This document shows, piece after piece, positions 1-64,000 of a stretch of DNA of 64,000 nucleotides; positions within the stretch are counted from its first letter, which is position 1; every line of letters begins with the position of its first letter. The DNA is taken from positions 4,224-68,223 of the forward strand of contig JBEKZC010000004.1 of assembly GCA_049510295.1 (NCBI GenBank), read 5' to 3'. A program made the translations under genes and the position numbers. The notes beneath the pieces were generated by a model that saw only the letters and a list, made by a program, of their open reading frames with translations, made no database searches and was not told the origin of the DNA. This DNA is from Verrucomicrobiota bacterium (lineage in GTDB: Bacteria; Verrucomicrobiota; Verrucomicrobiia; Limisphaerales; UBA11358).

Positions 1-1275
1 CATCATCGCCTTCAAACCATTCTGGACATCCAGGTTCTGGGTCACGTTGGCCACGAATCCGGTCCGCGAAAGAATCACGCCCGCGATCACACTTCCAACG
101 GTCCAGCCAATCTTGTTCGACATGATGGAAGCCGAAAACACGAGTCCGGTGGCCCGGCGGCCGGTTTTCCATTCGGAATAGTCGGCGGTATCGGCGTACA
201 GAACCCATAACAGCGCGGCAATGGGACCTCCCGCCAGTGAGCCGATGGTCTGAAAGACGAAAATCAGCAGCAAGTTTTCCGGTTTGAAGAAATAGAATGA
301 GCCGGTGCAAATCAAGGCGGTGACGAAAAGAATGATCAACGCATTCTTTCTCCCGCAGACTTTTGCGAACCACGGGACCAGAATCACCCCCAATATGGCC
401 AAGGCCTGCCCGATGGTATTGAAAGCGGACGCCAACACCTCAAAACCGTATTTATGAGTTTTACCGAAGAGGGTGACTTCCTGTTCTCCGATGTAATACT
501 TGAAATAGTGGGTGGTCACACTCATGCGGATGCACACAAACAGGATGAATAGAATCGTCACGCCAAACAACAACATCCAGGGCACGTTTTGGGTCAGGTC
601 CCCCAGGTCCCGGGTGATGGAGGTTTTTTCCTTGGCGATGGGGTGAATGCGTTCGCGGGTTGAAAGGAAAGTGATCAAAAAGAGGATGACTGCCGCCACG
701 CCATAAATGGCCAGGGTCGTTTGCCACCCCTTGGCAACGTTACCCTGTCCAAAATGTTCCGCAAACGGCAGGGCCGTGGCGGAAACGATAAAACCGCCCA
801 AATAAGCGCCGATGAATTTAAAGGATGAGGCGCTCGTTCTTTCGACCGGGTCCCCGCTGATGACCCCCAGCAAAGCCGTGTAGGGAATGTTGATGGCCGA
901 ATACATGAACATGAAAAAGATGAAAGTGACATAGGCGTAAACCATTTTCCCCGCTCCGCCAAAACTGGGCGTGGTAAATGCCAGAACCGCCGAAACCGCC
1001 AGCGGAACCGCCATCCACAATAAATAGGGTCTGAACTTGCCCCACCGGGTGTTGGTCCGGTCCGCAGTCATGCCAATGACCACGTCAAAAAAAGCATCCA
1101 ACAACCGGGAGACCCCGATCATGATTCCGGCGGCAGCGGCGGCCAGGCCGAACACATCGGTATAAAAGAAAAGCAGATACAACGTGATAGTCTGCCAGAA
1201 CAGACAGGAGGCCAAATCACCAAACCCGTAAACGGCTCTTTCCCTTAATGAACATTTCTGGATTTCGTTGCTCAT
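1..1275 (-). CDS. GPH-family (MelB/XylP/YicJ-like) glycoside-pentoside-hexuronide:cation symporter; C-terminus runs off the window
   Basis: I translated the minus strand from the ATG at 1275. It reads MSNEIQKCSLRERAVYGFGDLASCLFWQ..LFFYTDVFGL..VSRLLDAFFDVVIGMTADRTNTRWGKFRPYLLW and stays open for all 425 codons to position 1. It has many hydrophobic spans. It is absent from the ORF track because it has no in-window end. Confidence 0.75.
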   Translation of the reverse strand, partial: MSNEIQKCSLRERAVYGFGDLASCLFWQTITLYLLFFYTDVFGLAAAAAGIMIGVSRLLDAFFDVVIGMTADRTNTRWGKFRPYLLWMAVPLAVSAVLAFTTPSFGGAGKMVYAYVTFIFFMFMYSAINIPYTALLGVISGDPVERTSASSFKFIGAYLGGFIVSATALPFAEHFGQGNVAKGWQTTLAIYGVAAVILFLITFLSTRERIHPIAKEKTSITRDLGDLTQNVPWMLLFGVTILFILFVCIRMSVTTHYFKYYIGEQEVTLFGKTHKYGFEVLASAFNTIGQALAILGVILVPWFAKVCGRKNALIILFVTALICTGSFYFFKPENLLLIFVFQTIGSLAGGPIAALLWVLYADTADYSEWKTGRRATGLVFSASIMSNKIGWTVGSVIAGVILSRTGFVANVTQNLDVQNGLKAMM

Positions 1276-1708
1276 CGGTTCCTCTCAGGTTTCATGGGTT
1301 TGTTCGTTGACGCCTGAATTTGGGGGAAGATGGGGCTTTGAGTTTTGATGTTACGCGGCCAAGTGGAAATTGATTCTGCCCGTTCGCATGGCGGCCATTG
1401 TATCCGGGCCGCCGGCACGGTCGAGACCAAAATGGCGTTGCACCCGGAGCGGGACACATTCGGGCACTGCTTCCGAACGTAACCGGATTGGAGCGCGGCT
1501 GTGTGCAAAGCACCAGCCGCAGCGCGTGGAAAAGCTTTGCGGCATCAGGCGTAGTCCCACAGACTGGTTTTGCAAAGCTGCTGCGGCGGGTCCCGCTTTG
1601 CGGGACACAGCCGCGCTCCGGCGGCAGCGTCAAAGCGCGCCCGCGCGCCCATGGCTGCGTAGAATCCAGTTGGCTGTTCGTGTGCTCTCCGCTTTAATGC
1701 CACTTCAC

Positions 1709-2518
1709 ATGAGCATTGCCTGTCAGATTGTTGTGTGTGGCAGCATCGTGCCGGACCCGCTCCAGACCCTGGAGCCGGTGACCGGCCCGGCTGGCCCCGC
1801 ATTGAAAAATGAAATGATGCTGCCCGCCATCCTCGACCCGTGGGCGGGCCACGCGCTTTACGAGGCGGCCAACCTGACAAAAAATGCACCCGGCTCCAAA
1901 GTCTGGCTCGTCAGCCTCGGCCCCAAGGCCAAACTCCAGCAGGTGATGATGACCATCGCGCAAAAGGTGCCGTTCGAGTTGATCGCACTCGACGGTCCCG
2001 CCAGCGGGTTCACCGAGGCGGCGGAGGTCGCGGCGGCGCTGGCCGAGGCCATCCAGGCCATCCCCGGGCTCGACAAATCGAAGCTGCTCGTGTTCGGCGG
2101 CTGGGAATCCGCGTCGCGCGGCGCGGGCGCGACGATGCAGATGGTTGGCGAACATCTCGGCATCACCGACCAGTTCCAGGGCGTGGATGAACTCAAAATC
2201 GCAGCCGATGGTTCGCTGGAAATTCTGGAACGCATCGAGTGCGGCAAACACCAGATTTCAAAATGCGCCGGCCCGCCCGCCCTGCTCGGCTGGGCCACCG
2301 GCAATCTGCCGGAGCCGAAAAACAACCCGCAAGTGGGCATGGTGAACATGCGCACTGTGATGCCCGCGCTGCAAAAGGCCAAGCCGGTGAAACTCGCCGG
2401 CGAAGGCTTGAGCTTCGCCAGCGTCTCGCTCCCGAAACAATTGCGCGAAACCAAAATCGTGAAGGACAAGTCGGCCGACGACATCGCAAAGGAAATCGTC
2501 GAGTGGATAAAAAAATGA
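1709..2518 (+). CDS. Electron transfer flavoprotein beta subunit / FixA-like
   Basis: This is the 3' part of ORF 1370..2518. The first ~110 codons are Arg/Ala-rich read-through of GC-rich intergenic repeat DNA. A plausible start is the ATG at 1709 (or 1697): MSIACQIVVCGSIVPDPLQ.. The length and the VPD N-terminus fit the ETF-beta family. An ETF-alpha-like gene follows 40 nt downstream. Confidence 0.65.
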   Translation: MSIACQIVVCGSIVPDPLQTLEPVTGPAGPALKNEMMLPAILDPWAGHALYEAANLTKNAPGSKVWLVSLGPKAKLQQVMMTIAQKVPFELIALDGPASGFTEAAEVAAALAEAIQAIPGLDKSKLLVFGGWESASRGAGATMQMVGEHLGITDQFQGVDELKIAADGSLEILERIECGKHQISKCAGPPALLGWATGNLPEPKNNPQVGMVNMRTVMPALQKAKPVKLAGEGLSFASVSLPKQLRETKIVKDKSADDIAKEIVEWIKK

Positions 2519-2558
2519 GACACGGATTGCACGAATTAACACGAATTTGTTGAAGCAC

Positions 2559-3599
2559 ATGGAAACAATTCTCGTTCTCGCCCACACCGAACCCGATGGC
2601 TCGCTCGCCAAGTCCGCCCGCGAAGCGTTGCACGCGGCCCGCACCCTGAACAAATTGCTCGCCGGCTCCAGCCTCGTCGTGGGCCTGGTCGGCGAAAGCG
2701 TCCAGGCGGCGGCGGACTCCATCGCCGCCTGCCCCGCCACGAAATATTTCGGCGTGACCGGCAAAGACTTCGCCCAATCGCGCTACGCGTCCGACGCAGC
2801 GGCGGCGGAAGCCATTTGCAAATCGGCCCAGGCCACGCTCGTCGTCGCTCCGGCGACGTCGCGCTGGGCGCGCGTGCTGCCCGGCGTCGCGCAACGCCTC
2901 GGCGGACGAGCCGACACCCATGTGACGGGTGTTTCCGATGCGGGCGGCAAGCCGGCCATCAACCGCTGGTATTACCGCCAGCGAATGGAAGCCACGCTCA
3001 CCCGCGCGCAACGACCCTGGTTCATTCTCGTTGACCCCGGCAGCCAGACCGCGTGCGAATGCGGCGCCGGCACGGCCAAGATTGAAGCGGTGACCGTGAA
3101 TCTGCCGGAGTCCGGCAAGCGCACCACAGTGGTTGGCATCCGCGAACCGAAGGCCGACGCCCAAACCATCCGGCCCGACGCAGAACTGCTGTTCGTGACC
3201 GGCGCGGGTTGGACGAAGAAACAGGCCGACGGCCAGACGCACGTGCCGGAAGCGGAAAAATTGATCCGCGGTTTTCTCCAAGTCAGCCGCGCGTCGCTGG
3301 GCAGCAGCAAATCGCTGGTGGACCTCGGCGGCGAAGGCCAGGCCGTGCTGTCGTTCCTGTCGCACCTGAACCAGATTGGCCAGACCGGCTCGACGCCGCG
3401 TCATGCGAAGGGATTGAGCACCTGCTGTCACGGCGAGGAACCGCACACCGTCGGCTGGCGTTTCATCAACGAGCGCCGCGCCATCAGCTTGGACCCAAAC
3501 TGCGGCTGGGCCCGCGGCAAAGCCGACGTCCTCTACGTGGCCGACGCCTTCGCCGTGATGGGAAAAGTGAACGAACTGCTGGCGGCGAAGAAAAGCTGA
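2559..3599 (+). CDS. Electron transfer flavoprotein alpha subunit-like (divergent)
   Basis: Start is the ATG at 2559 (METILVLAHTEPDG..). The C-terminus ..NQIGQTGSTP..AISLDPNCGWARGKADVLYVADAFAVMGKVNELL aligns by eye with the ETF-alpha FAD domain. The usual GISGAIQH signature position reads CCHGEEPH. Confidence 0.6.
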   Translation: METILVLAHTEPDGSLAKSAREALHAARTLNKLLAGSSLVVGLVGESVQAAADSIAACPATKYFGVTGKDFAQSRYASDAAAAEAICKSAQATLVVAPATSRWARVLPGVAQRLGGRADTHVTGVSDAGGKPAINRWYYRQRMEATLTRAQRPWFILVDPGSQTACECGAGTAKIEAVTVNLPESGKRTTVVGIREPKADAQTIRPDAELLFVTGAGWTKKQADGQTHVPEAEKLIRGFLQVSRASLGSSKSLVDLGGEGQAVLSFLSHLNQIGQTGSTPRHAKGLSTCCHGEEPHTVGWRFINERRAISLDPNCGWARGKADVLYVADAFAVMGKVNELLAAKKS

Positions 3600-3739
3600 C
3601 TTCAAAACCGAAGTAGCCGTCCCGTTAAGCGGGATCAATCGGCGCAAACTTTTTTGCCAGCAAGAATTGACATTCGAGTTTTACTCCGGGCGAGACGGCT
3701 GGCTCCCGTTCGCTGCCCCCTACTACGGGTTGAAAATTT

Positions 3740-4216
3740 TCATTCTTTCAAGATGTCCCCAGACGACTCATCGAACTCCAAGAACTCGACTCCATCCGGG
3801 ATCAGGTGCGGGTATGTCCTGCGATAGTAAGAAAGCAGACTCTCGCCGCTGCCTTGCCGTCGGTCGTGGAGAACAAAAAGAATCTTCCTGAAATCACTTG
3901 GGGCTAGCTGGAAATAGAACATCGCCTCATTCCAGACTGTCATCTTTGCGCTGGGTACCTTCGCGCCTTCCGTCCACCGGTGCGACTTACACTCGACGAG
4001 AATCTTCGGGTTTGAGGCGCCGAGATCAAAGCAGTGCTTCTTCTTCTCTTTTAGTCCAATGTGAAGCGGAAAATTTGGCGTGAGAACGATGCCTTTCTTC
4101 GCGAAATACCCCAAGGCAACTCCTTCAAATCTGGCTCCGACATGTGCGTTACTGATCGCACCGATTCTTTGGTGAGGCCGGTTCATTCTTTTACCCAACG
4201 TCCAAAGATCAGCCAC
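3740..4216 (-). CDS. Hypothetical protein with a PD-(D/E)xK-type nuclease motif
   Basis: 158-aa ORF in a visibly AT-richer patch. The segment ..HCFDLGASNPKILVECKSH.. fits a D-x(n)-E-x-K restriction-endonuclease-like core. Confidence 0.5.
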   Translation of the reverse strand: MADLWTLGKRMNRPHQRIGAISNAHVGARFEGVALGYFAKKGIVLTPNFPLHIGLKEKKKHCFDLGASNPKILVECKSHRWTEGAKVPSAKMTVWNEAMFYFQLAPSDFRKILFVLHDRRQGSGESLLSYYRRTYPHLIPDGVEFLEFDESSGDILKE

Positions 4217-4408
4217 GCGAGACCAAATGACGTGAACCGCAAAGCGGAACTGGAACGCCCATCTCGCGTTGGCTGTAGCTGGAGCCTGTGTGAAAACTCA
4301 TTTTTCGACCATCCAATCCATCGGCTTGTTTCGTCAAAACACCTTGCGACAAAAATTTGATCGTTACCGAATCTCAGGTCAGCATTTTTCACACAGCCTC
4401 GCGATTTG

Positions 4409-4573
4409 TTAGACCACCTGTGCATGGGATTCTTGACCGTCATAAGCTAATGCGTGAAGCTCTGAAGCCTCAAGCGTCTTGTTTAACGTCCTTAAAAGCT
4501 GTTCAACCGCAGTGCAACTTTTGGTGGCGAAATCTTCAGTGATCATCTTCTCCAAATTGGACTCAAGCTTCAT
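4409..4573 (-). CDS. Small ORF (54 aa) directly downstream of the HEPN-like gene
   Basis: I translated this by hand: MKLESNLEKMITEDFATKSCTAVEQLLRTLNKTLEASELHALAYDGQESHAQVV*. It starts 24 nt after the stop of 4597..4971. It is below the ORF-track size cut-off, and I recognise no homology. Confidence 0.25.
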   Translation of the reverse strand: MKLESNLEKMITEDFATKSCTAVEQLLRTLNKTLEASELHALAYDGQESHAQVV

Positions 4574-4596
4574 GGCGAAAACCTGTCCGTAGTCAT

Positions 4597-4971
4597 CTAG
4601 GGTGCGGTTTTTTCTATTTTTAGATGTTTCGGTTTGGCGTGGGCAATGCGGTTACGGAAAATAATGAGAAGGCGAGCAGTCTGCCACGGCTGTCTCCCGA
4701 AATCTGGTGTAACGTCACATCTCGTGGCAACGAGTCGCAACTTCGCTATCGGGCTGGCACTCTCAAAGTCCTTCCAATCGGGAATCAAAAACTCTCCATA
4801 GCTGTTGCCAATAGCTTCAATGGACAACGCTGACAGCAAAATGGCCCCCAGCCAGCTGTAATAGCAACCATCCCTCTTTTCTTTTGCTGTTCTTAGATGA
4901 TACTGCGCACCTCGCAAAAGCAAAAGATGCGGATTAAACCTACGTTCTATTTTGGTGCGGACGACTGACAT
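4597..4971 (-). CDS. HEPN-like small protein (Rx4H motif)
   Basis: 124-aa ORF whose C-terminal part ..LLIIFRNRIAHAKP.. contains R-x4-H. Its size and helical character fit stand-alone HEPN toxin-type proteins. Confidence 0.45.
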   Translation of the reverse strand: MSVVRTKIERRFNPHLLLLRGAQYHLRTAKEKRDGCYYSWLGAILLSALSIEAIGNSYGEFLIPDWKDFESASPIAKLRLVATRCDVTPDFGRQPWQTARLLIIFRNRIAHAKPKHLKIEKTAP

Positions 4972-4992
4972 ACTTTGGTGGTCTAAAAGTAT

Positions 4993-5090
4993 TATTCGGA
5001 CAAACTCACTTTATCATTTGATGTCTTTTGCCGGGAAAAGCCAAAGTCCGAATGCCTTGTCCCTTCCCGCCAGCCTGACTTCGCGGGCAT
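4993..5090. repeat. Rep-A intergenic repeat, copy A (short form)
   Basis: ttattcggacaaactcactttatcatttgatgtcttttgccgggaaaagccaaagtccgaatgccttgtcccttcccgc..cgcgggcat; it matches copies B-E. Confidence 0.85.
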
Positions 5091-5124
5091 CCGGCGTTGG
5101 CTCCAATAATCTTGTTCGGAGATG

Positions 5125-5361
5125 TCATTGGGCCGCGAATTTAGGATCAGCGTAGAACTCCAGGAATCCACATTTCTGACAACGGAAGGCTCCGATCGGC
5201 ATACCGTCAAGCAATGGCGCCTTCGTCCTGGTCCAAAATGACTTCTTCGGTTGGCCTTCGTGCCAGCCCCCGACGAGAACCGCGCCGTATGAATAATCCG
5301 GCACAAACCCTTGAACCATCTCACCTTTGCATTTTGGACACTGCAATGTTTCGTTGTTCAT
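5125..5361 (-). CDS. Small zinc-ribbon protein
   Basis: 78 aa with CPKC near the N-terminus and CQKC near the C-terminus (MNNETLQCPKCKGEMVQG..FRCQKCGFLEFY). Confidence 0.55.
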   Translation of the reverse strand: MNNETLQCPKCKGEMVQGFVPDYSYGAVLVGGWHEGQPKKSFWTRTKAPLLDGMPIGAFRCQKCGFLEFYADPKFAAQ

Positions 5362-5394
5362 AGTCGTTTAGCGTCAGCTTGTCGCCGAACAGCA

Positions 5395-5736
5395 TTATCC
5401 GAACAAACTCACTTTGTCATTTGATGTCTTTAGCCGGGAAAAGCCAAAGTCCGAAGGCCTTGTCCCTTTCCGCTCGATTCTGATTTCGCGGGCATGATGC
5501 GCCCCGGCCATGACCAGTCAACCCCTTTTGGTTTGTCCGCGGCCGGGTGAGTGAATTTTCACGCCAAGGCGCAAAGACGCAAAGCAAACTTTTTGGAGTG
5601 CGGCGGGAATCCCGCAGCGCGGGAGCCACGCCGCTTTTACAGCGTTGGGCGTTGTCCGAAAGCGGTGTCGCCGTTGGCACTCTGCCACCGCAGTCCAAAA
5701 TCCTCGCGTCTCTGCGTTAAAGAATTTGAAGGCAGA
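5395..5736. repeat. Rep-A intergenic repeat, copy B (long form)
   Basis: It has the same ~140-bp core as copy A. It also has a ~200-bp extension (..gtgagtgaattttcacgc..ttttggagtgcggcggg..ctgccaccgcagtccaaaatcc.cgcgtctctgcgtta) that is shared with copy C. Confidence 0.85.
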
Positions 5737-5773
5737 TACCCAGGGCGTTGCCCCGGGCCTGGCAAAGCAACGT

Positions 5774-7111
5774 TCACTTCGCCCGCCCTTTCAGAAATGC
5801 CGGCACCACCTCATTCTGCAGGATTTGGTCCAACGTCTGGCGTTTTCGGATAAGCTCGACCGAGCCGTTTCCGGAGATCATGACTTCCGCAGCTTCCGGA
5901 AAGGAATTATAGTTCTTGGCTGCCATGCTCGAGCAATAGGCTCCAGCGCCGCCGAGCACTACCAGGTCGCCAATCCGTGTTTCCGGGAGCAGACGCGGTT
6001 GCAGGCCTTCCGGGCTTCCCGGCGCGGGTGTAAGCACATCACCACTTTCGCAGCAGTGTCCAACGACGACATACTTTACACGGCTGCGTCTTCCTGTCGC
6101 GCCACGCACGATTTCGATGGGATGTTGTGCCCCGTACATGCTGGGCCGGAGAATCTCGGTCATCCCGGTGTCCACCTTGAGAAACTTATAACCGCGACGC
6201 CCCGTATCCACGACGTCGATGACCGTCGCGATCAGGGCGCAGGAATTGGCCACCAGATACGTGCCTGGCTCCACTTCAAGATGCAGCCTTCGCCCATGTT
6301 TTGCTTCGAATGATCGAAATGCCTCCATGATGGGAAGGCCGATCTTCCGCAAGTCTGTCGTTTCTTCGCCCTTCACTCTGCCGATTTTATATCCGCCACC
6401 CAGATTCAGCACGGTCACGTCACACAGGCGCGAGCATGTGTCCAATGACATCAATGCCACGTGTTGCCAAACCTTCGGGTCGCTCCCCGATCCAATGTGC
6501 GTGTGCAGACGAGTGAACTTGAGGCCGTACTTCCGTCCGACTGCCAGCGCCTCATCCAGGTGTTCATGCCAGATGCCGAAACTGGCCGCAGGCCCGCCGA
6601 CGTTTGTCCGGTTGTTGTGCCCCGAACCCAGACCGGGATTGACACGAATCGACAGTTGACGGCCGGGAAACAGTGCCCCAAATGCGTGGATTTGTGCAAT
6701 CGAGCAGGCATTGAACAAGACGCCCCTGGTCACCAGTTCCTTCAGATTGTCCGGCACCTGTTGCGCCGTGAGTTGGATTCTTTCAGGGGAAACACCGGCG
6801 CGGAGCGAGCGCTCGATCTCATAGCCGCTGCTGGCATCAATATGCAGACCGGCATCGGCCAACACCTTGATCACTGCGCGTGTTGGACAAGCTTTCGCCG
6901 CATAGCGGGCCGTCAGGCCGAAAGCATTGGGAAAGCCAAGGACCAGGCAGGCCTGATGCTCCAACGTCCTCTGATCATATACAAAAACCGGTGTCCCAAA
7001 CTCCCGATGGATGGAACGTGCTTTATCTTCAGTAAGAAACGGGACCGACTTCATGCTCGCGCTCTCTTGAATCATGCTCTTTCTGTCCTTCACGTCCGTT
7101 TGCAAGGCCAA
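5774..7111 (-). CDS. Fold-type III PLP-dependent decarboxylase, diaminopimelate decarboxylase (LysA)-like
   Basis: 445-aa ORF with these motifs: ..ARYAAKAC.. (PLP lysine), HTHIGSG, LNLGGGY, EPGTYLVA, GHCCESGDVL, GAGAYCSSMAAKNYNSFP. The start may instead be the internal Met at 7075 or 7054. Confidence 0.75.
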   Translation of the reverse strand: MALQTDVKDRKSMIQESASMKSVPFLTEDKARSIHREFGTPVFVYDQRTLEHQACLVLGFPNAFGLTARYAAKACPTRAVIKVLADAGLHIDASSGYEIERSLRAGVSPERIQLTAQQVPDNLKELVTRGVLFNACSIAQIHAFGALFPGRQLSIRVNPGLGSGHNNRTNVGGPAASFGIWHEHLDEALAVGRKYGLKFTRLHTHIGSGSDPKVWQHVALMSLDTCSRLCDVTVLNLGGGYKIGRVKGEETTDLRKIGLPIMEAFRSFEAKHGRRLHLEVEPGTYLVANSCALIATVIDVVDTGRRGYKFLKVDTGMTEILRPSMYGAQHPIEIVRGATGRRSRVKYVVVGHCCESGDVLTPAPGSPEGLQPRLLPETRIGDLVVLGGAGAYCSSMAAKNYNSFPEAAEVMISGNGSVELIRKRQTLDQILQNEVVPAFLKGRAK

Positions 7112-7114
7112 CAG

Positions 7115-7447
7115 TATTTTTCGGACAAACTCACTTTGTCATTTGATGCCTTTTACCGGGAAAAGCCAAAGTCCGAATGACTTGTCCATTCCCGCTTGTT
7201 CTGATTTCGCGGGCATGATGCGCCCCGGCCATGACCAGTCAACCCCTTTTGGTTTGTCAGTGGTTGGGTGAGTGAATTTTCACGCAAAGGCGCCAAGGCG
7301 CAACCAAACGTTTTGGAGTGCGGCGGGAAGCGAAGCGCCACGCCGCTTTTGCAGCATTGGTCGGGATTCCAAAGCGGTGTCGCTGCTGCGCTCTGCCACC
7401 GCAGTCCAAAATCCACGCGTCTCTGCGTTATAATATTTGAAGGCCGA
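7115..7447. repeat. Rep-A intergenic repeat, copy C (long form)
   Basis: Near full-length match to copy B. It begins 3-4 nt from the decarboxylase start codon. Confidence 0.85.
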
Positions 7448-7503
7448 CAGGCAGCGTTCTGTCAGAATCCAATCTCATAATGTGTTTTGCACAAGAACTC
7501 TCT

Positions 7504-8331
7504 TCAGACCAGTGTCTGTTCATACAATTCGGCGTATTTGTCCGGGTAAAAGATCGGGGCGGCGTGTCCCAGGTTGCCCATGTCAAACACTTCCACGGCG
7601 CGGCCAAACAGCCTTTCGTATCGGGGAAAGTCCCGCTGGCTCTGGGTCGGATCATTGTCAGCTTTGAGCACAATGATGCGGCCGGTCCAGTTTCGATAAG
7701 CGGCGGGAGTGACGAGGCCCCTCCGGATCAAATCGGCAGCCACGGCAAAATGCGACACCACATCGGCACGGGACAGATCGTTTTGCATAACTTCGTGAAT
7801 GGCTTCCACCCATTCGGCGCGCCCGGCTTCCGACGAGGGAATGACTTTGAGCAGTGCGCTGGTCAGCAGCTTTTTGATCATCCTTTCAGGCAGGAGACGC
7901 ACCAGTGCAATGGCGGCATAATTCGCAGCCAGCCAGACCTTGCCGTAATCCGCCGGACCAGCGCTGGAAAGGATTAGCCGTTTCACACCCCTGGTCTTGT
8001 GCGCCAGATATGCCTGTGCCAGCAATCCGCCATACGACTGGCCTCCAAGCGCAAAGATGTCGATGCCTTCGGTTTGCAGGATGGCGTCAAAGGCGGTGAA
8101 AAACTCATCAATCGTCTGCACGGGCGGGTAATCAGGGGCGATGACGGTATGGCGTGCGGCCAACTTTTCCAGAAAGGCGAATCCGAATGACGCCCGGCGC
8201 AGTCCGCCGGGGAGCAAAAAGATGGGCGCGCCCGTGCCGAGGCGGCAGTAATGCCAAGCGGTATGGTTGACAATGACCGTCTTCCCAAACCGGTCAGAAA
8301 AGTGTTTCATTTGCGCCCAAATAGTCATCAC
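7504..8331 (-). CDS. Alpha/beta-fold hydrolase
   Basis: 275 aa with a GxSxG nucleophile elbow (LGGQSYGGLLAQ) and an HG-type oxyanion region (FLLPGGLR). Confidence 0.7.
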   Translation of the reverse strand: MMTIWAQMKHFSDRFGKTVIVNHTAWHYCRLGTGAPIFLLPGGLRRASFGFAFLEKLAARHTVIAPDYPPVQTIDEFFTAFDAILQTEGIDIFALGGQSYGGLLAQAYLAHKTRGVKRLILSSAGPADYGKVWLAANYAAIALVRLLPERMIKKLLTSALLKVIPSSEAGRAEWVEAIHEVMQNDLSRADVVSHFAVAADLIRRGLVTPAAYRNWTGRIIVLKADNDPTQSQRDFPRYERLFGRAVEVFDMGNLGHAAPIFYPDKYAELYEQTLV

Positions 8332-8365
8332 TCAACCTCCAGTCATTTACGGCGAGTCAACAGTC

Positions 8366-8501
8366 TTATTCGGACAAACTCACTTTATCATTGGATTTCT
8401 TTTGCCGGGAAAAGCCAAAGTCCGAAGGCCTTGTCCCTTCCCGCTCAATTCTGATTTCACGGGCATGATGCGCCCCGGCCATGACCAGTCAACCCCTTTT
8501 G
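8366..8501. repeat. Rep-A intergenic repeat, copy D (short form)
   Basis: cttattcggacaaactcactttatcattggatttcttttgccgggaaaagccaaagtccgaaggcc..gggcatgatgcgccccggccatgaccagtcaacccctttt. Confidence 0.85.
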
Positions 8502-8603
8502 CACCTTTGCACAACCGGCGTAGCGACTTCTCGGCAGAGAGCCGCACCCTTCAGTTTGCCGGAGGAATGCGGCGGTCTGCCGACCGCCGCTACGATGAAA
8601 GTG

Positions 8604-9083
8604 CTAGGATTTCTTTTTCTTTTGGGATGCGACCTTGAAAAACGTCCGGGGCCTTCGCTTGCCTTTCTGCGGAGTCTTCCGGCCCTTTTTTTCAACGGTC
8701 CCGCCTTGAACCTCATCCGAAGGACCTTGACGTACACATTCGCATCGGCAGGGAATCTGGTAGATGTCGCAAGGGTCATGCGCTCCACCACAGGGTTGTG
8801 GCCCCGAATCGCAATCACAGGGGGGTTGAGGATCGCAGCCACAGGACCCCGCTTCGCGGTCACTGTCGGGCCCGGGCAGAGGATCGGGACTGGGGTGGGG
8901 AGGGGGGTCTGGCTGATCGACACAAGGAAGGGGGCCTGCAGGCTCGCAGGCACAGGGGGGCAGAGGATCGTAGCCGGCGCACTCCGGTGGGCAGTCAATG
9001 CCGGCCTTCAACTTGGCGGCGGAAGCGCGAGATTGTTTGTTGGATGAAATAATCCGAATTTTAGGACGTTCGTTTTTAATCAT
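8604..9083 (-). CDS. Cys/Pro/Asp-rich peptide (159 aa), putative second precursor of the radical-SAM cluster
   Basis: ATG at 9083 preceded by aggaaaggaaa. Basic N-terminus (MIKNERPKIRIISSNKQ), 14 Cys mostly in CxC[DE] or PC contexts (CACE, CGCD, CDCD, CRCEC), and a Lys-rich tail. Other frames are also open here (GC-rich), so the frame choice rests on motif paralogy with 9116..9334. Confidence 0.5.
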   Translation of the reverse strand: MIKNERPKIRIISSNKQSRASAAKLKAGIDCPPECAGYDPLPPCACEPAGPLPCVDQPDPPPHPSPDPLPGPDSDREAGSCGCDPQPPCDCDSGPQPCGGAHDPCDIYQIPCRCECVRQGPSDEVQGGTVEKKGRKTPQKGKRRPRTFFKVASQKKKKS

Positions 9084-9115
9084 GGCGAGTTTCCTTTCCT
9101 AGTTTGGGTTTTGGT

Positions 9116-9334
9116 TTAAGGAGAAGATGGTGGATAGTGTGGATCATCCCCGGAACATTGGACTTCATAATTGCATGAGCAGGTCTCGACAGGCTCACAA
9201 TTGCAGTTGGCTTCCTGACTGACGTCTTTTCTAGCCGACGGCGTCCCGCCAAGCGTGACCACGCGGATTCTAGGGGTCTTCTTGGCTATCTTACCAATTT
9301 TCTTTTTAGGTTTTGGCGCTTTTTTCTTTGCCAT
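9116..9334 (-). CDS. Cys-rich precursor-like peptide (72 aa)
   Basis: ATG at 9334, 14 nt after the rSAM stop, preceded by agaaagga. It has a Lys-rich leader (MAKKKAPKPKKKIGKIAKKTPRIRVVTLGG) and a core ..EANCNCEPVETCSCNYEVQCSGDD.. Confidence 0.6.
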   Translation of the reverse strand: MAKKKAPKPKKKIGKIAKKTPRIRVVTLGGTPSARKDVSQEANCNCEPVETCSCNYEVQCSGDDPHYPPSSP

Positions 9335-9348
9335 GGCAACTGTCCTTT

Positions 9349-10842
9349 CTAACAAACATTGTGGTTTAACGAGACGACTTTTATTTGTTCGACGTCACGA
9401 GGTTCAATCACACCATCTGCCAACCAGACAATGAGTTGCTTGTTGACCAGGCCGGCAATCTGACAGCGATAGGGATCCGGGGAATACAGGTCACGATTCG
9501 AATACCTGAAGCTTCTTGCAGGGCAATCCCCAGCACAATGGTATCTAAGAAAACAGCCCTTGCAGGCGTCCATGTTCTCGGTAACCCTTTGTTTCAATTG
9601 CTCAATCCGAGCCTGATTCAACACTACCCGGCCTTGGATCGGATCAACTTTGCCGACAAAGAATTCATTCGCAGCCGGGTCCTTTGAATGGAGCACCTCG
9701 TAGCACGTCGTAATATTACCGTCGGGTGTAACACAAAAATTCTGGCCGCAGGCGGAACAGAATCGTTGATGGCAAGGCTCAAAACAGCGCATGCCCGAGT
9801 AACGGACATCAATATCAAGTTTGAGACCCAACAGAAAACAGTTCAGGAACTTCTCGGCGAATTGTTCCGCGTCCGGTCTCGTAATAGCGGTAGTTGCACA
9901 TCGTCCCGTAAGCGAGACAGGCTCGAAGTGAACCGTAGCAAGACCCAATTGTTTCGCCAGTTTGATGGTGTCCTCCATTGACGCCAAGGCCTCGTTCGTA
10001 ATCGTGGATCGAACAGAAACGCGCCTGCCCGCTTGGACCAGACTTTGCAGATTGCGCACCACGACGTCATAGCTCGGTTGGCCGGAACGGAAGGGGCGCT
10101 GACGATTCTGGGTGTCGCGGGGTCCGTCCAAACTTATATTCACGCTAATGTTGTTCTTAACGATCCACCGGTGCACCGATTTGCCGTATGTGCCGTTGGT
10201 GCCCATGCCCACGGACGGTTGCAACCCCGCCGCGCGGGCGCGCCCGCAGAACTCCGTGACAATGTCCTTCAACGTCGCAAATTCAACGGTCGCCTCTCCG
10301 CCGCCGTGGATGGCCAGGTTTACACTCTTGCGGGCGGCCCGCCCTGGGGCAGCGACGGAATTGAGGGTCGAAAAGAAATGGTCCAGTGCGGGACGCCAGA
10401 GGTCCCTGCTGATGGTCTTTCCCGCATCTCCTCCGTTGGCATAACAGTAGGCACACCGGAGATTGCACTTGGTGGTGACAAAGATGGCCAAATGAGTCAT
10501 TGAAGCCGAACTGTCGGGAACCGTCCGTCGGTCACTCTGGTTGGCGGTTTCCGGTTCCATCAAAATGCCAAGCTTGCGCAGTTGCCCGGTGACCGCCGCC
10601 AGTCCCTTGCGGTCCTGGTTGGAGAGTTTTTCAAGAAAGCCGGCGTTGTCCGGCTGGGTGATGAATGCCAGCATGGCTTCATTCATCGAAGCACAAGTGC
10701 GAGTGGCGGGGTCGAACAGGTAAACGCCGCCGTTATGCCTGAACACCGACGCCTGCGGATTCAACGTGAGCCGAGATCCCGAAGACATAAGGAATTGGGG
10801 AACTAATACCTTTCCCGTTGGATCGCTGTCAATCATTCTCAA
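9349..10842 (-). CDS. Radical SAM / SPASM-domain peptide maturase
   Basis: 497 aa with CxxxCxxC (TTKCNLRCAYCYA) and C-terminal Cys clusters (..CSACGQNFCVTPDGNITTC.., CKGCFLRYHCAGDCPARS) typical of SPASM. The N-terminal ~90 aa look PqqD/RRE-like. Confidence 0.8.
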   Translation of the reverse strand: MRMIDSDPTGKVLVPQFLMSSGSRLTLNPQASVFRHNGGVYLFDPATRTCASMNEAMLAFITQPDNAGFLEKLSNQDRKGLAAVTGQLRKLGILMEPETANQSDRRTVPDSSASMTHLAIFVTTKCNLRCAYCYANGGDAGKTISRDLWRPALDHFFSTLNSVAAPGRAARKSVNLAIHGGGEATVEFATLKDIVTEFCGRARAAGLQPSVGMGTNGTYGKSVHRWIVKNNISVNISLDGPRDTQNRQRPFRSGQPSYDVVVRNLQSLVQAGRRVSVRSTITNEALASMEDTIKLAKQLGLATVHFEPVSLTGRCATTAITRPDAEQFAEKFLNCFLLGLKLDIDVRYSGMRCFEPCHQRFCSACGQNFCVTPDGNITTCYEVLHSKDPAANEFFVGKVDPIQGRVVLNQARIEQLKQRVTENMDACKGCFLRYHCAGDCPARSFRYSNRDLYSPDPYRCQIAGLVNKQLIVWLADGVIEPRDVEQIKVVSLNHNVC

Positions 10843-10926
10843 GTCACATCAGATTTTCCCAGTCAATCCACCGATTCCGCGCAGCTCATTCAGTTTCCGG
10901 TGGGTGGGCGTTACGCCCCGACGTGT

Positions 10927-11077
10927 TTCAGGACAAAATCACTTTGTCATTTGATGTCTTTTACCGGAAACAGCCAAAGTCCGAATGCCTTGTCCCTTCC
11001 CGCGTTATCCCGACTTCGCGGGCATGATGCGCCCCGGCCATGACCAGTCAACCCCTTTTGGTTTGTCTGCGGCCGGG
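10927..11077. repeat. Rep-A intergenic repeat, copy E
   Basis: tttcaggacaaaatcactttgtcatttgatgtcttttaccggaaacagccaaagtccgaatgcc..gcgggcatgatgcgccccggccatgaccagtcaaccccttttggtttgtc. Confidence 0.8.
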
Positions 11078-11257
11078 CGCGCATTTTTCCCGCAAATTCG
11101 AGGACGAGAACGACGACGAGGACGATTCATGCTGGCCCAGTCCTCGTCACGGTGCCGGCCCCTGTCAGCAATTTGAAATCCGTGTTCATCTGTGTTCATC
11201 CGTGGTTGGATAAAAAACCGGATTGATGTCCGGGCCCGGTTCGACCATAACTTTTGA

Positions 11258-11360
11258 ATGTTAGCCCGGGTCTGTTCCGCCGCGCTCAATGGCATTGAAG
11301 CGTATCCCGTCGAGGTCGAAGTCAACGCCGGTTATGGCGACACCCTCGTCGTAATAATTG
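11258..11360 (+). pseudogene. comM: comM/yifB fragment 1 (N-terminal 34 codons), interrupted
   Basis: MLARVCSAALNGIEAYPVEVEVNAGYGDTLVVII matches the ComM/YifB N-terminus. The reading frame then runs into foreign DNA (..ETI*). Confidence 0.8.
11353..11360. repeat. attL core AATAATTG of insertion 1
   Basis: The identical 8-mer recurs at 21789..21796, exactly where comM homology resumes. Confidence 0.65.
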
Positions 11361-11751
11361 AGACGATATAACCCATTTTGGAAGCAACCAGTCAGAAGCC
11401 TTGGTTTTGTTGGGGAATATTGGCGTACCATTCCCAGCGCCAGAACTCGCCCCAGACCAATTGCCAGCCGATTTCCAGACCGATTGGCCGTCAACATCGT
11501 CAAACGGTTTTGACGGTCCCGACACTCAATCGGCTCTCCCTCGTTCCTGAACGAACACGCTGAAATTATCGGTTTGTGGACGGCGGCGGCGTGGCAGAAC
11601 ACGAAAGCGGATTGCTCCACGGTCAGCGAATGCCTCACGGCAATTCAGCCGTGTGGCATTTTGCACGCTTGACTTTGTTTGGTCTCGGCTGTGAGATGGC
11701 AATTAGTCCACATTAAAAAAGACGGACTTCTGGTTTCTGAAAGGACACGAT

Positions 11752-12654
11752 ATGAAAAGGACACAACTGGCGGTTACGACAATTTCAATAATCATTGGTG
11801 CTTTGCTGTTGAACGGGCCGCTCAAAGCCGATGTTGTGATCTTCCAAAGTGGAACCGTTGTTGTTGGCAATGTTCTTCAACAAGACGATGATGGCGTTCT
11901 AATTCAGATGGATTACGGCACGCTTCGTTATCCATCTTCAATGGTTAAGGACGTGCATAAAGGAGAAGCCGCGCCAGCTACTAATTCTCTAGCCGTTTCA
12001 AGAATTCCCAATTGGGCAAAAATTATTTCTCAGCTTGCAACAAACGGATGGGCACACGATTTGAAGCAAATTCCCGCAACGGTGATTGATAATGGTGTTT
12101 TGCAGAATGTTCCTTACATTTCGTTTCGTTGTAATGCTGGTGGCTACGAAATAAATGTTTACGGTGACTTAGATAATCCTGCGGGTGTTGAAATTGGAGC
12201 AATCAATTACAATGTGAAAAGTGGCGTGGCAAAAAGCAATTGCGTGAATTTTATCTGTTCTGTGCTTCCCTCTGACAAGGATGAAAAAGTCGTACATGCA
12301 TTAAACTGGAACCCAAAAGACGTGCAAAAAACAAACGGGATGACGTTTGAAATCACACTTCCGTCTGAACCTGATGCGTATGGTGGTTGGTGGATTTCAG
12401 TCTATGATGAAAACGCATTAACAAATGCACGGGCTACTGGCGCAGAACTGCTCTCTATTACACAGCCTCGCATCGTAACAAAAGTGCATCCGGTTGCGAC
12501 AACATCAGTGGCAGATTCGGCTTGGTCTTCTGATGATATTTCAAGTGCTCGTCCAACCGCGTCTGATTCTTCAAATAATGGCGGCACTGTTTATGTTCGC
12601 GGATATTATCGCAAGAACGGGACATACGTTAACGCCTATACACGGCGTCGTTAA
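11752..12654 (+). CDS. Secreted hypothetical protein
   Basis: 300 aa with an N-terminal signal-like segment (MKRTQLAVTTISIIIGALLLNGPLKA). No motif recognised. Confidence 0.5.
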   Translation: MKRTQLAVTTISIIIGALLLNGPLKADVVIFQSGTVVVGNVLQQDDDGVLIQMDYGTLRYPSSMVKDVHKGEAAPATNSLAVSRIPNWAKIISQLATNGWAHDLKQIPATVIDNGVLQNVPYISFRCNAGGYEINVYGDLDNPAGVEIGAINYNVKSGVAKSNCVNFICSVLPSDKDEKVVHALNWNPKDVQKTNGMTFEITLPSEPDAYGGWWISVYDENALTNARATGAELLSITQPRIVTKVHPVATTSVADSAWSSDDISSARPTASDSSNNGGTVYVRGYYRKNGTYVNAYTRRR

Positions 12655-12699
12655 TAGTCGTGAACCAGCCTTCGGCGGCGTAAGGTTGCCGCTGGTCAT

Positions 12700-13221
12700 T
12701 CAAGGCAAGTTTTGTTTTGAAAGGACTTTGCCCGTGTAAGCTTCTGAATGTTTCAAATGCGCCTGCCAGTTGGCCGTGTATTTTTCAGCCAAATCAGCAT
12801 CCTGAATCACCAGCAAATTTTCGGCATTGTTTTCTTCTGCGGCCTTCGTGAAGTTGAAAGAGCCTGTTAAGATCGTCTTGCCGTCAATCACCATGATTTT
12901 GTTATGAGCAATAGCGTGTTTGGCGTCAATAAATGTTGGAATGCCCGCATGTTGGACAAAATCGGCAGAACTGTATTTTTCGGTGCGTTGGCTTTTATCC
13001 AAAATCACTTCCACGTTTACGCCGCGCTTGTGTGCATCCACGAGGGCTTTGGCAATCGGCGCGCTGGTAAATGAATACGCTTGAACTAAAATAGAATTCG
13101 TTGCCTTGTTAAGATTTTCCACGACGGCTTCAGTGCAACCACCCTTGGGGGAAAAGAAAACCTGAATGTCAGCAGCTTGGATTGAGACGGCTAAAAAAAG
13201 GGCAAGCAGGATTGATTTCAT
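12700..13221 (-). CDS. Phospholipase D-family endonuclease (Nuc-like), secreted
   Basis: 173 aa with a signal peptide (MKSILLALFLAVSIQA) and a single HKD motif (AIAHNKIMVIDGKTILTGSFNFT). The size is typical of Nuc. Confidence 0.8.
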   Translation of the reverse strand: MKSILLALFLAVSIQAADIQVFFSPKGGCTEAVVENLNKATNSILVQAYSFTSAPIAKALVDAHKRGVNVEVILDKSQRTEKYSSADFVQHAGIPTFIDAKHAIAHNKIMVIDGKTILTGSFNFTKAAEENNAENLLVIQDADLAEKYTANWQAHLKHSEAYTGKVLSKQNLP

Positions 13222-13522
13222 GCATTCAGGTTAATCAGGAACACCAGAAGTGTTAAGAGATTTTCGGTCACCTGATTTTTCCAGTTTGAGGACGGCGGTG
13301 GCGTGGCAGAATACGAAAGCGATTTTGATAATAGCGCGGGTCATCCTGCGCACCGAACAACGACGCGAACTTGCAAGCCGATTGAAAACAACTATTATCG
13401 CGGCATGGCAGAAAAACCGCCAAATACCACTGCGACTGGCGCGCCAGCCACTACGTCAAAGCCATGCTCGACCAGATTTTCGGTAAATTGATGCAACAAT
13501 AACCCCTAACGAACCTGCATTT

Positions 13523-15001
13523 ATGACTGAATCTAAAACCAGTTGCCCAAAATGTGGCGGGCACGTCATTTTCCCGAATGAACTATCGGGACAAGCAATT
13601 GCATGTCCACATTGCAACGAAACATTTTTTCTGCCTAAGCTAAAATCTGTCACTCCTTGGGTAATTACAGCCGTATTCGCCTTAATTGCCATTTGTCTCG
13701 GTTCGTTACTTGTTTTCCAACGCCACAAGGGAATCAGCGAGCCACAAACTCATTCGTTTGCAAAGCCAAACACAACGACAGAAAATTCTACAAAAGCACA
13801 GCCTGACGTAAAAGTATCGAAAGGCGCAGATGACCAAGCCATTGAAAATCTTTGCAAAGAATTTTATGATGGTTTGTCTGCGCAAGACGCCAAATCTATT
13901 TACGGGTTGCTGTCTGAATCATGCAAGAAAGCCTTAAATCCACAGGACATATTTATTGACGGTGCAAAATATGATTTTGAGAATTTGGAATCTGTCCAAT
14001 ATCAGAACGGAAATCTTGGAAGGAGTGCGTTAGCAAAAGTAAGGCGCAGAGTGCAAAGCAACTTTGTTGGCTCACAAGAAGGTTTGCGAGATTTGAAATT
14101 CGTCAAAGAGTCGGATGGCTGGAAATATTTTCCCATGAACGACCTTGCAAGAAAAATTGTAAGCGAATTCATAAAGTCTGGTTTCACCGACCAGCTTAAT
14201 ATTGACATCCAATTGCTGCGAGACGGCGATCCCTTCACCGATTGGAATAAGGACAACACAAATGCCTTTGAAGCGATTTTCAAATTTGACCAAGGACGCG
14301 ATGGTGTTTTCCCTTGGGATCTCGAATTTGCTATTATAAGCAATACGGTTGACGGCATGACGTTGGTTTTGAATTACAGTATTCGTAATAAATCCTCAAC
14401 GCCGTGGCCCTCACCGTTGCTTGAATTTAATTTGAAAAGGGGCGGCAAAATTGTTTTGAGCGGAAACGATCTATTGCCAAATGTTCAAAGTGGTCAGGAG
14501 CTTCAGCGGAGCACTTCATTCTTTCTCGCAGGCCAGCCACAACAAACAACTAAATACGATCTAGACGTCAGTTGTCCAGATGGATTTCAAAACAACATCC
14601 AGCTTGTGCAAAATATTCCCTTGGAATTCAAAGTCCACCCTGTTTCAGAACTCGCAAAGCTAGAAATCGTCGGCACGCAGTTTGATCAAGCTACAAGCGA
14701 AGATTTTAAAGATATGTTATCAGCACGGATAGATTATCGAGTTAAAAATATCAGTTCCGAGCCAATACAGAGCCTTGATGTTAAATGTGTATGGTATTCA
14801 CTGACCGGAGAACAACTTGATCAATCCACAGAATATGTGATTAGCTACGGTGACGTGCCGTTAGGCATGGGACAATTCAAAACAGGTTTTGTCCGGTGCG
14901 GCAAGGGGTATAGTAATAGTCGCGTGCCGGTCAAAGTTGATGTTTATTTGGAATCGGGTGAAAAGAGAAGCCTTGTCGTTAAAGGTTTGCTAATTCAATA
15001 G
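13523..15001 (+). CDS. Membrane-anchored hypothetical protein with an N-terminal zinc ribbon
   Basis: 492 aa: CPKCGG..CPHCNE, then one TM span (WVITAVFALIAICLGSLLVF), then a large unassigned domain. Confidence 0.5.
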   Translation: MTESKTSCPKCGGHVIFPNELSGQAIACPHCNETFFLPKLKSVTPWVITAVFALIAICLGSLLVFQRHKGISEPQTHSFAKPNTTTENSTKAQPDVKVSKGADDQAIENLCKEFYDGLSAQDAKSIYGLLSESCKKALNPQDIFIDGAKYDFENLESVQYQNGNLGRSALAKVRRRVQSNFVGSQEGLRDLKFVKESDGWKYFPMNDLARKIVSEFIKSGFTDQLNIDIQLLRDGDPFTDWNKDNTNAFEAIFKFDQGRDGVFPWDLEFAIISNTVDGMTLVLNYSIRNKSSTPWPSPLLEFNLKRGGKIVLSGNDLLPNVQSGQELQRSTSFFLAGQPQQTTKYDLDVSCPDGFQNNIQLVQNIPLEFKVHPVSELAKLEIVGTQFDQATSEDFKDMLSARIDYRVKNISSEPIQSLDVKCVWYSLTGEQLDQSTEYVISYGDVPLGMGQFKTGFVRCGKGYSNSRVPVKVDVYLESGEKRSLVVKGLLIQ

Positions 15002-15197
15002 TCGCCAAAAATACTCATGAATTATTTGCACTACGATTTACAACTTGAGCAAAATTTGGCCCCGATTAAAACCCCGCAACCAAGTCCCGCACCCGAACAC
15101 CAAGAGCCTTGGCGATTTTCACTAGATTGTCCACCGACGGTGATTCAACTCCCCGCTCAATTCGGCTAATAAACACGTTGGAGGGGGCGGCTTTACC

Positions 15198-15416
15198 TCA
15201 AAGGTTGCCAACCACATCCCGCAATTTGATGCCAAGGACTTTGGTAATTTTCAGGAGGGCATCAATCGTGATTGCCCGGTCAGCTCGCTCCACTTGGCTG
15301 ATGTAAACCGGGTGCAGATTGGCCTTTTCCGCCAACTTTTCTTGGGTCATCCCGCGTTTCTTGCGGAACCTGCGGACATTCTCGCCAATTCGTTTGTGCG
15401 CCTTAAATGTGGACAC
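15198..15416 (-). CDS. XRE-family helix-turn-helix regulator
   Basis: 72 aa: ..RRFRKKRGMTQEKLAEKANLHPVYISQVERADRAITIDALLKI.. Confidence 0.8.
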   Translation of the reverse strand: MSTFKAHKRIGENVRRFRKKRGMTQEKLAEKANLHPVYISQVERADRAITIDALLKITKVLGIKLRDVVGNL

Positions 15417-15560
15417 TGGCGCTTACAAAAGCAGGTTTTGGACGAACATTCCATAAGCTACGGGCTTATTAAGCTATCAGGCTTAGTTTATGCTTGCCTG
15501 TTGACGGGGAAAGGAGTCGGCTCCCAGAAAACTGACGGAGAACCAGCAAATTACAAAATT

Positions 15561-16187
15561 ATGGCTGACAAAGATAAAAAACCGAGCCTCTTGGAGACGA
15601 TTGCCTTTTTGGTTGTCGTGTTCATCGTGGCGGCTGCGTTGTATAAACTTTTCACTGAATTTTGGAAGTGGGCGACGACCAACAGACGAAGGGCTCGGAT
15701 TTGCCTGCCAATTCTGTTCTGGATACCGCTTTTCGGGCTTGTCAGACCCACTATCGTCCTGTTTTTGATGACCACAGGCATGGCGGAATATTCAGATGAA
15801 CATTCGCTAATCTCAGACCAGCAGCTTCTTGTCAATTGGTCAGCCGCGATTTTTGCTCTGATTATTTCGCTGATTATCACCAGAACGGTGGCGCGGAAAA
15901 TTCCCGAAGAGACGATTTCCCCAGAACCGCCAACGGCAAGCATCATTCCTCAAAAGGAAAAATCAGGCGAAACACCGGGTGAAACTCGTCATGGAATACA
16001 AAAAATCGGAACTCGTGGCTTGTTTGGATGCGCTTTGTGTGTCCTCGGCATCATCCGTTTGTTGGCTGCTAACGACTTGGCAGAGGACGCATTGGAAAGA
16101 AACATCGGCACCGGAATTCTGGATATTGTCAGTGGATTGTTGTGCGTGGTTTGGGGGTATCGGAAATATGGCGCAAAAAAATCGTGA
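15561..16187 (+). CDS. Multi-pass membrane protein, unknown function
   Basis: Internal ATG at 15561 of ORF 15294..16187 (MADKDKKPSLLETIAFLVVVFIVAAALY..). The upstream part of that ORF is antisense to the XRE gene. Confidence 0.45.
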   Translation: MADKDKKPSLLETIAFLVVVFIVAAALYKLFTEFWKWATTNRRRARICLPILFWIPLFGLVRPTIVLFLMTTGMAEYSDEHSLISDQQLLVNWSAAIFALIISLIITRTVARKIPEETISPEPPTASIIPQKEKSGETPGETRHGIQKIGTRGLFGCALCVLGIIRLLAANDLAEDALERNIGTGILDIVSGLLCVVWGYRKYGAKKS

Positions 16188-16197
16188 CCCCGCAATT

Positions 16198-16866
16198 TCA
16201 TGCGTTTTGAATTTTGAGAACGTTGCTGACCGTGGACGGATACCACGTCTTGCCGGAACGGGTCGCAACTCCCCTGCGGTTCAGACAATCAGCAATTCCC
16301 TGTAATGTCTGAACACCCGCCAAACGGATTTCCTCAATGACCGGCAGAATTTTGGCTGCGAATTCCGACTTGGCCGTTTTGTTTGCCGTTACCATCGCGG
16401 CCACGGCCCGTTCTGGCTCGGGTGTTCCGAGCCGCATTCCTCTGTTCTTGGCTGCGGCCAATGCCGACTTGGTTCGTTCTGAAATCAGTTCCCTCTCTCT
16501 TTGGGCGACCAGCGCCAAAATCCCTATGGTGAAACGGTCAGCATTCGGGCAGTCGCAGCAAATGAAATCTGCGCCGCTGTTTTGGAGCCGCAAGAGAAAT
16601 TCGGCGTTTCTCGCCAGCCTGTCCAGCTTGGCGATTACAACTGTGCCTTTGGATTTCTTGGCGTAATCCAGTGCCGCAGCCAACTGTGGCCGTTCATCCT
16701 CCGTCCATTTGCCGGATTCCACTTCGGCGAATTCTTTTTCCAAAACCCCGTGCTGGCCTTCAACGAACCGCCGAACCGTGTCGCGTTGTGCCGACATTCC
16801 GTATCTCCCGTCCATCCCTTGTTGTTTGGTGCTCACTCTGTAATAGGCGATGTAGTTTTTATTCAT
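16198..16866 (-). CDS. Small serine recombinase (resolvase/invertase type)
   Basis: ATG at 16866: MNKNYIAYYRVSTKQQGMDGRYGMSAQRD.. (catalytic Ser context), ..VVIAKLDRLARN.., and a C-terminal HTH-like region. Confidence 0.8.
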   Translation of the reverse strand: MNKNYIAYYRVSTKQQGMDGRYGMSAQRDTVRRFVEGQHGVLEKEFAEVESGKWTEDERPQLAAALDYAKKSKGTVVIAKLDRLARNAEFLLRLQNSGADFICCDCPNADRFTIGILALVAQRERELISERTKSALAAAKNRGMRLGTPEPERAVAAMVTANKTAKSEFAAKILPVIEEIRLAGVQTLQGIADCLNRRGVATRSGKTWYPSTVSNVLKIQNA

Positions 16867-17055
16867 GGGGACACTGGTAAACGGCCCGCTCTGTCCCCGG
16901 CAACGAGGATTTACAAAAACTATACGGTGGCAAAGTGCCTGTAAAACCGCGTAAAAATGCTCCTTTTGCTGCGACGGTGGTATGGAAGATGTTCCAGACA
17001 TGCTGCTGATTTTTAACCAGCCGCCACCACTTAATTTAATCCATCACCCCTACTA

Positions 17056-17086
17056 CCTCCATTATGCCACCGTAAAGGTAAACATC
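17056..17086 (+). repeat. 31-bp direct repeat, copy 1 (cctccattatgccaccgtaaaggtaaacatc)
   Basis: An exact second copy lies at 18967..18997. The pair brackets the 470-aa gene. Confidence 0.8.
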
Positions 17087-17324
17087 GGTGGTTGGAACGT
17101 GGCTACGGACAAGCGTATGGGAATGTGTCTGGCCTTGCGCCAGTTTGCGTATGGGCCGCTTTTCTCCACGTCTTTACTTGAATACGTGTTCCGGCCCCAA
17201 TGCCAAACCGAACCCGGAATTAGAACGGCCATCCTTGGGGGTGGCACCCCGCGCAAATCATCGTAATCAGAAGGCCACCACGGATGGCGGGGGTGGGCAC
17301 CAGCGCGGGAGCGGGGGGAAGTGG

Positions 17325-18737
17325 CTACCGTGTCAGCAGTTCACCCTTCACCACCACCGGCATCTTAAACTTTTCCACGGATTGACGCTGGATGAACGCC
17401 TTGACCTTTTCCAGTTTGGTCGGAAGTTCTGGATCATCCGGTTCCGCGAACACGCCCACGCCGTCATATTCATAGGCCAGCGTCAGCCCTAATCCGTCGG
17501 CGTAACTGTAAAGTGCCGGGTCCAGCATCAGCACCCCCTCGTAGTATTCTGAAATACAGCAGCCGGTGCGTTCACGCGGCATCGTAGCCCAGACCTTCAC
17601 CATTTCAGGAAAGAACCTCCTGAACCATCGTTCAAGTGCCCGCATGTCGGTTCTGTTTTTTTGGCCATCAGTCCGGCGTGTGTATTCTTTCCCCCCGTTC
17701 AACCATGTATTCAGGCACTCCTTCATGTCGCTCAGGTCAATGCTCAGACCAGCCTCTTTCATAATTGTGGCCCGCGGGTCAATCGTCGGATGCGTGAAAA
17801 TGTAGGTCCATCGGCCATGCTCAACCAGAAGAGCCAGCAAGTTTACTTCTCGCTTCAATTTGGCAGCCACTTCAAGGTCTTTTGGAGTCGGATGCGTGTC
17901 GGTGGTTCTGCCGTCGTATTCGGCGATGGACGACAGGAAGTAATCGCGTAGAAATTCGCCAAGGAACGTCGGGTGACATGCTCGGATGTCCAAAATCGCC
18001 ACGTATGGTTTGCCCTTGAACCGCGCCAATGGTTTGTATTCCCTCGGCAGGTTGACAAAGTTGTTGTAAATCCTGCCATCTTTGATTTCCAAATCACTGA
18101 ATTTTTTCTCCACGATGGCGGATACATGGTGAACCGCTGAACGGTATGTGCCGGGAGCCTCAACCTTGTCCTGTTCCAATCGGCTCCACACCGCATCCCT
18201 GTCAAACGTGACAGCCGTTGTGAAGGCGTTGACGATTTGCTTCTCCGGCTCCGCGTAAACCCTGTCCCTCACCTTTCGCTTGGAAATGGCCACCTGATTG
18301 CGCCGCCAAGTGGACGGGTCTTTCAATAGTTTGTAGAGCCACTGGTGGTTTCCTTCCAGCACCAGTTTCCGGCCAAGGGGGGTTATGGTGTATTTGCGGC
18401 ACTCGCCGGGAATGCCGTAATTGGGTGGTGGCCGGTAGGTGGTAAAATCTATCAGTTCAAGTTTGCGGAGCGCATTACGAAACTTTGTGTATGATTGAGA
18501 ATATGGCCGGAAACGGTCTGCGATGTCCTTGTAATCCCACGTCACCGGCTTGTCATCGTTCCGCTCCATGCCGGCATCAATGGCGGTCAGCCAATACTGC
18601 GCCGTGTTTATGGCTTTCGGCTCCGCTGCGAAAACGGGATGGGTGATGAGCAGGTCAAAGAAGTTCCGGCTAACCTTCACCCTGTTCCAAACCCTGTAGG
18701 GCGATGCGGCTGCTGTTTTGGTCGCGTCTGTGCTCAT
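17325..18737 (-). CDS. Hypothetical 470-aa protein of the integrative element (possible replication/mobilisation role, unproven)
   Basis: Long ORF with good coding look and no motif I can name. The position between resolvase and LSR, flanked by 31-bp direct repeats, suggests an element-maintenance function. Confidence 0.4.
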   Translation of the reverse strand: MSTDATKTAAASPYRVWNRVKVSRNFFDLLITHPVFAAEPKAINTAQYWLTAIDAGMERNDDKPVTWDYKDIADRFRPYSQSYTKFRNALRKLELIDFTTYRPPPNYGIPGECRKYTITPLGRKLVLEGNHQWLYKLLKDPSTWRRNQVAISKRKVRDRVYAEPEKQIVNAFTTAVTFDRDAVWSRLEQDKVEAPGTYRSAVHHVSAIVEKKFSDLEIKDGRIYNNFVNLPREYKPLARFKGKPYVAILDIRACHPTFLGEFLRDYFLSSIAEYDGRTTDTHPTPKDLEVAAKLKREVNLLALLVEHGRWTYIFTHPTIDPRATIMKEAGLSIDLSDMKECLNTWLNGGKEYTRRTDGQKNRTDMRALERWFRRFFPEMVKVWATMPRERTGCCISEYYEGVLMLDPALYSYADGLGLTLAYEYDGVGVFAEPDDPELPTKLEKVKAFIQRQSVEKFKMPVVVKGELLTR

Positions 18738-18966
18738 TCATGCTGTGCGTATAAAATTCCTCCCGGCGGGTAACGTTAAGACGCGACTCTTTTGTTCCAC
18801 AGCATTGACTGAAACCTGTTACCGCGTGCCGGGAGGGAAAATGTTTTTGTTCTGCTGTGTCATTCGCGCCATTGCCAATAAATAGGCCGTTCCACTGGCA
18901 CCAGTCAACTTTTTGCTAAAAACCACAATACCGCTTATCCTTTATTACAATATACCCTTCCCTCTC

Positions 18967-18997
18967 CCTCCATTATGCCACCGTAAAGGTAAACATC
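18967..18997 (+). repeat. 31-bp direct repeat, copy 2
   Basis: Identical to 17056..17086. Confidence 0.8.
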
Positions 18998-19065
18998 CCG
19001 GTGGAACATCCGGCTTCGGGTCGGTCAGGATTGACGCTGGGCTTGGTTTTCATACATTGTGCCGC

Positions 19066-19407
19066 ATGAGCGATAACGTCACGATGGACAATTTCTTGGA
19101 GCCGCTAACCCCGGAGCAAAAAGCGCGGCAGAATGCAATGGCGGAAATCAAAGAAGAGATGGGCAAACTAAAAACGACTCTGCGGAATGAAGTGCGGGTG
19201 CTGAAGAAGAAAAGAGGGGATGAGCTTATTCCGAGCAAACAAGCCATTTTGAACGAGCAGATTGCGAAAAAGCAGAAGGACTTTGATGATGTTGGCTGCC
19301 TGCTATACAGCACGACAACAACCGCCGCTAAAGAGCGTCAGGACTACTTCAAGCGGCTTATCAAATGGGATGAAATCATGCGGAAACACGGCGTGCCGGG
19401 ATATTAG
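19066..19407 (+). CDS. Hypothetical small protein (113 aa)
   Basis: Internal ATG at 19066 of ORF 18913..19407 (MSDNVTMDNFLEPLTPEQKARQ..). Charged and helical. Confidence 0.4.
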   Translation: MSDNVTMDNFLEPLTPEQKARQNAMAEIKEEMGKLKTTLRNEVRVLKKKRGDELIPSKQAILNEQIAKKQKDFDDVGCLLYSTTTTAAKERQDYFKRLIKWDEIMRKHGVPGY

Positions 19408-19435
19408 TCAGACCACAAACTGCTGGCGCAGTAAG

Positions 19436-19467
19436 AACCCCCGGCGTCCATCCCACCGGGGGTTTTG
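19436..19467. terminator. Bidirectional rho-independent terminator-like hairpin
   Basis: cccccgg (19438-19444) pairs with ccggggg (19456-19462) and is followed by tttt. It lies between convergent genes. Confidence 0.55.
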
Positions 19468-19481
19468 TTCGGGTAAGGGGA

Positions 19482-19940
19482 TTAAGCTGCCTTCAAGGAA
19501 AACTTCCCGTCGTTGACGCTGAATACCGCTTTCGCGCCGATGGACTTTTTCTTGAGCGTGTTCCGCACCTTCCAAGGCGTGAACACGTCACCCACGGTGG
19601 CGACGATTTCATCGGCGGTCATGGGCGAGCCGTGTGCCGTGATGACTTCCGCAATCTTGGTTTCCGCCTTGGGCTTCATCGGTTCCGGTTTCCAGTTTCC
19701 ATCGAGACTCCTTATTTCCGTCTCCATGGCGGCGAGTTCATTGCGAAGTTCTGCGTAACGGATTTTCAGTGGTTCGGCCAAACCGACCCGTTGCTGTTGC
19801 AGTTCCGCGATCTTGGTGTTGATGTCGGCCAAAGCCGATTGTGCGTTTTTGGTTCCAGCACCAGTTTTCTTGATGTCGTTTTTCATATTCGTATTTTGGT
19901 TTTTTGATGCCGGGTCATCCGGCAACTGGATCGCTGACAC
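19482..19940 (-). CDS. Hypothetical coiled-coil protein
   Basis: 152-aa ORF; the start could be the internal Met near 19886. Central heptad-like region (IAELQQQRVGLAEPLKIRYAELRNELAAMETEIRSL). Confidence 0.4.
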   Translation of the reverse strand: MSAIQLPDDPASKNQNTNMKNDIKKTGAGTKNAQSALADINTKIAELQQQRVGLAEPLKIRYAELRNELAAMETEIRSLDGNWKPEPMKPKAETKIAEVITAHGSPMTADEIVATVGDVFTPWKVRNTLKKKSIGAKAVFSVNDGKFSLKAA

Positions 19941-20007
19941 GGGGGCGCAAAACTGGCAAGCGACGGGATAGATTTTTTGCGCCGTGATGGCGTGAGGCTG
20001 AACCGAC

Positions 20008-21747
20008 TCAAATTCCCTTCGTCTTCCCCTTGTGATAATCCGGCATGTAAATCCCTGAAAATTGTTTGCCGAGCTTCCCTTTGAATTTCACTGGCACCGC
20101 CTTCATGGAAGGAGGCCCGCCATACTTTGGGTGAGACATGACGACGCGATGATTCGGGTCGTTCTTGAAATAGACATGATACATTCGTTCCCGGCGCTGG
20201 ACTTCTGACGTAAGCGACCACCCGGTTTTGGTCAATTCCCGCCTTTCCTTCCAACCAATTGAACCCGGTGGCGGCGGTTTGATTATGTCGTATGGCCAGA
20301 CCAAAATCTTTTCAATACACCCGCGAATTGCTTCCCGAAGGGCGAGCCGCATTTCGTTTGCCTTTGGGCCGGTGGTTTTTTGGGCCGTGGCAATCAAAGT
20401 CTTCAAGTCTTCTAATTTCTGTATCGGTTTGGATTCCTCGGCCTCTTTTGCGATTAGTTCTCCCAGAGATTTTTCCTCGGCGGTTTTTTCTGTCGTGATT
20501 TTTTCCATCATGCTGACGAGCATTGGAAGCGGTTTTTTGGCCAAAGCGACTGCTTCACCGAGATTGTTGAGCTTCATTTCCCTTTCTGCGATAGAGGCTC
20601 TTAACTGCTCAATGGCCTCAGCGGTTTGACTTCCGTTTCCCGACGGCTGCATCACGGCCTTCAAGTCCAACTCCTTTACGAATGTGAGGAAAGAGGTTTC
20701 AAATTCGTGGTATGGATAGGACACGTAACGACACTTCAATCCCCGGCGCGCACCGTCACACACTAACTCGTGGTAACGCGGGTCTTTTGATACGGACACC
20801 ATCGTTCCGCCGCAGAATCCGCACTTTGCAATATGAGAGAACAAATTGTGTAACATATTTCCGCGCCTGCCAGAACCCGCAACACGTCTTTGTTTTTGAC
20901 GATACTGGACGGTGCTGAACAACTCGTCGGATATAATTCTTGGGTAGTAGCCTTTGATTGGTTCTCCCTCCGGTTCGCGTTTGTTTCTGGTGACGTATTT
21001 ACAAGGTTGGAATTCTCCCAGCACTGCCCGGTTGGTCAAAATACGCGCTACGACGCTGGCGTGCCATGAGTTTACCCTGCCAATTCCCGGTTCGCCATCT
21101 GCGTTCAAAAGCTTGGCGATTGAGCCGTTCCCCATGCCGCTCTTGCTCAATTCAAAAATGTGCCGCACCGTTTTTACGCGTTCTCGGATTTCTTCAAATT
21201 TCCCCTTGTCACGATTCAGCCGCAGCCATGACGGGCAAACGGCTGTTAGCGGTTCAGCAGCGGCATTCTTCCGCTTGTTGTTCCACGCTGCTCGTATCCG
21301 TTTCCCCTTTTGGACTGACTCGTCGTAAGCCCGATGGAAATACAGGATGGAGAGCATCAAATCTGCCGGGTTATTGAGGCTGTCTTTCGTGAACCGTTTT
21401 CCGTCGGTCAAAGTTACAATGTCAATACCCTTGCGGAGAATGCGCTTAAACAATTCCGTCGCATCGTCAATCTGTCCGCGACTGAGCCGGTCTAAATTTT
21501 CTACAATAAGGCAGCTCCCCTTTTGGACTTTCCCCTCATCTATGGCCCGCAAAAATGCTCCAAGCCTGCCTCTGTGGATGTTGTCACCCGTGTATGCTGA
21601 CACTCCCAAGTCGCGGAAGCTCAAACTTTCATCAAGCGCAAGACCGTTTTTCGAGCAGTATTCCCGTGTGGACTCCAATTGACGCCGGAGAGAATCACCC
21701 TGAATTTGTTCTGGACGGGAAAACCGGATGTAACTATACGCTTTCAT
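20008..21747 (-). CDS. Large serine recombinase (integrase of insertion 1)
   Basis: ATG at 21747 (or 21768): [23 protein letters not shown].. (resolvase domain), ..[12 protein letters not shown].., a recombinase domain, a zinc ribbon ([18 protein letters not shown]) and a coiled coil. The track ORF extends to 22599 only as antisense read-through of comM. Confidence 0.85.
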
Positions 21748-21788
21748 GTGACGAATAGGGTATTGCATGAAATAGGTTATTTCAACCC

Positions 21789-21796
21789 AATAATTG
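21789..21796. repeat. attR core AATAATTG of insertion 1
   Basis: Identical to 11353..11360. The comM frame resumes in phase (..[19 protein letters not shown]). Confidence 0.65.
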
Positions 21797-22757
21797 TCAT
21801 TGTCGGCCTGCCGGATGCCGCGGTGAAGGAATCGCGCGACCGCGTTTCGACCGCGCTCACCAATTCCGGTTTCAAATTTCCGATGGGGCGCACGACCATC
21901 AACCTCGCGCCCGCCGACGTGAAAAAGGAAGGGCCGAGCTTCGACCTGCCCATCGCGCTGGGCATGCTCGCCGCCGGGGAACAAATCGAAACCGACCAGC
22001 TCGACAATTTTGTCATCGTGGGGGAACTCGCGCTCACCGGCGCGGTGCGTCCGTGCAAGGGCGTTTTGCCCGTCGCCCTGCGCGCGCGCGCCGACGGCAG
22101 GGTCGGCGTGCTTGTTCCGGCGGAAAACGCCGCCGAAGCTGCCGTCGTGGAAGGGCTGCAGGTCATCCCCGTTCAAAATCTGCGTGAAGCCGCGGGCTTT
22201 CTCGAAGGTGAAATAAAAATTGCGCCGGCGAAGGTGGACATTGCCAAAATCTTCGATCAAGCGCACGACGACGACCTGGACTTTGCCGAGGTCAAAGGAC
22301 AGGAAAACGTGAAACGCGCATTGGAAATCGCCGCCGCCGGCGGACACAACGCGCTGCTCATTGGTCCGCCCGGCACCGGCAAATCCATGTTGGCCAAACG
22401 GCTGCCGACGATTCTGCCGCCCTTGACCCTGGACGAGGCGCTCGAAACGACGAAGATTCACAGCATCGTCGGATTGCTGGCCCCGGGCCAGGCGCTGGTG
22501 ACGCGGCGGCCGTTTCGCACGCCGCACCACACCGCGAGCGACGCCGGTTTGCTCGGCGGCAACATCAACCCGACGCCGGGCGAAATTTCGCTGGCGCACA
22601 ACGGCGTTTTGTTTCTGGACGAACTGCCGGAATTCAAACGCAGCGTGCTGGAAACCATGCGCCAGCCGCTGGAAGACGGACGCGTGACCATTTCACGCGC
22701 GGCGGGCACGATGACGTTTCCCTCGCAATTCATGCTCGTCGCGGCGATGAACCCGAC
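21797..22757 (+). pseudogene. comM: comM/yifB fragment 2 (central AAA+ part)
   Basis: ..[78 protein letters not shown], then read-through into foreign DNA. Confidence 0.85.
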
Positions 22758-23102
22758 GCACTTTGAGGGGGTCAGGTGCATGAATTTGCGATTGCAACTT
22801 CAATTGCCAGAGGTATTTGCATATCATCGGAAGGGAATACCCGCCAGATGGTTCAATGGCCGCCTCGGAAAGCGTTTTGCTTGATCATTATGGTGCGGTT
22901 AGCACAATTATCGGCCGAGTGACAAGCTTTGCTTTTCGTTTATGTAAATATCTACTTGACAAACAAGCGCCGGCGTGCAAACTAAGACTCATCATTCTAT
23001 GAATGAATTGGCTGATAACAAATGCTGGGTATAAGCTGTGAGCACGCTCCAGACTGGCATGCAAAAGATTGGGTTTCGAATTGATGTCGAAATAACACAC
23101 AT

Positions 23103-24407
23103 ATGAACGCTTCTGGCAAATCGCGTTTTGGTAGGAAGCTGCAAAAAGCACGGGAACGAATCGGCTGGTCTCAAAAAGTGCTTGCAGACAAAGTCGGTGT
23201 ATCACGCGTGACATTGGCGAGTTGGGAGGCCGGCAACTCTGCCCCCGATGGCGCGATGGCCTTGAAGTTGGCCAAGCAGCTGGACTCCGATGCCATCGAA
23301 TTCTTCCTTTTGGCGACATACCAGAAGGCAGCCACTACGGATTCGCTGTCAGCGGAGCTTGAGACGTTCGTTTTTGAACTCCTTGAAGAAAAGGGAATGT
23401 TGGCAGCACGTCACGGGGGATTACATAAACCTACCAGTCATTTGAGTCTGGTGGATTCGCTTCGGGCGTACTCTCCTATGGTGATTATCACGGGTGACAA
23501 GAGAGAGGATCCCCCAAAGAACGCGGGCGATCTTTTTGCCTTCTCAAACAGTTCGCTCGACGAGCGTTGGATTTGTTCACTTCGTTTACCCCCGGACACC
23601 GAAAAGATTTCAGACAAAGTTGTAATGACCGCTCCGGAAAAGTGGTTACGAGAAAACCTAGGCAATAAGCACATACTGTGCGTCGGATCGGGTGCGGCAA
23701 ACCTTTACGCGAGAGAATTCAACGATTCATTTCTCTTCCGCTTTAACATTACTCGCGCGAGCAAAGCCAGCTGGGAGGAGAATCGTGACAAAATCAAGAA
23801 GATGCCCCAATACGAACTCGTTGACTACGCTCAAAAGCAGAGGGATAGGCTGAAATACGAAATGCACCGGTTTAAGCCACCAGGCTTTGTTGACTACAAC
23901 TACGAATATCTTACGCTGGGAGTTGATCTACCTCAAGACATGGACTTCGGAGTCATCAGCTTAGGGCGAAATCCTTGGGCTGCAAAGAGTGATCCGAAAT
24001 TTGCGATTCTCGCTGCAGGGGTTCACCTCCCAGGAACAGCACATGCGGTAAAGTTTCTGTCTGACCCGACGAATTTTGAAGAACATCCATTCGGTGGCGT
24101 TATAGATGTTGAAGTCCCGGCTGTGGAGCACCGCGGAGCGGATATCCCCTGGTACGAGAAAATTGGCAAGTGTAAAGCATATTGGCATAGTGCGGGGAGC
24201 AAGCCATTGACGTACACGCCAGAGAAACTTCGTAAGAGCCTGCAGAATTGGCTCAAGCAACTTGAAAAGGGGCAGCTCGAAGTGGATGTAGCCCTCAATA
24301 AGGCGGAGATTGAACGGCACATCGACACGATTGATATGTTGGCGTATGCGAAGGTTCAACAACAAAAACTCAGTGCGGCAAATGGAGTTGAAGAGGAAAG
24401 TGGCTAG
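23103..24407 (+). CDS. XRE-type HTH fused to an uncharacterised ~350-aa C-terminal domain
   Basis: 434 aa. N-terminus RKLQKARERIGWSQKVLADKVGVSRVTLASWEAGNSAPD; I cannot assign the rest (..ILCVGSGAANLYAREFN.., ..FAILAAGVHLPGTAHAVKFL..) to a family. Confidence 0.6.
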   Translation: MNASGKSRFGRKLQKARERIGWSQKVLADKVGVSRVTLASWEAGNSAPDGAMALKLAKQLDSDAIEFFLLATYQKAATTDSLSAELETFVFELLEEKGMLAARHGGLHKPTSHLSLVDSLRAYSPMVIITGDKREDPPKNAGDLFAFSNSSLDERWICSLRLPPDTEKISDKVVMTAPEKWLRENLGNKHILCVGSGAANLYAREFNDSFLFRFNITRASKASWEENRDKIKKMPQYELVDYAQKQRDRLKYEMHRFKPPGFVDYNYEYLTLGVDLPQDMDFGVISLGRNPWAAKSDPKFAILAAGVHLPGTAHAVKFLSDPTNFEEHPFGGVIDVEVPAVEHRGADIPWYEKIGKCKAYWHSAGSKPLTYTPEKLRKSLQNWLKQLEKGQLEVDVALNKAEIERHIDTIDMLAYAKVQQQKLSAANGVEEESG

Positions 24408-24562
24408 AAGCGCACTTATGCTAGTTATCGAGTGGCGGCGCTTGCCTTTCGGCTTCTTCAAGCACGCGCATAAAACTGGCTTTAGGGCATTATCAGGCTT
24501 TACTACCTTGATAATGAACTATTATTCGAGATATGACCCAGTTGAACAAAGGATAGACTACA

Positions 24563-27500
24563 ATGGCTACTAAAATGACCTGCCCAGTTAACAAGGAAAC
24601 GGTGCGTGCAGCTAAAGAGGCAGTCCGGTTAGTCGGGTTCGGACTTGGAAATCTGATGTATCGCATCTACAGGGGCGAAATCCACAAATCAGACTGGAAC
24701 GCCACGGATCGAGAAAACGCCAAGGGTACGGACGTGTTTCTTCTTGGCGGTTCCATCTGCACGAACGGCTACACGCAGCAACTGTTGCCACTTATTGCGC
24801 AAAGGCAGCTTTTGTCAATCGACCCAGACTTTGCAGGCAAAGTGCGCATTTTCACGCCGTATATGGAGTCTGGTCATGCAGGAGCTTTTGGCGCCTACTT
24901 TATGGCACTCACTGAGCACGTGAGGAAGGAATTGCGATCTAAGGCGGAAGATATTTACGCTAGGAACAAGGTACCTATTCTGCCGCTCATCGATATTGGT
25001 GGCACCAAGGTCAACTTGGTGCTTGCGTACTTGGATCAGGAGGGGGAGCTCACCTTAGACATTCTTGAAAGTCACAGATATGTGACCCCAATTAGTGAGC
25101 CAGAGGTTTTTTATCCTCGCTTAGCATCACTTCTGGCCGCACCACTGGCTGCAATCCGGTCGAATGACCTTTTTGAACTCATTCCCGTGCTTGCGGTTGG
25201 GCAACCCGGCCGCTTCGAAGATCCGAAAGGCGAGATAGGCATTGGCACTGCCAAGGATCTTGGGCCGAAGTTTCCTGGTTGTGTTCCATCTAAGCTTCTT
25301 GCCAGGTCGTTGCAACCAGACTTTGGCGATATCGATGTTTATTGCGCGAATGATGGGCGCTGCCAGTTTCTCGGGATTGGCGTTCTAGGCCGTAAAAGCG
25401 AACTTCAGAGATGGAAGGATCTCCACGATCACAAAGTCGCTTACCTAGGCCTAGGAACTGGTTTGGGAGCCGGATTTGGAAAGATCGACAAAGATGGTTA
25501 CGTAAAGCCGTTCTCGATGCACAACGCATTTGATATTCTTGCCGACAAAAAACTTGAGGAACTTCCGGCCTCCGAGCACGTGGCCAAGCCAGTTCTCTCA
25601 ATGCCCTATCAGTACGGCGACTTGCTATCCGGGAAGTTTTTCAGAAAATTCATGCGCGACGTTGATCTCACGCGATTTGACAATGGCCAACCGACGTTGT
25701 TTCTGGCCTGTTCCAGTGCGGGGTGTTTAATTGGACAGCGGACACAGGAGCGAGCGCTACTCGCGGCAGACGTGAGAATCTCCCCGCTTAATGCAGTCCT
25801 CCTGAACGAAATACTCGCCGAGGAAGTCGTAACTGCCAAAACCGAAGAGATCGTCGAGCGGTCACGACAAGAACTGGAGAGGGAGCTTTATCGTACACTG
25901 GATATCATGGCCGATGAACTTGGCAAGACGCTCCGAGACAACGTTCGCGGATGCGCTTACGCGGACGTAATCGAACAAGTCGCCTGCGTGAAGCGCCGCG
26001 GTCGTCGCGTACAATTTATTGGTATTGGCAAATCCCACTCGATCGGCAGGGATCTGGCTTACATTTACAACAATCTTGGCATTGACAGCGCGTCTTGTGA
26101 ACTGACAGGTGCGAATTCAGAGAATCTGACGAATCTTCACGAGGATGATCTCGTCTTTCTGATTTCAAATAGTGGCCATGCTGCCGAATTGCTCCAGCTC
26201 GTTCCCTATATTCACCGCAAGCGTTGCTTGACTGTTGCACTTACGGGGGATAAGACGTCACCACTCGCTGATTGGTGCTCGTATTTCGTCAACACTCACG
26301 TGAATGTGAATCCGCATCCTATACCGGAAGCGCCGACTACGAGCACGATGTCTGCACTCGCTGCCGGCACAGCGATTGGAATGGTGGTCTCATATCTGTT
26401 TGATTACGATGCTAACGACTTCTTTCTCGACCACCCCAACCTCCAGTTTAACGTGGAATTTCCCGTGTCTGGAGTGCGAGCCGACGCCGCGTTCGACAGG
26501 CTCACGAAGGTGGAAGACATCTTTCAGCGGTTTGCCGCTTCGATTGGAGGTTTGCGCGACGATCATGAGTTTGTGCCAACGATGATCTCGTTGACACAAC
26601 GAATCCTCGCGTCGCACTACAACGGGCGGACGATATTCTTTACTGGCGCAGGTGCATCGTTACGGGTTGCCGAGAAGATTGCTGCGACGCTCACCAGCAT
26701 CGGTATCGATGCTTCCGCTGTTAATTCAGCGCAATTACCGCATGGTGATTTTGCCCACATTCGACATGGTGATTTGCTGGTCATCATCTCGTTCAGCGGT
26801 GAGACGCGGCAACTTCTCCACATTCATGAGGTCGCCCAGGACAAAAAAGTTGACTGCGTAGTAATCACAGCCAAGAGGAATTCGTCGCTCGCGCGTAAGT
26901 CTCCGCCGGGCCTCTGCTTGATAGCCGGAGAGGGGGCCGATGATACCGACCTCTGTGCAATCCCTGATCAAAAATTGCTCTCGTCTTTCATCAACTTAAC
27001 GGTTGGTGATGCTCTGGCCGTGATTCTTGGCCAAGTCTTGGGGCGAACTACTCAGGATTTCATGTATGAAGGCCATCGGGGAGGTGTGGCCGCGCGCGCG
27101 CAAGCGCGTTTGGACGACAAACTGCTGAGCGAACTTGGAGAAGATCTTGCCCACCAGATTGCATCCAATCCCGAAAAGCTTGCGGAAATCAACAATCCGC
27201 CAGCCGGCAAAGTTGCTATTCCAGTGACCGGGGAGCACCTGATTTCATATGACCGGCGCAGTTCTGGGCCGTCTGTTGGTTCAGAGGTCATGATTTTCGG
27301 TATGGGTGGAATTGGCCTTGCTTATCTAGCGCCCATCTTCAGCAAACTTGGAAAGAAGATTTTGTTCGTCGAAAAGGACCGTGAACGAATTCGCACAATG
27401 CAACAAGTTGGATTTCGATATGATGTGCGTTGTGTTGGCGACTGTGAAGAATGTATGGCCAACATTGCAATAGGTCGTGTGTCGGTCATTTCGAGCGAGG

Positions 27501-28486
27501 AACGAGATTCAATAACCGCGAACGCGTTGCGGGTTGATACGATTTTTACCGCTGTCGGTGTTGACAACGTCAAGTCGCTGCTCGAAACCATCGCCGATAT
27601 TATCATAGTCCGATATCAGTTCCGGGTAGAGGTTCCACTAAACATTGTGTTCAGTGAGAATTTTCCTGTTGTAGAAAATCCGCTCGCGCACAACCGTCAT
27701 CGCTTGCGTGAGATGCTGGCTAGTCCCGAGTTGAAGGTGTATTTTGACCGGTTCGTCGGGCTAGTCCCCGCGATCGACGAAGCAGTGGTGCCGGAGGTGA
27801 AAACGGAGTCACTTAAAAATCCTATTTTCATCGAGGCGAATTGCGCCGTGCTGTTTGTCGATCGTCGTCAATGGTGCTATCGCTCCAAGCGTGATCACAA
27901 AGAGGAGCCAAACTTTGGGAACCAGTTTGCTTTTACAGAGTCGTTCTTGCCTCTTCACATGAGGAAGCTTTGGGTCCACAATATGGCTCATGCCATCATT
28001 GGCTACTTGGGGTATTTTTCCGGTCATCAATTTGTTTACGATGCCGTGATGGATCAAAAAATCAAAGAACTTACGATTCGAGCGATGCGTGCGGTCGGGC
28101 ATGAACTCTACCGTCGCTGGAGTTATCGAGAAACCAAGCAGCCAACACTAGCGAAATACATCAGTTGGCGATGGGAGCGCTATTGCAATAAAGCATTAAA
28201 AGACCCGGTGACACGGCTGTGCCGAGATCCCGAGCGAAAGCTAAAACGAGACGATCGTCTCGTTGGTGCTGCGAACTACTTACGCCGATACGCGGGACGA
28301 ACGAAGGAAACGGATCAGGCCATTGTCGATATCCTTACCGGAGTAGTAGCTGCAATTCATTATGCAGAGAAAAACATCGGTACGAACCCAGAAGTGTTGT
28401 ATGCGCAAGTGACCCGCGATCTTGTGAATATTGACTCGGAATTAATGAATCGTGCCAAGGCAGCATTCCGCATGTTCTGCCATTGA
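24563..28486 (+). CDS. 1307-aa fusion protein: ASKHA sugar-kinase (ROK/glucokinase-like), two SIS domains and a mannitol-dehydrogenase-like domain
   Basis: Kinase motifs: LIDIGGTKVNLVL, VLAVGQPGRF, CANDGRCQFLG, YLGLGTGLGAGFG. SIS 1: VQFIGIGKSHSIGRDLAYIYNNLGI..VFLISNSGHAAE. SIS 2: IFFTGAGASLRVAEKIAATLTSIGI..VIISFSGETRQL. C-terminus: Rossmann MIFGMGGIGLAYLAPIF plus ..LWVHNMAHAIIGYLGY.. as in the MtlD family. Confidence 0.7.
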   Translation: MATKMTCPVNKETVRAAKEAVRLVGFGLGNLMYRIYRGEIHKSDWNATDRENAKGTDVFLLGGSICTNGYTQQLLPLIAQRQLLSIDPDFAGKVRIFTPYMESGHAGAFGAYFMALTEHVRKELRSKAEDIYARNKVPILPLIDIGGTKVNLVLAYLDQEGELTLDILESHRYVTPISEPEVFYPRLASLLAAPLAAIRSNDLFELIPVLAVGQPGRFEDPKGEIGIGTAKDLGPKFPGCVPSKLLARSLQPDFGDIDVYCANDGRCQFLGIGVLGRKSELQRWKDLHDHKVAYLGLGTGLGAGFGKIDKDGYVKPFSMHNAFDILADKKLEELPASEHVAKPVLSMPYQYGDLLSGKFFRKFMRDVDLTRFDNGQPTLFLACSSAGCLIGQRTQERALLAADVRISPLNAVLLNEILAEEVVTAKTEEIVERSRQELERELYRTLDIMADELGKTLRDNVRGCAYADVIEQVACVKRRGRRVQFIGIGKSHSIGRDLAYIYNNLGIDSASCELTGANSENLTNLHEDDLVFLISNSGHAAELLQLVPYIHRKRCLTVALTGDKTSPLADWCSYFVNTHVNVNPHPIPEAPTTSTMSALAAGTAIGMVVSYLFDYDANDFFLDHPNLQFNVEFPVSGVRADAAFDRLTKVEDIFQRFAASIGGLRDDHEFVPTMISLTQRILASHYNGRTIFFTGAGASLRVAEKIAATLTSIGIDASAVNSAQLPHGDFAHIRHGDLLVIISFSGETRQLLHIHEVAQDKKVDCVVITAKRNSSLARKSPPGLCLIAGEGADDTDLCAIPDQKLLSSFINLTVGDALAVILGQVLGRTTQDFMYEGHRGGVAARAQARLDDKLLSELGEDLAHQIASNPEKLAEINNPPAGKVAIPVTGEHLISYDRRSSGPSVGSEVMIFGMGGIGLAYLAPIFSKLGKKILFVEKDRERIRTMQQVGFRYDVRCVGDCEECMANIAIGRVSVISSEERDSITANALRVDTIFTAVGVDNVKSLLETIADIIIVRYQFRVEVPLNIVFSENFPVVENPLAHNRHRLREMLASPELKVYFDRFVGLVPAIDEAVVPEVKTESLKNPIFIEANCAVLFVDRRQWCYRSKRDHKEEPNFGNQFAFTESFLPLHMRKLWVHNMAHAIIGYLGYFSGHQFVYDAVMDQKIKELTIRAMRAVGHELYRRWSYRETKQPTLAKYISWRWERYCNKALKDPVTRLCRDPERKLKRDDRLVGAANYLRRYAGRTKETDQAIVDILTGVVAAIHYAEKNIGTNPEVLYAQVTRDLVNIDSELMNRAKAAFRMFCH

Positions 28487-28523
28487 TGCTCTTTGCACCG
28501 AAGGCAGGTGATTGCTTTCACAA

Positions 28524-28553
28524 AAAGGCAACGAATAGGGGTTCGTTGCCTTT
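28524..28553. terminator. Conserved hairpin of HTH1 unit 1 (bidirectional terminator-like)
   Basis: aaaggcaacgaa/tagggg/ttcgttgccttt. A T-run follows on the minus-strand reading, and the hairpin lies 38 nt after the stop of the 1307-aa gene. Confidence 0.55.
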
Positions 28554-28555
28554 GG

Positions 28556-28852
28556 CTATTTTGGACGTTGTTTCGTCAATGTCGCGAACGGGTCATAACC
28601 CATATACGCGATAATTCGAGCGTGATAGGGAACTGTTGGAAACAGCCGGTCACATTCCCAAAGACTCAGAGACCTTGGGCTAACCCCAAGCATTCGAGCC
28701 GCTTCCGATTGCCGGATTCCCGCGCCAAACCGTTTCTTCTTGAGATGTTGGCCGAGGGTCGTAGGCTCTTTTGCGATTGGAAAACTGCGAGTCCAAACCG
28801 GTGCTACGTCTTTGCGCGGCACGCTCACAAGCCTGTCGCAAAAAGGCAACAT
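28556..28852 (-). CDS. Small XRE-like HTH protein, HTH1 copy 1
   Basis: 98 aa: MLPFCDRLVSVPRKDVAPVWTRSFPIAKEPTTLGQHLKKKRFGAGIRQSEAARMLGVSPRSLSLWECDRLFP.. Confidence 0.65.
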   Translation of the reverse strand: MLPFCDRLVSVPRKDVAPVWTRSFPIAKEPTTLGQHLKKKRFGAGIRQSEAARMLGVSPRSLSLWECDRLFPTVPYHARIIAYMGYDPFATLTKQRPK

Positions 28853-28859
28853 CGCGCAC

Positions 28860-28972
28860 CGACTTTATTGGGGTCAGTTGCATGAACTTGTGATTGCATC
28901 CCGCTCGTGTTGAATTACTTGTAAACCCCTCAAAAAAGGCAACGGTCGGGGTTTTCAGAAATTCCGCATTTC
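28860..28972. repeat. Junction right-arm repeat (module B start)
   Basis: cgactttattggggtcagttgcatgaacttgtgattgcat..ttgaattacttg..aaaaaggcaacggtcgggg..tttcagaaattccgcatttc is homologous to 37965..38080. Its first 39 nt are also homologous to 22758..22796. Confidence 0.7.
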
Positions 28973-29537
28973 TGATGATTAGACCCAGTCCTCAAACTGA
29001 CTCTCTGGTGATTCGAAAAGGTAAATCCAATCAGATTCGTTTTCTGTCGAGGCAGTGGCGCACGGCGGGGACAAGCGTTTGCGGTGATATGAACGAGGAA
29101 TAGCCTGGTGAGGAGTCGGCTCTGTCTTACGAAGTCGAGAAATGAAATAGGCTAAGAATGGAATCCCGGCTGGTTTCAATTAAACATCCCTTGCATTAAC
29201 CCTTGAATATGTTATGAAATCACCGCCTCAAAGTGACCGGTTTTGATTCGACCCCGGCTGGCTGGTTTTGAAGTGACCGGTGACAAAAATTGGTTAGCCG
29301 AGGAATCGAGAGGGGAATGTCCCCGAACACCCGCCTCACACTCCCTGAAACAGTGCCGACTGAAACTAAATTAAGTTAACCTATTGCAGCCTCGACCCCA
29401 AAGATTTCTGGTGCCAAACATATTTGACAACACCGGTGCCAATACAAATGAATTCAACGTAGTAAATTGACTGTGTGATGCAACACCGCGCGTCGATAGT
29501 GCCAGAATAAACATGAACGCTTCTTATGTCTTCACAT

Positions 29538-31202
29538 TTACATAACAATTCCTTTTTCTTTAAGATCATAAAGGCAAGTAAGAACGTCAGGAAATGCTTC
29601 CTTGGGCTGAATTTGATAACGTCTGGCAAGGAGGGCTGCGATGGAGGCAGGCGTGCGGCTGCCGTTGCAGAGCCCAATAATCTCCCGCGCTGTTCGATTA
29701 ATAACGACACTTTCTCGCTGATTAACTGCCACGTATTTTTCGCCGACCTTTCGTAGCAAGAGGCCACTTGCCTGTTGTGGTCGCAACTTCTCCGCATCTG
29801 CCCAAGGTCCGGAGGCGTCTAGATATTGACACACGAGATTCATAAAACCTTTACGTTCCGCTTCTGATAATACAGCAATTGCCATCTCAATGGTGCATTG
29901 AATATAACGACATTGTTCTGGCACTGGTACTGAAACGCAGCCACTATCCATGTACGCATCGTGGTAACACATGCCACCACAATATTGGCGTGCCCAACAT
30001 GCGGAACAACTCGCATTTTCAGCGCCCATTATTATCTTATCTACAGGCGATGCATCATATCCTGTGAAAACTGTCCCCATATGAAATTTTGGTAGATCAA
30101 AGAAGCGATGACAGAGACAGTACTCACCCGTAGCAGAAACTCCTAAATATGAACATCCAGCGCCGCACACCTGTCTCGAACGCCGTCCATAAAGTGCACG
30201 GCGAAGCCAATTTGCACTCTGAATGTCCCCGGAGTAGCCGGCGGCAACAACATCATCACAGAATGCAGTAAAGAGCGCCTCATAGGAATCCCGCAAGGCG
30301 GGAAGATCGTTTTCTTGGAGATTAAACTCTGGTTTCCCCGCCACAAACGCGGGGACGAGGGCAACTCTGCGAACACCCAGCCCTTGTAAGTAACGATAAA
30401 TCCCCGGCAAATTAAGATTGAGACGGCTAAAAGTGGCACGGATCATTACACGGTCAGTATCAGTTCCCATGATTCGCAACAGCATACTAAGCTTTCTCGA
30501 TGCAACGTCAAATATGCCCTGACCATTCGGGAATAATCTCATGCGATTAGTTGTTTCAGCGTTTCCATCAAGGCTGAACAGTACTGCAATGTGATGTTCA
30601 TGGATGAATTTAGCAATCTCCTCTATCAGCATTGTTCCATTGGTTGTGAGTCCGAATGCAATATGGCATTTCTGCTCCTTAGCCTTTTGTTCGCCATAGA
30701 GAACAAGTTCCCTCATGACTGAATAATTCAGTAGCGGTTCTCCACCGAAGAAAGATACATTGTGCCGAGATGATGGCTCATCAATAAGGCGATCAATTGC
30801 GGCTTTGCCGATTTCGAGGGACATGTCGACAGAAGACGATCCCTCGTGCTGAGCACTGAAGTAACAATATTTGCAGCATAGATTGCATCGCCTGGTAAGT
30901 TCAAGGGAAAGATAATTAACTGGGTTTCGGCAGCTCCCCGCCCTTAAGCTCAATATTTTTGAATTAACCAATCGGCTTGCTGTGTGTTCTAACGGCTCTG
31001 ATGTAATACCCGCGGCCGACACTCCTCGGGTTTCATACAAACTCTTCCATGCTCCGGACGTAAGCAACAGTTCTTCGTCTGGAGTAAGACAAAGAAAAGT
31101 CCTCGTCTTACTGTTAACGGCAAAAGATTTCTGCCCTCTGCGATATATATGAATATCTTGCATCCCAGATAGTAACCCGTCACCCATCCGGCACCCATGC
31201 AA
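29538..31202 (-). CDS. Radical SAM / SPASM maturase with a C-terminal PqqD/RRE-like domain
   Basis: 554 aa with CxxxCxxC (RRCNLCCKYCYF), SPASM Cys clusters (..CSACWARQYCGGMCYHD..) and a C-terminal ..VVINRTAREIIGLCNGSRTPASIAALLARRYQI.. PqqD-like segment. Confidence 0.8.
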   Translation of the reverse strand: MHGCRMGDGLLSGMQDIHIYRRGQKSFAVNSKTRTFLCLTPDEELLLTSGAWKSLYETRGVSAAGITSEPLEHTASRLVNSKILSLRAGSCRNPVNYLSLELTRRCNLCCKYCYFSAQHEGSSSVDMSLEIGKAAIDRLIDEPSSRHNVSFFGGEPLLNYSVMRELVLYGEQKAKEQKCHIAFGLTTNGTMLIEEIAKFIHEHHIAVLFSLDGNAETTNRMRLFPNGQGIFDVASRKLSMLLRIMGTDTDRVMIRATFSRLNLNLPGIYRYLQGLGVRRVALVPAFVAGKPEFNLQENDLPALRDSYEALFTAFCDDVVAAGYSGDIQSANWLRRALYGRRSRQVCGAGCSYLGVSATGEYCLCHRFFDLPKFHMGTVFTGYDASPVDKIIMGAENASCSACWARQYCGGMCYHDAYMDSGCVSVPVPEQCRYIQCTIEMAIAVLSEAERKGFMNLVCQYLDASGPWADAEKLRPQQASGLLLRKVGEKYVAVNQRESVVINRTAREIIGLCNGSRTPASIAALLARRYQIQPKEAFPDVLTCLYDLKEKGIVM

Positions 31203-31240
31203 TAAAATTGAAAAGCTATGGGTTAATTACAATTCATTCA

Positions 31241-31471
31241 TCAGGCAGATTCCCCGTCGCATGGGCGACATTCGAAATGGTCGCCGCAACCGGCACATTC
31301 CAACACTTGCCCGCAGTTTGTGCACGGTCTCTCGCTAGAGGGGCAAATGGTGCATTCACATTCCACATTCACATTAGGAGGTGTGGTTTGTTTGATGCCT
31401 TTCGCTATGCCACCAACATCTGGTTTTTCATAGGTCGGCTTTGATTTATTGCATTTCTTTGAGTTTCTCAT
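31241..31471 (-). CDS. Cys-rich precursor-like peptide (76 aa)
   Basis: Strong SD (ggaggga) 5 nt before the ATG at 31471. MRNSKKCNKSKPTYEKPDVGGIAKGIKQTTPPNVNVECECTICPSSERPCTNCGQVLECAGCGDHFECRPCDGESA. It ends 38 nt upstream of the rSAM start. Confidence 0.65.
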   Translation of the reverse strand: MRNSKKCNKSKPTYEKPDVGGIAKGIKQTTPPNVNVECECTICPSSERPCTNCGQVLECAGCGDHFECRPCDGESA

Positions 31472-31545
31472 CGTCTCCCTCCAAGAGTATTGCCCGGTCC
31501 GCCGCCGGAAATTTGGCTTCGATGTTTTGAATTAATTAAGCGGAT

Positions 31546-31581
31546 ATTTCCCACATATGACCCGACATTTCCCATATGACC
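31546..31581. promoter_or_regulatory. Tandem operator-like repeat upstream of the precursor gene
   Basis: atttcccacatatgacc and atttcccatatgacc lie 4 nt apart, each centred on a catatg palindrome, about 75-110 nt upstream of the precursor ATG (minus strand). Confidence 0.3.
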
Positions 31582-31798
31582 TACGCTCGCCACTGTCGCG
31601 AAGCATTTGGTTTCATTGGCCGTCATTTTATCCTCGCTGCCTGTGTCCGCAAGCTTATTTTCCTATCTCAAGGCCGGATTGTTACCTCCGGGATCGTCGT
31701 TCTTCCTTGCAAACGGGCTCCATCGCGAATTTTGACCAATCATCGGCACAATCCTTCCCTCAGCCCGCACTCCTTCCCCCTATTTCGTTCCGTGGGCA

Positions 31799-32191
31799 TC
31801 AGCCCGGTACCGGTGTGGGCAACCGCAGGTGCCCAATCCGCTCCAGAATCGCTCGGAATAACTCACGCGGAATCGCCACTTCCGCCATCTGGAAGATCAC
31901 CTGCCGGGCATGGCGCACCACCTTCGCGCCGATCTTGATCAGTTTCTCCCGCAACGTCGTCAGCGGCAGCTTGGTGTCCTGAAACACCGTTCCCGCCAGC
32001 ACCGAAGTCTGGTGCCGGCAATCCTGACAAAGCCACAAGCCGCGTTTCATCGGCCAAGTGCGCTGGCTTGCGCAGCGCGGACAACGCAAGCCCTCCGGCC
32101 AGCGAAACGCTTGAATATAGGCCAAACAATCGGTCTCATCGTGAAAACGCTGTTCCAGTTCCATCCATGTTCGCGGGTAGTCTTCGTTCAT
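31799..32191 (-). pseudogene. Chimeric transposase remnant (IS1595-type zinc-ribbon N-terminus fused to an unrelated transposase C-terminal tail)
   Basis: N-terminus ..DCLAYIQAFRWPEGLRCPRCASQRTWPMKRGLWLCQDCRHQTSVLAGTVFQDTKLPL.. is the IS1595 N-terminal domain. The tail ..KLIKIGAKVVRHARQVIFQMAEVAIPRELFRAILERI.. resembles the extreme C-terminus of IS1380/IS4-type DDE transposases. There is no catalytic domain. Confidence 0.6.
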
Positions 32192-32323
32192 ATCCGAAAA
32201 CTCTACCCGTTGTGCCTGGTTGAGTCATGTGCATACCCCTATGAAATGATTAAATATTGAAAGGTTGGGCCTCTTTTTTCGTATCAGACGAATGGAGAAC
32301 GCAGGCGAAGAATCATTGGGGTT

Positions 32324-32539
32324 ATGGCGCGGGCGGCCCAGCTCAATAATCTTCAACAGTGGCTGAAAATAGCTGAGAAATCAACCTACAGCGCCCGTGT
32401 CTTGTCGAAAAAACTGGAAGTCTCCCCACGGCAATTGCGGCGTTATACGCACGCCCGTTTTGGACGCAGACAGCACGAAAAATTCAGCCCTTCTCCCGTG
32501 AGTTGCGCGAGAATGGCTGACTACGAGCGGCGGAAATAG
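32324..32539 (+). pseudogene. AraC-family HTH fragment
   Basis: 71 aa: ..YSARVLSKKLEVSPRQLRRYTHARFG.. is a single AraC-type HTH repeat with no ligand domain. Confidence 0.4.
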
Positions 32540-32561
32540 CCGCCAACGGCGTGTTCATTCA

Positions 32562-32771
32562 CGCGAGAACCACTCCCAAATTATTTAACACGACATCGAT
32601 CGGATTCACCAAAGTGATGCCGGATTGGTTATCCGTGGCGCATACCAACCCCACAGGCTGTAATGTTGCAGCGTCAACGACGAGTGACCCCGAATCGCCT
32701 TTCTGTGCGAACGGCTGACCATTCACACCTTCAATGAGCCCGGTGTTTGGGCCCGGTGTTGACCAAGCAGG
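32562..32771 (-). other. 70-codon stop-to-stop frame encoding a GDSGS serine-protease-like C-terminus; overlaps the S8 stop
   Basis: I translated this by hand: PAWSTPGPNTGLIEGVNGQPFAQKGDSGSLVVDAATLQPVGLVCATDNQSGITLVNPIDVVLNNLGVVLA*. It has no ATG and is offset by one nt from the S8 frame. Confidence 0.3.
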
Positions 32772-35700
32772 TCATACCTCCAATTGTAGTGTTGGAGACC
32801 GTCATCTGTGTGGCGTCCACCTTGAAGACTCGCGCCTGTTTGGTCTGCGAAATGAACTTCAAGTTGACCATTACATCTTCGCCGGGATTGATCGGAATAC
32901 CTTTGATGTAAGTGCCGGCGGCGTTGAGCACCTGAAAAACAATGCGGCTCCTCGATATTTCCATCGGGTAAGCGTCCTCAAGCAACAGCCTGTTGAGGCG
33001 CAAGAGGTCGTCTCCTTCCGGGTTCTGCGTGAGGAGTAGTTGTGTTTCCGGACGCAAAACCACACCCGCAAAACGCTGAGCATCATAGATTGATTGGCCC
33101 CGAATGATCCTGTTAAAGTCCTTTACGAGTGCTGTTTGAGAACTGGGGTCGTGGTCTGTGCCCTGGTATTTCGCCAGAGTTTTCAGCGTCGCCGCAGACA
33201 ACCGGCCCTTGAGGTAGAGGGAAACAGCGTCTGCCGGCTGCTTTAATCTGCTGGCAAGCGATGGCAGATTGACGAGGTCACCCACTGAAAAAGTCGAGGA
33301 ACCAATAATGCTCGTCTGCCTGTCGGTGACAAGCTTGAAGCCCGTGCCCTGCGCGCCAGCTCGCAACCAGCGCTGGTGGAGGGTTGGGCCGAGGTCAAAG
33401 AATATTTGGCCTTTGCCCAGGAACGTATCCGATTTCGTTGTGGGGAGCGCTCTCAGCCGCAGGTTATAGACCACAGCGCTGGTCCCCGAGCCGACAGGGT
33501 TGCGCATGATGAAGCTGTAGATAATTGGTGTGTTGGGTGGTGCTGTCACGATCTCCATGTTGCGCCAGGCGATGTTGTTGTTTTCACCCGTATTAAAGTT
33601 GACGTCGCTGGTCAATTGCGCGTGGAGCGGGTCCTGGCCGGAAACCCATTGGGCCATGATGCAAATGTGGCCCGTGCTGGGGGGATGCCAGAGAATGTTC
33701 ACAATTTGATCCGAATTCGCCGGGACCGTCGTCGGAATATCAGCAAACCAGTTCCACTGGTTAGGCCAGGACAAACTGCTGGAGCCGTAAGCCCAATACA
33801 ACTTCACCACTCCCGTGGCCGTCACGGACGTCGGGACCCTGGTGGTTCCGTGGTTCCACAGGTGGACATTGATGTAGTTGTCCACTCCGTACTCCGGTTG
33901 CTCGTAAGTTTGTGTACTGTCAGGAGCCGGATCCAGGCGGTTCCAAATGTCCGGGCTTTCCCACATGTTGGCAGTATTGTTGACATAGTTAGGATTCGGT
34001 TCGGTCCCATTATCAGCGGCATCGTCGCGAATGTAAACGTCGGCTACCGGCGTGGTTGCCTGTATGGCATTGTAAATCACCAGAGCAAAATCCTGGTTGA
34101 CAGGATTTGTATTGCCTGGGATGGCGCCGGCGGCAAGGTTGTTTGCGGTAACCGTGACTGTGATGGGATTGGTGACACCCGCTGGCAGAAAAACATTCTC
34201 GACATTGTTCTTCGTGTCCGCGGACCCGCCGGGGGTGGAATATTGGCCGCTAAACACATTGCCCAGATATGTGCCACCAGCCGTAACTGTGAGGTTAAGG
34301 TCATTGACATAGGCGTTGCCCGTGGTATTGCCGGGAGCATCGCTCCACACCAAGGTAACACGCAAGGGCTTGGTGGTATCGTAAACCGACAACGTGCCAG
34401 GATAAGTGTAGCTTGACCCCGAGCTATTGAAGATTTGGGTCTGGTCCACCAGCAACCGCGGGAGGCCATCGAAGGCCAAGCCCAAATCCACGTCACCCCA
34501 ACCAAAGTTGTCGCTCGGCAGGGTGTCGGTTCCATAGTTGCCTGATGCCATATAGCGGGCACTGTTGATCACCAAGGCCTTCAACATCGCTGGGCTGGGA
34601 GTTGTCGGATTCCCTTCATTTTGGTAGCTCAATAAATTGTGATAATTCTCGTAAATTAGAGAAGCCGATCCGGCAACAGCCGGCGTGGCTTGGCTGGTGC
34701 CGGAACACATGGCGTACCACGTCTGGCCAGGGGGGTAATATTGTAAGCAAACGCTGCCTCCATTATAACCCGGATCTTGGGACGCAAGCCCCTGTATTTT
34801 CGTGCCGGGTGCCATAATGTCCGGCTTATACCGTCCGTCTGCGGTCGGACCACGCTCTGAAAAATAGGCGACGTTGTCCGCGTTCGACGCTGTATCGGGC
34901 CAGCAATTCCCATTACCATAAACCGGTGGAACAACGCGCACGTTTTCAGTCGCTCCCACAGTCAACACGTTTTTTGCCGAGCCGGGACTAGCAACCGTGG
35001 AGGGAGGGGCTGGCGTCATGGTATTATTACCATCGTTTCCAGCCGCGAAAACATCCAGCATCTCGTGCAAGGCGGCGGGGCTGGAATTGGAAGCGTTGCG
35101 CGTGAGACTGTCATAGGCCTGGTCCTCCGCATTGTACACTCCGTAGGTTGATGCTCCCCAACTGTCGGAAGTCAGGCCGGCCCCGTGGCCATAGCTGTAG
35201 CCAACCACGCCTGCGTCACTCTGGCTGGTGTAATCGCCCGTGTTGCCGAATATCTTCGTCCCGGCCACCCGGCCAAGGGGTGAAATACCCATGCCGATAT
35301 TATAGCCATTGGTATCAATCGAATCGGGCGAAAGAGTCCCGGTATCGTAAGCCGCGACAATGCCGGCATTAAGGTTCCCGTGTCCCTGCAGGCCGTCCCC
35401 CAAGGGATCACTCGTGAGGCTGCCGATGTACGCGATGCGGGATGCATTGTTGGTAATGCCAAAATAATAAAAGTCCGGATGGCCTGGAGAGGCCGCTTGG
35501 CCGTTATCCACCCCGTCATCCACAACATCCACGATGGGATAGTTGGTCGGGTTCAGGGGAAAACCCTTTGAGACAAGCCACAGCCGGTAGGGGGTATAAG
35601 TGGCATTGGTTGTCGGTTGGGGAACGATGTTTACACCGGAGGTCACCACGTTGCCGGCGACGATCTGGCCCTGCACTTCGTCCTGAAGGGTCGGAGAAAT

Positions 35701-37098
35701 CCAGGGTTCCACATTATATACGTCGCTCCAATTGGCCACGGCAATCAGCTGGCCGGCGGGCAACTGGAGCGAGATGCTCGTGAGTTGTTGCACCCTGCCT
35801 GGCTGCCTCCACACCCGGCCGCCGAGCGACCGGAGGCTGGCCAGCGTCTGGTTGACGTTGGGCGAGTTGAACACTTGAACGGTCACATTGACCATCTGGT
35901 TGGAAGGCTGGCTCGAAGCGATTTCTTGCAATGAGGCCTCCAGCCGGTAATAAGGATGATAGGCATGATGGCCTGTGATGTAGGACCGGGTTGCCGCCAG
36001 TTTGTCCAGTCTGGCCAGGCTCTGCAAATTTCCCCACACGACGTACCCATTGGCAGGAATGTACCAGACTGTCTGCACCCCCGTGTTCTTCAGCTCGGAC
36101 AGCCAGGCATTCTGAATCGGGCCGGCGTATTGCACCATCCAAAATTGAAAGCCATTTGTGCGCGCCTCACTCAGGTTGGGCGGAATGCCCGGCTCGCCCG
36201 TCTGAGTGTTGATCTGAAGCCCGCCTCGAAGAGGCATCGCGTCGAAATCATAGCGGATGGTCACGCTGGGCGCGTTCAACAGCGCTGGTGGAGCCTGGCT
36301 GGCCGTCACGCTCCAGAGCGAAAAAGCGGTGTAATTGGCGAGGTTGACGGCTCCACTCGCGGCCAGTTGACTGGTCCGGTTGGTGTCGGTTCTGTCAACC
36401 AGGATCTTGTGCGCAAGATTCGTCTCTATAATGGCGCTCAGGTTCATGCCGAACACAACGTCCGGGTTGGTGGGTGTAGTCTGGTGAACTTCCACCGCCA
36501 CTACATTGTCACCCTGGACAAGACTTCCAGTTGAAAAAGTCAAGGGCTGCACCTCTTCTCCGGACGACGCGCTGGCAGCAGGAGTTTGATCGGTGACAAC
36601 CCCATCTGGCATCCGCAACCGCCCGACCTCCGTTCCATTCAGGTAAAACACTGCCCCGTCGGCCACGTAATTGGACGCAATCAGCGCGAAACCGACAGTA
36701 TTGGCGGGGAGCGTGAAATGAGTCCTGAAGTAATGCGTAATCCGGCCTCCTTCAGGTGTCAGCCTGGTTCGAATCGATACCGGGTATGGGTGGCGCACGT
36801 CGGTGTAATGGCCGAAAAAACCTGATCCCTGCTGCCAGGCGGAATCGTCATACACAGCACTCCTCCACACAGTGCCCTTGCCGGCACTTGGTTTCAGGCG
36901 GATTAGTTCTTCAGGCTTTCCGCTCGTGGTTTGACTATCGTCGTATCGCCAGGAATTCGTGAAATTGAGCAATTCGCCAGCGTTGGCATTGGGTGTCATG
37001 AAAACAAGACAAGAAACCAACGCCACAAACATCCTGACAACTATTATTGTAACAATGTTCCATTTGTTTTTTATCATATGGTACCTATGGTGGCTCAT
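32731..37098 (-). CDS. Secreted subtilisin-like serine protease (peptidase S8) with large N- and C-terminal extensions
   Basis: 1455 aa with a signal/TM N-terminus. Asp region VDVVDDGVDNG, His region GLQGHGNLNAGIVAA, Ser region CSGTSQATPAVAGSASLIYE. Confidence 0.8.
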   Translation of the reverse strand: MSHHRYHMIKNKWNIVTIIVVRMFVALVSCLVFMTPNANAGELLNFTNSWRYDDSQTTSGKPEELIRLKPSAGKGTVWRSAVYDDSAWQQGSGFFGHYTDVRHPYPVSIRTRLTPEGGRITHYFRTHFTLPANTVGFALIASNYVADGAVFYLNGTEVGRLRMPDGVVTDQTPAASASSGEEVQPLTFSTGSLVQGDNVVAVEVHQTTPTNPDVVFGMNLSAIIETNLAHKILVDRTDTNRTSQLAASGAVNLANYTAFSLWSVTASQAPPALLNAPSVTIRYDFDAMPLRGGLQINTQTGEPGIPPNLSEARTNGFQFWMVQYAGPIQNAWLSELKNTGVQTVWYIPANGYVVWGNLQSLARLDKLAATRSYITGHHAYHPYYRLEASLQEIASSQPSNQMVNVTVQVFNSPNVNQTLASLRSLGGRVWRQPGRVQQLTSISLQLPAGQLIAVANWSDVYNVEPWISPTLQDEVQGQIVAGNVVTSGVNIVPQPTTNATYTPYRLWLVSKGFPLNPTNYPIVDVVDDGVDNGQAASPGHPDFYYFGITNNASRIAYIGSLTSDPLGDGLQGHGNLNAGIVAAYDTGTLSPDSIDTNGYNIGMGISPLGRVAGTKIFGNTGDYTSQSDAGVVGYSYGHGAGLTSDSWGASTYGVYNAEDQAYDSLTRNASNSSPAALHEMLDVFAAGNDGNNTMTPAPPSTVASPGSAKNVLTVGATENVRVVPPVYGNGNCWPDTASNADNVAYFSERGPTADGRYKPDIMAPGTKIQGLASQDPGYNGGSVCLQYYPPGQTWYAMCSGTSQATPAVAGSASLIYENYHNLLSYQNEGNPTTPSPAMLKALVINSARYMASGNYGTDTLPSDNFGWGDVDLGLAFDGLPRLLVDQTQIFNSSGSSYTYPGTLSVYDTTKPLRVTLVWSDAPGNTTGNAYVNDLNLTVTAGGTYLGNVFSGQYSTPGGSADTKNNVENVFLPAGVTNPITVTVTANNLAAGAIPGNTNPVNQDFALVIYNAIQATTPVADVYIRDDAADNGTEPNPNYVNNTANMWESPDIWNRLDPAPDSTQTYEQPEYGVDNYINVHLWNHGTTRVPTSVTATGVVKLYWAYGSSSLSWPNQWNWFADIPTTVPANSDQIVNILWHPPSTGHICIMAQWVSGQDPLHAQLTSDVNFNTGENNNIAWRNMEIVTAPPNTPIIYSFIMRNPVGSGTSAVVYNLRLRALPTTKSDTFLGKGQIFFDLGPTLHQRWLRAGAQGTGFKLVTDRQTSIIGSSTFSVGDLVNLPSLASRLKQPADAVSLYLKGRLSAATLKTLAKYQGTDHDPSSQTALVKDFNRIIRGQSIYDAQRFAGVVLRPETQLLLTQNPEGDDLLRLNRLLLEDAYPMEISRSRIVFQVLNAAGTYIKGIPINPGEDVMVNLKFISQTKQARVFKVDATQMTVSNTTIGGMTCLVNTGPKHRAH

Positions 37099-37523
37099 TT
37101 ATAAATGCTAAATACGTTATCAACCGACGGCCCAAAACTGAAGGCGCAGCCCTCATTATCGACAACTGTGCCGCTCACGCAGTTCATGCGGCACCAAGGC
37201 CACCAAAGCTTCAGCACTACCTCGTTCAAAGTGTTCCCCTTGGTGGGAATCCGAAATTCCTTTTCGGTCTTCTCCATGTGCAGCTTGAAGGTCTCATGCG
37301 GGAGACAACGGACGAATTGAAACGGGGGAAAATTGATCAGAAGAGAGATAATTCTTGCCTGCCAGCCTTGTATACGCATCAGCCGTTCGCCTAAATCCCT
37401 TCGTCTTTTACTTTTCATGCCTAGCCCCATGACACGCCCAAAACATGATGCCTCAAAGGCGAATTCCTTTTTACACTGCTCGAAAAATAATGCAAGAACT
37501 TTTCTAATAATTCGATTTGTCAC
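37095..37523 (-). CDS. Hypothetical protein, translationally coupled to the S8 protease
   Basis: 142-aa ORF whose stop overlaps the S8 start (ATGA). No motif recognised. Confidence 0.35.
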   Translation of the reverse strand: MTNRIIRKVLALFFEQCKKEFAFEASCFGRVMGLGMKSKRRRDLGERLMRIQGWQARIISLLINFPPFQFVRCLPHETFKLHMEKTEKEFRIPTKGNTLNEVVLKLWWPWCRMNCVSGTVVDNEGCAFSFGPSVDNVFSIYK

Positions 37524-37617
37524 GATAATGATACATTCCTGTTACCGACTCGGCGGATAAAAGCCAAAAACCATGCTGTAATCTATGGCCTCTACGGGGG
37601 CGCTGGATAAGGTAACT

Positions 37618-37964
37618 GCCTTTCACAAAAAGGCAACGACTCGGGGTTCGTTGCCTTTGGCTGTTTTGGGCATTATTTCGCCAGTTTCTCGAACGGGTTA
37701 TAGCCCAGATACGCAACGATTCGAGCGTGATAGGGAGCGGTTGGAAACAGCCTATCGCATTCCCAAAGACTCAGAGACCTTGCGCTAACCCCTAGTATTT
37801 GAGCGGCTTCCGATTGCCGGATTCCCGCGCCAAACCGTTTCTTCTTGAGATGTTGGCCGAGGGTCGTAGGCTCCTTTGCAATTGGAAAACTGCGAGTCCA
37901 AACAGGTGCAACGTCTTTGCGCGGCACGCTCACAAGCCCGTCGCAAAAAGGCAACATCGCGCAC
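37618..37964. repeat. HTH1 unit copy 2
   Basis: Near-identical to copies 1 and 3; includes the hairpin at 37629..37658. Confidence 0.85.
37673..37957 (-). CDS. Small XRE-like HTH protein, HTH1 copy 2
   Basis: 94 aa: MLPFCDGLVSVPRKDVAPVWTRSFPIAKEPTTLGQHLKKKRFGAGIRQSEAAQILGVSARSLSLWECDRLFP.. Confidence 0.65.
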   Translation of the reverse strand: MLPFCDGLVSVPRKDVAPVWTRSFPIAKEPTTLGQHLKKKRFGAGIRQSEAAQILGVSARSLSLWECDRLFPTAPYHARIVAYLGYNPFEKLAK

Positions 37965-38080
37965 CGACTTTATTGAGGTCAGTTGTATGAACTTGTGATT
38001 GCATGCTGTTTTTATTGAATCACTTGCAAAACCTCTCAAACAGGCAACGTTCGGGGGAGGTTTCAGAAATTCCACATTTC
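37965..38080. repeat. Junction right-arm repeat (module C start)
   Basis: Homologous to 28860..28972. It overlaps the 3' end of HTH2. Confidence 0.7.
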
Positions 38081-38421
38081 CAACAGTATGAATCGGGGCT
38101 TCGTTTTCTCGGAACCGGCACAGGTGGTGTGTAGCCAAGAAATTCCCGAATCTTCTTTGTCATCCTGCGCGATGGAGGGGTGATACCGCGCTCCCAATTG
38201 CTGACCGATGCGGAAGAAATTCCAATCTTTGCGGCAACGTCTGATTGCAACCAGTGCAATTCCAGGCGGTGTTTTTTGATTTGCTCGCCGAGTGTCTGTG
38301 GCTGTACCGGAATTCGCTGGTTCAATTTCCAATGCCGTGGGTATGGCCGGCGTGGCCGGGAAGTCTGAACAGGACAGAGCGAGAGAAGGAGCAGTATGTT
38401 TTTTATATGGAGTGGTTGCAT
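38020..38421 (-). CDS. XRE-like HTH protein, HTH2 (distant paralogue of HTH1)
   Basis: 133 aa: ..QPQTLGEQIKKHRLELHWLQSDVAAKIGISSASVSNWERGITPPSRRMTKKIREFLGY.. Only a 3' relic of the equivalent gene remains in module B (28950-28972). Confidence 0.6.
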   Translation of the reverse strand: MQPLHIKNILLLLSLCPVQTSRPRRPYPRHWKLNQRIPVQPQTLGEQIKKHRLELHWLQSDVAAKIGISSASVSNWERGITPPSRRMTKKIREFLGYTPPVPVPRKRSPDSYCWKCGISETSPERCLFERFCK

Positions 38422-38562
38422 AAATTATCATGCAACCATCACTATTCCTGAGACGACTTCTAGTGAGAATTTAAAACAGCTTCGGTGATGGCGCTCTATT
38501 TTTCTGGCGCAGACATCAAAAAAAGAGTAATGTTCTAATGGATTCCAAAGGTGTAGTTTTCG

Positions 38563-41500
38563 GTGGCTCGGAGAATAAAATCTGTTACTCCGCTGCCCAA
38601 TGAACCACGGGATATTGAAGTTGTTTTGCAAGATGGCGAGCTGAATTTGCAACGGGGAGATGCCGCTGCCAGCTTGGCAATAACTAGACACCAGGGTATG
38701 TGGCAAGTGTTGAAAACTGTGGTTGCGATGAGCGTGGCCGATGTTGTTGGCTTCGGGGCAAAATTACGCACCCTGGGGGTGATGTCTTTAGCCGGTTGCC
38801 AGCGGCAAACCATTCCCGCGCTGTTCCTCCTCCTGTTCACGCCGGTCACGGCCTTTGGCGAAAACCTGCCACCCCAATCAATCCGGGTTGTGGTGGACAA
38901 CAATTACCCGCCTTATGTGTTTCAGGACAATGACGGGAAGTTGCAGGGGATACTGATTGATCAATGGCGGCTCTGGGAGAAAAAGACGGGCATCAAGGTC
39001 GAGATTCAGGGCATGGATTGGAGCGAAGCACTCCGTCGCATGGAGGCCGGTGAGTTCGATGTGATCGACACCGTTTTCAAGACCGAGGCGCGAAGCGCCT
39101 TCCTCGATTTTTCGAAACCGTATACCCGGATTGAAGTGCCGATTTTCTTCCAAAGAGACATCTCCGGCATCACTGACCTGAAGTCGCTCACAGGATTCCC
39201 CGTCGCCGCCAAGGCGGGAGATGCCGCCATCGACCTGCTCAAACAGAATGACATTACCACAGTGCTGCTGTTCAACAACTATGAGAGTATCGTCAAGGCC
39301 GCGCAACAGCGCAAAGTCAACGTGTTTGTCGTAGATGCTCCGCCGGCGCTTTATTTTCTCAACAAACTGGACATCGGGACCCAGTTCAGACGCTCAGCGC
39401 CAATCAACGTGGGTGAATTTCATCGGGCGGTAAGGAAAGGAAATACCGCCCTGCTAAAAACAGTTGAAGCAGGCTTTGCCGCCATCACGCCCGGTGAATT
39501 GAAACAGATCGAGGAGAAATGGTACGGGACAACCCTCGCCGGCGGTTTTTATTTGCGCTACCTGGGATACGTTGCGACCGCAGGGGTGCTGTTCGTTTTG
39601 GTTTTGCTCGGTTGGAACCGCGCGCTCAGCCGGGAGGTCAAAAAACGGGCGACCGCTTTGCAGGAGAGCGAGGTGCAATTCCGGCTCATCATGGAGAACC
39701 TGGCGGACATGGTGGCCGTGCTTGATTTGGACGGAAACCGCTTTTACAACAGCCCCTCCTACCGGGCCATCCTGGGCGACCCGGACAAGCTGCGTGGGTC
39801 GTCCTCTTTCACTGAAATCCACCCGGAAGATCGGGAACGGGTTGAACAAGTGTTTCGGGAGACAGTCCGGACGGGCGTCGGACAGCGTCTGGAATACCGC
39901 TTACTGGACCAGGCTGGCCAGGCGCGTCAGATTGAATCCCAAGGCAGCGTGATTCGAGACGGCCAGGGAAAAGTCTCCAAAGTGGTGGTCGTGTCCCGCG
40001 ACGTGACCGAGCGCAAGCGGGCGGAGATTCGCATTCAATACCTTAACCGGGTCTATGCCATGTTGGGCGACATCAACCAGACCATCGTGCGGGTGCGTGA
40101 CCAGCAGGAATTATTTACCACCGCCTGCCGCATCGCGGTTGAAACCGGAAGATTTCGCTTGGCGTGGATTGGCCGGCTGGATCCAACCTCCCGGAAGATT
40201 GAACCGGTCGCCCACACCGGTGTGAACGAAGGTTACCTGGAGCAATTGAACATCGTGCTCGGTGAGAATATCAACGCCGACGGCCCGACGGCCACCGCAG
40301 TGCGCTGTGGCAAACACATGGTCTGTAATGACATCGAGCACGACCCGCGCATGGGCTCGTGGCGGGAAGAGGCATTGCGGCGCGGCTATCGCGCTTCGGC
40401 GGCGTTCCCGCTCAAGGTCGGCGGCCGGATCATCGGCGCTTTTAACCTCTACGCCAGTGAACCGGGGTTTTTCGACGAGGATGAACTGCGTCTGCTGGAT
40501 GAACTGGCGACAGACATTTCCTTTGCCATGGAAGTAAATCAGCGCGAAGTAGAACGCCGACAAGCGGAGGATGAGTTGCGCTGGAGGACGGCTTTCTTTG
40601 AAGCCGAAGTGGATTCCTCCCTTGACGGCATATTGGTGGTGGACAGTCAGGGAAAGAAAATTATCCAGAATGAGCGGATGAACGAATTATTGAAAATTCC
40701 CAGGCATATTGCCGAGAACAAGGATGATGCCCAGCAGCTCCAGTTCGTCACAAACCAGACTAAAAACCCCAAGCAGTTCATCGAGAAAGTGGCCTACCTT
40801 AATTCCCATCCGGATGAGGTCAGCCAGGACGAGCTGGAATTGGTTGATGGAACGATCCTGGAAAGATATTCGTCGCCCGTCCGGGACAAAGCTGGAAAAT
40901 ATTACGGAAGAATCTGGACCTTCCGCGACATCACCAAGAGCCGGAAGCTGGAAGCCCAATTCCGCCAGTCCCAGAAAATGGAAGCCTTTGGCCAGCTGGC
41001 CGGCGGTGTGGCCCACGACTTCAACAACATCCTGACCGTGATTCACGGCAATGCCTCCCTGATGTTTGACGAACAATTGAAGCCCGCTGAACGAACCGAC
41101 TGCGTGCACCAGGTCGTCCAAGCCGCCGAGCGCGCCGCCAGCCTGACCCGCCAATTGCTCCTGTTCAGCCGCAAGCAGGCCATGCAACCGGCCAACCTGG
41201 ATTTGACCGAGGTGGTGGGCGGCATGACGAAGATGCTTAAGCGCATCCTGGGCGAGGATATTGCCTTGCAGACCGATTTCGCGCCGGATTTGCCGCCCGT
41301 GTTTGGCGATGCCGGCATGATCGAGCAGGTGCTTTTGAACCTGGCCGTCAACTCCCGCGACGCCATGCTCCGGGGCGGCCGATTGACCATCACCACCGGA
41401 GCGGAAATGGTGGAACAAAAGCAGGCGCTGCAAAATCCCGACTCTTCGCCCGGATTGCACATCTGGCTGGCGGTCAGCGACACCGGTTGCGGGATCGCCC

Positions 41501-42102
41501 CGGAAAATCTGCCGCGCATCTTTGAACCCTTTTTCACCACCAAAGAGGTAGGCAAGGGCACCGGCCTTGGACTGGCCACCGTTTATGGCATCGTACAACA
41601 ACATCATGGCTGGATTACCGTGACCAGCGAAATCGGCAAAGGCACCACGGTTCGTGCTTATTTTCCTGCCGCGACCGGCGCAAAGGCCAACGAAAAAAAT
41701 GTATCGGCCGTGTCACAACCGCCGTGCGGCCAGGAAACCATTCTGGTCGTCGAAGATGATTTGTCGGTCCGCCTGCTGACGACCCTCCTTCTGCAACGCT
41801 GCGGCTACAATATCTTGCAAGCTGACTCGGGAACGGCGGCGCTGGAAATATGGCGGGAGCACAAGGGGCAAATCCAACTTCTGTTGACGGACATGGTCAT
41901 GCCGGGCGGTTTGACGGGCCGGGAACTGGCCGAACAGCTCGGCCGGGAACAAAGCGGACTGAAGGTCATTTACATCAGCGGTTACAGCCTAGAGTTCACC
42001 AAAAAAGAACTTTCCCTGATCGAAGGGCGAAATTTTCTTCAGAAGCCGTTCTCCTCGCTCAAGCTGGCACAAACCGTGCGCGACGCCCTGGATGCCAAAT
42101 AA
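38563..42102 (+). CDS. Hybrid sensor histidine kinase (periplasmic SBP-3-like domain, PAS, GAF, PAS, HisKA, HATPase and receiver)
   Basis: The track ORF starts at a GTG at 38563; the more likely start is Met at 38782 ([26 protein letters not shown]). H-box [15 protein letters not shown]-box [12 protein letters not shown]-boxes [21 protein letters not shown], receiver [22 protein letters not shown]. Confidence 0.85.
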
Positions 42103-42294
42103 GTCTGTCCGGGCAAAGCGGACTTAATCTTTGAAAATCTGATGGATTCCAAGTCGCTCTTCCTGACCCCAGACACGGAACATTCATAGAATTGGCGGTT
42201 TGGAAGGGTGGCGAATCCACCCTTATAACCCTGGTCACCAGATGGCAAAAGGGGTGCAAAAACGACAGGATTCGTACCCTCATATCGGATGACC

Positions 42295-42641
42295 GCCTTT
42301 CACAAAAAGGCAACGACTAGGGATTCGTTGCCTTTGGCTGTTTTGGGCCTTATTTCGTTGACTTCTTGAAAGGGTCATAGCCTAGATACGCAACGATTCG
42401 GGCGTAATAGGGAGCGGTTGGAAACAGCCTGTCGCATTCCCAAAGACTCAGAGACCTTGCGCTAACCCCTAGTATTTGAGCGGCTTCCGATTGCCGGATT
42501 CCCGCGCCAAACCGTTTCTTCTTGAGATGTTGGCCGAGGGTCGTAGGCTCTTTTGCGATTGGAAAACTGCGAGTCCAAACCGGGGCTACGTCTTTGCGCG
42601 GCACGCTCACAAGCCTGTCGCAAAAAGGCAACATCGCGCAC
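42295..42641. repeat. HTH1 unit copy 3, truncated at the comM junction
   Basis: Near-identical to copies 1 and 2 up to ..aacatcgcgcac. comM sequence follows instead of the cgacttt.. arm. It includes the hairpin at 42306..42335. Confidence 0.85.
42350..42634 (-). CDS. Small XRE-like HTH protein, HTH1 copy 3
   Basis: ATG at 42634 (MLPFCDRLVSVPRKDV..). The track ORF adds 3 codons from a GTG at 42643 that lies in comM DNA. Confidence 0.65.
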   Translation of the reverse strand: MLPFCDRLVSVPRKDVAPVWTRSFPIAKEPTTLGQHLKKKRFGAGIRQSEAAQILGVSARSLSLWECDRLFPTAPYYARIVAYLGYDPFKKSTK

Positions 42642-43113
42642 ACCTGACGGCAAAATGCCGCACGAATCGAGAAGCTCGCCGCGTGAAATCCAGAATTATC
42701 TGGGCCGGATTTCGGGACCGTTGCTCGACCGGATTGATTTGCACGTGGAAGTGCCGCCGGTGAAATTCCGGGAAATCGCCGGCGACCGCACGGGTGAAAC
42801 CTCGGCGCAAATCCGTGAGCGCGTCGTGGCCGCGCGCCGCCGCCAGCACGAACGGTTCAAGTCCAAACCGAAGATCACCTGCAATGCCCGGATGGGCACG
42901 CGCGAATTAAAGCAATGCTGCGAACTGGATGAGGGGACGAAGGAACTGCTGAAAAACGCAATGGCCGATTTGAATTTGAGCGCCCGGGCCTACGACCGGA
43001 TTTTGAAGGTGGCGCGGACGATTGCGGATCTGGCCGGCTCGGAAAAAATCCTGAGCGACCACATTTCCGAAGCGATTCAATATCGTTCCCTCGACCGGCA
43101 GATTTGGAGCTGA
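42642..43113 (+). pseudogene. comM: comM/yifB fragment 3 (C-terminal part)
   Basis: ..PDGKMPHESRSSPREIQNYLGRISGPLLDRIDLHVEVPPVKFREI..LNLSARAYDRILKVARTIADLAGSEKILSDHISEAIQYRSLDR.. is the Mg-chelatase C-terminal domain. The upstream part of track ORF 42553.. is antisense HTH1. Confidence 0.85.
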
Positions 43114-43168
43114 ATAATTTCAAAGGATTTGTCGTTCCGGATTGTCCTACTTGGTAAAAGAAAGCCGC

Positions 43169-43729
43169 ATGGGCGACACGGATGAAGATAAGGTCTGGGT
43201 GTTGCAGAGCCGGAATGGCGATCCTGCGGCTTTTGAAGCACTCATTCGCACGCATCAACGCATGATCCATTCGCTCACTTTTCGCATGACGGGCTCCATG
43301 GAAGACGCCGAGGACCTGGCGCAGGAAGCCTTTATCCGCGCCTACCGGCAATTGGATTCCTATCAGGGCACGGCGAAGTTTTCGTCCTGGCTTTATCGCA
43401 TTGCGGTCAACGCCTGCTTGAACTGGCGGCAGCGGGAAATGCGCCGCGAACAAGTTTATGCCAGTTGGGCTGAGTCAAATGATGCCCTGCGATCGGGGCC
43501 GGAACCCTTGGCCGGCGAGGATGCTCCTGGCCGGGAGGTGCAATCGGCCCTGATGAAGCTGCCGGCCAAGCAACGCGCCGCCATCGTGTTGACTGTTTAT
43601 GACGGGCATAACCATGCCGAAGCGGCGAAAATCCTGGGTTGTTCCGAAACGACGGTTTCTTGGCGGGTGTTTGCCGCGCGCCGGAAGTTGAAACGATGGC
43701 TGAGCGCCAAAGGAGGTCGGAATGAATGA
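43169..43729 (+). CDS. ECF (group 4) RNA polymerase sigma factor
   Basis: ATG at 43169. Region 2: ..DAEDLAQEAFIRAYRQLDSYQG..FSSWLYRIAVNACLNWRQ. Region 4: ..LPAKQRAAIVLTVYDGHNHAEAAKILGCSETTVSWRVFAARRKLK. Confidence 0.85.
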   Translation: MGDTDEDKVWVLQSRNGDPAAFEALIRTHQRMIHSLTFRMTGSMEDAEDLAQEAFIRAYRQLDSYQGTAKFSSWLYRIAVNACLNWRQREMRREQVYASWAESNDALRSGPEPLAGEDAPGREVQSALMKLPAKQRAAIVLTVYDGHNHAEAAKILGCSETTVSWRVFAARRKLKRWLSAKGGRNE

Positions 43730-44321
43730 TTTAGACCTGGACAAAAAACTGAAGGCCGCGCGGGTTCCGGCGCGGGACGAAGATTATTGGGAATCATTTC
43801 CGAGGCTGGTATCGGCAAAGCTGCGCTCGACTCCGGCGGAGCGTCCGGCGGTTGAATGTCATTGGCTGCCCCGGCTGGCGTGGGTCGGCGGCATCGCTTT
43901 CGCCTGCCTGATGATTGGTTTCGCCGTTGGCCATTGGCGTGGCCGGGTGGAAAAGAGCGATCCTTACGCATTGCTGCAAAATGAAAAGGCGCTGCGCGAA
44001 GTGTTGACGCTTTTTCCCAACCGCGTCCGGGCCATCGTTCAGGATGAACACGGGGTGCAACTGGTGCTGGCCGACCAAGCCGACGTGCCGGCCTCGACAC
44101 CGATTTATGTTCACATCTGCAATGGCAAACAATGTTCATCGCTGGTGACTTTCAGCGGCCAGGAACTCGAAATCGCCGGGCAGAAGGTCACCATCCTTTC
44201 GGATGCGCAAGGCAGCGTGATAGTAGCGGGAAGCCGGTTTGCCTGGTCGAGCGACCAGCTGACCAGCACGAGCGGTGCCTTGAAGATTGAAGCCAAGGCT
44301 TTGAATTCGATAACGCTGTAA
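43722..44321 (+). CDS. Putative anti-sigma factor (single-pass membrane protein)
   Basis: Overlaps the sigma gene stop by 8 nt. It has one TM span (LAWVGGIAFACLMIGFAVG). The call rests on position and topology only. Confidence 0.5.
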   Translation: MNDLDLDKKLKAARVPARDEDYWESFPRLVSAKLRSTPAERPAVECHWLPRLAWVGGIAFACLMIGFAVGHWRGRVEKSDPYALLQNEKALREVLTLFPNRVRAIVQDEHGVQLVLADQADVPASTPIYVHICNGKQCSSLVTFSGQELEIAGQKVTILSDAQGSVIVAGSRFAWSSDQLTSTSGALKIEAKALNSITL

Positions 44322-44330
44322 CTGAAAATC

Positions 44331-47300
44331 ATGAAAAAACTTCTGTCGGCTTTGACCATTGTGATTTTGGCGACCCGATTGTTGGCGCAGTCCAACGCGC
44401 CGGTCCGGCTGGCGCTGGTTGCGGAAACAGACGAAGCGGCCACGGCCTTGGATGTTTTGACGGCCCAGCTTTCCGGCAATCAAAAAATCCAATTGCTGGA
44501 GCGGAACGAAATCGAAAAGGTCTATCGCGAGCAGGGATTGCCGGCGGTGAACAAGGATTACCTGAAGTTGGGCCAAATTCTCGGCGCGGACGGGTTATTG
44601 CTGCTGGATGTGGTTCGGACGCCGCAGGCGACCAATTTGATGACGCGGTTGATTGCAGTGAAGCCGGGGGTGGTTTTGACGGACGGCAGTTTTCCCTGGC
44701 CGCTGAAAGACATCCCATCGTGGGCGGAATCGGTGGCCACTTATCTCAATTCCTTTCTGCCGAAGCTGGCGCTGCTGCCCAAGGATGCGATTCCGATTTC
44801 GGTGGTGAATCTCCGCTCTGCCGTCCAGTCCGCCGACGGGCAGGAAGCGGAGCGGCAATTGAAGTTGTTGGCCATCCAACGCTTGAGCCAGGAACGTCAG
44901 TTCTTTGTTTTGGAGCGGCAACAGATGCAATTATTGAGTGAGGAAAAGGAATTAAAAGTGGACGACTCGGCGTTTTGGAACGGCAGTTATTTGCTGGAAG
45001 GCGTCGTGGATCAAAACGGCTATTCTAAGGAAACCATTACCATCAACGCGCGGTTGACGCCGCCAAAGGGAGGTGCGCCATTACTGATGGAAGTCAGTGG
45101 CAGCCGCACGAATTATTCCGAGGTCATCAACCGGCTGGCGGCAAAAGTCACTGAATTGCTGAAGGTCAACTCCGCCATCAAGGAATGGAATGCCGTTGAC
45201 GAGGCGCAGCAATATTATGAGGAGACGAGATGGGCATTAAGGTGGGGAGTGTTTTCGGAGGCGGAGGCGGCAGCGGATTCAGCGTGGGCGCTTGGAAAAC
45301 GAGATTTGGACTGCGCTTTAGTGCGGGTGAAATCCTATGTGTCAGAAGTTTCGGCAGATGCTGGAAGGTATCAAGCCAGTGAAAACATAAACATAATGTC
45401 TCCGGGGTTTTTTGCCGACGGCAAGACGGATGGATCATTACCAACTGACGCCGACGTGCAGGCTTACATCAAGGAACTATCAACTCAACACCACCTTGGG
45501 ATAGCATATCAAATTCAAGATTTCGGAAAAATAAAGACTGTTGAATATGTTTTTATTGATCAACCGCCCGCCCCAAAAAACATCGCCCGCGCGATGCACG
45601 CGTTGGAGCTTTACAACGAGTTCAGCCAGACTTCATCCGCAGACATATTAAAGTTCCCCTCGGCAACATCCAACTGGAGGAATTCAGACTGGTATGATTT
45701 GGGGGTTGAAGACCTAATTACCGCGTCGAAGGTTTTGCAAAACTTCAATTTTGTTCCTGAATCTCAAAAACCGGTCGCCGAAAAACTGGCCGAACTGCGC
45801 GCGCTGACACGTTCGGTGGCAGAATGGGTTTCCAAGTCGCCATCAGTGCATGACAGCTATTTTGTGGGCGACCGGGTTGCCGTTTATGATGAACTCTATC
45901 ATTTTGAAGAAAAGCCAAGTATTTTCAATTGTGAAGTGAAGTGGGGTTGTTTCTGGCAGGAAAGGCCGGAAGACTGCATTGCGCTTTACAACGAACTGAT
46001 GAGCAGCCCGGTTTTTAGCTACATCCACAAGGATCTTTGGCTGCGTGATTTGCAAACACCCCGACTGGTGGCTTGGAATGAAAATGATCGCCAGCGCGTT
46101 CCGATGGTATGGAATGACTTTGTCCGGGAACTAAAAGCTTCCACCAACGTGCTTTTGCAACTGGAAGCCAACGCCCTCGCGTTTGCGGATGCGGATAGCG
46201 AAAAGCAAATGGCCGCGTCGTTCACTAATCTCTTTAACTGTATTTTTGAAAACCGCGATGCATTGGTGGCCAACTCGGTTGAGGTGCTGTATTTGAATTG
46301 GGGCTTGGATGATCTTGTCAATGCGAAGACCGGCAATGGCATCGTTACGGACACCAAGAATTCATTGCAGCAACTTTTTTATTCCCAATACCGCCCCAAA
46401 CTGGAGGCGATGGATCAGGAATACAGGAGCAAAACAGTCCCCGCCAAACAAGTCCTTTCAGCATTCGTGAAACAAAAACAGTATTTGAAGGAAAACAAAC
46501 CCTACGATTTTATTGAGTTTGTGAATCTCTTTCAGGAAAAAAACTACTCCAAAACCCAAGCCCTTGAAATCCAGCCGCTGATTGTCGCGTATAAATCTAA
46601 CCTGGTTGCTCAATCCCAAACAGCCCCGTGGAATGCAAAAGGCAAGCTGATGGGTGCCATCGCCCAGGTCGGTTTTTTGGAAGATGACGTGAACCGTATA
46701 TTGAATCCGCCAGCGCCAAAACCAAGAGTTGAAACGGTTCAAAATACAAATCCCCGGCCGGTTGCAATTGCGCCCCCGCCGGGCGTTCCCCGGTCGTCCC
46801 AAGCGCTTCCGGAAATCGTCACGAATGTCTTGCTGGTAAAAAATTATCTGACAATTCCACCAGAACGACTTAAACTGAACAAACCTGAAGAGAGGCTTTC
46901 TGATTTGAGGTTTTCCAACCCCCGTTTTTATGGAGGAAGGCTATGGCTCGACTTTCGTTATCAACATGGGTATCGCATCTACTTTTTCAATGCCGCAGGA
47001 GATTGGACTGGAACCGGGGGGACAAACTTCGACTGTGCAGCGGTTGTGGCTTGGGACCCCAAAAGCGAGGCTTGGGAAATCATTCCTTATCCAGATACCA
47101 ACTTTCCATCATTTTATGATATCAAGACCCGCCAATGGAAAATTCTGAATGTTTCGGGATTAAACGGGTCCCGATTGTTCGCGATTGACGGGCAGCTTTA
47201 TGCGGCAAGCGGTGAAAGTATTTTGGAAATTATTGATGGCGGCAAAGGGACGCGCATCCTTGCCAGTACCCGCCGGCGGCCGGCGGCTTCCGCACTCGAT

Positions 47301-48068
47301 GCATTGGACAGCCTCGGTTCGCCAATCCTTTTTTCTGGGATAAACCATTTGCTCTGCGCCAGCATCGGAAACAAGATTTATAGCTGGGACGGAAATGACT
47401 GGCATGAAGTTTTGACACTAAATATTTCCCAAGCACCGGAGATTTTTGAGGACACAGTGATCTTTCGTTTAGTACCTTCCTACGGAAGTGGTGATCCGGC
47501 AAACTTGTGGGTTTGGGAAAAGAACCAAACCGCGCCGGAATTGTGCCTGCATGACAAACCAAAACCACATCCCCAAATAAATCTTGGCCGGGATAATCCG
47601 GACAAACAAACTTTGTGCCCTCTATGGAAATCTCCGGAAGGGGACTACCTGACGGGTGCAGCAGCGACGTTTTACAAATCGAACCTCTATTTCTTTGTTG
47701 ATCATTGCATTGTCACAAATGTTTCCGGCCACTGGACGGTGGCGGAAATGGACGGTTATCATGCCAAGCTGGTCTGCCTGAGCCGCGATTTGCCGGAGCC
47801 AATTGTCGTGCCACTAAAGTTTGATTTGCAGCGCGGGCAACCTCCGCTCGAGAGTCTCGGCGAAAAGGTTGAACCGGCACCGTGGCTGACAGGTTCAACG
47901 TGGATATTTTTTGCAGGAGACACACTTTACATTGGTCAGCCAGACACGCCGGGAATTTGGACAATTCCTCTTTCTGAAATTGAAGCTGCCATCGCCGCGC
48001 AAAAACAAATACAACTTGAGCAAAAGTCAAAAGACGATGCCGAAGCGAAAAGCGGCAAAACTCAATGA
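44331..48068 (+). CDS. 1245-aa secreted protein; N-terminal tandem CsgG/LpoB/FlgO-like modules, rest unassigned
   Basis: Signal peptide MKKLLSALTIVILATRLLAQS. Modules: VRLALVAE..LTAQLSGNQKIQLLERNEIEKVYREQGL..LGQILGADGLLLLDV and ISVVNL..LLAIQRLSQERQFFVLERQQMQLLSEEKEL.. Confidence 0.55.
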   Translation: MKKLLSALTIVILATRLLAQSNAPVRLALVAETDEAATALDVLTAQLSGNQKIQLLERNEIEKVYREQGLPAVNKDYLKLGQILGADGLLLLDVVRTPQATNLMTRLIAVKPGVVLTDGSFPWPLKDIPSWAESVATYLNSFLPKLALLPKDAIPISVVNLRSAVQSADGQEAERQLKLLAIQRLSQERQFFVLERQQMQLLSEEKELKVDDSAFWNGSYLLEGVVDQNGYSKETITINARLTPPKGGAPLLMEVSGSRTNYSEVINRLAAKVTELLKVNSAIKEWNAVDEAQQYYEETRWALRWGVFSEAEAAADSAWALGKRDLDCALVRVKSYVSEVSADAGRYQASENINIMSPGFFADGKTDGSLPTDADVQAYIKELSTQHHLGIAYQIQDFGKIKTVEYVFIDQPPAPKNIARAMHALELYNEFSQTSSADILKFPSATSNWRNSDWYDLGVEDLITASKVLQNFNFVPESQKPVAEKLAELRALTRSVAEWVSKSPSVHDSYFVGDRVAVYDELYHFEEKPSIFNCEVKWGCFWQERPEDCIALYNELMSSPVFSYIHKDLWLRDLQTPRLVAWNENDRQRVPMVWNDFVRELKASTNVLLQLEANALAFADADSEKQMAASFTNLFNCIFENRDALVANSVEVLYLNWGLDDLVNAKTGNGIVTDTKNSLQQLFYSQYRPKLEAMDQEYRSKTVPAKQVLSAFVKQKQYLKENKPYDFIEFVNLFQEKNYSKTQALEIQPLIVAYKSNLVAQSQTAPWNAKGKLMGAIAQVGFLEDDVNRILNPPAPKPRVETVQNTNPRPVAIAPPPGVPRSSQALPEIVTNVLLVKNYLTIPPERLKLNKPEERLSDLRFSNPRFYGGRLWLDFRYQHGYRIYFFNAAGDWTGTGGTNFDCAAVVAWDPKSEAWEIIPYPDTNFPSFYDIKTRQWKILNVSGLNGSRLFAIDGQLYAASGESILEIIDGGKGTRILASTRRRPAASALDALDSLGSPILFSGINHLLCASIGNKIYSWDGNDWHEVLTLNISQAPEIFEDTVIFRLVPSYGSGDPANLWVWEKNQTAPELCLHDKPKPHPQINLGRDNPDKQTLCPLWKSPEGDYLTGAAATFYKSNLYFFVDHCIVTNVSGHWTVAEMDGYHAKLVCLSRDLPEPIVVPLKFDLQRGQPPLESLGEKVEPAPWLTGSTWIFFAGDTLYIGQPDTPGIWTIPLSEIEAAIAAQKQIQLEQKSKDDAEAKSGKTQ

Positions 48069-48126
48069 ACTTATCCCTGATTTTTATCAAAGGATTCGCC
48101 GTCACGAATGGTCATAATTATTGGAA

Positions 48127-48966
48127 ATGAGAGCATTCAACCCATGGTTGCCGCTGATAATGGCTGCTTGCTGGCCGGGTGTGGCCTGCGCCCAGTTGCA
48201 ACTGCTGCCCGACCGGGAACCGCAGCGGGTATTTGCCGGTGCTGCGCGCAAAATCACCGTCATCTGGCACAATGCCGGCGACAAAAGCGCAGTTGCCGAT
48301 GTCCGCATGCGGCTTTATCAAGCCAGTTCCGCAACGGCGGCCCCGCTGTCCGAAAAAGCCTGGAAGAAAATCGAAATTTTGCCCGGGCAAACCGTGCTCG
48401 AATCCGCGCCCATGGACTTCCCCGCCGTGAACGCGGAAACGCGGTTCCTGATTCAATGGCTGGAGGGCACCAATCAGGTCATCGGCAAGACTGAGGTGTG
48501 GGTTTACCCGACGAATTTGTTGAGTGAATTAAAACCGCTGCTGGGTGAAGAAAGTTTGGGCGTTCTTGATCCGAACGATGAACTCAAACCGTTGCTCAAG
48601 CAGAACCACGTGGAATTTTCGGATTTGGGAGAGGCGGCCCTGGAAGATTTCCAGGGCAAACTGGCCATTATCGGGCCATTCTCAACAAAGGCGCAAATGC
48701 GTGAAGGCTTGGCACCGGCCATTCAGAAAATTACCCGGAAAGGCGTGGCCGTGGTCTGGATTCAGCCGCCGCCGGGGCCCAAAGACCAAATCAAACCGTC
48801 GTTTTATATTGTGCCGGAAGGCAAAGGCTCAGTCGTGGTGGTCCAGGCGGATTTGGTTGCCAAGCTGCCCGAAAATCTCAAGTCCCAGCTCAACCTGGTT
48901 TATTTCTGCAAACTGGCGTTGAATCCGACGCCGTTTGCGCTGCCTGATTTGAAAACTCAACCATGA
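48127..48966 (+). CDS. Secreted hypothetical protein
   Basis: ATG at 48127 (MRAFNPWLPLIMAACWPGVACAQ). No motif recognised. Its stop overlaps the next start (ATGA). Confidence 0.5.
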   Translation: MRAFNPWLPLIMAACWPGVACAQLQLLPDREPQRVFAGAARKITVIWHNAGDKSAVADVRMRLYQASSATAAPLSEKAWKKIEILPGQTVLESAPMDFPAVNAETRFLIQWLEGTNQVIGKTEVWVYPTNLLSELKPLLGEESLGVLDPNDELKPLLKQNHVEFSDLGEAALEDFQGKLAIIGPFSTKAQMREGLAPAIQKITRKGVAVVWIQPPPGPKDQIKPSFYIVPEGKGSVVVVQADLVAKLPENLKSQLNLVYFCKLALNPTPFALPDLKTQP

Positions 48967-49910
48967 AACCAAAATACATTATGAAAACACGAATCGCATT
49001 AATCCTGACCCTGATGCTGGCCGCTGGCACGATCGTCCGGGCGGCCACCAATGATGTTCTCACCGTCGCGGTCTTCGACTTTGAATCGAAAGATGAGGCC
49101 GTGAGCGGTCTCGGCCCCAAGGTGGCCACGCTGGTCAACGCCAGCCTGTCCGCCGAGCCGCAAATCATCACCGTCGAGCGCGCGGAACTGGAAAAGGTCC
49201 TGGGCGAACAGGAACTGGGCTTGTCCGGAACCGTTGACCCCAACAGCGCGGCCAAAATCGGCCAACTGACCGGTGCCAAAGTGCTCATCACCGGACGGGT
49301 GTTCAAGACAGATGGTCAGACCATCATTGTGGCCAAGGTCATCGGCACCGAGACCAGCCGGGTTTATGGCGAAATGGTGCAAGGCGGATCGTCCGCCACC
49401 ATCGTTGATCTCTCGTCCAGTCTCGCGAAGAAAATCGCCGCGGACGTGTCGGAAAAAAGCGACACCTTGGTGGCCAGGGTGGAGACGCGCGAGGAACGGA
49501 TCGCCAAACTCAAAAAAGCCCTCGATGGGAAAAAATTGCCGGTGGTTTCGGTAAAAATCAGCGAGCGGCATTACGGGCCGCACATCATTGACCCGGCGGC
49601 GCAGACGGAACTGTCAGTGATTTTGCAGCAATGCGGTTTCACGCTGGCGGACGACAATTCCACCAACAAACCGGCCATTGAAATATCGGGCGAAGCCTTC
49701 AGCGCTTACGGCATGCAAAAGGGCAACCTGATTTCCTGCAAATCGCGCATCGAAATCAAAGTCCACGATGTCGCCACCGGAAACATCCTGGACGTGGACC
49801 GTCAAACCAGCGTCGGTGTGGACATTGCGGAGCAGACCGCCGCCAAGACCGCATTGCAAAACGCGGCGGACGTGCTGGCGGAACGCGTGGTTCCCAAATT
49901 GGCCAAATGA
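48963..49910 (+). CDS. Secreted protein with CsgG/LpoB/FlgO-like module(s)
   Basis: Signal peptide, then LTVAVFDFESKDEAVSGLGPKVATLVNASLSAEPQIITVERAELEKVLGEQELGLSGTVDPNSAAKIGQLTGAKVLITGRVFK.. Confidence 0.55.
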   Translation: MKPKYIMKTRIALILTLMLAAGTIVRAATNDVLTVAVFDFESKDEAVSGLGPKVATLVNASLSAEPQIITVERAELEKVLGEQELGLSGTVDPNSAAKIGQLTGAKVLITGRVFKTDGQTIIVAKVIGTETSRVYGEMVQGGSSATIVDLSSSLAKKIAADVSEKSDTLVARVETREERIAKLKKALDGKKLPVVSVKISERHYGPHIIDPAAQTELSVILQQCGFTLADDNSTNKPAIEISGEAFSAYGMQKGNLISCKSRIEIKVHDVATGNILDVDRQTSVGVDIAEQTAAKTALQNAADVLAERVVPKLAK

Positions 49911-52900
49911 AGACCGGAAAATTGCTCCGCTTTTTGGGGCTGCTCTTGGTTTCAATCGTGCCGGTGTTGTTCGCGACCAATGCCGGCGTGTTGGAGACCA
50001 ATACCGTTCGCCTGGCCATCGGCCCGTTTTTTGCGCCGGTTGGAAATACAATCCTGGAAAAGGCCGCGACGGATTTGCCCGATCTCCTGACGGCTTCGCT
50101 GTCGCACGAAAGCCGTTTTCAACTGGTCGAGCGGGAGAAGATCAATGCGATCTGGAGCGAGTTGCATCTGGCCGAAGCCGGCCTGACGTCGGTGGACACA
50201 GTTGGGAAATTGGGCCGGATATTGTCCTGCGACTGGCTGGTCAGCGGCTCATTCGTGCAGACCGAATCCGGCACGCAGGTGTGGGTCAAGGTCATTGACA
50301 CCCAAAACAGCGTCGTGCTGGACCTGCAATCCGTGCGGTATAATCCGACCGATTTTCCCGCGACCATCAGCAGTGTGGCCGCTTTTCTGGCCTCGGCCAG
50401 TCCACGCTCCTCATCGCGTCAGTTCATCACGCTGGGAAGATTTGCGGACCAGAGTATTTCCTCCACGCGTGAGGATTGGTCACAACGCCTGTCGGCTTTG
50501 ATTGAAAAACATTTTCTGGCCGCCGGTTATGGGGTGGTCGAACGCGAGGCGGTGTCGCCGATTTTTTCGGAATTCCAACTGCAAACAGCGGGGCTGACCG
50601 GCGATTCCACCAACCAGGTGAAACTCAAGCCGGCATTTTGGGTCGTGGACGGCGGGTGCAAGTGGATTTATGACACACAGGACAAATTGAGCGTTGCGCT
50701 GCGCGTCCAAAAGATGGGGGGTGGCGAACAAATCTTCCGTTTCACCAAACCGCCGGGAGCTGAATTGGAAAAGGCGGTTGTGGAAGCCATTCAATCGGCG
50801 CTGACGAATGCGACGCCGGTGACTTTGGAACAGGCGCAGGCGGCGGAGGCAAACTTTCGGGCGGCCCGCGCGCGGGAGCTGGGATTGGGACTTGGAGAAC
50901 CCTGGATCCCTTCGCGCTACACCACGAACAAAACCTCTTTTACGTTCAGCTTTTGGGATCAAAATGGGAAAAAATTTGTCATTACAAACCAGGATCAAAA
51001 CACCCCAGCATTCGAGGGGACTTGGTCTCGGAATGTAGGCCGTGATTGGCGCAATGCCTTCGAACAGGCGATTTTACTGAATACGAACGACATGCGTTCA
51101 AAATTCATGCTCGGAAGAGGATTGCTTCTCAGTCGCGATTCCGATTCTGTGGAAAAGAAACACGGCAGGGATTTGCTGGAGGAAGTCGCTGCCTCCAACG
51201 ATGCAACGAACGCAGCCAAAGCCAGAACCTGGCTTACCAACATCGATCAAACCAGCCATTTTCCGGGCTGGCGCCCGACGGTGGTTCGTACCAACCAGCC
51301 GGAACCGGATTGGGGAATCACAAACGTCGCGACAGCCGAGTCGGCTTTGCTGATACCACCCCCGGGTTGGGGCATGAGACATTTCAACGGTCTGACCCTG
51401 GCCAAATCCGTACCAAGCGGGATTGTGGTTGTAGCGGGCAATGTTCTCCAGCTTTGCCATCCGCAGACCGGGGAATTGGAAGATGTTCATCTGCCGTTGC
51501 AGCCCGACCATCCCATCACTGCCATCGAAACCGATGAAAATGATTTATGGCTGGGCACCGATGGCGGCGGGTTGATCCGGATCCCCAAATCAGGCGGGAC
51601 GCCGCGCGTGTTTGGCGAAAAGAACGGTTTCCCCATGCCTGCCATCAGGTCTTTGCGGCTGGTTCCGGGCCGGCTGTTGATTGGCTTTGGGTTTCGTGAG
51701 AGTGGCGCATTCGGTTATCTTGACACCCAAACGGAGAAATTTACAGGCTTGATGTCCGATACGAGCCTTTTCAAAAGCCAGACGGAAATATTAAACAGCG
51801 CACCCGACCGTTCCATTCTCGCTATCGAGACCGCAGATGACACCAACATCTGGATCGCTTCGTACATGGGCATTTGGCGGCTAGACCTCCCGTCGCAAAA
51901 ATGGAATTGGGAAAATTCAGGGGTTTTCGCCCAAAGCCTTTCCGCTAATGCCAACTTTGTGGCGGCGTTGGTTCCCATGCGGTGTGTGGCAATCTGTAAA
52001 CCGCCGGCAAATCAATGGACCACCGTGAATGTGTCGAAGGATATAAATGAAAACGAGGCGTTTTCAATCTGTGCCGATCGTTTTGACAGCCAGCTTCTCT
52101 GGATCGGGTGTGATAAAAAAATCGTGCTCTTTAACGTGGCCACCATGAAAATGGTTGGCGTGTGCAACCTGCCTGAGGGATTGGGGGGTGGATGTGTCCG
52201 TTGGATTTTTGCCGGACCTGACAAGGTGGTATTCATTGCCGACGGTTATTATTTCGGCGAATCTGAATTATTCTGGATTGCCAAGCCCGGTCACACGGCG
52301 CCTGTCCAAAAAGAAAGCCCTATTCGAGAACCAATGGCCAACAACCAGCAACAGGAATTTCTCCAAAAAGAAGGCCCTTTCCAAGAACCAATGGCTGACA
52401 AGCAGCAGCGGAAATTTCTCCAAAAAAACTTCGCCAAATTTGTGCCGGTTCAATTCCAAAAGAATACGAACGGAGACAAAAGGGCGCTCATTCAGCGGCT
52501 GCATGTAAAAGAGAACATGTTTGCATACCGGGATAGATTTTATTGCGGTTTCAAGTTCACCGTTCCTTCCTGGCTCGACGGCGATTTTGGATTGGTGCAT
52601 ATCCTCGCTAAAACCGAGGCGGAAAAGGATTTCACCGCGAACGGGATGAGTTGGAATATCATCCCGGAAAGCGGACCCTCAGCTGGATTTGAATCTTTCC
52701 ATTCCGACAGTATTGCGAGATATTCACATCTTCAACGCCAATTCCCATATACTCACCAAGTAAAATACCAGTTTTTAGCCAGCAACCGATTGGAACCGGG
52801 TAAAACCTATGCCATCTGGTTTGGGTTTCAGGAAAAAGACATGCCTGACATCGCGTTTGCCATAGGAATCACTTCATTGCGGGGCAGAAACGAGTACGGA

Positions 52901-52918
52901 TTGCTTCCCCTGTGGTAG
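49907..52918 (+). CDS. 1003-aa secreted protein: two CsgG/LpoB-like modules plus propeller-like repeats
   Basis: ATGA overlap with the upstream gene. VRLAIGPFFAP..LTASLSHESRFQLVEREKINAIWSELHLAEAGL.. and ITLGRFAD..HFLAAGYGVVEREAVSPIFSEFQLQTAGL.. The central ..DLWLGTDGGGLIRI.. / ..IWIASYMGIWRLDL.. resemble two-component-regulator propeller repeats. Confidence 0.55.
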   Translation: MKTGKLLRFLGLLLVSIVPVLFATNAGVLETNTVRLAIGPFFAPVGNTILEKAATDLPDLLTASLSHESRFQLVEREKINAIWSELHLAEAGLTSVDTVGKLGRILSCDWLVSGSFVQTESGTQVWVKVIDTQNSVVLDLQSVRYNPTDFPATISSVAAFLASASPRSSSRQFITLGRFADQSISSTREDWSQRLSALIEKHFLAAGYGVVEREAVSPIFSEFQLQTAGLTGDSTNQVKLKPAFWVVDGGCKWIYDTQDKLSVALRVQKMGGGEQIFRFTKPPGAELEKAVVEAIQSALTNATPVTLEQAQAAEANFRAARARELGLGLGEPWIPSRYTTNKTSFTFSFWDQNGKKFVITNQDQNTPAFEGTWSRNVGRDWRNAFEQAILLNTNDMRSKFMLGRGLLLSRDSDSVEKKHGRDLLEEVAASNDATNAAKARTWLTNIDQTSHFPGWRPTVVRTNQPEPDWGITNVATAESALLIPPPGWGMRHFNGLTLAKSVPSGIVVVAGNVLQLCHPQTGELEDVHLPLQPDHPITAIETDENDLWLGTDGGGLIRIPKSGGTPRVFGEKNGFPMPAIRSLRLVPGRLLIGFGFRESGAFGYLDTQTEKFTGLMSDTSLFKSQTEILNSAPDRSILAIETADDTNIWIASYMGIWRLDLPSQKWNWENSGVFAQSLSANANFVAALVPMRCVAICKPPANQWTTVNVSKDINENEAFSICADRFDSQLLWIGCDKKIVLFNVATMKMVGVCNLPEGLGGGCVRWIFAGPDKVVFIADGYYFGESELFWIAKPGHTAPVQKESPIREPMANNQQQEFLQKEGPFQEPMADKQQRKFLQKNFAKFVPVQFQKNTNGDKRALIQRLHVKENMFAYRDRFYCGFKFTVPSWLDGDFGLVHILAKTEAEKDFTANGMSWNIIPESGPSAGFESFHSDSIARYSHLQRQFPYTHQVKYQFLASNRLEPGKTYAIWFGFQEKDMPDIAFAIGITSLRGRNEYGLLPLW
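52306..52419 (+). repeat. 57-bp tandem repeat x2 inside the 1003-aa gene
   Basis: ccaaaaagaaagccctattcgagaaccaatggccaacaaccagcaacaggaatttct / ccaaaaagaaggccctttccaagaaccaatggctgacaagcagcagcggaaatttct. These encode QKESPIREPMANNQQQEFL / QKEGPFQEPMADKQQRKFL. Confidence 0.8.
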
Positions 52919-53103
52919 CAAATTCGCAGGGAGCATAAGCTGAACGGCTCGGTTTTAACTGGCGATACGATTTCCCTGGAAAAGGAATCGGTGGAAAGCA
53001 AAGCAAAGGAGGCTGCCGAGGACAAGAAGCAAACATTTGTTGACGTTAAGCGTCCGGAAGCGCAAAAGTTGTCGGGGTAAATTCAACCCAAAGGAGTCGC
53101 GTT

Positions 53104-54132
53104 ATGAAAAAAATTCTGTTGCCGGTCATGTTCAGCCTTGTTGCCGTCGCGGTTTGCCGCGCCGACGGGCCTTGCCATTTCATCAAGGAAATTCCCATCG
53201 GCGGCGACGGCGGATGGGATTACCTGTCCGTGGATTCGGCGGCGCAACGTCTCTACGTCTCGCACGGGACCAAGGTTGTGGTCATTGACCTCGCCAGGGA
53301 TCAGGTCGTCGGCGAAATCACGAACACACCCGGAGTTCATGGCCTGGCGCCCGCGCCCGACCTGGGACTGGGCGTCACCAGCAACGGTCGTGAAAACAAG
53401 GCGGGCATCGTGGACTTGAAGACGCTGCAAACGCTTTCAAAGGTGGACACCGGTCAAAACCCGGATGGAATGCTCTACGAACCGGGGCAGCGGGAGTTTT
53501 ACACGTTTAACGGACACGGCCAATCGGCAACGGTCATTGATGCAAAGTCAGCCAAGGTCGTCGCCACCATTCCGCTGGGAGGCAAACCGGAGTTTGCCCA
53601 GGCCGACCCGGCGGCAGGCCGCGTTTACAACAACATCGAAGATAAAAATGAAGTCGCTGTAATTGACACGAAATCGCACCAGGTCGTCACCAACTGGCCC
53701 ATCGCACCGGGCGAGGAAGGTTCCGGCATGGCGATTGATTTGAAAAATCACCGGCTGTTCCTCGGTTGCGGTGGCAGCAAGACGATGGTGATGATGGACA
53801 GCACCAGCGGCAAGGTCATCACCTCGGTGCCCATCGGACAGGGTGTGGACGCCAACGTGTTTGACCCGGGAACCGGGTTCGCCTTTGCTTCCTGTGGCGA
53901 CGGCACGACCACGATTGCGCACGAAGATACGCCGGACAAGCTAACTGTGGTGCAGACATTGGAAACCCAACGCGGTTCGCGCACGATGGCGCTCGATCCG
54001 AAGACGCACAAAATTTACCTGGCCGCCGCGCAGTTTGAGACCTCGACCAACCAGGCCGCGGCCACGCCGCGCCAGCGTCCGCGAATGGTTCCCGGCACAT
54101 TCAAGATTCTGGTGTATGGAATGGACAAATAG
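53104..54132 (+). CDS. YncE-like / YVTN-repeat beta-propeller protein, secreted
   Basis: 342 aa with signal peptide MKKILLPVMFSLVAVAVCRA and repeated ..V.VID.. blades (KVVVIDLARDQVVGEI, ATVIDAKSAKVVATIPLGG, EVAVIDTKSHQVVTNWP, MVMMDSTSGKVITSVPIG). Confidence 0.65.
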   Translation: MKKILLPVMFSLVAVAVCRADGPCHFIKEIPIGGDGGWDYLSVDSAAQRLYVSHGTKVVVIDLARDQVVGEITNTPGVHGLAPAPDLGLGVTSNGRENKAGIVDLKTLQTLSKVDTGQNPDGMLYEPGQREFYTFNGHGQSATVIDAKSAKVVATIPLGGKPEFAQADPAAGRVYNNIEDKNEVAVIDTKSHQVVTNWPIAPGEEGSGMAIDLKNHRLFLGCGGSKTMVMMDSTSGKVITSVPIGQGVDANVFDPGTGFAFASCGDGTTTIAHEDTPDKLTVVQTLETQRGSRTMALDPKTHKIYLAAAQFETSTNQAAATPRQRPRMVPGTFKILVYGMDK

Positions 54133-54254
54133 CCGGACCCGTTTCCCGCTCAACCACGGTTCCCGGCGGCCCGGGTGTTCAAGCGGTTGTATTCGCGCTC
54201 GACCAGGCCGCCGTGAGCCGCTACTTTCCCGTCCGTCTCACCACGAGGTGAATT

Positions 54255-54734
54255 ATGGATGAACTGTTAAAAATTTTGCAGGCCAACGCGACTGAGTCGC
54301 GTGAAAACATTGCGAAGATGCTGAACACCACTGTCGCGAAGGTGAACGAGCGCATCGCCAAATACGAAAAGAGCGGCGTCATCCGCGGCTACCAGGCCAT
54401 CCTGAACGAGGATCAACTCGGGCTTGATACGGTCACGGCCGTCATCGAGGTCAAGGTGTCGCCCCAGCGCGAAGGCGGGTTCAACACCGTCGCCGCCCGC
54501 ATCAGCCGTTTTCCCGAAGTGCGCTCGGCGTATCTCATGAGCGGCACCTACGACGTGCTGTTGTTCATCGAGGGCCGCAACCTGCGCGAAGTCGCCGCGT
54601 TCGTCAGCGAACGGCTGTCGCCGCTCGAAGGCGTGCTCTCCACGTCCACCCATTTCATGCTCAAAACCTACAAGCGCCTCGGCGTGTTGATGGAATCCGG
54701 CCATGCAGAAGAAAGACTCAGTGTCGCTCCGTAA
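54255..54734 (+). CDS. Lrp/AsnC-family transcriptional regulator
   Basis: 159 aa with an N-terminal wHTH (LLKILQANATESRENIAKMLNTTVAKVNERIAKYEKSGVIRGY) and a C-terminal RAM-like domain. Confidence 0.8.
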   Translation: MDELLKILQANATESRENIAKMLNTTVAKVNERIAKYEKSGVIRGYQAILNEDQLGLDTVTAVIEVKVSPQREGGFNTVAARISRFPEVRSAYLMSGTYDVLLFIEGRNLREVAAFVSERLSPLEGVLSTSTHFMLKTYKRLGVLMESGHAEERLSVAP

Positions 54735-54764
54735 CTCTGGTTGTGTCGGGAATGGGGTAAGAAT

Positions 54765-55982
54765 CTAGCAGGAACTTGGCTGTTTACGCCCGGCAATTTG
54801 GTCTGCGGTAGCATGCAGTCTCGCCACGGTCGTATCGTCCAACTCACGAATTGGCTTTAACGGCAGGCGGCGACCGAAGTAATGCCCAGCGAGAATTCCG
54901 ACGGGCCGAATCGCGAAATTAAATCTGTCCACAGCCTGCTGCGCTTCAAAGAATGAAAATTCGCATTCCGTACCCATTTCTGAACAGCGAGCTTGCTTCA
55001 TTAAGTGACAACTAAGAACAGCCCTCGCCCTGTTCTCCGAAGACATCTTTGGCCCAAAGACGAGACCTTTAATGTTTTCCAGTGAAATTCTCAAAGTGCG
55101 AACGTCTGGCAGAAGTGATTCGTATGCAGGGAAAAATGCTCTAACTTCTTTTTCGTGTCGCCAGTCGGAGTGTTTAACCAAGCCGATAAGATGCTCCTTC
55201 TTTTGTTCTGCGTCTCCGCCGATTTGAAGCGGGACGTCGTAGTGATTTTCTTCTTCTGTATATGAAAACTGATGGATAAGACGATGAAAGGCATTCACCT
55301 TCGGCAGTTTCCGTCCATACTTGACTTCCTTCAGTTCCAAACGCTCGTCCTTGTACGTGCCAACCTCGATAATGCCGATACCCATTTTTGACGGCCTTGT
55401 ACCGTGAAGAATGTTTAGATCCGAGCAAACAGTCACCTTGCCGTCATCAGTCCCGAACACTCTCACAAATCCTCTTTCCGCGTCTGCATAGTGGCCCCAC
55501 ATTGTCGGATTGGTGGCGTTTAGCGCAAACGATGCGATATACTTTTCGTCCAGAAGGGCACGTGGCAACCCTTGTTCAATAAAACTGCTGGCGAGATGTT
55601 CTGCGGTGCGCAACAAAGCAGGCTGTAGCTTTTCCGCCCCACAAAGTTTTAAGGCTTTGAGGAATGCCGAATTTAAATCCTCTACCCCAAAATCCCGATT
55701 CCGTGCATTCTTTTTCAGTTGCCGCCCAATCGCATCGCTCAAACCAACTATCTCCCGAATTTCGTCGGCCTTGTCAGGCTGAAAATAGCCGGAGCAAATG
55801 CACGCATGCTCCAAAACAAATTGCGCCAAACGTTGCCATAATTCTTCGCTCCCTTTCAAAATGAAGCGGGGGCGGCATTCGCTGGCATCATTTAGCTCTC
55901 CAACAGATGCGAAATATACTTCGCCCCGCCGCAACATGCTAAACTCGAGATTTCCCGGCTTTTGGTATTTGTAGAAAAGCAT
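54765..55982 (-). CDS. DUF2971-family protein
   Basis: 405 aa. The N-terminus MLFYKYQKPGNLEFSMLRRGEVYFASVGELNDASEC fits the DUF2971 signature (YKY..L....L.F......NDP.E). The region is AT-richer than its neighbours. Confidence 0.55.
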   Translation of the reverse strand: MLFYKYQKPGNLEFSMLRRGEVYFASVGELNDASECRPRFILKGSEELWQRLAQFVLEHACICSGYFQPDKADEIREIVGLSDAIGRQLKKNARNRDFGVEDLNSAFLKALKLCGAEKLQPALLRTAEHLASSFIEQGLPRALLDEKYIASFALNATNPTMWGHYADAERGFVRVFGTDDGKVTVCSDLNILHGTRPSKMGIGIIEVGTYKDERLELKEVKYGRKLPKVNAFHRLIHQFSYTEEENHYDVPLQIGGDAEQKKEHLIGLVKHSDWRHEKEVRAFFPAYESLLPDVRTLRISLENIKGLVFGPKMSSENRARAVLSCHLMKQARCSEMGTECEFSFFEAQQAVDRFNFAIRPVGILAGHYFGRRLPLKPIRELDDTTVARLHATADQIAGRKQPSSC

Positions 55983-56183
55983 TACACCTGTTGTTTTCTT
56001 AAGGTGATTGTCATCTCGCCACTAATTTACAACAAGCACAAACAGGACCGGACGTTTTCCTCGGGTGTCACGTACACACCCCGCGATTTGAGAAAATTTT
56101 TACCTCGGCGCACTATATTTGTTCCTCCTCGACGAACCCTATGTTGAACAGATACGTTGTTGCCAGTTTGACGGAATTTGACC

Positions 56184-57365
56184 ATGCAAAAGAACGATTC
56201 AAAATCGCTCCGTAACCGCATCAACGCGACGGTGCGCGACATCCCGCGCTCGGGCATCCGCGACTTCTTCGACATCGTCAGCACGATGAAGGACGTGATC
56301 AGCCTGGGCATCGGCGAGCCGGACTTTGATACGCCCTGGCACGTGCGGGAATCCACGATGTTCGCGCTCGAACGCGGCGTGACGCATTACACGAGCAACT
56401 ATGGCTATCTCGAACTCCGCCGGGCGCTGGCCAAATACGTCGGCAAAAAATTCGGCGCGGAATACAACCCGGACAACGAAATTCTTGTCACCGTCGGCGT
56501 CAGCGAGGCGCTCGACCTTGCCTTGCGCGCACTGGTCACACCGGGTGACGAAGTGCTTTACCACGAGCCGTGCTACGTGTCGTATCGCGCAACAATCCTG
56601 TTCGCGCACGGGGTGCCGGTGGCCGTCGAGACGAAGCCGGAGAACGGATTTCGCCTCACCCGCGCAATGCTGGAGGCAAAGGTGACGCCGAAGACAAAGG
56701 TGTTGATGCTGAATTTTCCGAACAATCCAACTGGCGCGGTCATGGGCCGTCAGGATTTGGAGGATGTTGCCGCGTTCGCCCGCGAGCGCGACCTCATCGT
56801 CGTTACGGACGAGATTTACGGCGAACTGACCTACGACTCAGCGCACACGAGCATCGTGAGCCTGCCGGGGATGCGCGACCGCACGATTTTCCTGCACGGC
56901 TTCTCGAAGGCATGGGCGATGACCGGTTACCGGCTCGGTTACGCCTGCGGCCCGGCGGAGTTGATTGAAGCGATGATGAAGATTCATCAATACACGATGC
57001 TCTGCGCCTCTTCCATGGGACAGAAAGCCGCCATCGAAGCGCTCGCCCGGCCGGATGCGGACGTGGGCGAGATGGTGAATGAATACCGCCGCCGCCGGAA
57101 TTTCATCGCCGCGGCGTTTGCGGACATGGGCGTTGAATGTCACCGTCCGCTCGGCGCATTTTATGCCTTTCCGAGCGTGGCAAAGTTTGGCCTGAAGTCG
57201 CAGGACTTTGCGTTGAAGTTGCTGCACGAGGAAAAAGTGGCGGTGGTACCCGGTACGGCGTTCGGCGGGTGCGGCGAAGGCTTCGTCCGTTGCGCCTACG
57301 CGACCAGCATGGAAAATCTCAAGGAAGCGCTGACCCGGCTCAAAAAGTTTATTGCGAAAATTTGA
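56184..57365 (+). CDS. Class I/II PLP-dependent aminotransferase (AspC-like)
   Basis: ATG at 56184. ..LGIGEPDFDTP.., NFPNNPTG, and the PLP-lysine motif HGFSKAWAMTGYRLGY. Confidence 0.85.
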   Translation: MQKNDSKSLRNRINATVRDIPRSGIRDFFDIVSTMKDVISLGIGEPDFDTPWHVRESTMFALERGVTHYTSNYGYLELRRALAKYVGKKFGAEYNPDNEILVTVGVSEALDLALRALVTPGDEVLYHEPCYVSYRATILFAHGVPVAVETKPENGFRLTRAMLEAKVTPKTKVLMLNFPNNPTGAVMGRQDLEDVAAFARERDLIVVTDEIYGELTYDSAHTSIVSLPGMRDRTIFLHGFSKAWAMTGYRLGYACGPAELIEAMMKIHQYTMLCASSMGQKAAIEALARPDADVGEMVNEYRRRRNFIAAAFADMGVECHRPLGAFYAFPSVAKFGLKSQDFALKLLHEEKVAVVPGTAFGGCGEGFVRCAYATSMENLKEALTRLKKFIAKI

Positions 57366-57641
57366 TTTGGTAAAAATGCGTGACGTGGCCAACGGAACGA
57401 TTGATTTCCACATTTAATTTGTTAGCTATTGGGAAAAATCGCAGAATCAACAAAGGCATGACAATGAGTGAAACTCAGCCAGAGACCTTCTCAAAATGGC
57501 TCTAAATTTCGACGAGCCGGAAGACCGTCAGAAAATATTGAGAATCGTTTATGAAGAATTCCGGCGGGAATATTCCAGCGCGATAGATTAAACGCGGGTT
57601 CAGCATGATTTGAATTTGAGAGATAGAATGAATGTGCTTGT

Positions 57642-58220
57642 TTAGCGTTCGGCATACCAACGAGATCGTAAGCCCCTCCCGTCTTCGCCTCTACGGATAA
57701 GGCCTGCGCCTTCTGCGATCACACCACCGCGTGCAGTTCGGTTCCTAAGCAGGCACTGAAAAGCTCGCTCGTGTTGGGAACGTGGTTTTCGTTTGAGCTT
57801 CTTTTCGACCCGCGTCCGGCTGATTTGGAACGACCGGACTTTGTCAGCAAGCCATGTCGCATGACCGTTTAGCATAGATTGCCATGTGGCTGCGATGTCC
57901 TGATCAAGTTCCGAAAAGACAGCACCGTTCACGAGCCGTTCATGTACGGCGGCCAAGGAAATACCTGCTCCGCCTGCAAAGGGCTCGACGAGCACCGTTG
58001 GTCGGGCTGGGGTGTTTTGCAACCACCTGCGAGCGATTTTAATGAACCAACGCTTTCCACCCGGGTAACGAAATGGGCTCAAAAAACCATTTCGCGATGG
58101 TTTTGTCACCTTGATTGAATGCTTGCTCGTTTTGCGTTTGGTCACGGTGTAATTATTGGGAACTTTGACGTTCCTAAAATGTTTTAGCCCAAATGCAGAT
58201 GGTGCGCAATACGGCTTCAT
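57642..58220 (-). pseudogene. D12-class (Dam-like) N6-adenine DNA methyltransferase, apparently 3'-truncated
   Basis: 192 aa: FRYPGGKRWFIK..VLVEPFAGGAGISL (motif I). The ORF ends before any DPPY-type motif IV. AT-richer patch, and no partner restriction gene was seen. Confidence 0.5.
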
Positions 58221-58377
58221 AAAAATGTCAATTCAAGGAGAACCCCGACTGACTCTGGACGAGCCTTGCAGCCGGTTAAATCGCTGTTGCTAATCCAATT
58301 TCGGCTTCTCCCGTTTTATGCCGTGCGCCTCGCCACGCGGGATTTCTGCTCCTTGATTTCCTTGGGAACGCCAAGGA

Positions 58378-59934
58378 TCACAGGGGAAAACTTTTATTGG
58401 CGTCGGTTGAATGTGTTGCGGCTGGCGAAGGCGCGGCGATTTCGAGCCGGGCTTGGGCGCGGTTGACCAGCGCGAGCATGGTGACAGACACGGCGGCCTG
58501 GCGTTCAGCTTCCTCGATGCGCGCAAATTCACCATAGACTTCCGCGCGCACCGGTTCGTTTTGCGAGGGCAATTCCTGTCCGCCGCTGGTGCGCATGGCA
58601 TGCAGAATGTGGTGGGCGTTGATCAAATCCAGCGGCCGCGCGGGCGCGTAGGCGGATTCGGTGCCGGCGATTTCGGTGACCAGCCGCGCGGCGAGGAGCG
58701 TCTGCAAGACCTGTTGCGCTAGCCTGGTCGGGATGCCCAGCTCGGTGGCAATTCCCTGAATCGTGACCGGAGGCTGGCCGCGTTGAAAGCGCTGTCCGAT
58801 GCACGTCATCAGCCGCAGCGCGACGAATTCGCGTCCGCGCTGGTTGACGTTCTCCGCAAGTTTGTCCTGCAGATACGCCGCGCGATTTTGGAAGGCGTAG
58901 GCGGCCTGTGCGCCAAAGAGCAAAATCAGCCAGGAAAAATAAAGCCCGATCATGAACACGGGCACGAGGCCGAGGCTCCCGTAAATGTTGCTGTTGGAAA
59001 CAACGCGGGAAACGTAGAGGAAGCCGAAGATATTATTCAAGTACCAGAGCGAACCGCCCACGAAGCCACCGACCAGCGCCGCGTTGAAACGGACCCGGGT
59101 GTTCGGCATGATTTTATAGAAGGCTGCGAATGCCAGCCATAGCAGGACCATCGGGAGGAATTTAAAGATCACTTCACTTGCCAACGGCATGGATTCGACG
59201 AAGTGCCGCACGCCGGCGAACCGTGGACCCGTGGCGAGAATCAGGCCGGCGATCAGCAACGTTGGCACCAGTCCGATGGCAAACCAATAGTGTTCGATGC
59301 GGACCAGCCAGCTCCGGCTGCGGGTGACGCCCCAGACGTCGTTCATGGTCTCCTCAATCCGGCCGAGCAGGGAGAAAACCACGAAGATCAGCAGGACCGT
59401 CCCGGCCACGCCGAGCGTGCCGCTGCGGGTTTTCTGGATGAATTTATCAATATATTGGGCGGCTTCCTTTTGCGCGTTGGCCACGCGGTCCTCGACGCCG
59501 GTTGCGGCCACCACCAGGTTGGTTTCCGCAACGGAATTGGTCGGGGCTCCGCCCGTTTCGGTGTTCGTCAGGGTCGGCGCAACCGCCAGGCCCGGGTTGA
59601 ATTTCAGCGGGACAAAGGCGGCATTCGTATTCAATCCGGCGGGCGGCATGAAGTTGGAGACCAATTTGTCAATCGCTTGGTAGATTTTTTCCTCGCCTTC
59701 GTTTTTGAGCAGGCTGCTGGTGACGCTGATGGCCACCGCGAGCAACGGGATGAGCGCCAGCAGCGTCGTATAGGACAACGCCGCCGCGCGGACGGGACAG
59801 CGGTTGCGCACGAAACTCCTGATGACCAGCGCGCAAAGGTGCGCGAACCGCTCGAGCCGGCTCAGTTCGCTTTCCGCGCCGGAGTAAACGCCGGTCAAAA
59901 TTTTAATGAGACGTGAGAACGGCTTTATTGCCAT
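58378..59934 (-). CDS. YihY/BrkB-family membrane protein with a C-terminal winged-helix domain
   Basis: ATG at 59934 (MAIKPFSRL..; the track start at 59967 is a TTG). ..AAALSYTTLLALIPLLAVAISV.., six or more TM spans, and a C-terminal ..VTIQGIATELGIPTRLAQQVLQTLLAARLVTEI. Confidence 0.7.
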   Translation of the reverse strand: MAIKPFSRLIKILTGVYSGAESELSRLERFAHLCALVIRSFVRNRCPVRAAALSYTTLLALIPLLAVAISVTSSLLKNEGEEKIYQAIDKLVSNFMPPAGLNTNAAFVPLKFNPGLAVAPTLTNTETGGAPTNSVAETNLVVAATGVEDRVANAQKEAAQYIDKFIQKTRSGTLGVAGTVLLIFVVFSLLGRIEETMNDVWGVTRSRSWLVRIEHYWFAIGLVPTLLIAGLILATGPRFAGVRHFVESMPLASEVIFKFLPMVLLWLAFAAFYKIMPNTRVRFNAALVGGFVGGSLWYLNNIFGFLYVSRVVSNSNIYGSLGLVPVFMIGLYFSWLILLFGAQAAYAFQNRAAYLQDKLAENVNQRGREFVALRLMTCIGQRFQRGQPPVTIQGIATELGIPTRLAQQVLQTLLAARLVTEIAGTESAYAPARPLDLINAHHILHAMRTSGGQELPSQNEPVRAEVYGEFARIEEAERQAAVSVTMLALVNRAQARLEIAAPSPAATHSTDANKSFPL

Positions 59935-60058
59935 GCGTTGCGCCACGCTAACAAACCCATTCGCCAAGTCAATCGGCGGGCGAATCCGCCTTCATTAAAA
60001 TTCCGGCGCGATAAATCCGCTTTATCACCACTGCAAAATCAGCACAATGTCCGTGCAG

Positions 60059-60135
60059 GCATCCGTAGCTCAATTGGATAGAGCTTCTGACTTCGGATCA
60101 GAAGGTTGCAGGTTCGAGTCCTGCCGGATGCGCCA
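60059..60135 (+). tRNA. tRNA-Arg (anticodon UCG)
   Basis: I folded the cloverleaf by hand. Acceptor GCATCCG/CGGATGC, D arm GCTC..GAGC, anticodon arm TCTGA-CTTCGGA-TCAGA (anticodon TCG), T arm GCAGG-TTCGAGT-CCTGC, discriminator G, encoded CCA. Confidence 0.85.
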
Positions 60136-60159
60136 AAAAAATCGGTGTCGGATCAATTC

Positions 60160-62916
60160 ATGAAACAACCCGGCAAGCGCAATTTCATTTGCGTACTTTC
60201 CCTGCTGTTTTTTGCCGGGATGGCCACCCTGGCGCCAGCGGCCGGTGACACTTTGGCCTGGCCCGCACTTGCTTCCCAAACGCGGCCGTGGACCTATTGG
60301 TGGTGGATGGGCAGCGCGGTGGACAAGACGAATCTCACCCGGGAATTGCAGCGTTACCACGACGCCGGGCTGGGCGGCGTCCACATCATCCCGATTTACG
60401 GCGCGAAAGGCTGGGAGTCGAATTACATCAGCCACCTTAGTCCAAAATGGATGGCGATGCTGGGCTACACCGTTTCCGAGGCGCACCGGCTGGGTCTGGG
60501 TGTGGACATGACCACCGGCACGGGCTGGTGTTTCGGCGGGCCGCAGGTTTCCGATCAAGACGCGAACGCGAATGTCGTCGTGAAAACTTACGACCTTGGC
60601 GTTGGTGAAAGACTAAAAGAAAAATTCAAACGCGAATCCATTCAAGCACTCGTTGCCTTCGGGCCAGATGGAAAATCAATTGACCTGACAGCTTCCATTT
60701 CCACCAATGGCCAGGTGTTCTTTTCTCCGCCCGGAAACCGGGTTGGAACCGAAACCTCCGCGCCTCCCAAAACCTGGAGAGTTTATGCGATTTCGCAAAA
60801 GCCGTCCGGCCAAAAGGTAAAACGCGCCGCGCCGGGCGGGGCCGGCTGGATGCTGAACCCGTTTTATCCGCCGGCGATGAGCGATTATCTCCGCCGCTTC
60901 ACCGATGCGTTCGCCAATTACGACGGGCCGAAGCCGCGCGCACAGTACCAGGATTCCTATGAATACAAATCCGACTGGGCGCCGGATTTTTTTGCGCAGT
61001 TTGAAAAGAGGCGTGGATACAAGTTGCAAACCGAACTGCCCGCGCTCTTCGGCACGAATCAGGACGACCACGCCGCGCGCGTCCAATCCGATTACCGCGA
61101 AACCATTTCCGACATCATGGTGGAGGAATCGGAGCCGCGCTGGATTAAGTGGTCGCATGAACACGGTTTCATCACCCGTTACGAGGCGCACGGTTCGCCC
61201 GGCAATCTGCTCGACCTCTACGCCGTGGCCGACATCCCCGAGACGGAATTTTTCCGCACCAATCGAAATCCGCTGGTTTCCAAATTCGCCTCGTCCGCCG
61301 CGCACTTGCGGGGTGACAACCTGGTCGCGGCCGAGACCGGCACGTGGCTGGCGGAACATTTCACCGAGACCCTCGGGGAAATGAAATCGCTCGTGGATGA
61401 AATGTTTCTCTCGGGCGTGAACCACATTTTTTACCACGGCACCTGTTATTCGCCCGACGAAGCCGGCTGGCCGGGCTGGTTGTTTTATGCCTCAACGGAA
61501 ATGAACCCGCGCAATTCCATCTGGCGTGACGCGCCTGCGCTCAACGATTACATTGCGCGTTGCCAGTCCATTTTGCAGTCGGGCAAACCGGACAACGATG
61601 TGCTGCTCTACTGGCCGGTTTATGATTATTGGAACGAGGCCACCAACCGGCTGCCAACGCTGCAGGTGGAGTCGCAGCAAATCTGGTTTGAAAATCAGCC
61701 CATCGGCAAAACCGCGCATGAACTTTGGAACCGCGGCTACGCCTTCGACTACGTTTCCGACCGGCAATTGCAAACGGCCAAAGTGACTGATGGGAAAATC
61801 CAGATGCCCGGCGGAAATTATAAAGTCATCGTCGTGCCCCCCTGCGGGCACCTGCCGCTGAAGACCGGCCAAAAACTCCTCGCCCTTGCCCGGTCCGGCG
61901 CGACGGTGATTTTTCAGGATGATTTTCCGACGGATGTTCCGGGTTGGGGCAACCTGGAAAAACAACGGGCAGAATATAAGAACGCCATGGTCAACCTTGA
62001 ACGGAGCCACCCGGCCAGCCTGCTGGAGCAAACGAAAGTCGGCCGGGGCCAGATTTTTGTCGGCCGCATCGGGATGGCCTTGTCATTGGGAGGCGCCACT
62101 CGCGAGCCGATGACCGACAACAGCCTGCTTTTTGTCCGTCGCACGTTTGACGGTGGTTATTGTTATTTCATCGCCCATCGTGGCGACAAAAGGTTCGACG
62201 GGTGGGTGACGCTTGCCTGTGCCGCAAAATCCGCCGTCATCCTCGACCCGATGAACGGCAGCGTTGGCATCGCGGCGCTCAACCAGACCAGCGGGCAGGC
62301 CCAGGTTTATTTGCAGCTTCAACCCGGTGAGTCGGTGATGCTGCGGGTCTTCGCCAACCGCAAAATTGACGGCCCGGCCTGGAATTATTGGCGCCCGGCT
62401 GGTCCGGGCGGTGAAATCAAAGGCGGCTGGCAGGTGGAATTTATTTCGGGCGGGCCGACGTTGCCGGCGCCGCTTGAAACCACGAAGCTCGCATCCTGGA
62501 CGGAACAGGGCGACACCAACGCGCAAAGTTTCGCCGGCACAACGCGTTACTCGATCACCTTTGATGCGCCCGATCCCCATTCCGGACCGTGGCAGCTTGA
62601 CCTCGGCGATGTTCGCCAAAGCGCGCGCGTCCAGCTCAACAGCCGTGATTATGGCACGCTCATCACGCCGCCGTTCCGCGTGACGGTGGATAATTTGAAG
62701 CCGGCCGGCAACCAACTTGAAGTCGAAGTCACGGGCGTTTCAGCCAATCGCATCCGCGATCTGGACCGGCGCGGCGTGCCGTGGAAAAACTTCCGTGACA
62801 TCAATTTCGTGGATATTGACTACAAGCCGTTCAATGCGGCCAATTGGCCGCTGATAGATTCAGGCCTGCTCGGCCCGGTGACGTTGACGGCAGTGGCACC
62901 GGTGCAGGTCAGGTGA
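60160..62916 (+). CDS. Secreted glycoside hydrolase-like protein (GH106-like N-terminus, galactose-binding-like C-terminus)
   Basis: ATG at 60160 (MKQPGKRNFICVLSLLFFAGMATLAPA). ..TRPWTYWWWMGSAVDKTNLTRELQRYHDAGLGGVHIIP.. The upstream 18 codons of the track ORF overlap the tRNA. Confidence 0.5.
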   Translation: MKQPGKRNFICVLSLLFFAGMATLAPAAGDTLAWPALASQTRPWTYWWWMGSAVDKTNLTRELQRYHDAGLGGVHIIPIYGAKGWESNYISHLSPKWMAMLGYTVSEAHRLGLGVDMTTGTGWCFGGPQVSDQDANANVVVKTYDLGVGERLKEKFKRESIQALVAFGPDGKSIDLTASISTNGQVFFSPPGNRVGTETSAPPKTWRVYAISQKPSGQKVKRAAPGGAGWMLNPFYPPAMSDYLRRFTDAFANYDGPKPRAQYQDSYEYKSDWAPDFFAQFEKRRGYKLQTELPALFGTNQDDHAARVQSDYRETISDIMVEESEPRWIKWSHEHGFITRYEAHGSPGNLLDLYAVADIPETEFFRTNRNPLVSKFASSAAHLRGDNLVAAETGTWLAEHFTETLGEMKSLVDEMFLSGVNHIFYHGTCYSPDEAGWPGWLFYASTEMNPRNSIWRDAPALNDYIARCQSILQSGKPDNDVLLYWPVYDYWNEATNRLPTLQVESQQIWFENQPIGKTAHELWNRGYAFDYVSDRQLQTAKVTDGKIQMPGGNYKVIVVPPCGHLPLKTGQKLLALARSGATVIFQDDFPTDVPGWGNLEKQRAEYKNAMVNLERSHPASLLEQTKVGRGQIFVGRIGMALSLGGATREPMTDNSLLFVRRTFDGGYCYFIAHRGDKRFDGWVTLACAAKSAVILDPMNGSVGIAALNQTSGQAQVYLQLQPGESVMLRVFANRKIDGPAWNYWRPAGPGGEIKGGWQVEFISGGPTLPAPLETTKLASWTEQGDTNAQSFAGTTRYSITFDAPDPHSGPWQLDLGDVRQSARVQLNSRDYGTLITPPFRVTVDNLKPAGNQLEVEVTGVSANRIRDLDRRGVPWKNFRDINFVDIDYKPFNAANWPLIDSGLLGPVTLTAVAPVQVR

Positions 62917-63087
62917 TACCGGCTGGAAATCACTCGTGACTGGACTTGCCCGGGTATTCCTGGTCGAACCACGCCTTCAATTCGGCATTGAGCCGTTTCA
63001 AGTCCGGCGTTGCGCAATACCGAAGGCAGAATCTGGCGCGCAGATTGTGAACAACTAATTTTTGTGCTTTGCCGGGCAGTCGCTACG

Positions 63088-64000
63088 ATGGACCCGATGG
63101 CTGACGCCTACGAACAACTGCTCGACGCAACGATTCAACATCTGGATGATTTGAAATCGCGCGGCGTCCGCCACGTCGCCGTCGCGCCGGAAACGCTCCA
63201 CGCCCTGGCGCAACCCACGCCACGGCCAGTTGAAGGCAGGGACACACGGCCCGCGCGTCCGGCGGAAGTTCCAACTTCCCCTTCGGACGAGCCGGCGGCT
63301 CGTCCCTACCAAAAAACAATCTCCGCGCCTGCCGCGGAACAGACGACATTACTCGCACTGCCCGATGAAACGGTTCCCAGCCAGAGCCCGCCGCTGGAGC
63401 CGCAGGCCAAGGCGGCGGCGTTTGCCGCGTTGCGCGCGCGCGCGCTGGCGTGCGTCAAATGTCCCCACCTCGCGTCGTCGCGCAAAAACGTCGCGTTCGG
63501 TGTCGGCAGCATTGACGCGCAACTCATGTTCGTGGGCGAGGCGCCAGGCGCGGACGAAGACGAGCAGGGCGAGCCATTCGTCGGCAAGGCCGGCCAGTTG
63601 CTCACGAAAATCATCCAGGCGACGGGACTGAAGCGCGCGGACGTTTACATCGCCAACATTTTGAAATGCCGGCCTGACACACCCGGCCAGACCGCCGGCA
63701 ATCGCAAGCCGACCGCCGCCGAGATGGCCACGTGCATTCTGTATCTGCACGAGCAGATTGATTTGATCCGGCCCCGGGTCATCGTTGCCCTCGGCGCGAC
63801 GGCGGTGGAAGGTCTGCTGGGCAAGACCTTGGGCATCACCAAGCTGCGCGGCACTTGGAAAACGTATCGCGGCACGCCGCTCATGCCGACGTATCATCCG
63901 GCGTACCTGCTGCGCAACCATGCCATGAGCGAGAAGCGCAAAGTCTGGGAAGACATGCTGGCCGTAATGGAAAAACTCGATATGCCCATCAGCGAAAAAC
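63088..64000 (+). CDS. Family-4 uracil-DNA glycosylase (partial; 3' end off window)
   Basis: I translated from the ATG at 63088. After an Ala/Pro-rich N-terminal region it reads ..CVKCPHLASSRKNVAFGVGSIDAQLMFVGEAPGADEDEQGEPFVGKAGQLLTKII..ANILKCRP..MPTYHPAYLLRN.. It is open to the window end. Confidence 0.8.
   Translation, partial: MDPMADAYEQLLDATIQHLDDLKSRGVRHVAVAPETLHALAQPTPRPVEGRDTRPARPAEVPTSPSDEPAARPYQKTISAPAAEQTTLLALPDETVPSQSPPLEPQAKAAAFAALRARALACVKCPHLASSRKNVAFGVGSIDAQLMFVGEAPGADEDEQGEPFVGKAGQLLTKIIQATGLKRADVYIANILKCRPDTPGQTAGNRKPTAAEMATCILYLHEQIDLIRPRVIVALGATAVEGLLGKTLGITKLRGTWKTYRGTPLMPTYHPAYLLRNHAMSEKRKVWEDMLAVMEKLDMPISEK

Follow-up and report, generated by a model that had tools for sequence, protein, structure and literature searches.

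Of the mobile elements described so far, those of the SCCmec type offer the closest parallel to the locus considered here: they belong to the large-serine-recombinase class and accumulate in tandem at a single chromosomal position, and some of them lack a recombinase of their own (PMC11470126). For the encoded proteins, the described systems to be compared are the ROK/hexokinase-type ASKHA kinases (NanK 6Q26, glucokinase 2QM1 and human glucokinase), the KpsF/GutQ/KdsD isomerases (2XHZ, 3ETN, 5UQI), the dehydrogenase MtlD (3H2Z) with its fused variants and, on the regulatory side, the BrxR/CapW WYL-domain regulators and XRE regulators of the CapH type. In the window, by which we mean the whole 64,000-nt stretch of a Verrucomicrobiota contig analysed here, a kinase, two SIS domains and a polyol-phosphate dehydrogenase are joined in one chain of 1307 aa carried by a mobile cassette. 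This fusion is a real and previously undescribed architecture, and the gene next to it, hereafter the partner gene, encodes an XRE-type HTH protein with an uncharacterised C-terminal domain, here called domain X.

The cassette, cassette A (about 22762 to 28859, no strand assigned; 6.1 kb), is an integrase-less module and the first of three tandem cassettes, A-C, within comM. It is delimited by ends shared with its sister cassettes, namely a 37-nt left end common to all three (22762, 28860 and 37965) and a right end of ~340 nt, with 90% identity, in three copies (28513-28850, 37618-37955 and 42295-42632). The 5' part of the split comM extends from 21679 to ~22761 and the 3' part from ~42640 to 43113, flanking the array on both sides, in agreement with the initial annotation, which had described the genes as cargo of a comM-inserted mobile cassette. 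Its statement that two co-oriented genes fill the entire module is borne out by the shared ends, with one addition: a minus-strand ORF for a small XRE-HTH protein lies in the right end. By its common ends on both sides and its single chromosomal target gene, the array is of the SCC-like tandem site-specific kind, and the likeness to the SCCmec type lies in the three cassettes that follow one another, with ends in common, at a single position within a conserved gene, in cassettes without their own recombinase (none was found inside A-C), in a large serine recombinase gene nearby and in the defence genes among the cargo. The two differ in the target, which is rlmH there and comM here, and in the recombinase gene, here only a candidate, that lies at 20008 to ~21750, outside the array and beyond the comM 5' part. 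The sister-cassette cargo is mixed, comprising restriction systems, glycoside hydrolases, efflux pumps and dehydrogenases, and six of 20 sampled large cargo proteins of the cassette family are of restriction or helicase-nuclease types. Integrase-less comM cassettes with restriction systems and metabolic genes are widespread in metagenome contigs and constitute a tractable model for the stacking of accessory and defence genes at one chromosomal site.

Both open reading frames lie where they had been placed, the partner gene at 23103-24407 (plus strand, 434 aa) and the fusion gene at 24563-28486 (plus strand, 1307 aa), and the motifs quoted from the large protein (DIGGTK, NDGRCQFLG, LGLGTGLGAGFG, DVFLLGGSICTNGY and HAGAFGAYFMAL) are all found in its translation. 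The four domain types that had been called are present, with SIS and Mannitol_dh upheld by profile searches, the kinase by its fold and the MtlD assignment also by alignment with a solved MtlD. With only 14 clusters among 5.8 billion proteins, the fusion family is extremely rare and neither widespread nor core, so that the ground on which the first reading was to be given up does not apply. Across 14 homologues of 38-64% identity, the residues of its catalytic and ligand motifs vary little or not at all, in the kinase (D144/G146/G147/T148/K149, N263/D264, G296-G306) as well as in the SIS domains and the dehydrogenase (K490, H727/G728/D729, G913/G915/G918, K1135/N1140/H1143). A search of PADLOC-DB 2.0 with the 1307-aa protein gave no match and a literature search for this fusion architecture found nothing relevant, which accords with the earlier remark that no described system is built in this way.

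The C-terminal part of the fusion (aa ~905-1307; 27275-28483, plus strand) is an MtlD-type long-chain polyol-phosphate dehydrogenase. It scores above the Pfam cut-off for Mannitol_dh (36.5 bits) and Mannitol_dh_C (68.5 bits) alike, and its motifs, the GxGxxG of the Rossmann fold and K1135-x4-N1140-x2-H1143, consist of near-invariant residues. Alignment with the solved 382-aa MtlD 3H2Z is end-to-end (E 1e-27; 3H2Z residues 4-313), whereas the longer free-mannitol dehydrogenase 1LJ8 is matched at E 7e-4 only, and this full-length alignment as against the weak 1LJ8 match points to a phosphorylated substrate. The C-terminal 400 aa span the whole of MtlD with the Rossmann and K-x4-N-x2-H motifs kept; what sets them apart is their position behind a kinase and two SIS domains and a score far under the NCBIfam equivalog cut-offs, the best MtlD model giving 121 bits against a cut-off of 359. 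MtlD otherwise stands alone or, as in the Acinetobacter dehydrogenase/phosphatase (NCBIfam NF046057), carries a phosphatase.

Ahead of the dehydrogenase lie SIS domain 1 (aa ~478-640; 25994-26482, plus strand), which aligns to the phosphosugar isomerase 5UQI at E 1e-14, and SIS domain 2 (aa ~685-860; 26615-27142, plus strand), which aligns to the arabinose-5-phosphate isomerases 3ETN and 2XHZ. The Pfam SIS profile gives 125.3 bits over two stretches (cut-off 25). The NCBIfam kpsF model likewise matches both domains, in two stretches, at E 9e-41 and 140.3 bits, below its cut-off of 203.7; KdsD (130 against 505) and GutQ (125 against 481) also score below theirs. Compared with the KpsF/GutQ/KdsD isomerases, which both domains resemble at the level of the kpsF model and of solved structures, the fusion scores under the kpsF cut-off, lacks the CBS pair (no Pfam match in the 1307-aa protein) and has SIS domains each without one of the two catalytic residues. 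SIS1 keeps the lysine of GIGKS (K490) but reads SEN where the histidine motif HGD would stand, while SIS2 keeps HGD and reads GAGAS, without the lysine. In neither domain do lysine and histidine occur together, and the losses are complementary. In double-SIS enzymes (the isomerase half of GlmS, PGI/PMI), the tandem SIS pair forms one composite site. Since each half of the fusion's pair keeps one of the two catalytic residues, the two halves probably build a single composite site as well.

The kinase occupies aa 1 to ~400 (24563-25762, plus strand) and is recognised mainly by its predicted fold. Its sequence match is weak, with Glucokinase (Pfam) at E 0.12 and ROK NanK at E 0.05 aligning aa 143-325; the Glucokinase score of 11.8-15.8 bits misses the Pfam threshold of 22.1, and the window protein has no ROK Pfam match. 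The AF2 model (pLDDT 87.8, pTM 0.85) has a two-lobed ASKHA fold, and its best Foldseek matches are hexokinase, glucokinase and ROK structures (E ~1e-7, Foldseek probability 1.0) at a TM of only ~0.3, a low value expected if the order of the chain is permuted. The motifs follow one another as VFLLGG (adenosine, aa 58-63), DIGGTK (phosphate-1, 144-149), ND (catalytic, 263-264) and GLGTGLGAG (phosphate-2, 296-304), so that the adenosine-motif strand-helix stands N-terminal of phosphate-1. They are invariant in 13-14 homologues, G62/G63 being near-invariant in the 14 full sequences and invariant in the 13 N-terminal sequences. The first reading had left open whether the N-terminal segment reflects a permuted or a duplicated kinase. 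The predicted model contains exactly ten strands, five in the N-lobe (aa 137-263) and, in the C-lobe, three from aa 291-316 and two from aa 58-97, with none beyond aa 316, and on this model a circular permutation accounts best for the segment, the alternative of a duplication being dropped. Relative to ROK/hexokinase-type kinases, with which it has the fold and all four of these motifs in common, the predicted model has the last strand-helix-strand-helix of the C-lobe moved to the N-terminus; the domain also falls below the Pfam thresholds and lacks the ROK zinc-binding motif CxCGxxGCxE, which is absent from aa 300-400 of the translation and of the family consensus. We note that the permutation is a feature of the predicted model and that the rearranged kinase constructs, whose ROK profile match was not extended, count against it; the rearranged P0014 construct alone reaches ROK (25.1 bits, cut-off 22.9), in its N-lobe only.

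The partner begins, as had been described, with a canonical XRE-type HTH (aa 13-64; HTH_3 at E 2.5e-13 and 50.3 bits, cut-off 23), followed by a part that defies assignment. This is domain X (aa ~105-434; 23415-24404, plus strand), a putative ligand-sensing module of ~330 aa recognised from family alignments, for which sequence and fold searches of Pfam, NCBIfam, PADLOC, PDB and BFVD gave no match. In the AF2 model of the partner (pLDDT 91.3), the predicted alternation of strands and helices in domain X appears Rossmann-like. Invariant in the family alignments are G131, D132, R134, D143, D171, G195, S196, N200, R204, F214, G306, T312, F325, G331, G332 and W361, with E135, K172 and R213 conserved in at least 90% of sequences. 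Members of the family (377 clusters at 50% identity) combine domain X with HTH, caspase, TIR, SIR2, deoxyribosyltransferase-like (Nuc_deoxyrib_tr) or protein-kinase (Pkinase) domains, a pattern typical of immune sensor modules. Domain X thus has the look of a sensor module from bacterial conflict systems that has so far gone undescribed, and its ligand, once found, would open a family of single-protein systems. PADLOC matches of the partner are weak and confined to the HTH (aa 6-96), falling on RmrA, capH and control-protein models. It resembles the BrxR/CapW and CapH-type regulators in placing an HTH plus a sensor domain directly 5' of variable accessory cargo; unlike BrxR/CapW, its domain X is not a WYL domain and has no known fold match, and unlike the regulators of defence islands, HTH proteins of the X family are mostly found beside housekeeping genes, regulation being putative here.

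The partner and fusion genes point the same way across a gap of 155 bp in which no terminator was found. An operator-like palindrome, CATTATCA-N13-TGATAATG (24488-24516, no strand assigned), lies 46 nt 5' of the ATG of the large gene; the estimated chance expectation for such a repeat in the 171-nt spacer is ~0.1, which makes it weak evidence. The arrangement is kept in 20 of 20 contigs with an identical enzyme, all of one lineage. Beyond it, a partner-family HMM found no partner-family gene among the neighbours in nine other fusion contexts (0/9), and a fusion HMM found no fusion-like, SIS or MtlD gene at 14 partner-family genome loci (0/14). With co-occurrence across lineages absent in both directions at these loci, the suggestion of a sensor/effector pair does not hold as far as a conserved pair is meant; a conserved two-gene system of HTH-X and fusion was rejected. 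The partner is better regarded as a locally recruited regulator, a role that we infer, than as a conserved companion of the fusion. With the partner missing from the other fusion contexts, the putative regulatory link is drawn from the position and orientation of the two genes and from a single weak palindrome.

The best overall explanation, in our view plausible rather than probable, is that the fusion is an accessory three-step sugar enzyme and the partner its local regulator. The circularly permuted ROK/hexokinase-type kinase would phosphorylate a free sugar with ATP, the tandem-SIS pseudo-dimer of KpsF/GutQ type would isomerise the resulting aldose phosphate to a ketose phosphate, and the MtlD-type NAD(H) dehydrogenase would reduce this to a polyol phosphate, with mannitol-1-phosphate-like chemistry as the closest model for the last step. 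As to substrate class and direction of flux, the chemistry likely proceeds from sugar via sugar-phosphate and keto-sugar-phosphate to polyol-phosphate; the N-to-C order of the domains is that of the proposed reactions. If the enzymology is as proposed, a single natural chain would take a sugar through three steps to a polyol phosphate, and its circularly permuted ASKHA kinase and asymmetric tandem-SIS isomerase, if true, would bear on how enzymes evolve and channel their substrates. The partner would probably bind the palindrome 5' of the enzyme gene and probably leave the DNA once a small ligand occupies the C-terminal sensor domain, giving conditional expression of the enzyme. Its gene is a very rare accessory one that moves horizontally and travels here as cassette cargo. 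For its physiological role we lean slightly towards conditional niche or stress metabolism over defence. Points of context for this explanation are the mixed sister-cassette cargo, the small size of the family (14 clusters), the missing intergenic terminator, the palindrome, and the DeoR-C (sugar-phosphate-sensing) proteins that adjoin the fusion in two contexts (L007 and L014). Against it, cassette A has no transporter or phosphatase, and a metabolic benefit is not obvious in a cell already equipped to phosphorylate and isomerise common hexoses.

The ten fusion contexts, including the window, are variable and often mobile or defence-like, and they can be read quite differently. In three of the ten (L011, L012 and L014), the fusion has TIR genes (weak ThsB-like matches, E 2e-4 to 7e-3) at a distance of one to three genes, and TIR genes are rare enough for this to be far above chance; AbiE pairs (also in L011), Uma2 (L015) and an RHS toxin with IS elements and an Apyc1-like metallo-beta-lactamase (L010) occur as well. 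These contexts and the fusions of domain X to immune effectors count against a metabolic role and favour one in conflict, in which HTH-X would sense an infection-derived ligand and de-repress the fusion as a metabolic effector, which would either arrest growth or abort the infection by draining ATP, NADH and hexose phosphates to a polyol phosphate that leads nowhere, or remove a sugar precursor needed by the phage. The rare and patchy fusion family, its carriage in a mobile cassette and the share of restriction and helicase-nuclease types in sampled cargo fit such a role, which we nevertheless consider possible but on the unlikely side. Neither the large protein nor X is represented by a PADLOC model, and the fusion homologues have no neighbour in common, the small downstream proteins being mutually unrelated and the TIR proteins likewise. 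Partner-family genes mostly adjoin housekeeping genes (GH53, MurJ, amidase), and viral contigs yielded members of neither family, hence no counter-defence signal. We know of no sugar-phosphate or polyol enzyme that serves as a defence effector. A Thoeris-like TIR system with the fusion as effector was rejected: TIR genes are present in L011, L012 and L014 only, in unrelated architectures, and the window cassette has none. That the locus is a new immune module, in which sensor X switches on the trifunctional enzyme and the population is protected as ATP, NADH and hexose phosphates are channelled off into polyol phosphate as a sink, seems to us rather improbable; if true, central sugar-phosphate metabolism would for the first time be the target of a defence effector.

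It is also conceivable, if doubtful, that HTH-X works by itself as a single-gene unit and the fusion as a stand-alone enzyme, the two having been captured together without a functional link. Neither family neighbours the other at any other locus examined, the neighbours of both change from locus to locus, and the X-effector proteins look like single-protein systems; co-orientation, the 155-bp gap without a terminator and the palindrome before the enzyme gene speak against chance capture, as does the arrangement kept in all 20 contigs, though of one lineage. Polyol phosphates are building blocks of capsule, teichoic-acid-like and LPS polymers, and both SIS domains are nearest to the KpsF/GutQ/KdsD isomerases of capsule and LPS, so the enzyme might instead supply a polyol phosphate or unusual sugar phosphate (ribitol-, arabinitol- or mannitol-phosphate, or a Kdo-pathway-like compound) that alters the cell surface. 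This we judge very unlikely, since a nucleotidyltransferase, glycosyl- or phosphotransferase, polymerase and exporter are absent from the cassette and from beside every homologue.

Lastly, irrespective of the role of the fusion, the small XRE-HTH ORF of the right end (28556-28852, minus strand; 98 aa) is kept in all three cassette copies. It has at least 149 relatives in metagenome contigs, and in most of the longer ones its gene lies 6 bp from a comM 3' fragment. Between this gene and the convergent large gene, a hairpin with a 13-bp stem (28524-28553, no strand assigned), itself part of the right end, is likely a bidirectional terminator.

The two co-oriented open reading frames predicted from the sequence are present on the plus strand, the XRE-HTH partner at 23103-24407 (434 aa) and the kinase-SIS-SIS-dehydrogenase fusion at 24563-28486 (1307 aa), and all of the motifs quoted in the initial annotation are found in their translations. 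Profile searches returned the expected domains: in Pfam, partner aa 13-64 matched XRE HTH_3, the remaining 370 aa being without any match, and the fusion matched two SIS domains (125 bits) as well as the Rossmann and C-terminal domains of the mannitol dehydrogenase family, both over threshold. NCBIfam agrees, matching kpsF/KdsD/GutQ twice and MtlD once in the fusion, all with scores far under the equivalog cut-offs. The genes are real, and the domain architecture and its conserved catalytic motifs are established. PADLOC returned no match to the fusion and only generic HTH models for the partner, an Rfam scan of 22-43.5 kb of the window found no RNA family, and the literature searched for this fusion architecture or for the C-terminal part of the partner (domain X) described neither, its other matches being irrelevant. 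The fusion is an architecture built from known enzyme families that is absent from PADLOC and the searched literature.

The kinase was located by motifs, an AlphaFold model and Foldseek to fusion aa 1 to about 400 (plus strand). In an alignment of 14 homologues (38-64% identity), D144-G-G-T-K149, N263-D264-G265 and G296-x-G-T-G-L-G-x-G-x-G306 are invariant or nearly so, and a profile built from the first 475 aa aligned the ROK kinase NanK weakly to aa 143-325 (E 0.05). AlphaFold modelled aa 1-475 with confidence (pLDDT 87.8, pTM 0.85), and with this model Foldseek retrieved hexokinases, glucokinases and ROK proteins with E about 1e-7 and probability 1.0. The accompanying TM scores are low, about 0.3, presumably because a sequential aligner here meets a permuted chain. 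The N-terminal segment had been suspected to reflect either a permuted or a duplicated kinase, and the model speaks for the former. In it, the N-lobe is predicted as five strands within aa 137-263, with DIGGTK first, followed at aa 291-316 by three strands, GLGTG first, that correspond to the first three of the C-lobe, and thereafter by helices alone; the two missing C-lobe strands with their helices would be supplied by aa 58-133, a segment opened by VFLLGG at the position of the adenosine motif. Because this predicted strand order is the one expected of a permutation, we infer that the kinase is circularly permuted. Duplication was rejected, no strands being predicted past aa 316 and the strand total being that of one ASKHA fold. 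Rearranged constructs, with aa 40-133 placed after aa 134-400, did not extend the ROK/Glucokinase profile matches into the C-lobe, so the argument for permutation is carried by the number and order of strands in the model together with the motif positions.

The first SIS domain (SIS1) aligned with the phosphosugar isomerase 5UQI, and the second (SIS2) with the arabinose-5-phosphate isomerases 3ETN and 2XHZ. Lysine K490 of the GIGKS motif is invariant in SIS1, where S-E-N replaces the H-G-D of the isomerases; in SIS2, H727-G-D is invariant and the corresponding GAGAS has no lysine. Other double-SIS enzymes have one composite active site, and by analogy SIS1 and SIS2 would probably form an asymmetric pseudo-dimer with a single composite active site. 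MtlD (3H2Z, residues 4-313) aligned over its whole length with the C-terminal 400 aa of the fusion, which keep the GxGxxG and K1135-x4-N1140-x2-H1143 motifs. Because this match reaches E 1e-27, whereas that to the longer free-mannitol dehydrogenase 1LJ8 reaches merely E 7e-4, the comparison points to a phosphorylated substrate for the dehydrogenase. A free aldose would probably be converted to an aldose phosphate, a ketose phosphate and finally a polyol phosphate with the use of ATP and NADH, the domain order of kinase, isomerase and dehydrogenase being a plausible reaction order. The sequence and direction of these reactions are as we propose them, for a substrate that cannot be named from sequence.

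Both genes lie in the first of three tandem cassettes that separate the 5' part of comM (21679 to about 22761) from its 3' part (about 42640 to 43113): A at 22762-28859, B at 28860-37964 and C at 37965-42641. Each cassette opens with a common 37-nt left end and closes with a right end of about 340 nt (90% identity), in which a strong hairpin (13-bp stem) is accompanied by a small XRE-HTH ORF (28556-28852, minus, in cassette A). No recombinase was found within the three cassettes. This cassette structure is established, and the view that the two genes fill a whole mobile module holds, as they alone are the cargo of cassette A. For the small right-end HTH gene, at least 149 relatives were found in metagenome contigs (loci L034-L113). 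A spacing of 6 bp separates the gene from a comM 3' fragment in most of the longer contigs, and different contigs have different cargo next to it. Among 20 large cargo proteins scanned, six were of restriction or helicase-nuclease type (Type I, IIG and III, SNF2), ten belonged to other classes (GH95, GH94, an Ig/PKD protein, PIG-L deacetylase, AcrB, P-type ATPase, YcaO, ThiF, aldehyde dehydrogenase and a sensor kinase), and four had no confident Pfam match. From this survey, the cassette family carries defence and niche cargo alike, and the role of cassette A is not decided by it.

In three of the contigs with the small HTH gene (L066, L070 and L091), this gene lies between an intact comM and an additional comM 3' fragment, an order that resembles either a minimal or 'empty' version of the element or one that brings its own comM 3' copy. 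In cassette B (cargo at 29538-37098), a radical SAM protein that includes a PqqD domain is encoded at 29538-31202 (minus) and a subtilase of 1455 aa at 32731-37098 (minus). The cassette also has an IS1595-type fragment, and it may be a peptide-modification set. The sole cargo of cassette C, at 38563-42102, is a hybrid sensor kinase (SBP_bac_3, PAS, GAF, HisKA, HATPase, receiver).

Domain X (partner aa 105-434, window 23415-24404) matched no PADLOC or Pfam model. The partner was modelled with confidence (pLDDT 91.3); for domain X, Foldseek found no fold match in PDB or BFVD, and a PDB profile search with the partner gave HTH matches alone. Apart from the HTH, Foldseek returned weak matches to BcsB (E 0.02, TM 0.25), which we rejected as the fold of domain X. 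When 1.84 billion representatives were scanned in full with HMMER, the domain was found in 377 clusters. In a sample of 90 of the X proteins, it is accompanied by an XRE-type HTH in 39, Nuc_deoxyrib_tr in six, a protein kinase in four, a caspase in four, SIR2 in three, TIR or CAP12-type TIR in two to three and DUF4062 in one. In about 13 proteins X is N-terminal and the C-terminal 300 aa are unassigned; PDB sequence searches with two such proteins (P0086, P0120) gave nothing usable. Residues D132, R134, D143, D171 and R204 are invariant, and E135, K172 and R213 are kept in at least 90% of sequences. Domain X swaps effectors; this swapping and the conserved charged residues together hint at a module that senses ligands in conflict systems, and X by itself is probably a sensor domain not described before.

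The fusion family is extremely rare: single-sequence and profile searches of 5.8 billion proteins returned the identical 14 clusters, and scans of viral contigs found no relatives of either the fusion or the partner family. One copy (P0012, at 7244-11258 of locus L013) is split, the 208-aa ORF directly upstream being its N-terminus (69% identical to aa 1-209 of the homologue P0011); the split is due to a frameshift or else to faulty assembly. No neighbour is common to all ten distinct readable contexts of the fusion. The neighbours are HTH-X in the window; a 581-aa unassigned protein upstream and a DeoR-C protein downstream (L007); an RHS toxin, four transposase genes, a GAF kinase and an Apyc1-like response regulator (L010); two AbiE pairs, a helicase and two TIR proteins (L011); a transposase and a TIR protein whose ThsB-like matches are weak (L012); a 311-aa unassigned protein related to one in L012 (L013); TIR-DUF4062 and nSTAND-TPR proteins, with a DeoR-C protein as the immediate upstream neighbour of the fusion (L014); Uma2 (L015); and nothing telling (L018, L019). 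All-against-all BLAST of the neighbours from eight contexts gave one weak pair alone, the proteins of 311-380 aa directly upstream of the fusion in L012 (6737-7879) and L013 (6153-7088). These are 29% identical, come from two AT-rich lineages and are the sole neighbour common to two contexts. The small proteins downstream of the fusion in L007, L011 and L012 are not mutually related, and PDB sequence searches with the upstream proteins of L012 and L007 gave nothing usable.

What the fusion does in the cell may be considered against these contexts. TIR genes occur in three of the ten, which we take from general knowledge to be far above chance expectation, and a conflict or defence function would fit such surroundings. 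The TIR proteins have the TIR core alone in common and are otherwise unrelated in architecture; they seem to belong to separate systems within defence islands and not to be partners of the fusion. Overall, we consider a conflict or defence role rather unlikely. Nor did the proposed conserved sensor/effector pair survive the comparison: no partner-family gene lies beside any other fusion homologue, and no fusion-like gene occurs at 14 HTH-X loci from Verrucomicrobiia, Planctomycetota, Chloroflexota and Gammaproteobacteria MAGs, where the neighbours are mostly housekeeping (GH53, MurJ, amidase, RibD_C) and a few conflict-like (CHAT-AAA-TPR, Schlafen, a Type ISP enzyme). A conserved partner is absent in either direction.

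The two genes might also be functionally unrelated cargo; this reading is compatible with any of the others, and we hold it to be rather unlikely as well. Within the window, the gap between them is 155 bp with no terminator found inside, and a perfect 8-bp inverted repeat lies at 24488-24516, 46 nt ahead of the fusion ATG; these features lend weak support to local regulation of the fusion by the partner. We tentatively lean, at a little short of an even chance, towards the fusion being a conditionally expressed accessory enzyme for niche or stress metabolism.

The surroundings of comM deserve brief mention. On the side of the comM 5' part that faces away from the cassettes, a large serine recombinase is encoded divergently from comM (20008 to about 21750, minus). 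Its gene belongs to a region of lower GC upstream of comM (11500-21750), which also encodes a small resolvase at 16198-17001 and a PLD-like nuclease at 12700-13221, has several further ORFs that match nothing in Pfam, and contains direct repeats of 50 nt at 11560 and 13272. Directly past the comM 3' part, at 43142-52918, an ECF sigma factor is encoded together with three large proteins, of 1245, 315 and 1003 aa, that contain CsgG-like segments.

Follow-up and report, generated by a model that had tools for sequence, protein, structure and literature searches.

We analysed a Cys-rich 76-aa ORF and the adjoining gene of a radical SAM/SPASM enzyme in 64,000 nucleotides of DNA from a Verrucomicrobiota bacterium (the whole stretch is called the window). 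The two genes are probably the 3' remainder of a rare cassette for protein-tail maturation, which is located on accessory DNA and whose substrate gene was cut by an insertion sequence (IS). A preliminary description of the window had taken the 76-aa ORF for an independent precursor; it is instead homologous to the tail of a 313-aa membrane-anchored protein, of which the window lacks the first ~240 residues. The gene of the enzyme has the following features:

29538–31202, minus strand: radical SAM/SPASM maturase of 554 aa, an intact ORF with a TTG start and in-frame ATGs at codons 6 and 14
30963–31175, minus strand: N-terminal RRE-like domain predicted by the AF2 model (residues ~10–80, beta3-alpha3)
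30864–30887, minus strand: radical SAM cluster motif C106-X3-C110-X2-C113, read from the translation, its columns nearly invariant in a 91-sequence alignment
29910–30167, minus strand: SPASM region with seven Cys (C346, C364, C399, C402, C408, C412 and C431; alignment A5)
29544–29735, minus strand: C-terminal PqqD/RRE domain, residues 490–553 (PF05402, E 8.1e-10, 39.3 bits, cutoff 23.4)

The 554-aa ORF starts 38 nt downstream of the stop codon of the 76-aa ORF, as the preliminary description had it, and carries all residues conserved across the 91-sequence alignment. It belongs to the radical SAM superfamily by its PF04055 score (56.4 bits, cutoff 29.5) and by the presence of C106, C110 and C113; Pfam returned a Fer4_12 match besides. 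The seven Cys of the SPASM region are invariant in the alignment and the region aligns to the SPASM domain of CteB, which places the enzyme in the SPASM subfamily; the Pfam SPASM HMM gave no match to it at E ≤ 0.01. The SPASM domain would hold two auxiliary clusters and the radical SAM site one [4Fe-4S] cluster. The JGI gene calls start at Met127 and therefore miss the CX3CX2C motif.

The RRE had been assigned to the C-terminus, and a PqqD domain is indeed found there, with a beta3-alpha3 fold over residues 482–549 in the AF2 model. The assignment is incomplete in that a second RRE-like beta3-alpha3 domain exists at the N-terminus, with strands at residues 17–22, 25–30 and 35–39 and helices at 41–49, 51–59 and 69–80 in the model. 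The Foldseek alignment to CteB covers this domain over its full length, and the domain is kept in a 55%-identical homologue on L001. The model as a whole (mean pLDDT 86.3, pTM 0.80) matches CteB and anSME in the Foldseek comparison, the closest solved structure being CteB in sequence (E 9e-53) as well as in fold (target-normalised TM-score 0.82). With such domains predicted at both ends, the enzyme ranks among the RRE/PqqD-type RiPP maturases, and leader binding is predicted. The preliminary reading as a peptide maturase holds: the enzyme is of the peptide type and not a sulfatase maturase, with a low score on TIGR03942 (77.2 bits, cutoff 349.45) and two RRE-type domains. Judged by its sequence, the enzyme is intact and CteB-like and represents an orphan lineage of radical SAM/SPASM proteins.

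Only two relatives of the enzyme were found among 5.8 billion proteins. In 40 related genomes (24 of the same genus, 16 of the same order) there was no match at E ≤ 1e-20, which bears out the earlier view that the pair lies on accessory DNA. P0002, an enzyme of 75% identity from assembly ERZ1426844, is its sister in the tree; the terminal branch of the window enzyme is no longer than that of P0002 (0.13 versus 0.18), i.e. it shows no acceleration. Two of the three lineage members look interrupted, L001 by a frameshift at a CT repeat and P0002 by a split into 166 and 349 aa. On the P0002 contig, a same-strand ORF that is open over at least 115 codons lies upstream of the enzyme gene and a further gene follows it after a 5-nt gap; nothing comparable lies 3' of the window enzyme. 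A scan of genome contigs gave no close relatives, and a scan of metagenome contigs gave only the same population (1 mismatch in 1377 nt), with nine JGI contigs 100% identical over 3 kb. Because the nine metagenome copies are 100% identical or one base apart, they carry no population signal of selection. The best NCBIfam matches are the QhpD, PapB, nif11-type and SCIFF maturases (209–231 bits), and since the enzyme falls far short of the cutoff of each named maturase family, the chemistry is extrapolated. Sequence comparison places the lineage closest to the thioether formers CteB/SCIFF, QhpD and PapB.

Upstream of the enzyme gene, three features make up the remainder of the substrate gene:

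31241–31471, minus strand: 76-aa ORF, by homology to P0124 the probable retained tail of a long-form membrane-anchored protein, presumably on the cytoplasmic side
31476–31482, minus strand: GGAGGGA, Shine-Dalgarno-like, inside degraded membrane-helix codons according to frame analysis
31472–31523, minus strand: probable frameshifted membrane-helix remnant, IEAKFPAADRAILLEG versus IKRTLPFAGGAILLAG in P0124 (local alignment score 30)

The Cys- and acidic-rich ORF directly upstream of the enzyme gene was found as described, with GGAGGGA ending 4 nt before its ATG. Its residues 13–30 (TYEKPDVGGIAKGIKQTT) are leader-like, and the segment YEKPDVGGIAKGIKQT is the candidate leader of the tail that we propose to be read by an RRE. 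Residues 37–76 form the core, with nine Cys, eight Asp/Glu and three CxxC pairs, two of them CxxCG. A phmmer search of 1.84 billion representatives returned a sole homologue (69% identity, E 1.5e-18), namely residues 244–307 of P0124, a protein of 313 aa from assembly ERZ1426817 with a signal peptide and a membrane helix; a word-based search with the 76-aa peptide returned only the peptide itself. By tblastn, the window tail and P0124 share 44 of 66 positions, with all nine core Cys and all eight Asp/Glu kept and 22 other positions different. Just upstream of the 76-aa ATG, the membrane-helix match is found in a position collinear with P0124 Met236. Its score of 30 was reached by 78/2000 protein shuffles and 39/2000 DNA shuffles (p about 0.02–0.04); the sequence argument for a helix remnant is weak to moderate. 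Further upstream (31441–32760) no N-terminal remnant rose above shuffles, and the N-terminal part of the family was found nowhere in the genome.

P0124 belongs to an unannotated family (P0124, P0126–P0130) of 313–376 aa, in which the N-terminal part is conserved and the tails vary strongly. Its members are defined by a signal peptide, a helical domain (FNDPAH...WGK...LFDG), a membrane helix (LPLAxGAxLLAGA) and a variable tail; by these features the 76-aa ORF would be a fragment of a long-form member and not a full member. Because the helix and the N-terminal domain are common to all seven family members and the tails are unrelated, both parts are ancestral. Different radical SAM maturases adjoin the variable tails in two of four readable contexts, the one beside P0130 having TIGR04463 as its best match; in the stretch present on the contigs of two members, no radical SAM gene lies next to the long form. 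As for P0124, the 400-aa gene downstream of it is absent among the homologues of the enzyme and hence may not be the enzyme. In the relatives, the enzyme would have a full-size protein as its partner, not a small peptide. The AF2 model of P0124 is poor (pLDDT 51.9) except for the helical domain at residues 40–120, and a search of 401 genomes of the window's phylum, run without a positive control, gave no match to the long-form family. P0129 and the 55%-identical enzyme homologue were considered as neighbours and rejected; they come from the same sample and are not adjacent. Read by eye, the gene that follows P0129 resembles a short-chain dehydrogenase (Gly-rich, VLVVGATSGLG), and the base composition of the P0129 contig, likewise judged by eye, looks different from that of the homologue's contig.

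On the 5' side, the 76-aa ORF is followed by IS debris (31799–32191), which had been pointed out before:

31540–31965, minus strand: 3' stump of an IS1380-family element, identified with congener elements: ~60 codons from the end of the transposase gene, a 3' untranslated part that has diverged, and the terminal repeats
31546–31581, minus strand: two tandem copies of the core of the IS1380-family right terminal inverted repeat, CATATGGGAAAT and CATATGTGGGAAAT, matched to the G017 IS
31966–32191, minus strand: IS1595-type zinc-ribbon fragment (PF12760, E 1.4e-13) joined in frame to the IS1380 stump, so that a chimeric ORF of 130 aa results

The 133 nt at 31833–31965 (transposase 3' end) are 84–87% identical to multicopy elements in congeners, and the congener reference transposase is of the IS1380 family (388.8 bits on NF033539, cutoff 180); the 130-aa ORF is matched by Pfam DDE_Tnp_1_4. 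The repeat core agrees at 12/12 positions, and in the expected orientation, with the right end of a 1678-nt IS of the congener G017 (...AAACCATATGGGAAATCCCAGAT), the ends of which were defined from four further copies in G017. The distance of the right end from the transposase homology is 255 nt in the window and 245 nt in the G017 element, and the right end lies ~16 nt upstream of the helix-remnant match. Only a stump is left in the window, so the element is not active. Truncation of the substrate gene by an IS element is strongly suggested.

The pair is enclosed by direct repeats, between which the module extends:

28515–28814, plus strand: left ~300-nt direct repeat of the module
28556–28852, minus strand: XRE-type HTH gene on the left direct repeat
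37620–37919, plus strand: right ~300-nt direct repeat of the module, 90% identical to the left one

A 1455-aa S8 subtilase is present in the module, as reported, and had been suggested as the leader peptidase. This role finds no backing: the protein is a secreted giant, IS debris lies between it and the pair, and no S8 gene stands beside any relative examined. A search for relatives of the subtilase gave one partial 42% match with an uninformative context. The proposal that the same trait occurs twice, on this cassette and in the chromosome, comes down to composition, the peptides of the two cassettes having no detectable homology; the window enzyme and the chromosomal radical SAM enzyme share 26% identity over 208 residues in a pairwise alignment.

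We propose the following course of events. In the relatives, the substrate would start with a signal peptide, continue through an ~80-residue helical domain and a long disordered linker to a single membrane helix, and end in a tail for which a cytoplasmic location is predicted. The tail would begin with a conserved recognition stretch, YEKPDVGGIxKxIKQT, followed by the nine-Cys, Asp/Glu-rich core. An IS1380-family element probably inserted ~17 codons ahead of the tail; all sequence 5' of the insertion point would have been lost and the IS would later have become debris itself, with its terminal inverted repeat, in two tandem copies, abutting the stump. The remainder would be the 76-aa ORF, which has a Shine-Dalgarno sequence and an ATG equivalent to a Met inside the long form. 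One or both RRE domains would bind the recognition stretch, and the enzyme would take H from a side-chain carbon of Asp/Glu and join this carbon to a Cys sulfur. By analogy with known thioether formers, the product would carry ranthionine-type thioethers at the conserved C-X3-[DE] and C-X4-[DE] spacings; ranthipeptides as a class are defined by a thioether that links the Cys sulfur to the acceptor residue at a carbon other than the alpha carbon. The odds that the stump is still expressed and modified are about even.

Other readings of the same DNA have to be weighed against this one. The tandem repeat had been proposed as an operator, here for a local regulator of the peptide-enzyme operon, and its two copies do lie where described, 75–110 nt upstream of the ATG and 21 nt apart, each with CATATG. 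When the 329-nt spacer was simulated with its neighbouring-base frequencies retained, 1/200 sequences reached the gapped repeat score and 57/1000 the ungapped score; taken alone, the repeat is only modestly above chance. Its core is, however, that of the IS1380 right terminal repeat of the congeners, with the orientation and transposase-stump spacing expected of one, and the motif occurs nowhere else in the genome; we give the operator hardly any credence. It also seems unlikely that the 76-aa ORF is the original free-standing RiPP precursor with its own leader, that the 313-aa form is a secondary fusion and that the pair is complete and functional. Such a precursor would account for the strong Shine-Dalgarno sequence and ATG, for the leader-like stretch and the conservation of all Cys and acidic residues in P0124, and for an intact enzyme on a short branch, but the membrane helix and N-terminal domain are ancestral in the seven-member carrier family, a helix-like remnant lies upstream in another frame, and an IS end sits at the junction. 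Moreover, no protease or exporter was counted in the module with the pair, and neither 5.8 billion nor 1.84 billion proteins yielded a homologue in the short form.

That the cassette is a dead relic, with stump ORF and enzyme neither expressed nor acting in the organism, is a real possibility, though not the outcome we expect. The substrate gene is truncated with IS debris on one side, the gene that follows the enzyme in the P0002 contig has no counterpart in the window, two sister enzyme genes look interrupted, and no sigma-70-type promoter was found upstream of the peptide on the minus strand. Against this, the enzyme keeps every conserved residue without branch acceleration, and the tail shows 0 changes at 17 Cys/Asp/Glu positions against 22 elsewhere in the comparison with P0124. 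IS1380-family ends, for example those of ISEcp1, are able to drive adjacent genes, and the end found here may do so. As to the tail, the CxxC pairs of its core could equally bind metal, two of the three being CxxCG and all of them classic metal ligand motifs, and two carrier-family contigs have no adjacent radical SAM gene in the stretch present. A zinc-knuckle-like, metal-binding module that is no substrate, combined with an enzyme acting elsewhere, is still very unlikely, given an ORF 38 nt from an enzyme with two RRE domains, acidic residues conserved along with the Cys, and tails of other members that adjoin other maturases.

We thus keep to the reading of the stretch as the 3' remainder of a tail maturation cassette cut by an IS. 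A broader idea, which is doubtful, is that the long-form proteins are an undescribed class of radical SAM targets, in which a Sec-targeted membrane carrier shows variable RiPP-like cores on the cytoplasmic side to a maturase encoded next to it, and that the tail and the dual-RRE enzyme are self-sufficient, surviving the loss of the carrier and being re-expressed from the IS end. Radical SAM thioether maturases are known mostly from short peptides, with few full-protein examples (QhpC, CrpA). A family of carriers with signal peptide and membrane helix, whose interchangeable tails lie beside different maturases, would, if true, widen this picture, and it would supply new cores and a dual-RRE enzyme to study. 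For annotators, the stretch illustrates that a "precursor peptide" adjoining a maturase can be a gene stump, that public gene calls mis-start the enzyme of the window, and that a neat tandem repeat 5' of an operon can be an IS terminus.

Among named systems, SCIFF (CteB/Tte1186 maturases, TIGR03974, PDB 5WGG/5WHY; precursors TIGR03973) shows the same order of N-terminal RRE, radical SAM and seven-Cys SPASM domains and, as in the window, a very Cys-rich substrate. The window enzyme differs in its extra C-terminal PqqD domain and its long separate branch, and reaches 208.9 bits on TIGR03974 (cutoff 425). SCIFF precursors are ~45 aa long with six Cys and a TIGR03973 match, whereas the 76-aa peptide matches no SCIFF model, nor any other NCBIfam model, and derives from a 313-aa membrane protein; the pair is thus not SCIFF. 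QhpD, which forms Cys-to-Asp/Glu thioethers in QhpC, the small subunit of quinohemoprotein amine dehydrogenase (TIGR03906), is the top NCBIfam match of the window enzyme at 231.1 bits, short of the cutoff of 453. QhpD acts on a protein and not on an exported peptide, and the conserved Cys and Asp/Glu pairs of the window fit its chemistry, but the module contains no qhp or amine dehydrogenase genes and no family match links the tail to QhpC. The PapB/freyrasin ranthipeptide maturase (NF047865) is the second-best match with 217.1 bits, below the cutoff of 340; only two PapB-like C-X3-[DE] spacings are found in the window core (C43-E47 and C68-D72, both conserved in P0124), which has no regular CX3D repeat, and the domain architecture differs.

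SynChlorMet-like relatives (P0004–P0006, 31–34% identity) were the sole other matches in which a C-terminal PqqD is joined to the SPASM enzyme. Unlike the window enzyme they have no N-terminal RRE, and the tree does not group them as sister to the window clade. Their genes adjoin ScmC-like and NTP_transf_5 genes, and their precursors have no Cys and end in ...VESVxLSxEAAEALT. As for full-size substrates, CrpC puts ranthionine cross-links on the Cys-rich protein CrpA of Methanococcus voltae (PMC13692751), and in this system (TIGR04463), too, an RRE-bearing radical SAM/SPASM enzyme modifies a full-size protein in its Cys-rich C-terminal part. The window enzyme is of a type other than TIGR04463, and CrpA is a soluble protein that has a leader-like N-terminus of 47 residues together with regular repeats (PMC13692751), whereas the long-form carrier has a signal peptide, a membrane helix and highly variable tails.

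By sequence comparison, the locus belongs to a rare and unannotated variant of radical SAM Cys-tail maturation, of which it is best described as a truncated copy. All features named in the preliminary description (both ORFs, the repeat copies, the IS debris and the S8 subtilase) were found, so its observation is confirmed, and its interpretation is partly supported. The features are arranged as follows:

31241-31471, minus strand: 76-aa ORF, with GGAGGGA ending 4 nt before its ATG
31202 (TTG start) to 29538, minus strand: 554-aa ORF of the enzyme, beginning 38 nt after the stop codon of the peptide
31546-31581: two repeat copies
31799-32191, same strand as the pair, upstream: chimeric 130-aa IS fragment
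Same strand as the pair, upstream: 1455-aa S8 subtilase
28515-28814 and 37620-37919: direct repeats of about 300 nt bounding the pair

The chimeric fragment consists of an IS1595-type zinc-ribbon N-terminus joined in frame to the C-terminal ~60 residues of an IS1380-type transposase. Further along, 200 nt (32279-32478) are 82% identical to a site on contig C91 of the same genome and overlap a 71-aa ORF (32324-32539, plus strand) that looks by eye like a helix-turn-helix regulator fragment.

The enzyme has Pfam matches to Radical_SAM, Fer4_12 and, at residues 490-553, a C-terminal PqqD domain. Its best NCBIfam scores (QhpD 231 bits, PapB 217, nif11-type maturase 209.5, SCIFF maturase 209) all fall far under the family cutoffs, and the sulfatase maturase model, a family named earlier as one example of an alternative assignment, gives only 77 bits. 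The closest solved structure by sequence is CteB (E 9e-53), and an AF2 model computed from a 91-sequence alignment (mean pLDDT 86.3, pTM 0.80) superimposes on full-length CteB with a TM-score of 0.82 normalized to the target. One beta3-alpha3 domain of the model (residues 17-80) occupies the position of the CteB RRE and another (residues 482-549) corresponds to the PqqD match; since such domains sit at both ends, the enzyme is predicted to carry two RRE-type domains, an unusual dual-RRE architecture. The contrast drawn previously between a C-terminal RRE here and an N-terminal one in the chromosomal paralogue thus holds for the C-terminal PqqD domain, but an N-terminal RRE-type domain is present as well, and is also kept in the 55%-identical homologue on contig L001. 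At all invariant or nearly invariant columns of the 91-sequence alignment the enzyme has the consensus residue, including C106/C110/C113 and the seven SPASM cysteines. Besides the window, the locus occurs on nine contigs from JGI and on one other metagenome contig, either identical or with a single mismatch. On identical contigs (L011-L018) the JGI gene calls begin the enzyme at Met127, giving a 428-aa protein that lacks the CX3CX2C motif and the N-terminal RRE, and the 76-aa ORF is not called.

Only two close clusters were found among 5.8 billion proteins, P0002 (75% identity) and P0003 (55%). Searches of 24 same-genus and 16 same-order genomes gave the enzyme no match at E <= 1e-20; its gene is accessory. 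Both known relatives look interrupted: a frame change occurs at a CTCTCT run directly before the cluster motif (L001:1-300), and the P0002 gene is divided into 166-aa and 349-aa calls. The next matches (P0004-P0006, 31-34% identity) also have a fused PqqD but no N-terminal RRE; their cassettes hold ScmC-like and NTP_transf_5 genes and Cys-free precursors with the C-terminal end VESVxLSxEAAEALT. The same arrangement was seen at L002, L008, L009 and L010, where a PqqD-fused radical SAM gene without the N-terminal RRE adjoins ScmC-like and NTP_transf_5 genes and the small precursors terminate in P(R/S/K)(V/I)E(S/A)V(Q/E)LS(Q/K/R)EAAE(A/S)LT. In the tree, a long branch (2.15) leads to the window clade, which falls outside the rows named SCIFF, QhpX and PapB; the other PqqD-fused group is not its sister.

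A word-based search with the peptide returned nothing beyond itself, whereas a HMMER pass over 1.84 billion representatives identified one true homologue, residues 244-307 of P0124 (69% identity, E 1.5e-18). P0124, itself 313 aa long, forms a small family with P0126-P0130 and a second paralogue on contig L023, with lengths of 313-376 aa. Pfam has no match to any of them, and the sole NCBIfam match among those scanned is a weak one in the tail. They begin with a signal-peptide-like stretch and have a conserved region marked by FNDPAH, WGK and LFDG; past a low-complexity linker comes a single hydrophobic helix (LPLAxGAxLLAGA), with basic residues after it. AF2 predicts only residues 40-120 of P0124 confidently, as a helical domain. 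The C-terminal tails differ completely from member to member, with CxC/CxxC-rich, CxxxC-repeat and Cys-poor kinds among them. The positive-inside rule would place the tail in the cytoplasm, within reach of an Fe-S enzyme. The neighbors vary too. P0130 is adjoined by a TIGR04463-like radical SAM. Beside the tandem pair formed by P0128 and its paralogue are genes for a YydG-like radical SAM/SPASM enzyme and an Rce1-like protease, and on two other long-form contigs the available sequence contains no radical SAM gene. In the P0128 array (L023:82-5331), the two paralogues have Cys-poor tails and a 308-aa unknown protein lies between enzyme and protease; the array could represent the carrier-tail system in complete form, but with another chemistry. 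P0126 adjoins a TrwB/DUF87-type coupling-protein gene (L021:334-2016), which hints that it is likewise on a mobile element. A conserved carrier with variable tails and varied maturases would, by analogy, follow the leader/core logic of RiPP precursors on a membrane-anchored protein.

The window copy keeps the tail alone: tblastn of the whole long-form family against the genome found just the 76-aa ORF, whose Met aligns to the internal Met236 of P0124. In the 48 nt upstream of the ATG, the -1 frame reads IEAKFPAADRAILLEG against IKRTLPFAGGAILLAG in P0124, in the same register to the Met. The alignment score of this helix remnant (30) is equalled by 2-4% of shuffles, which is weak alone, yet it is located exactly where a remnant is expected, and the Shine-Dalgarno sequence falls inside the degraded helix codons. 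On the P0002 contig, the same-strand reading frame upstream stays open over at least 115 codons, which is compatible with a long form on that contig as well. The 400-aa gene that follows P0124 was absent from the homologues of the enzyme in the search of 5.8 billion proteins, so it may be something other than the enzyme.

The IS terminal repeat described below lies about 16 nt from the helix remnant. The tandem repeat had been proposed as an operator. In simulations of the 329-nt spacer preserving neighboring-base frequencies, its gapped score was attained in only 1 of 200 sequences and its ungapped score in 57 of 1000, which on its own is suggestive but not compelling; the motif has no other occurrence in the genome. 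Positions 31833-31965 share 84-87% identity with an element that congeners carry in several copies: G017 has 11 matches, nine of them at 87% across one and the same 133-nt stretch, and copies are present in four congeners besides G017. Comparison of five copies within G017 bounded the element at 1678 nt (L025:219-1897); it encodes an IS1380-family transposase (388.8 bits, cutoff 180), and the genome of the window retains only its stump. The reference right end is ...AAACCATATGGGAAATCCCAGAT, and the left end has ATTTCCCAAAT in inverted orientation. Repeat copy A (CATATGGGAAAT, 31567-31578) matches the right-end core at 12/12 positions in the same orientation, 255 nt from the end of transposase homology (245 nt in the reference), and copy B differs from this core by a TG insertion. 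The match, orientation and spacing therefore identify the repeat as the right terminal inverted repeat of the IS stump, present twice, which explains it without an operator. An outward promoter, known in ISEcp1 of the same IS family, is possible in this end; a sigma-70 scan gave no site on the strand of the pair.

Two further proposed links found no support. The idea that the same trait occurs twice in the window comes down to composition, as the two enzymes are 26% identical over the radical SAM core only and the peptides show no detectable similarity. The S8 subtilase, suggested as leader peptidase, carries a signal sequence, and IS debris stands between it and the pair; none of the relatives examined has such a gene as a neighbor.

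Whether the stump ORF is still in use appears evenly balanced. The enzyme is intact, its branch shows no acceleration, and the 76-aa ORF has a good ribosome-binding site and a tail with conserved Cys and acidic residues: compared with P0124, nine of nine core Cys and eight of eight Asp/Glu are kept, while 22 other positions differ. Against continued use, the carrier part is lost, there is neither protease nor exporter, the window has no downstream partner gene, unlike the one after P0002, and the enzyme genes of both relatives look interrupted. If the tail is modified, the segment TYEKPDVGGIxKxIKQT before the core, identical to P0124 at 15/17 positions, could be what one or both RRE domains recognize, and the conserved C-X3-[DE] (C43-E47, C68-D72) and C-X4-[DE] spacings would be the sites of Cys-to-Asp/Glu thioethers, a chemistry that we infer from distant family resemblance. 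Such thioether formation is that of QhpD and PapB, and CrpC was recently shown to install ranthionine links on a full protein, CrpA (PMC13692751).
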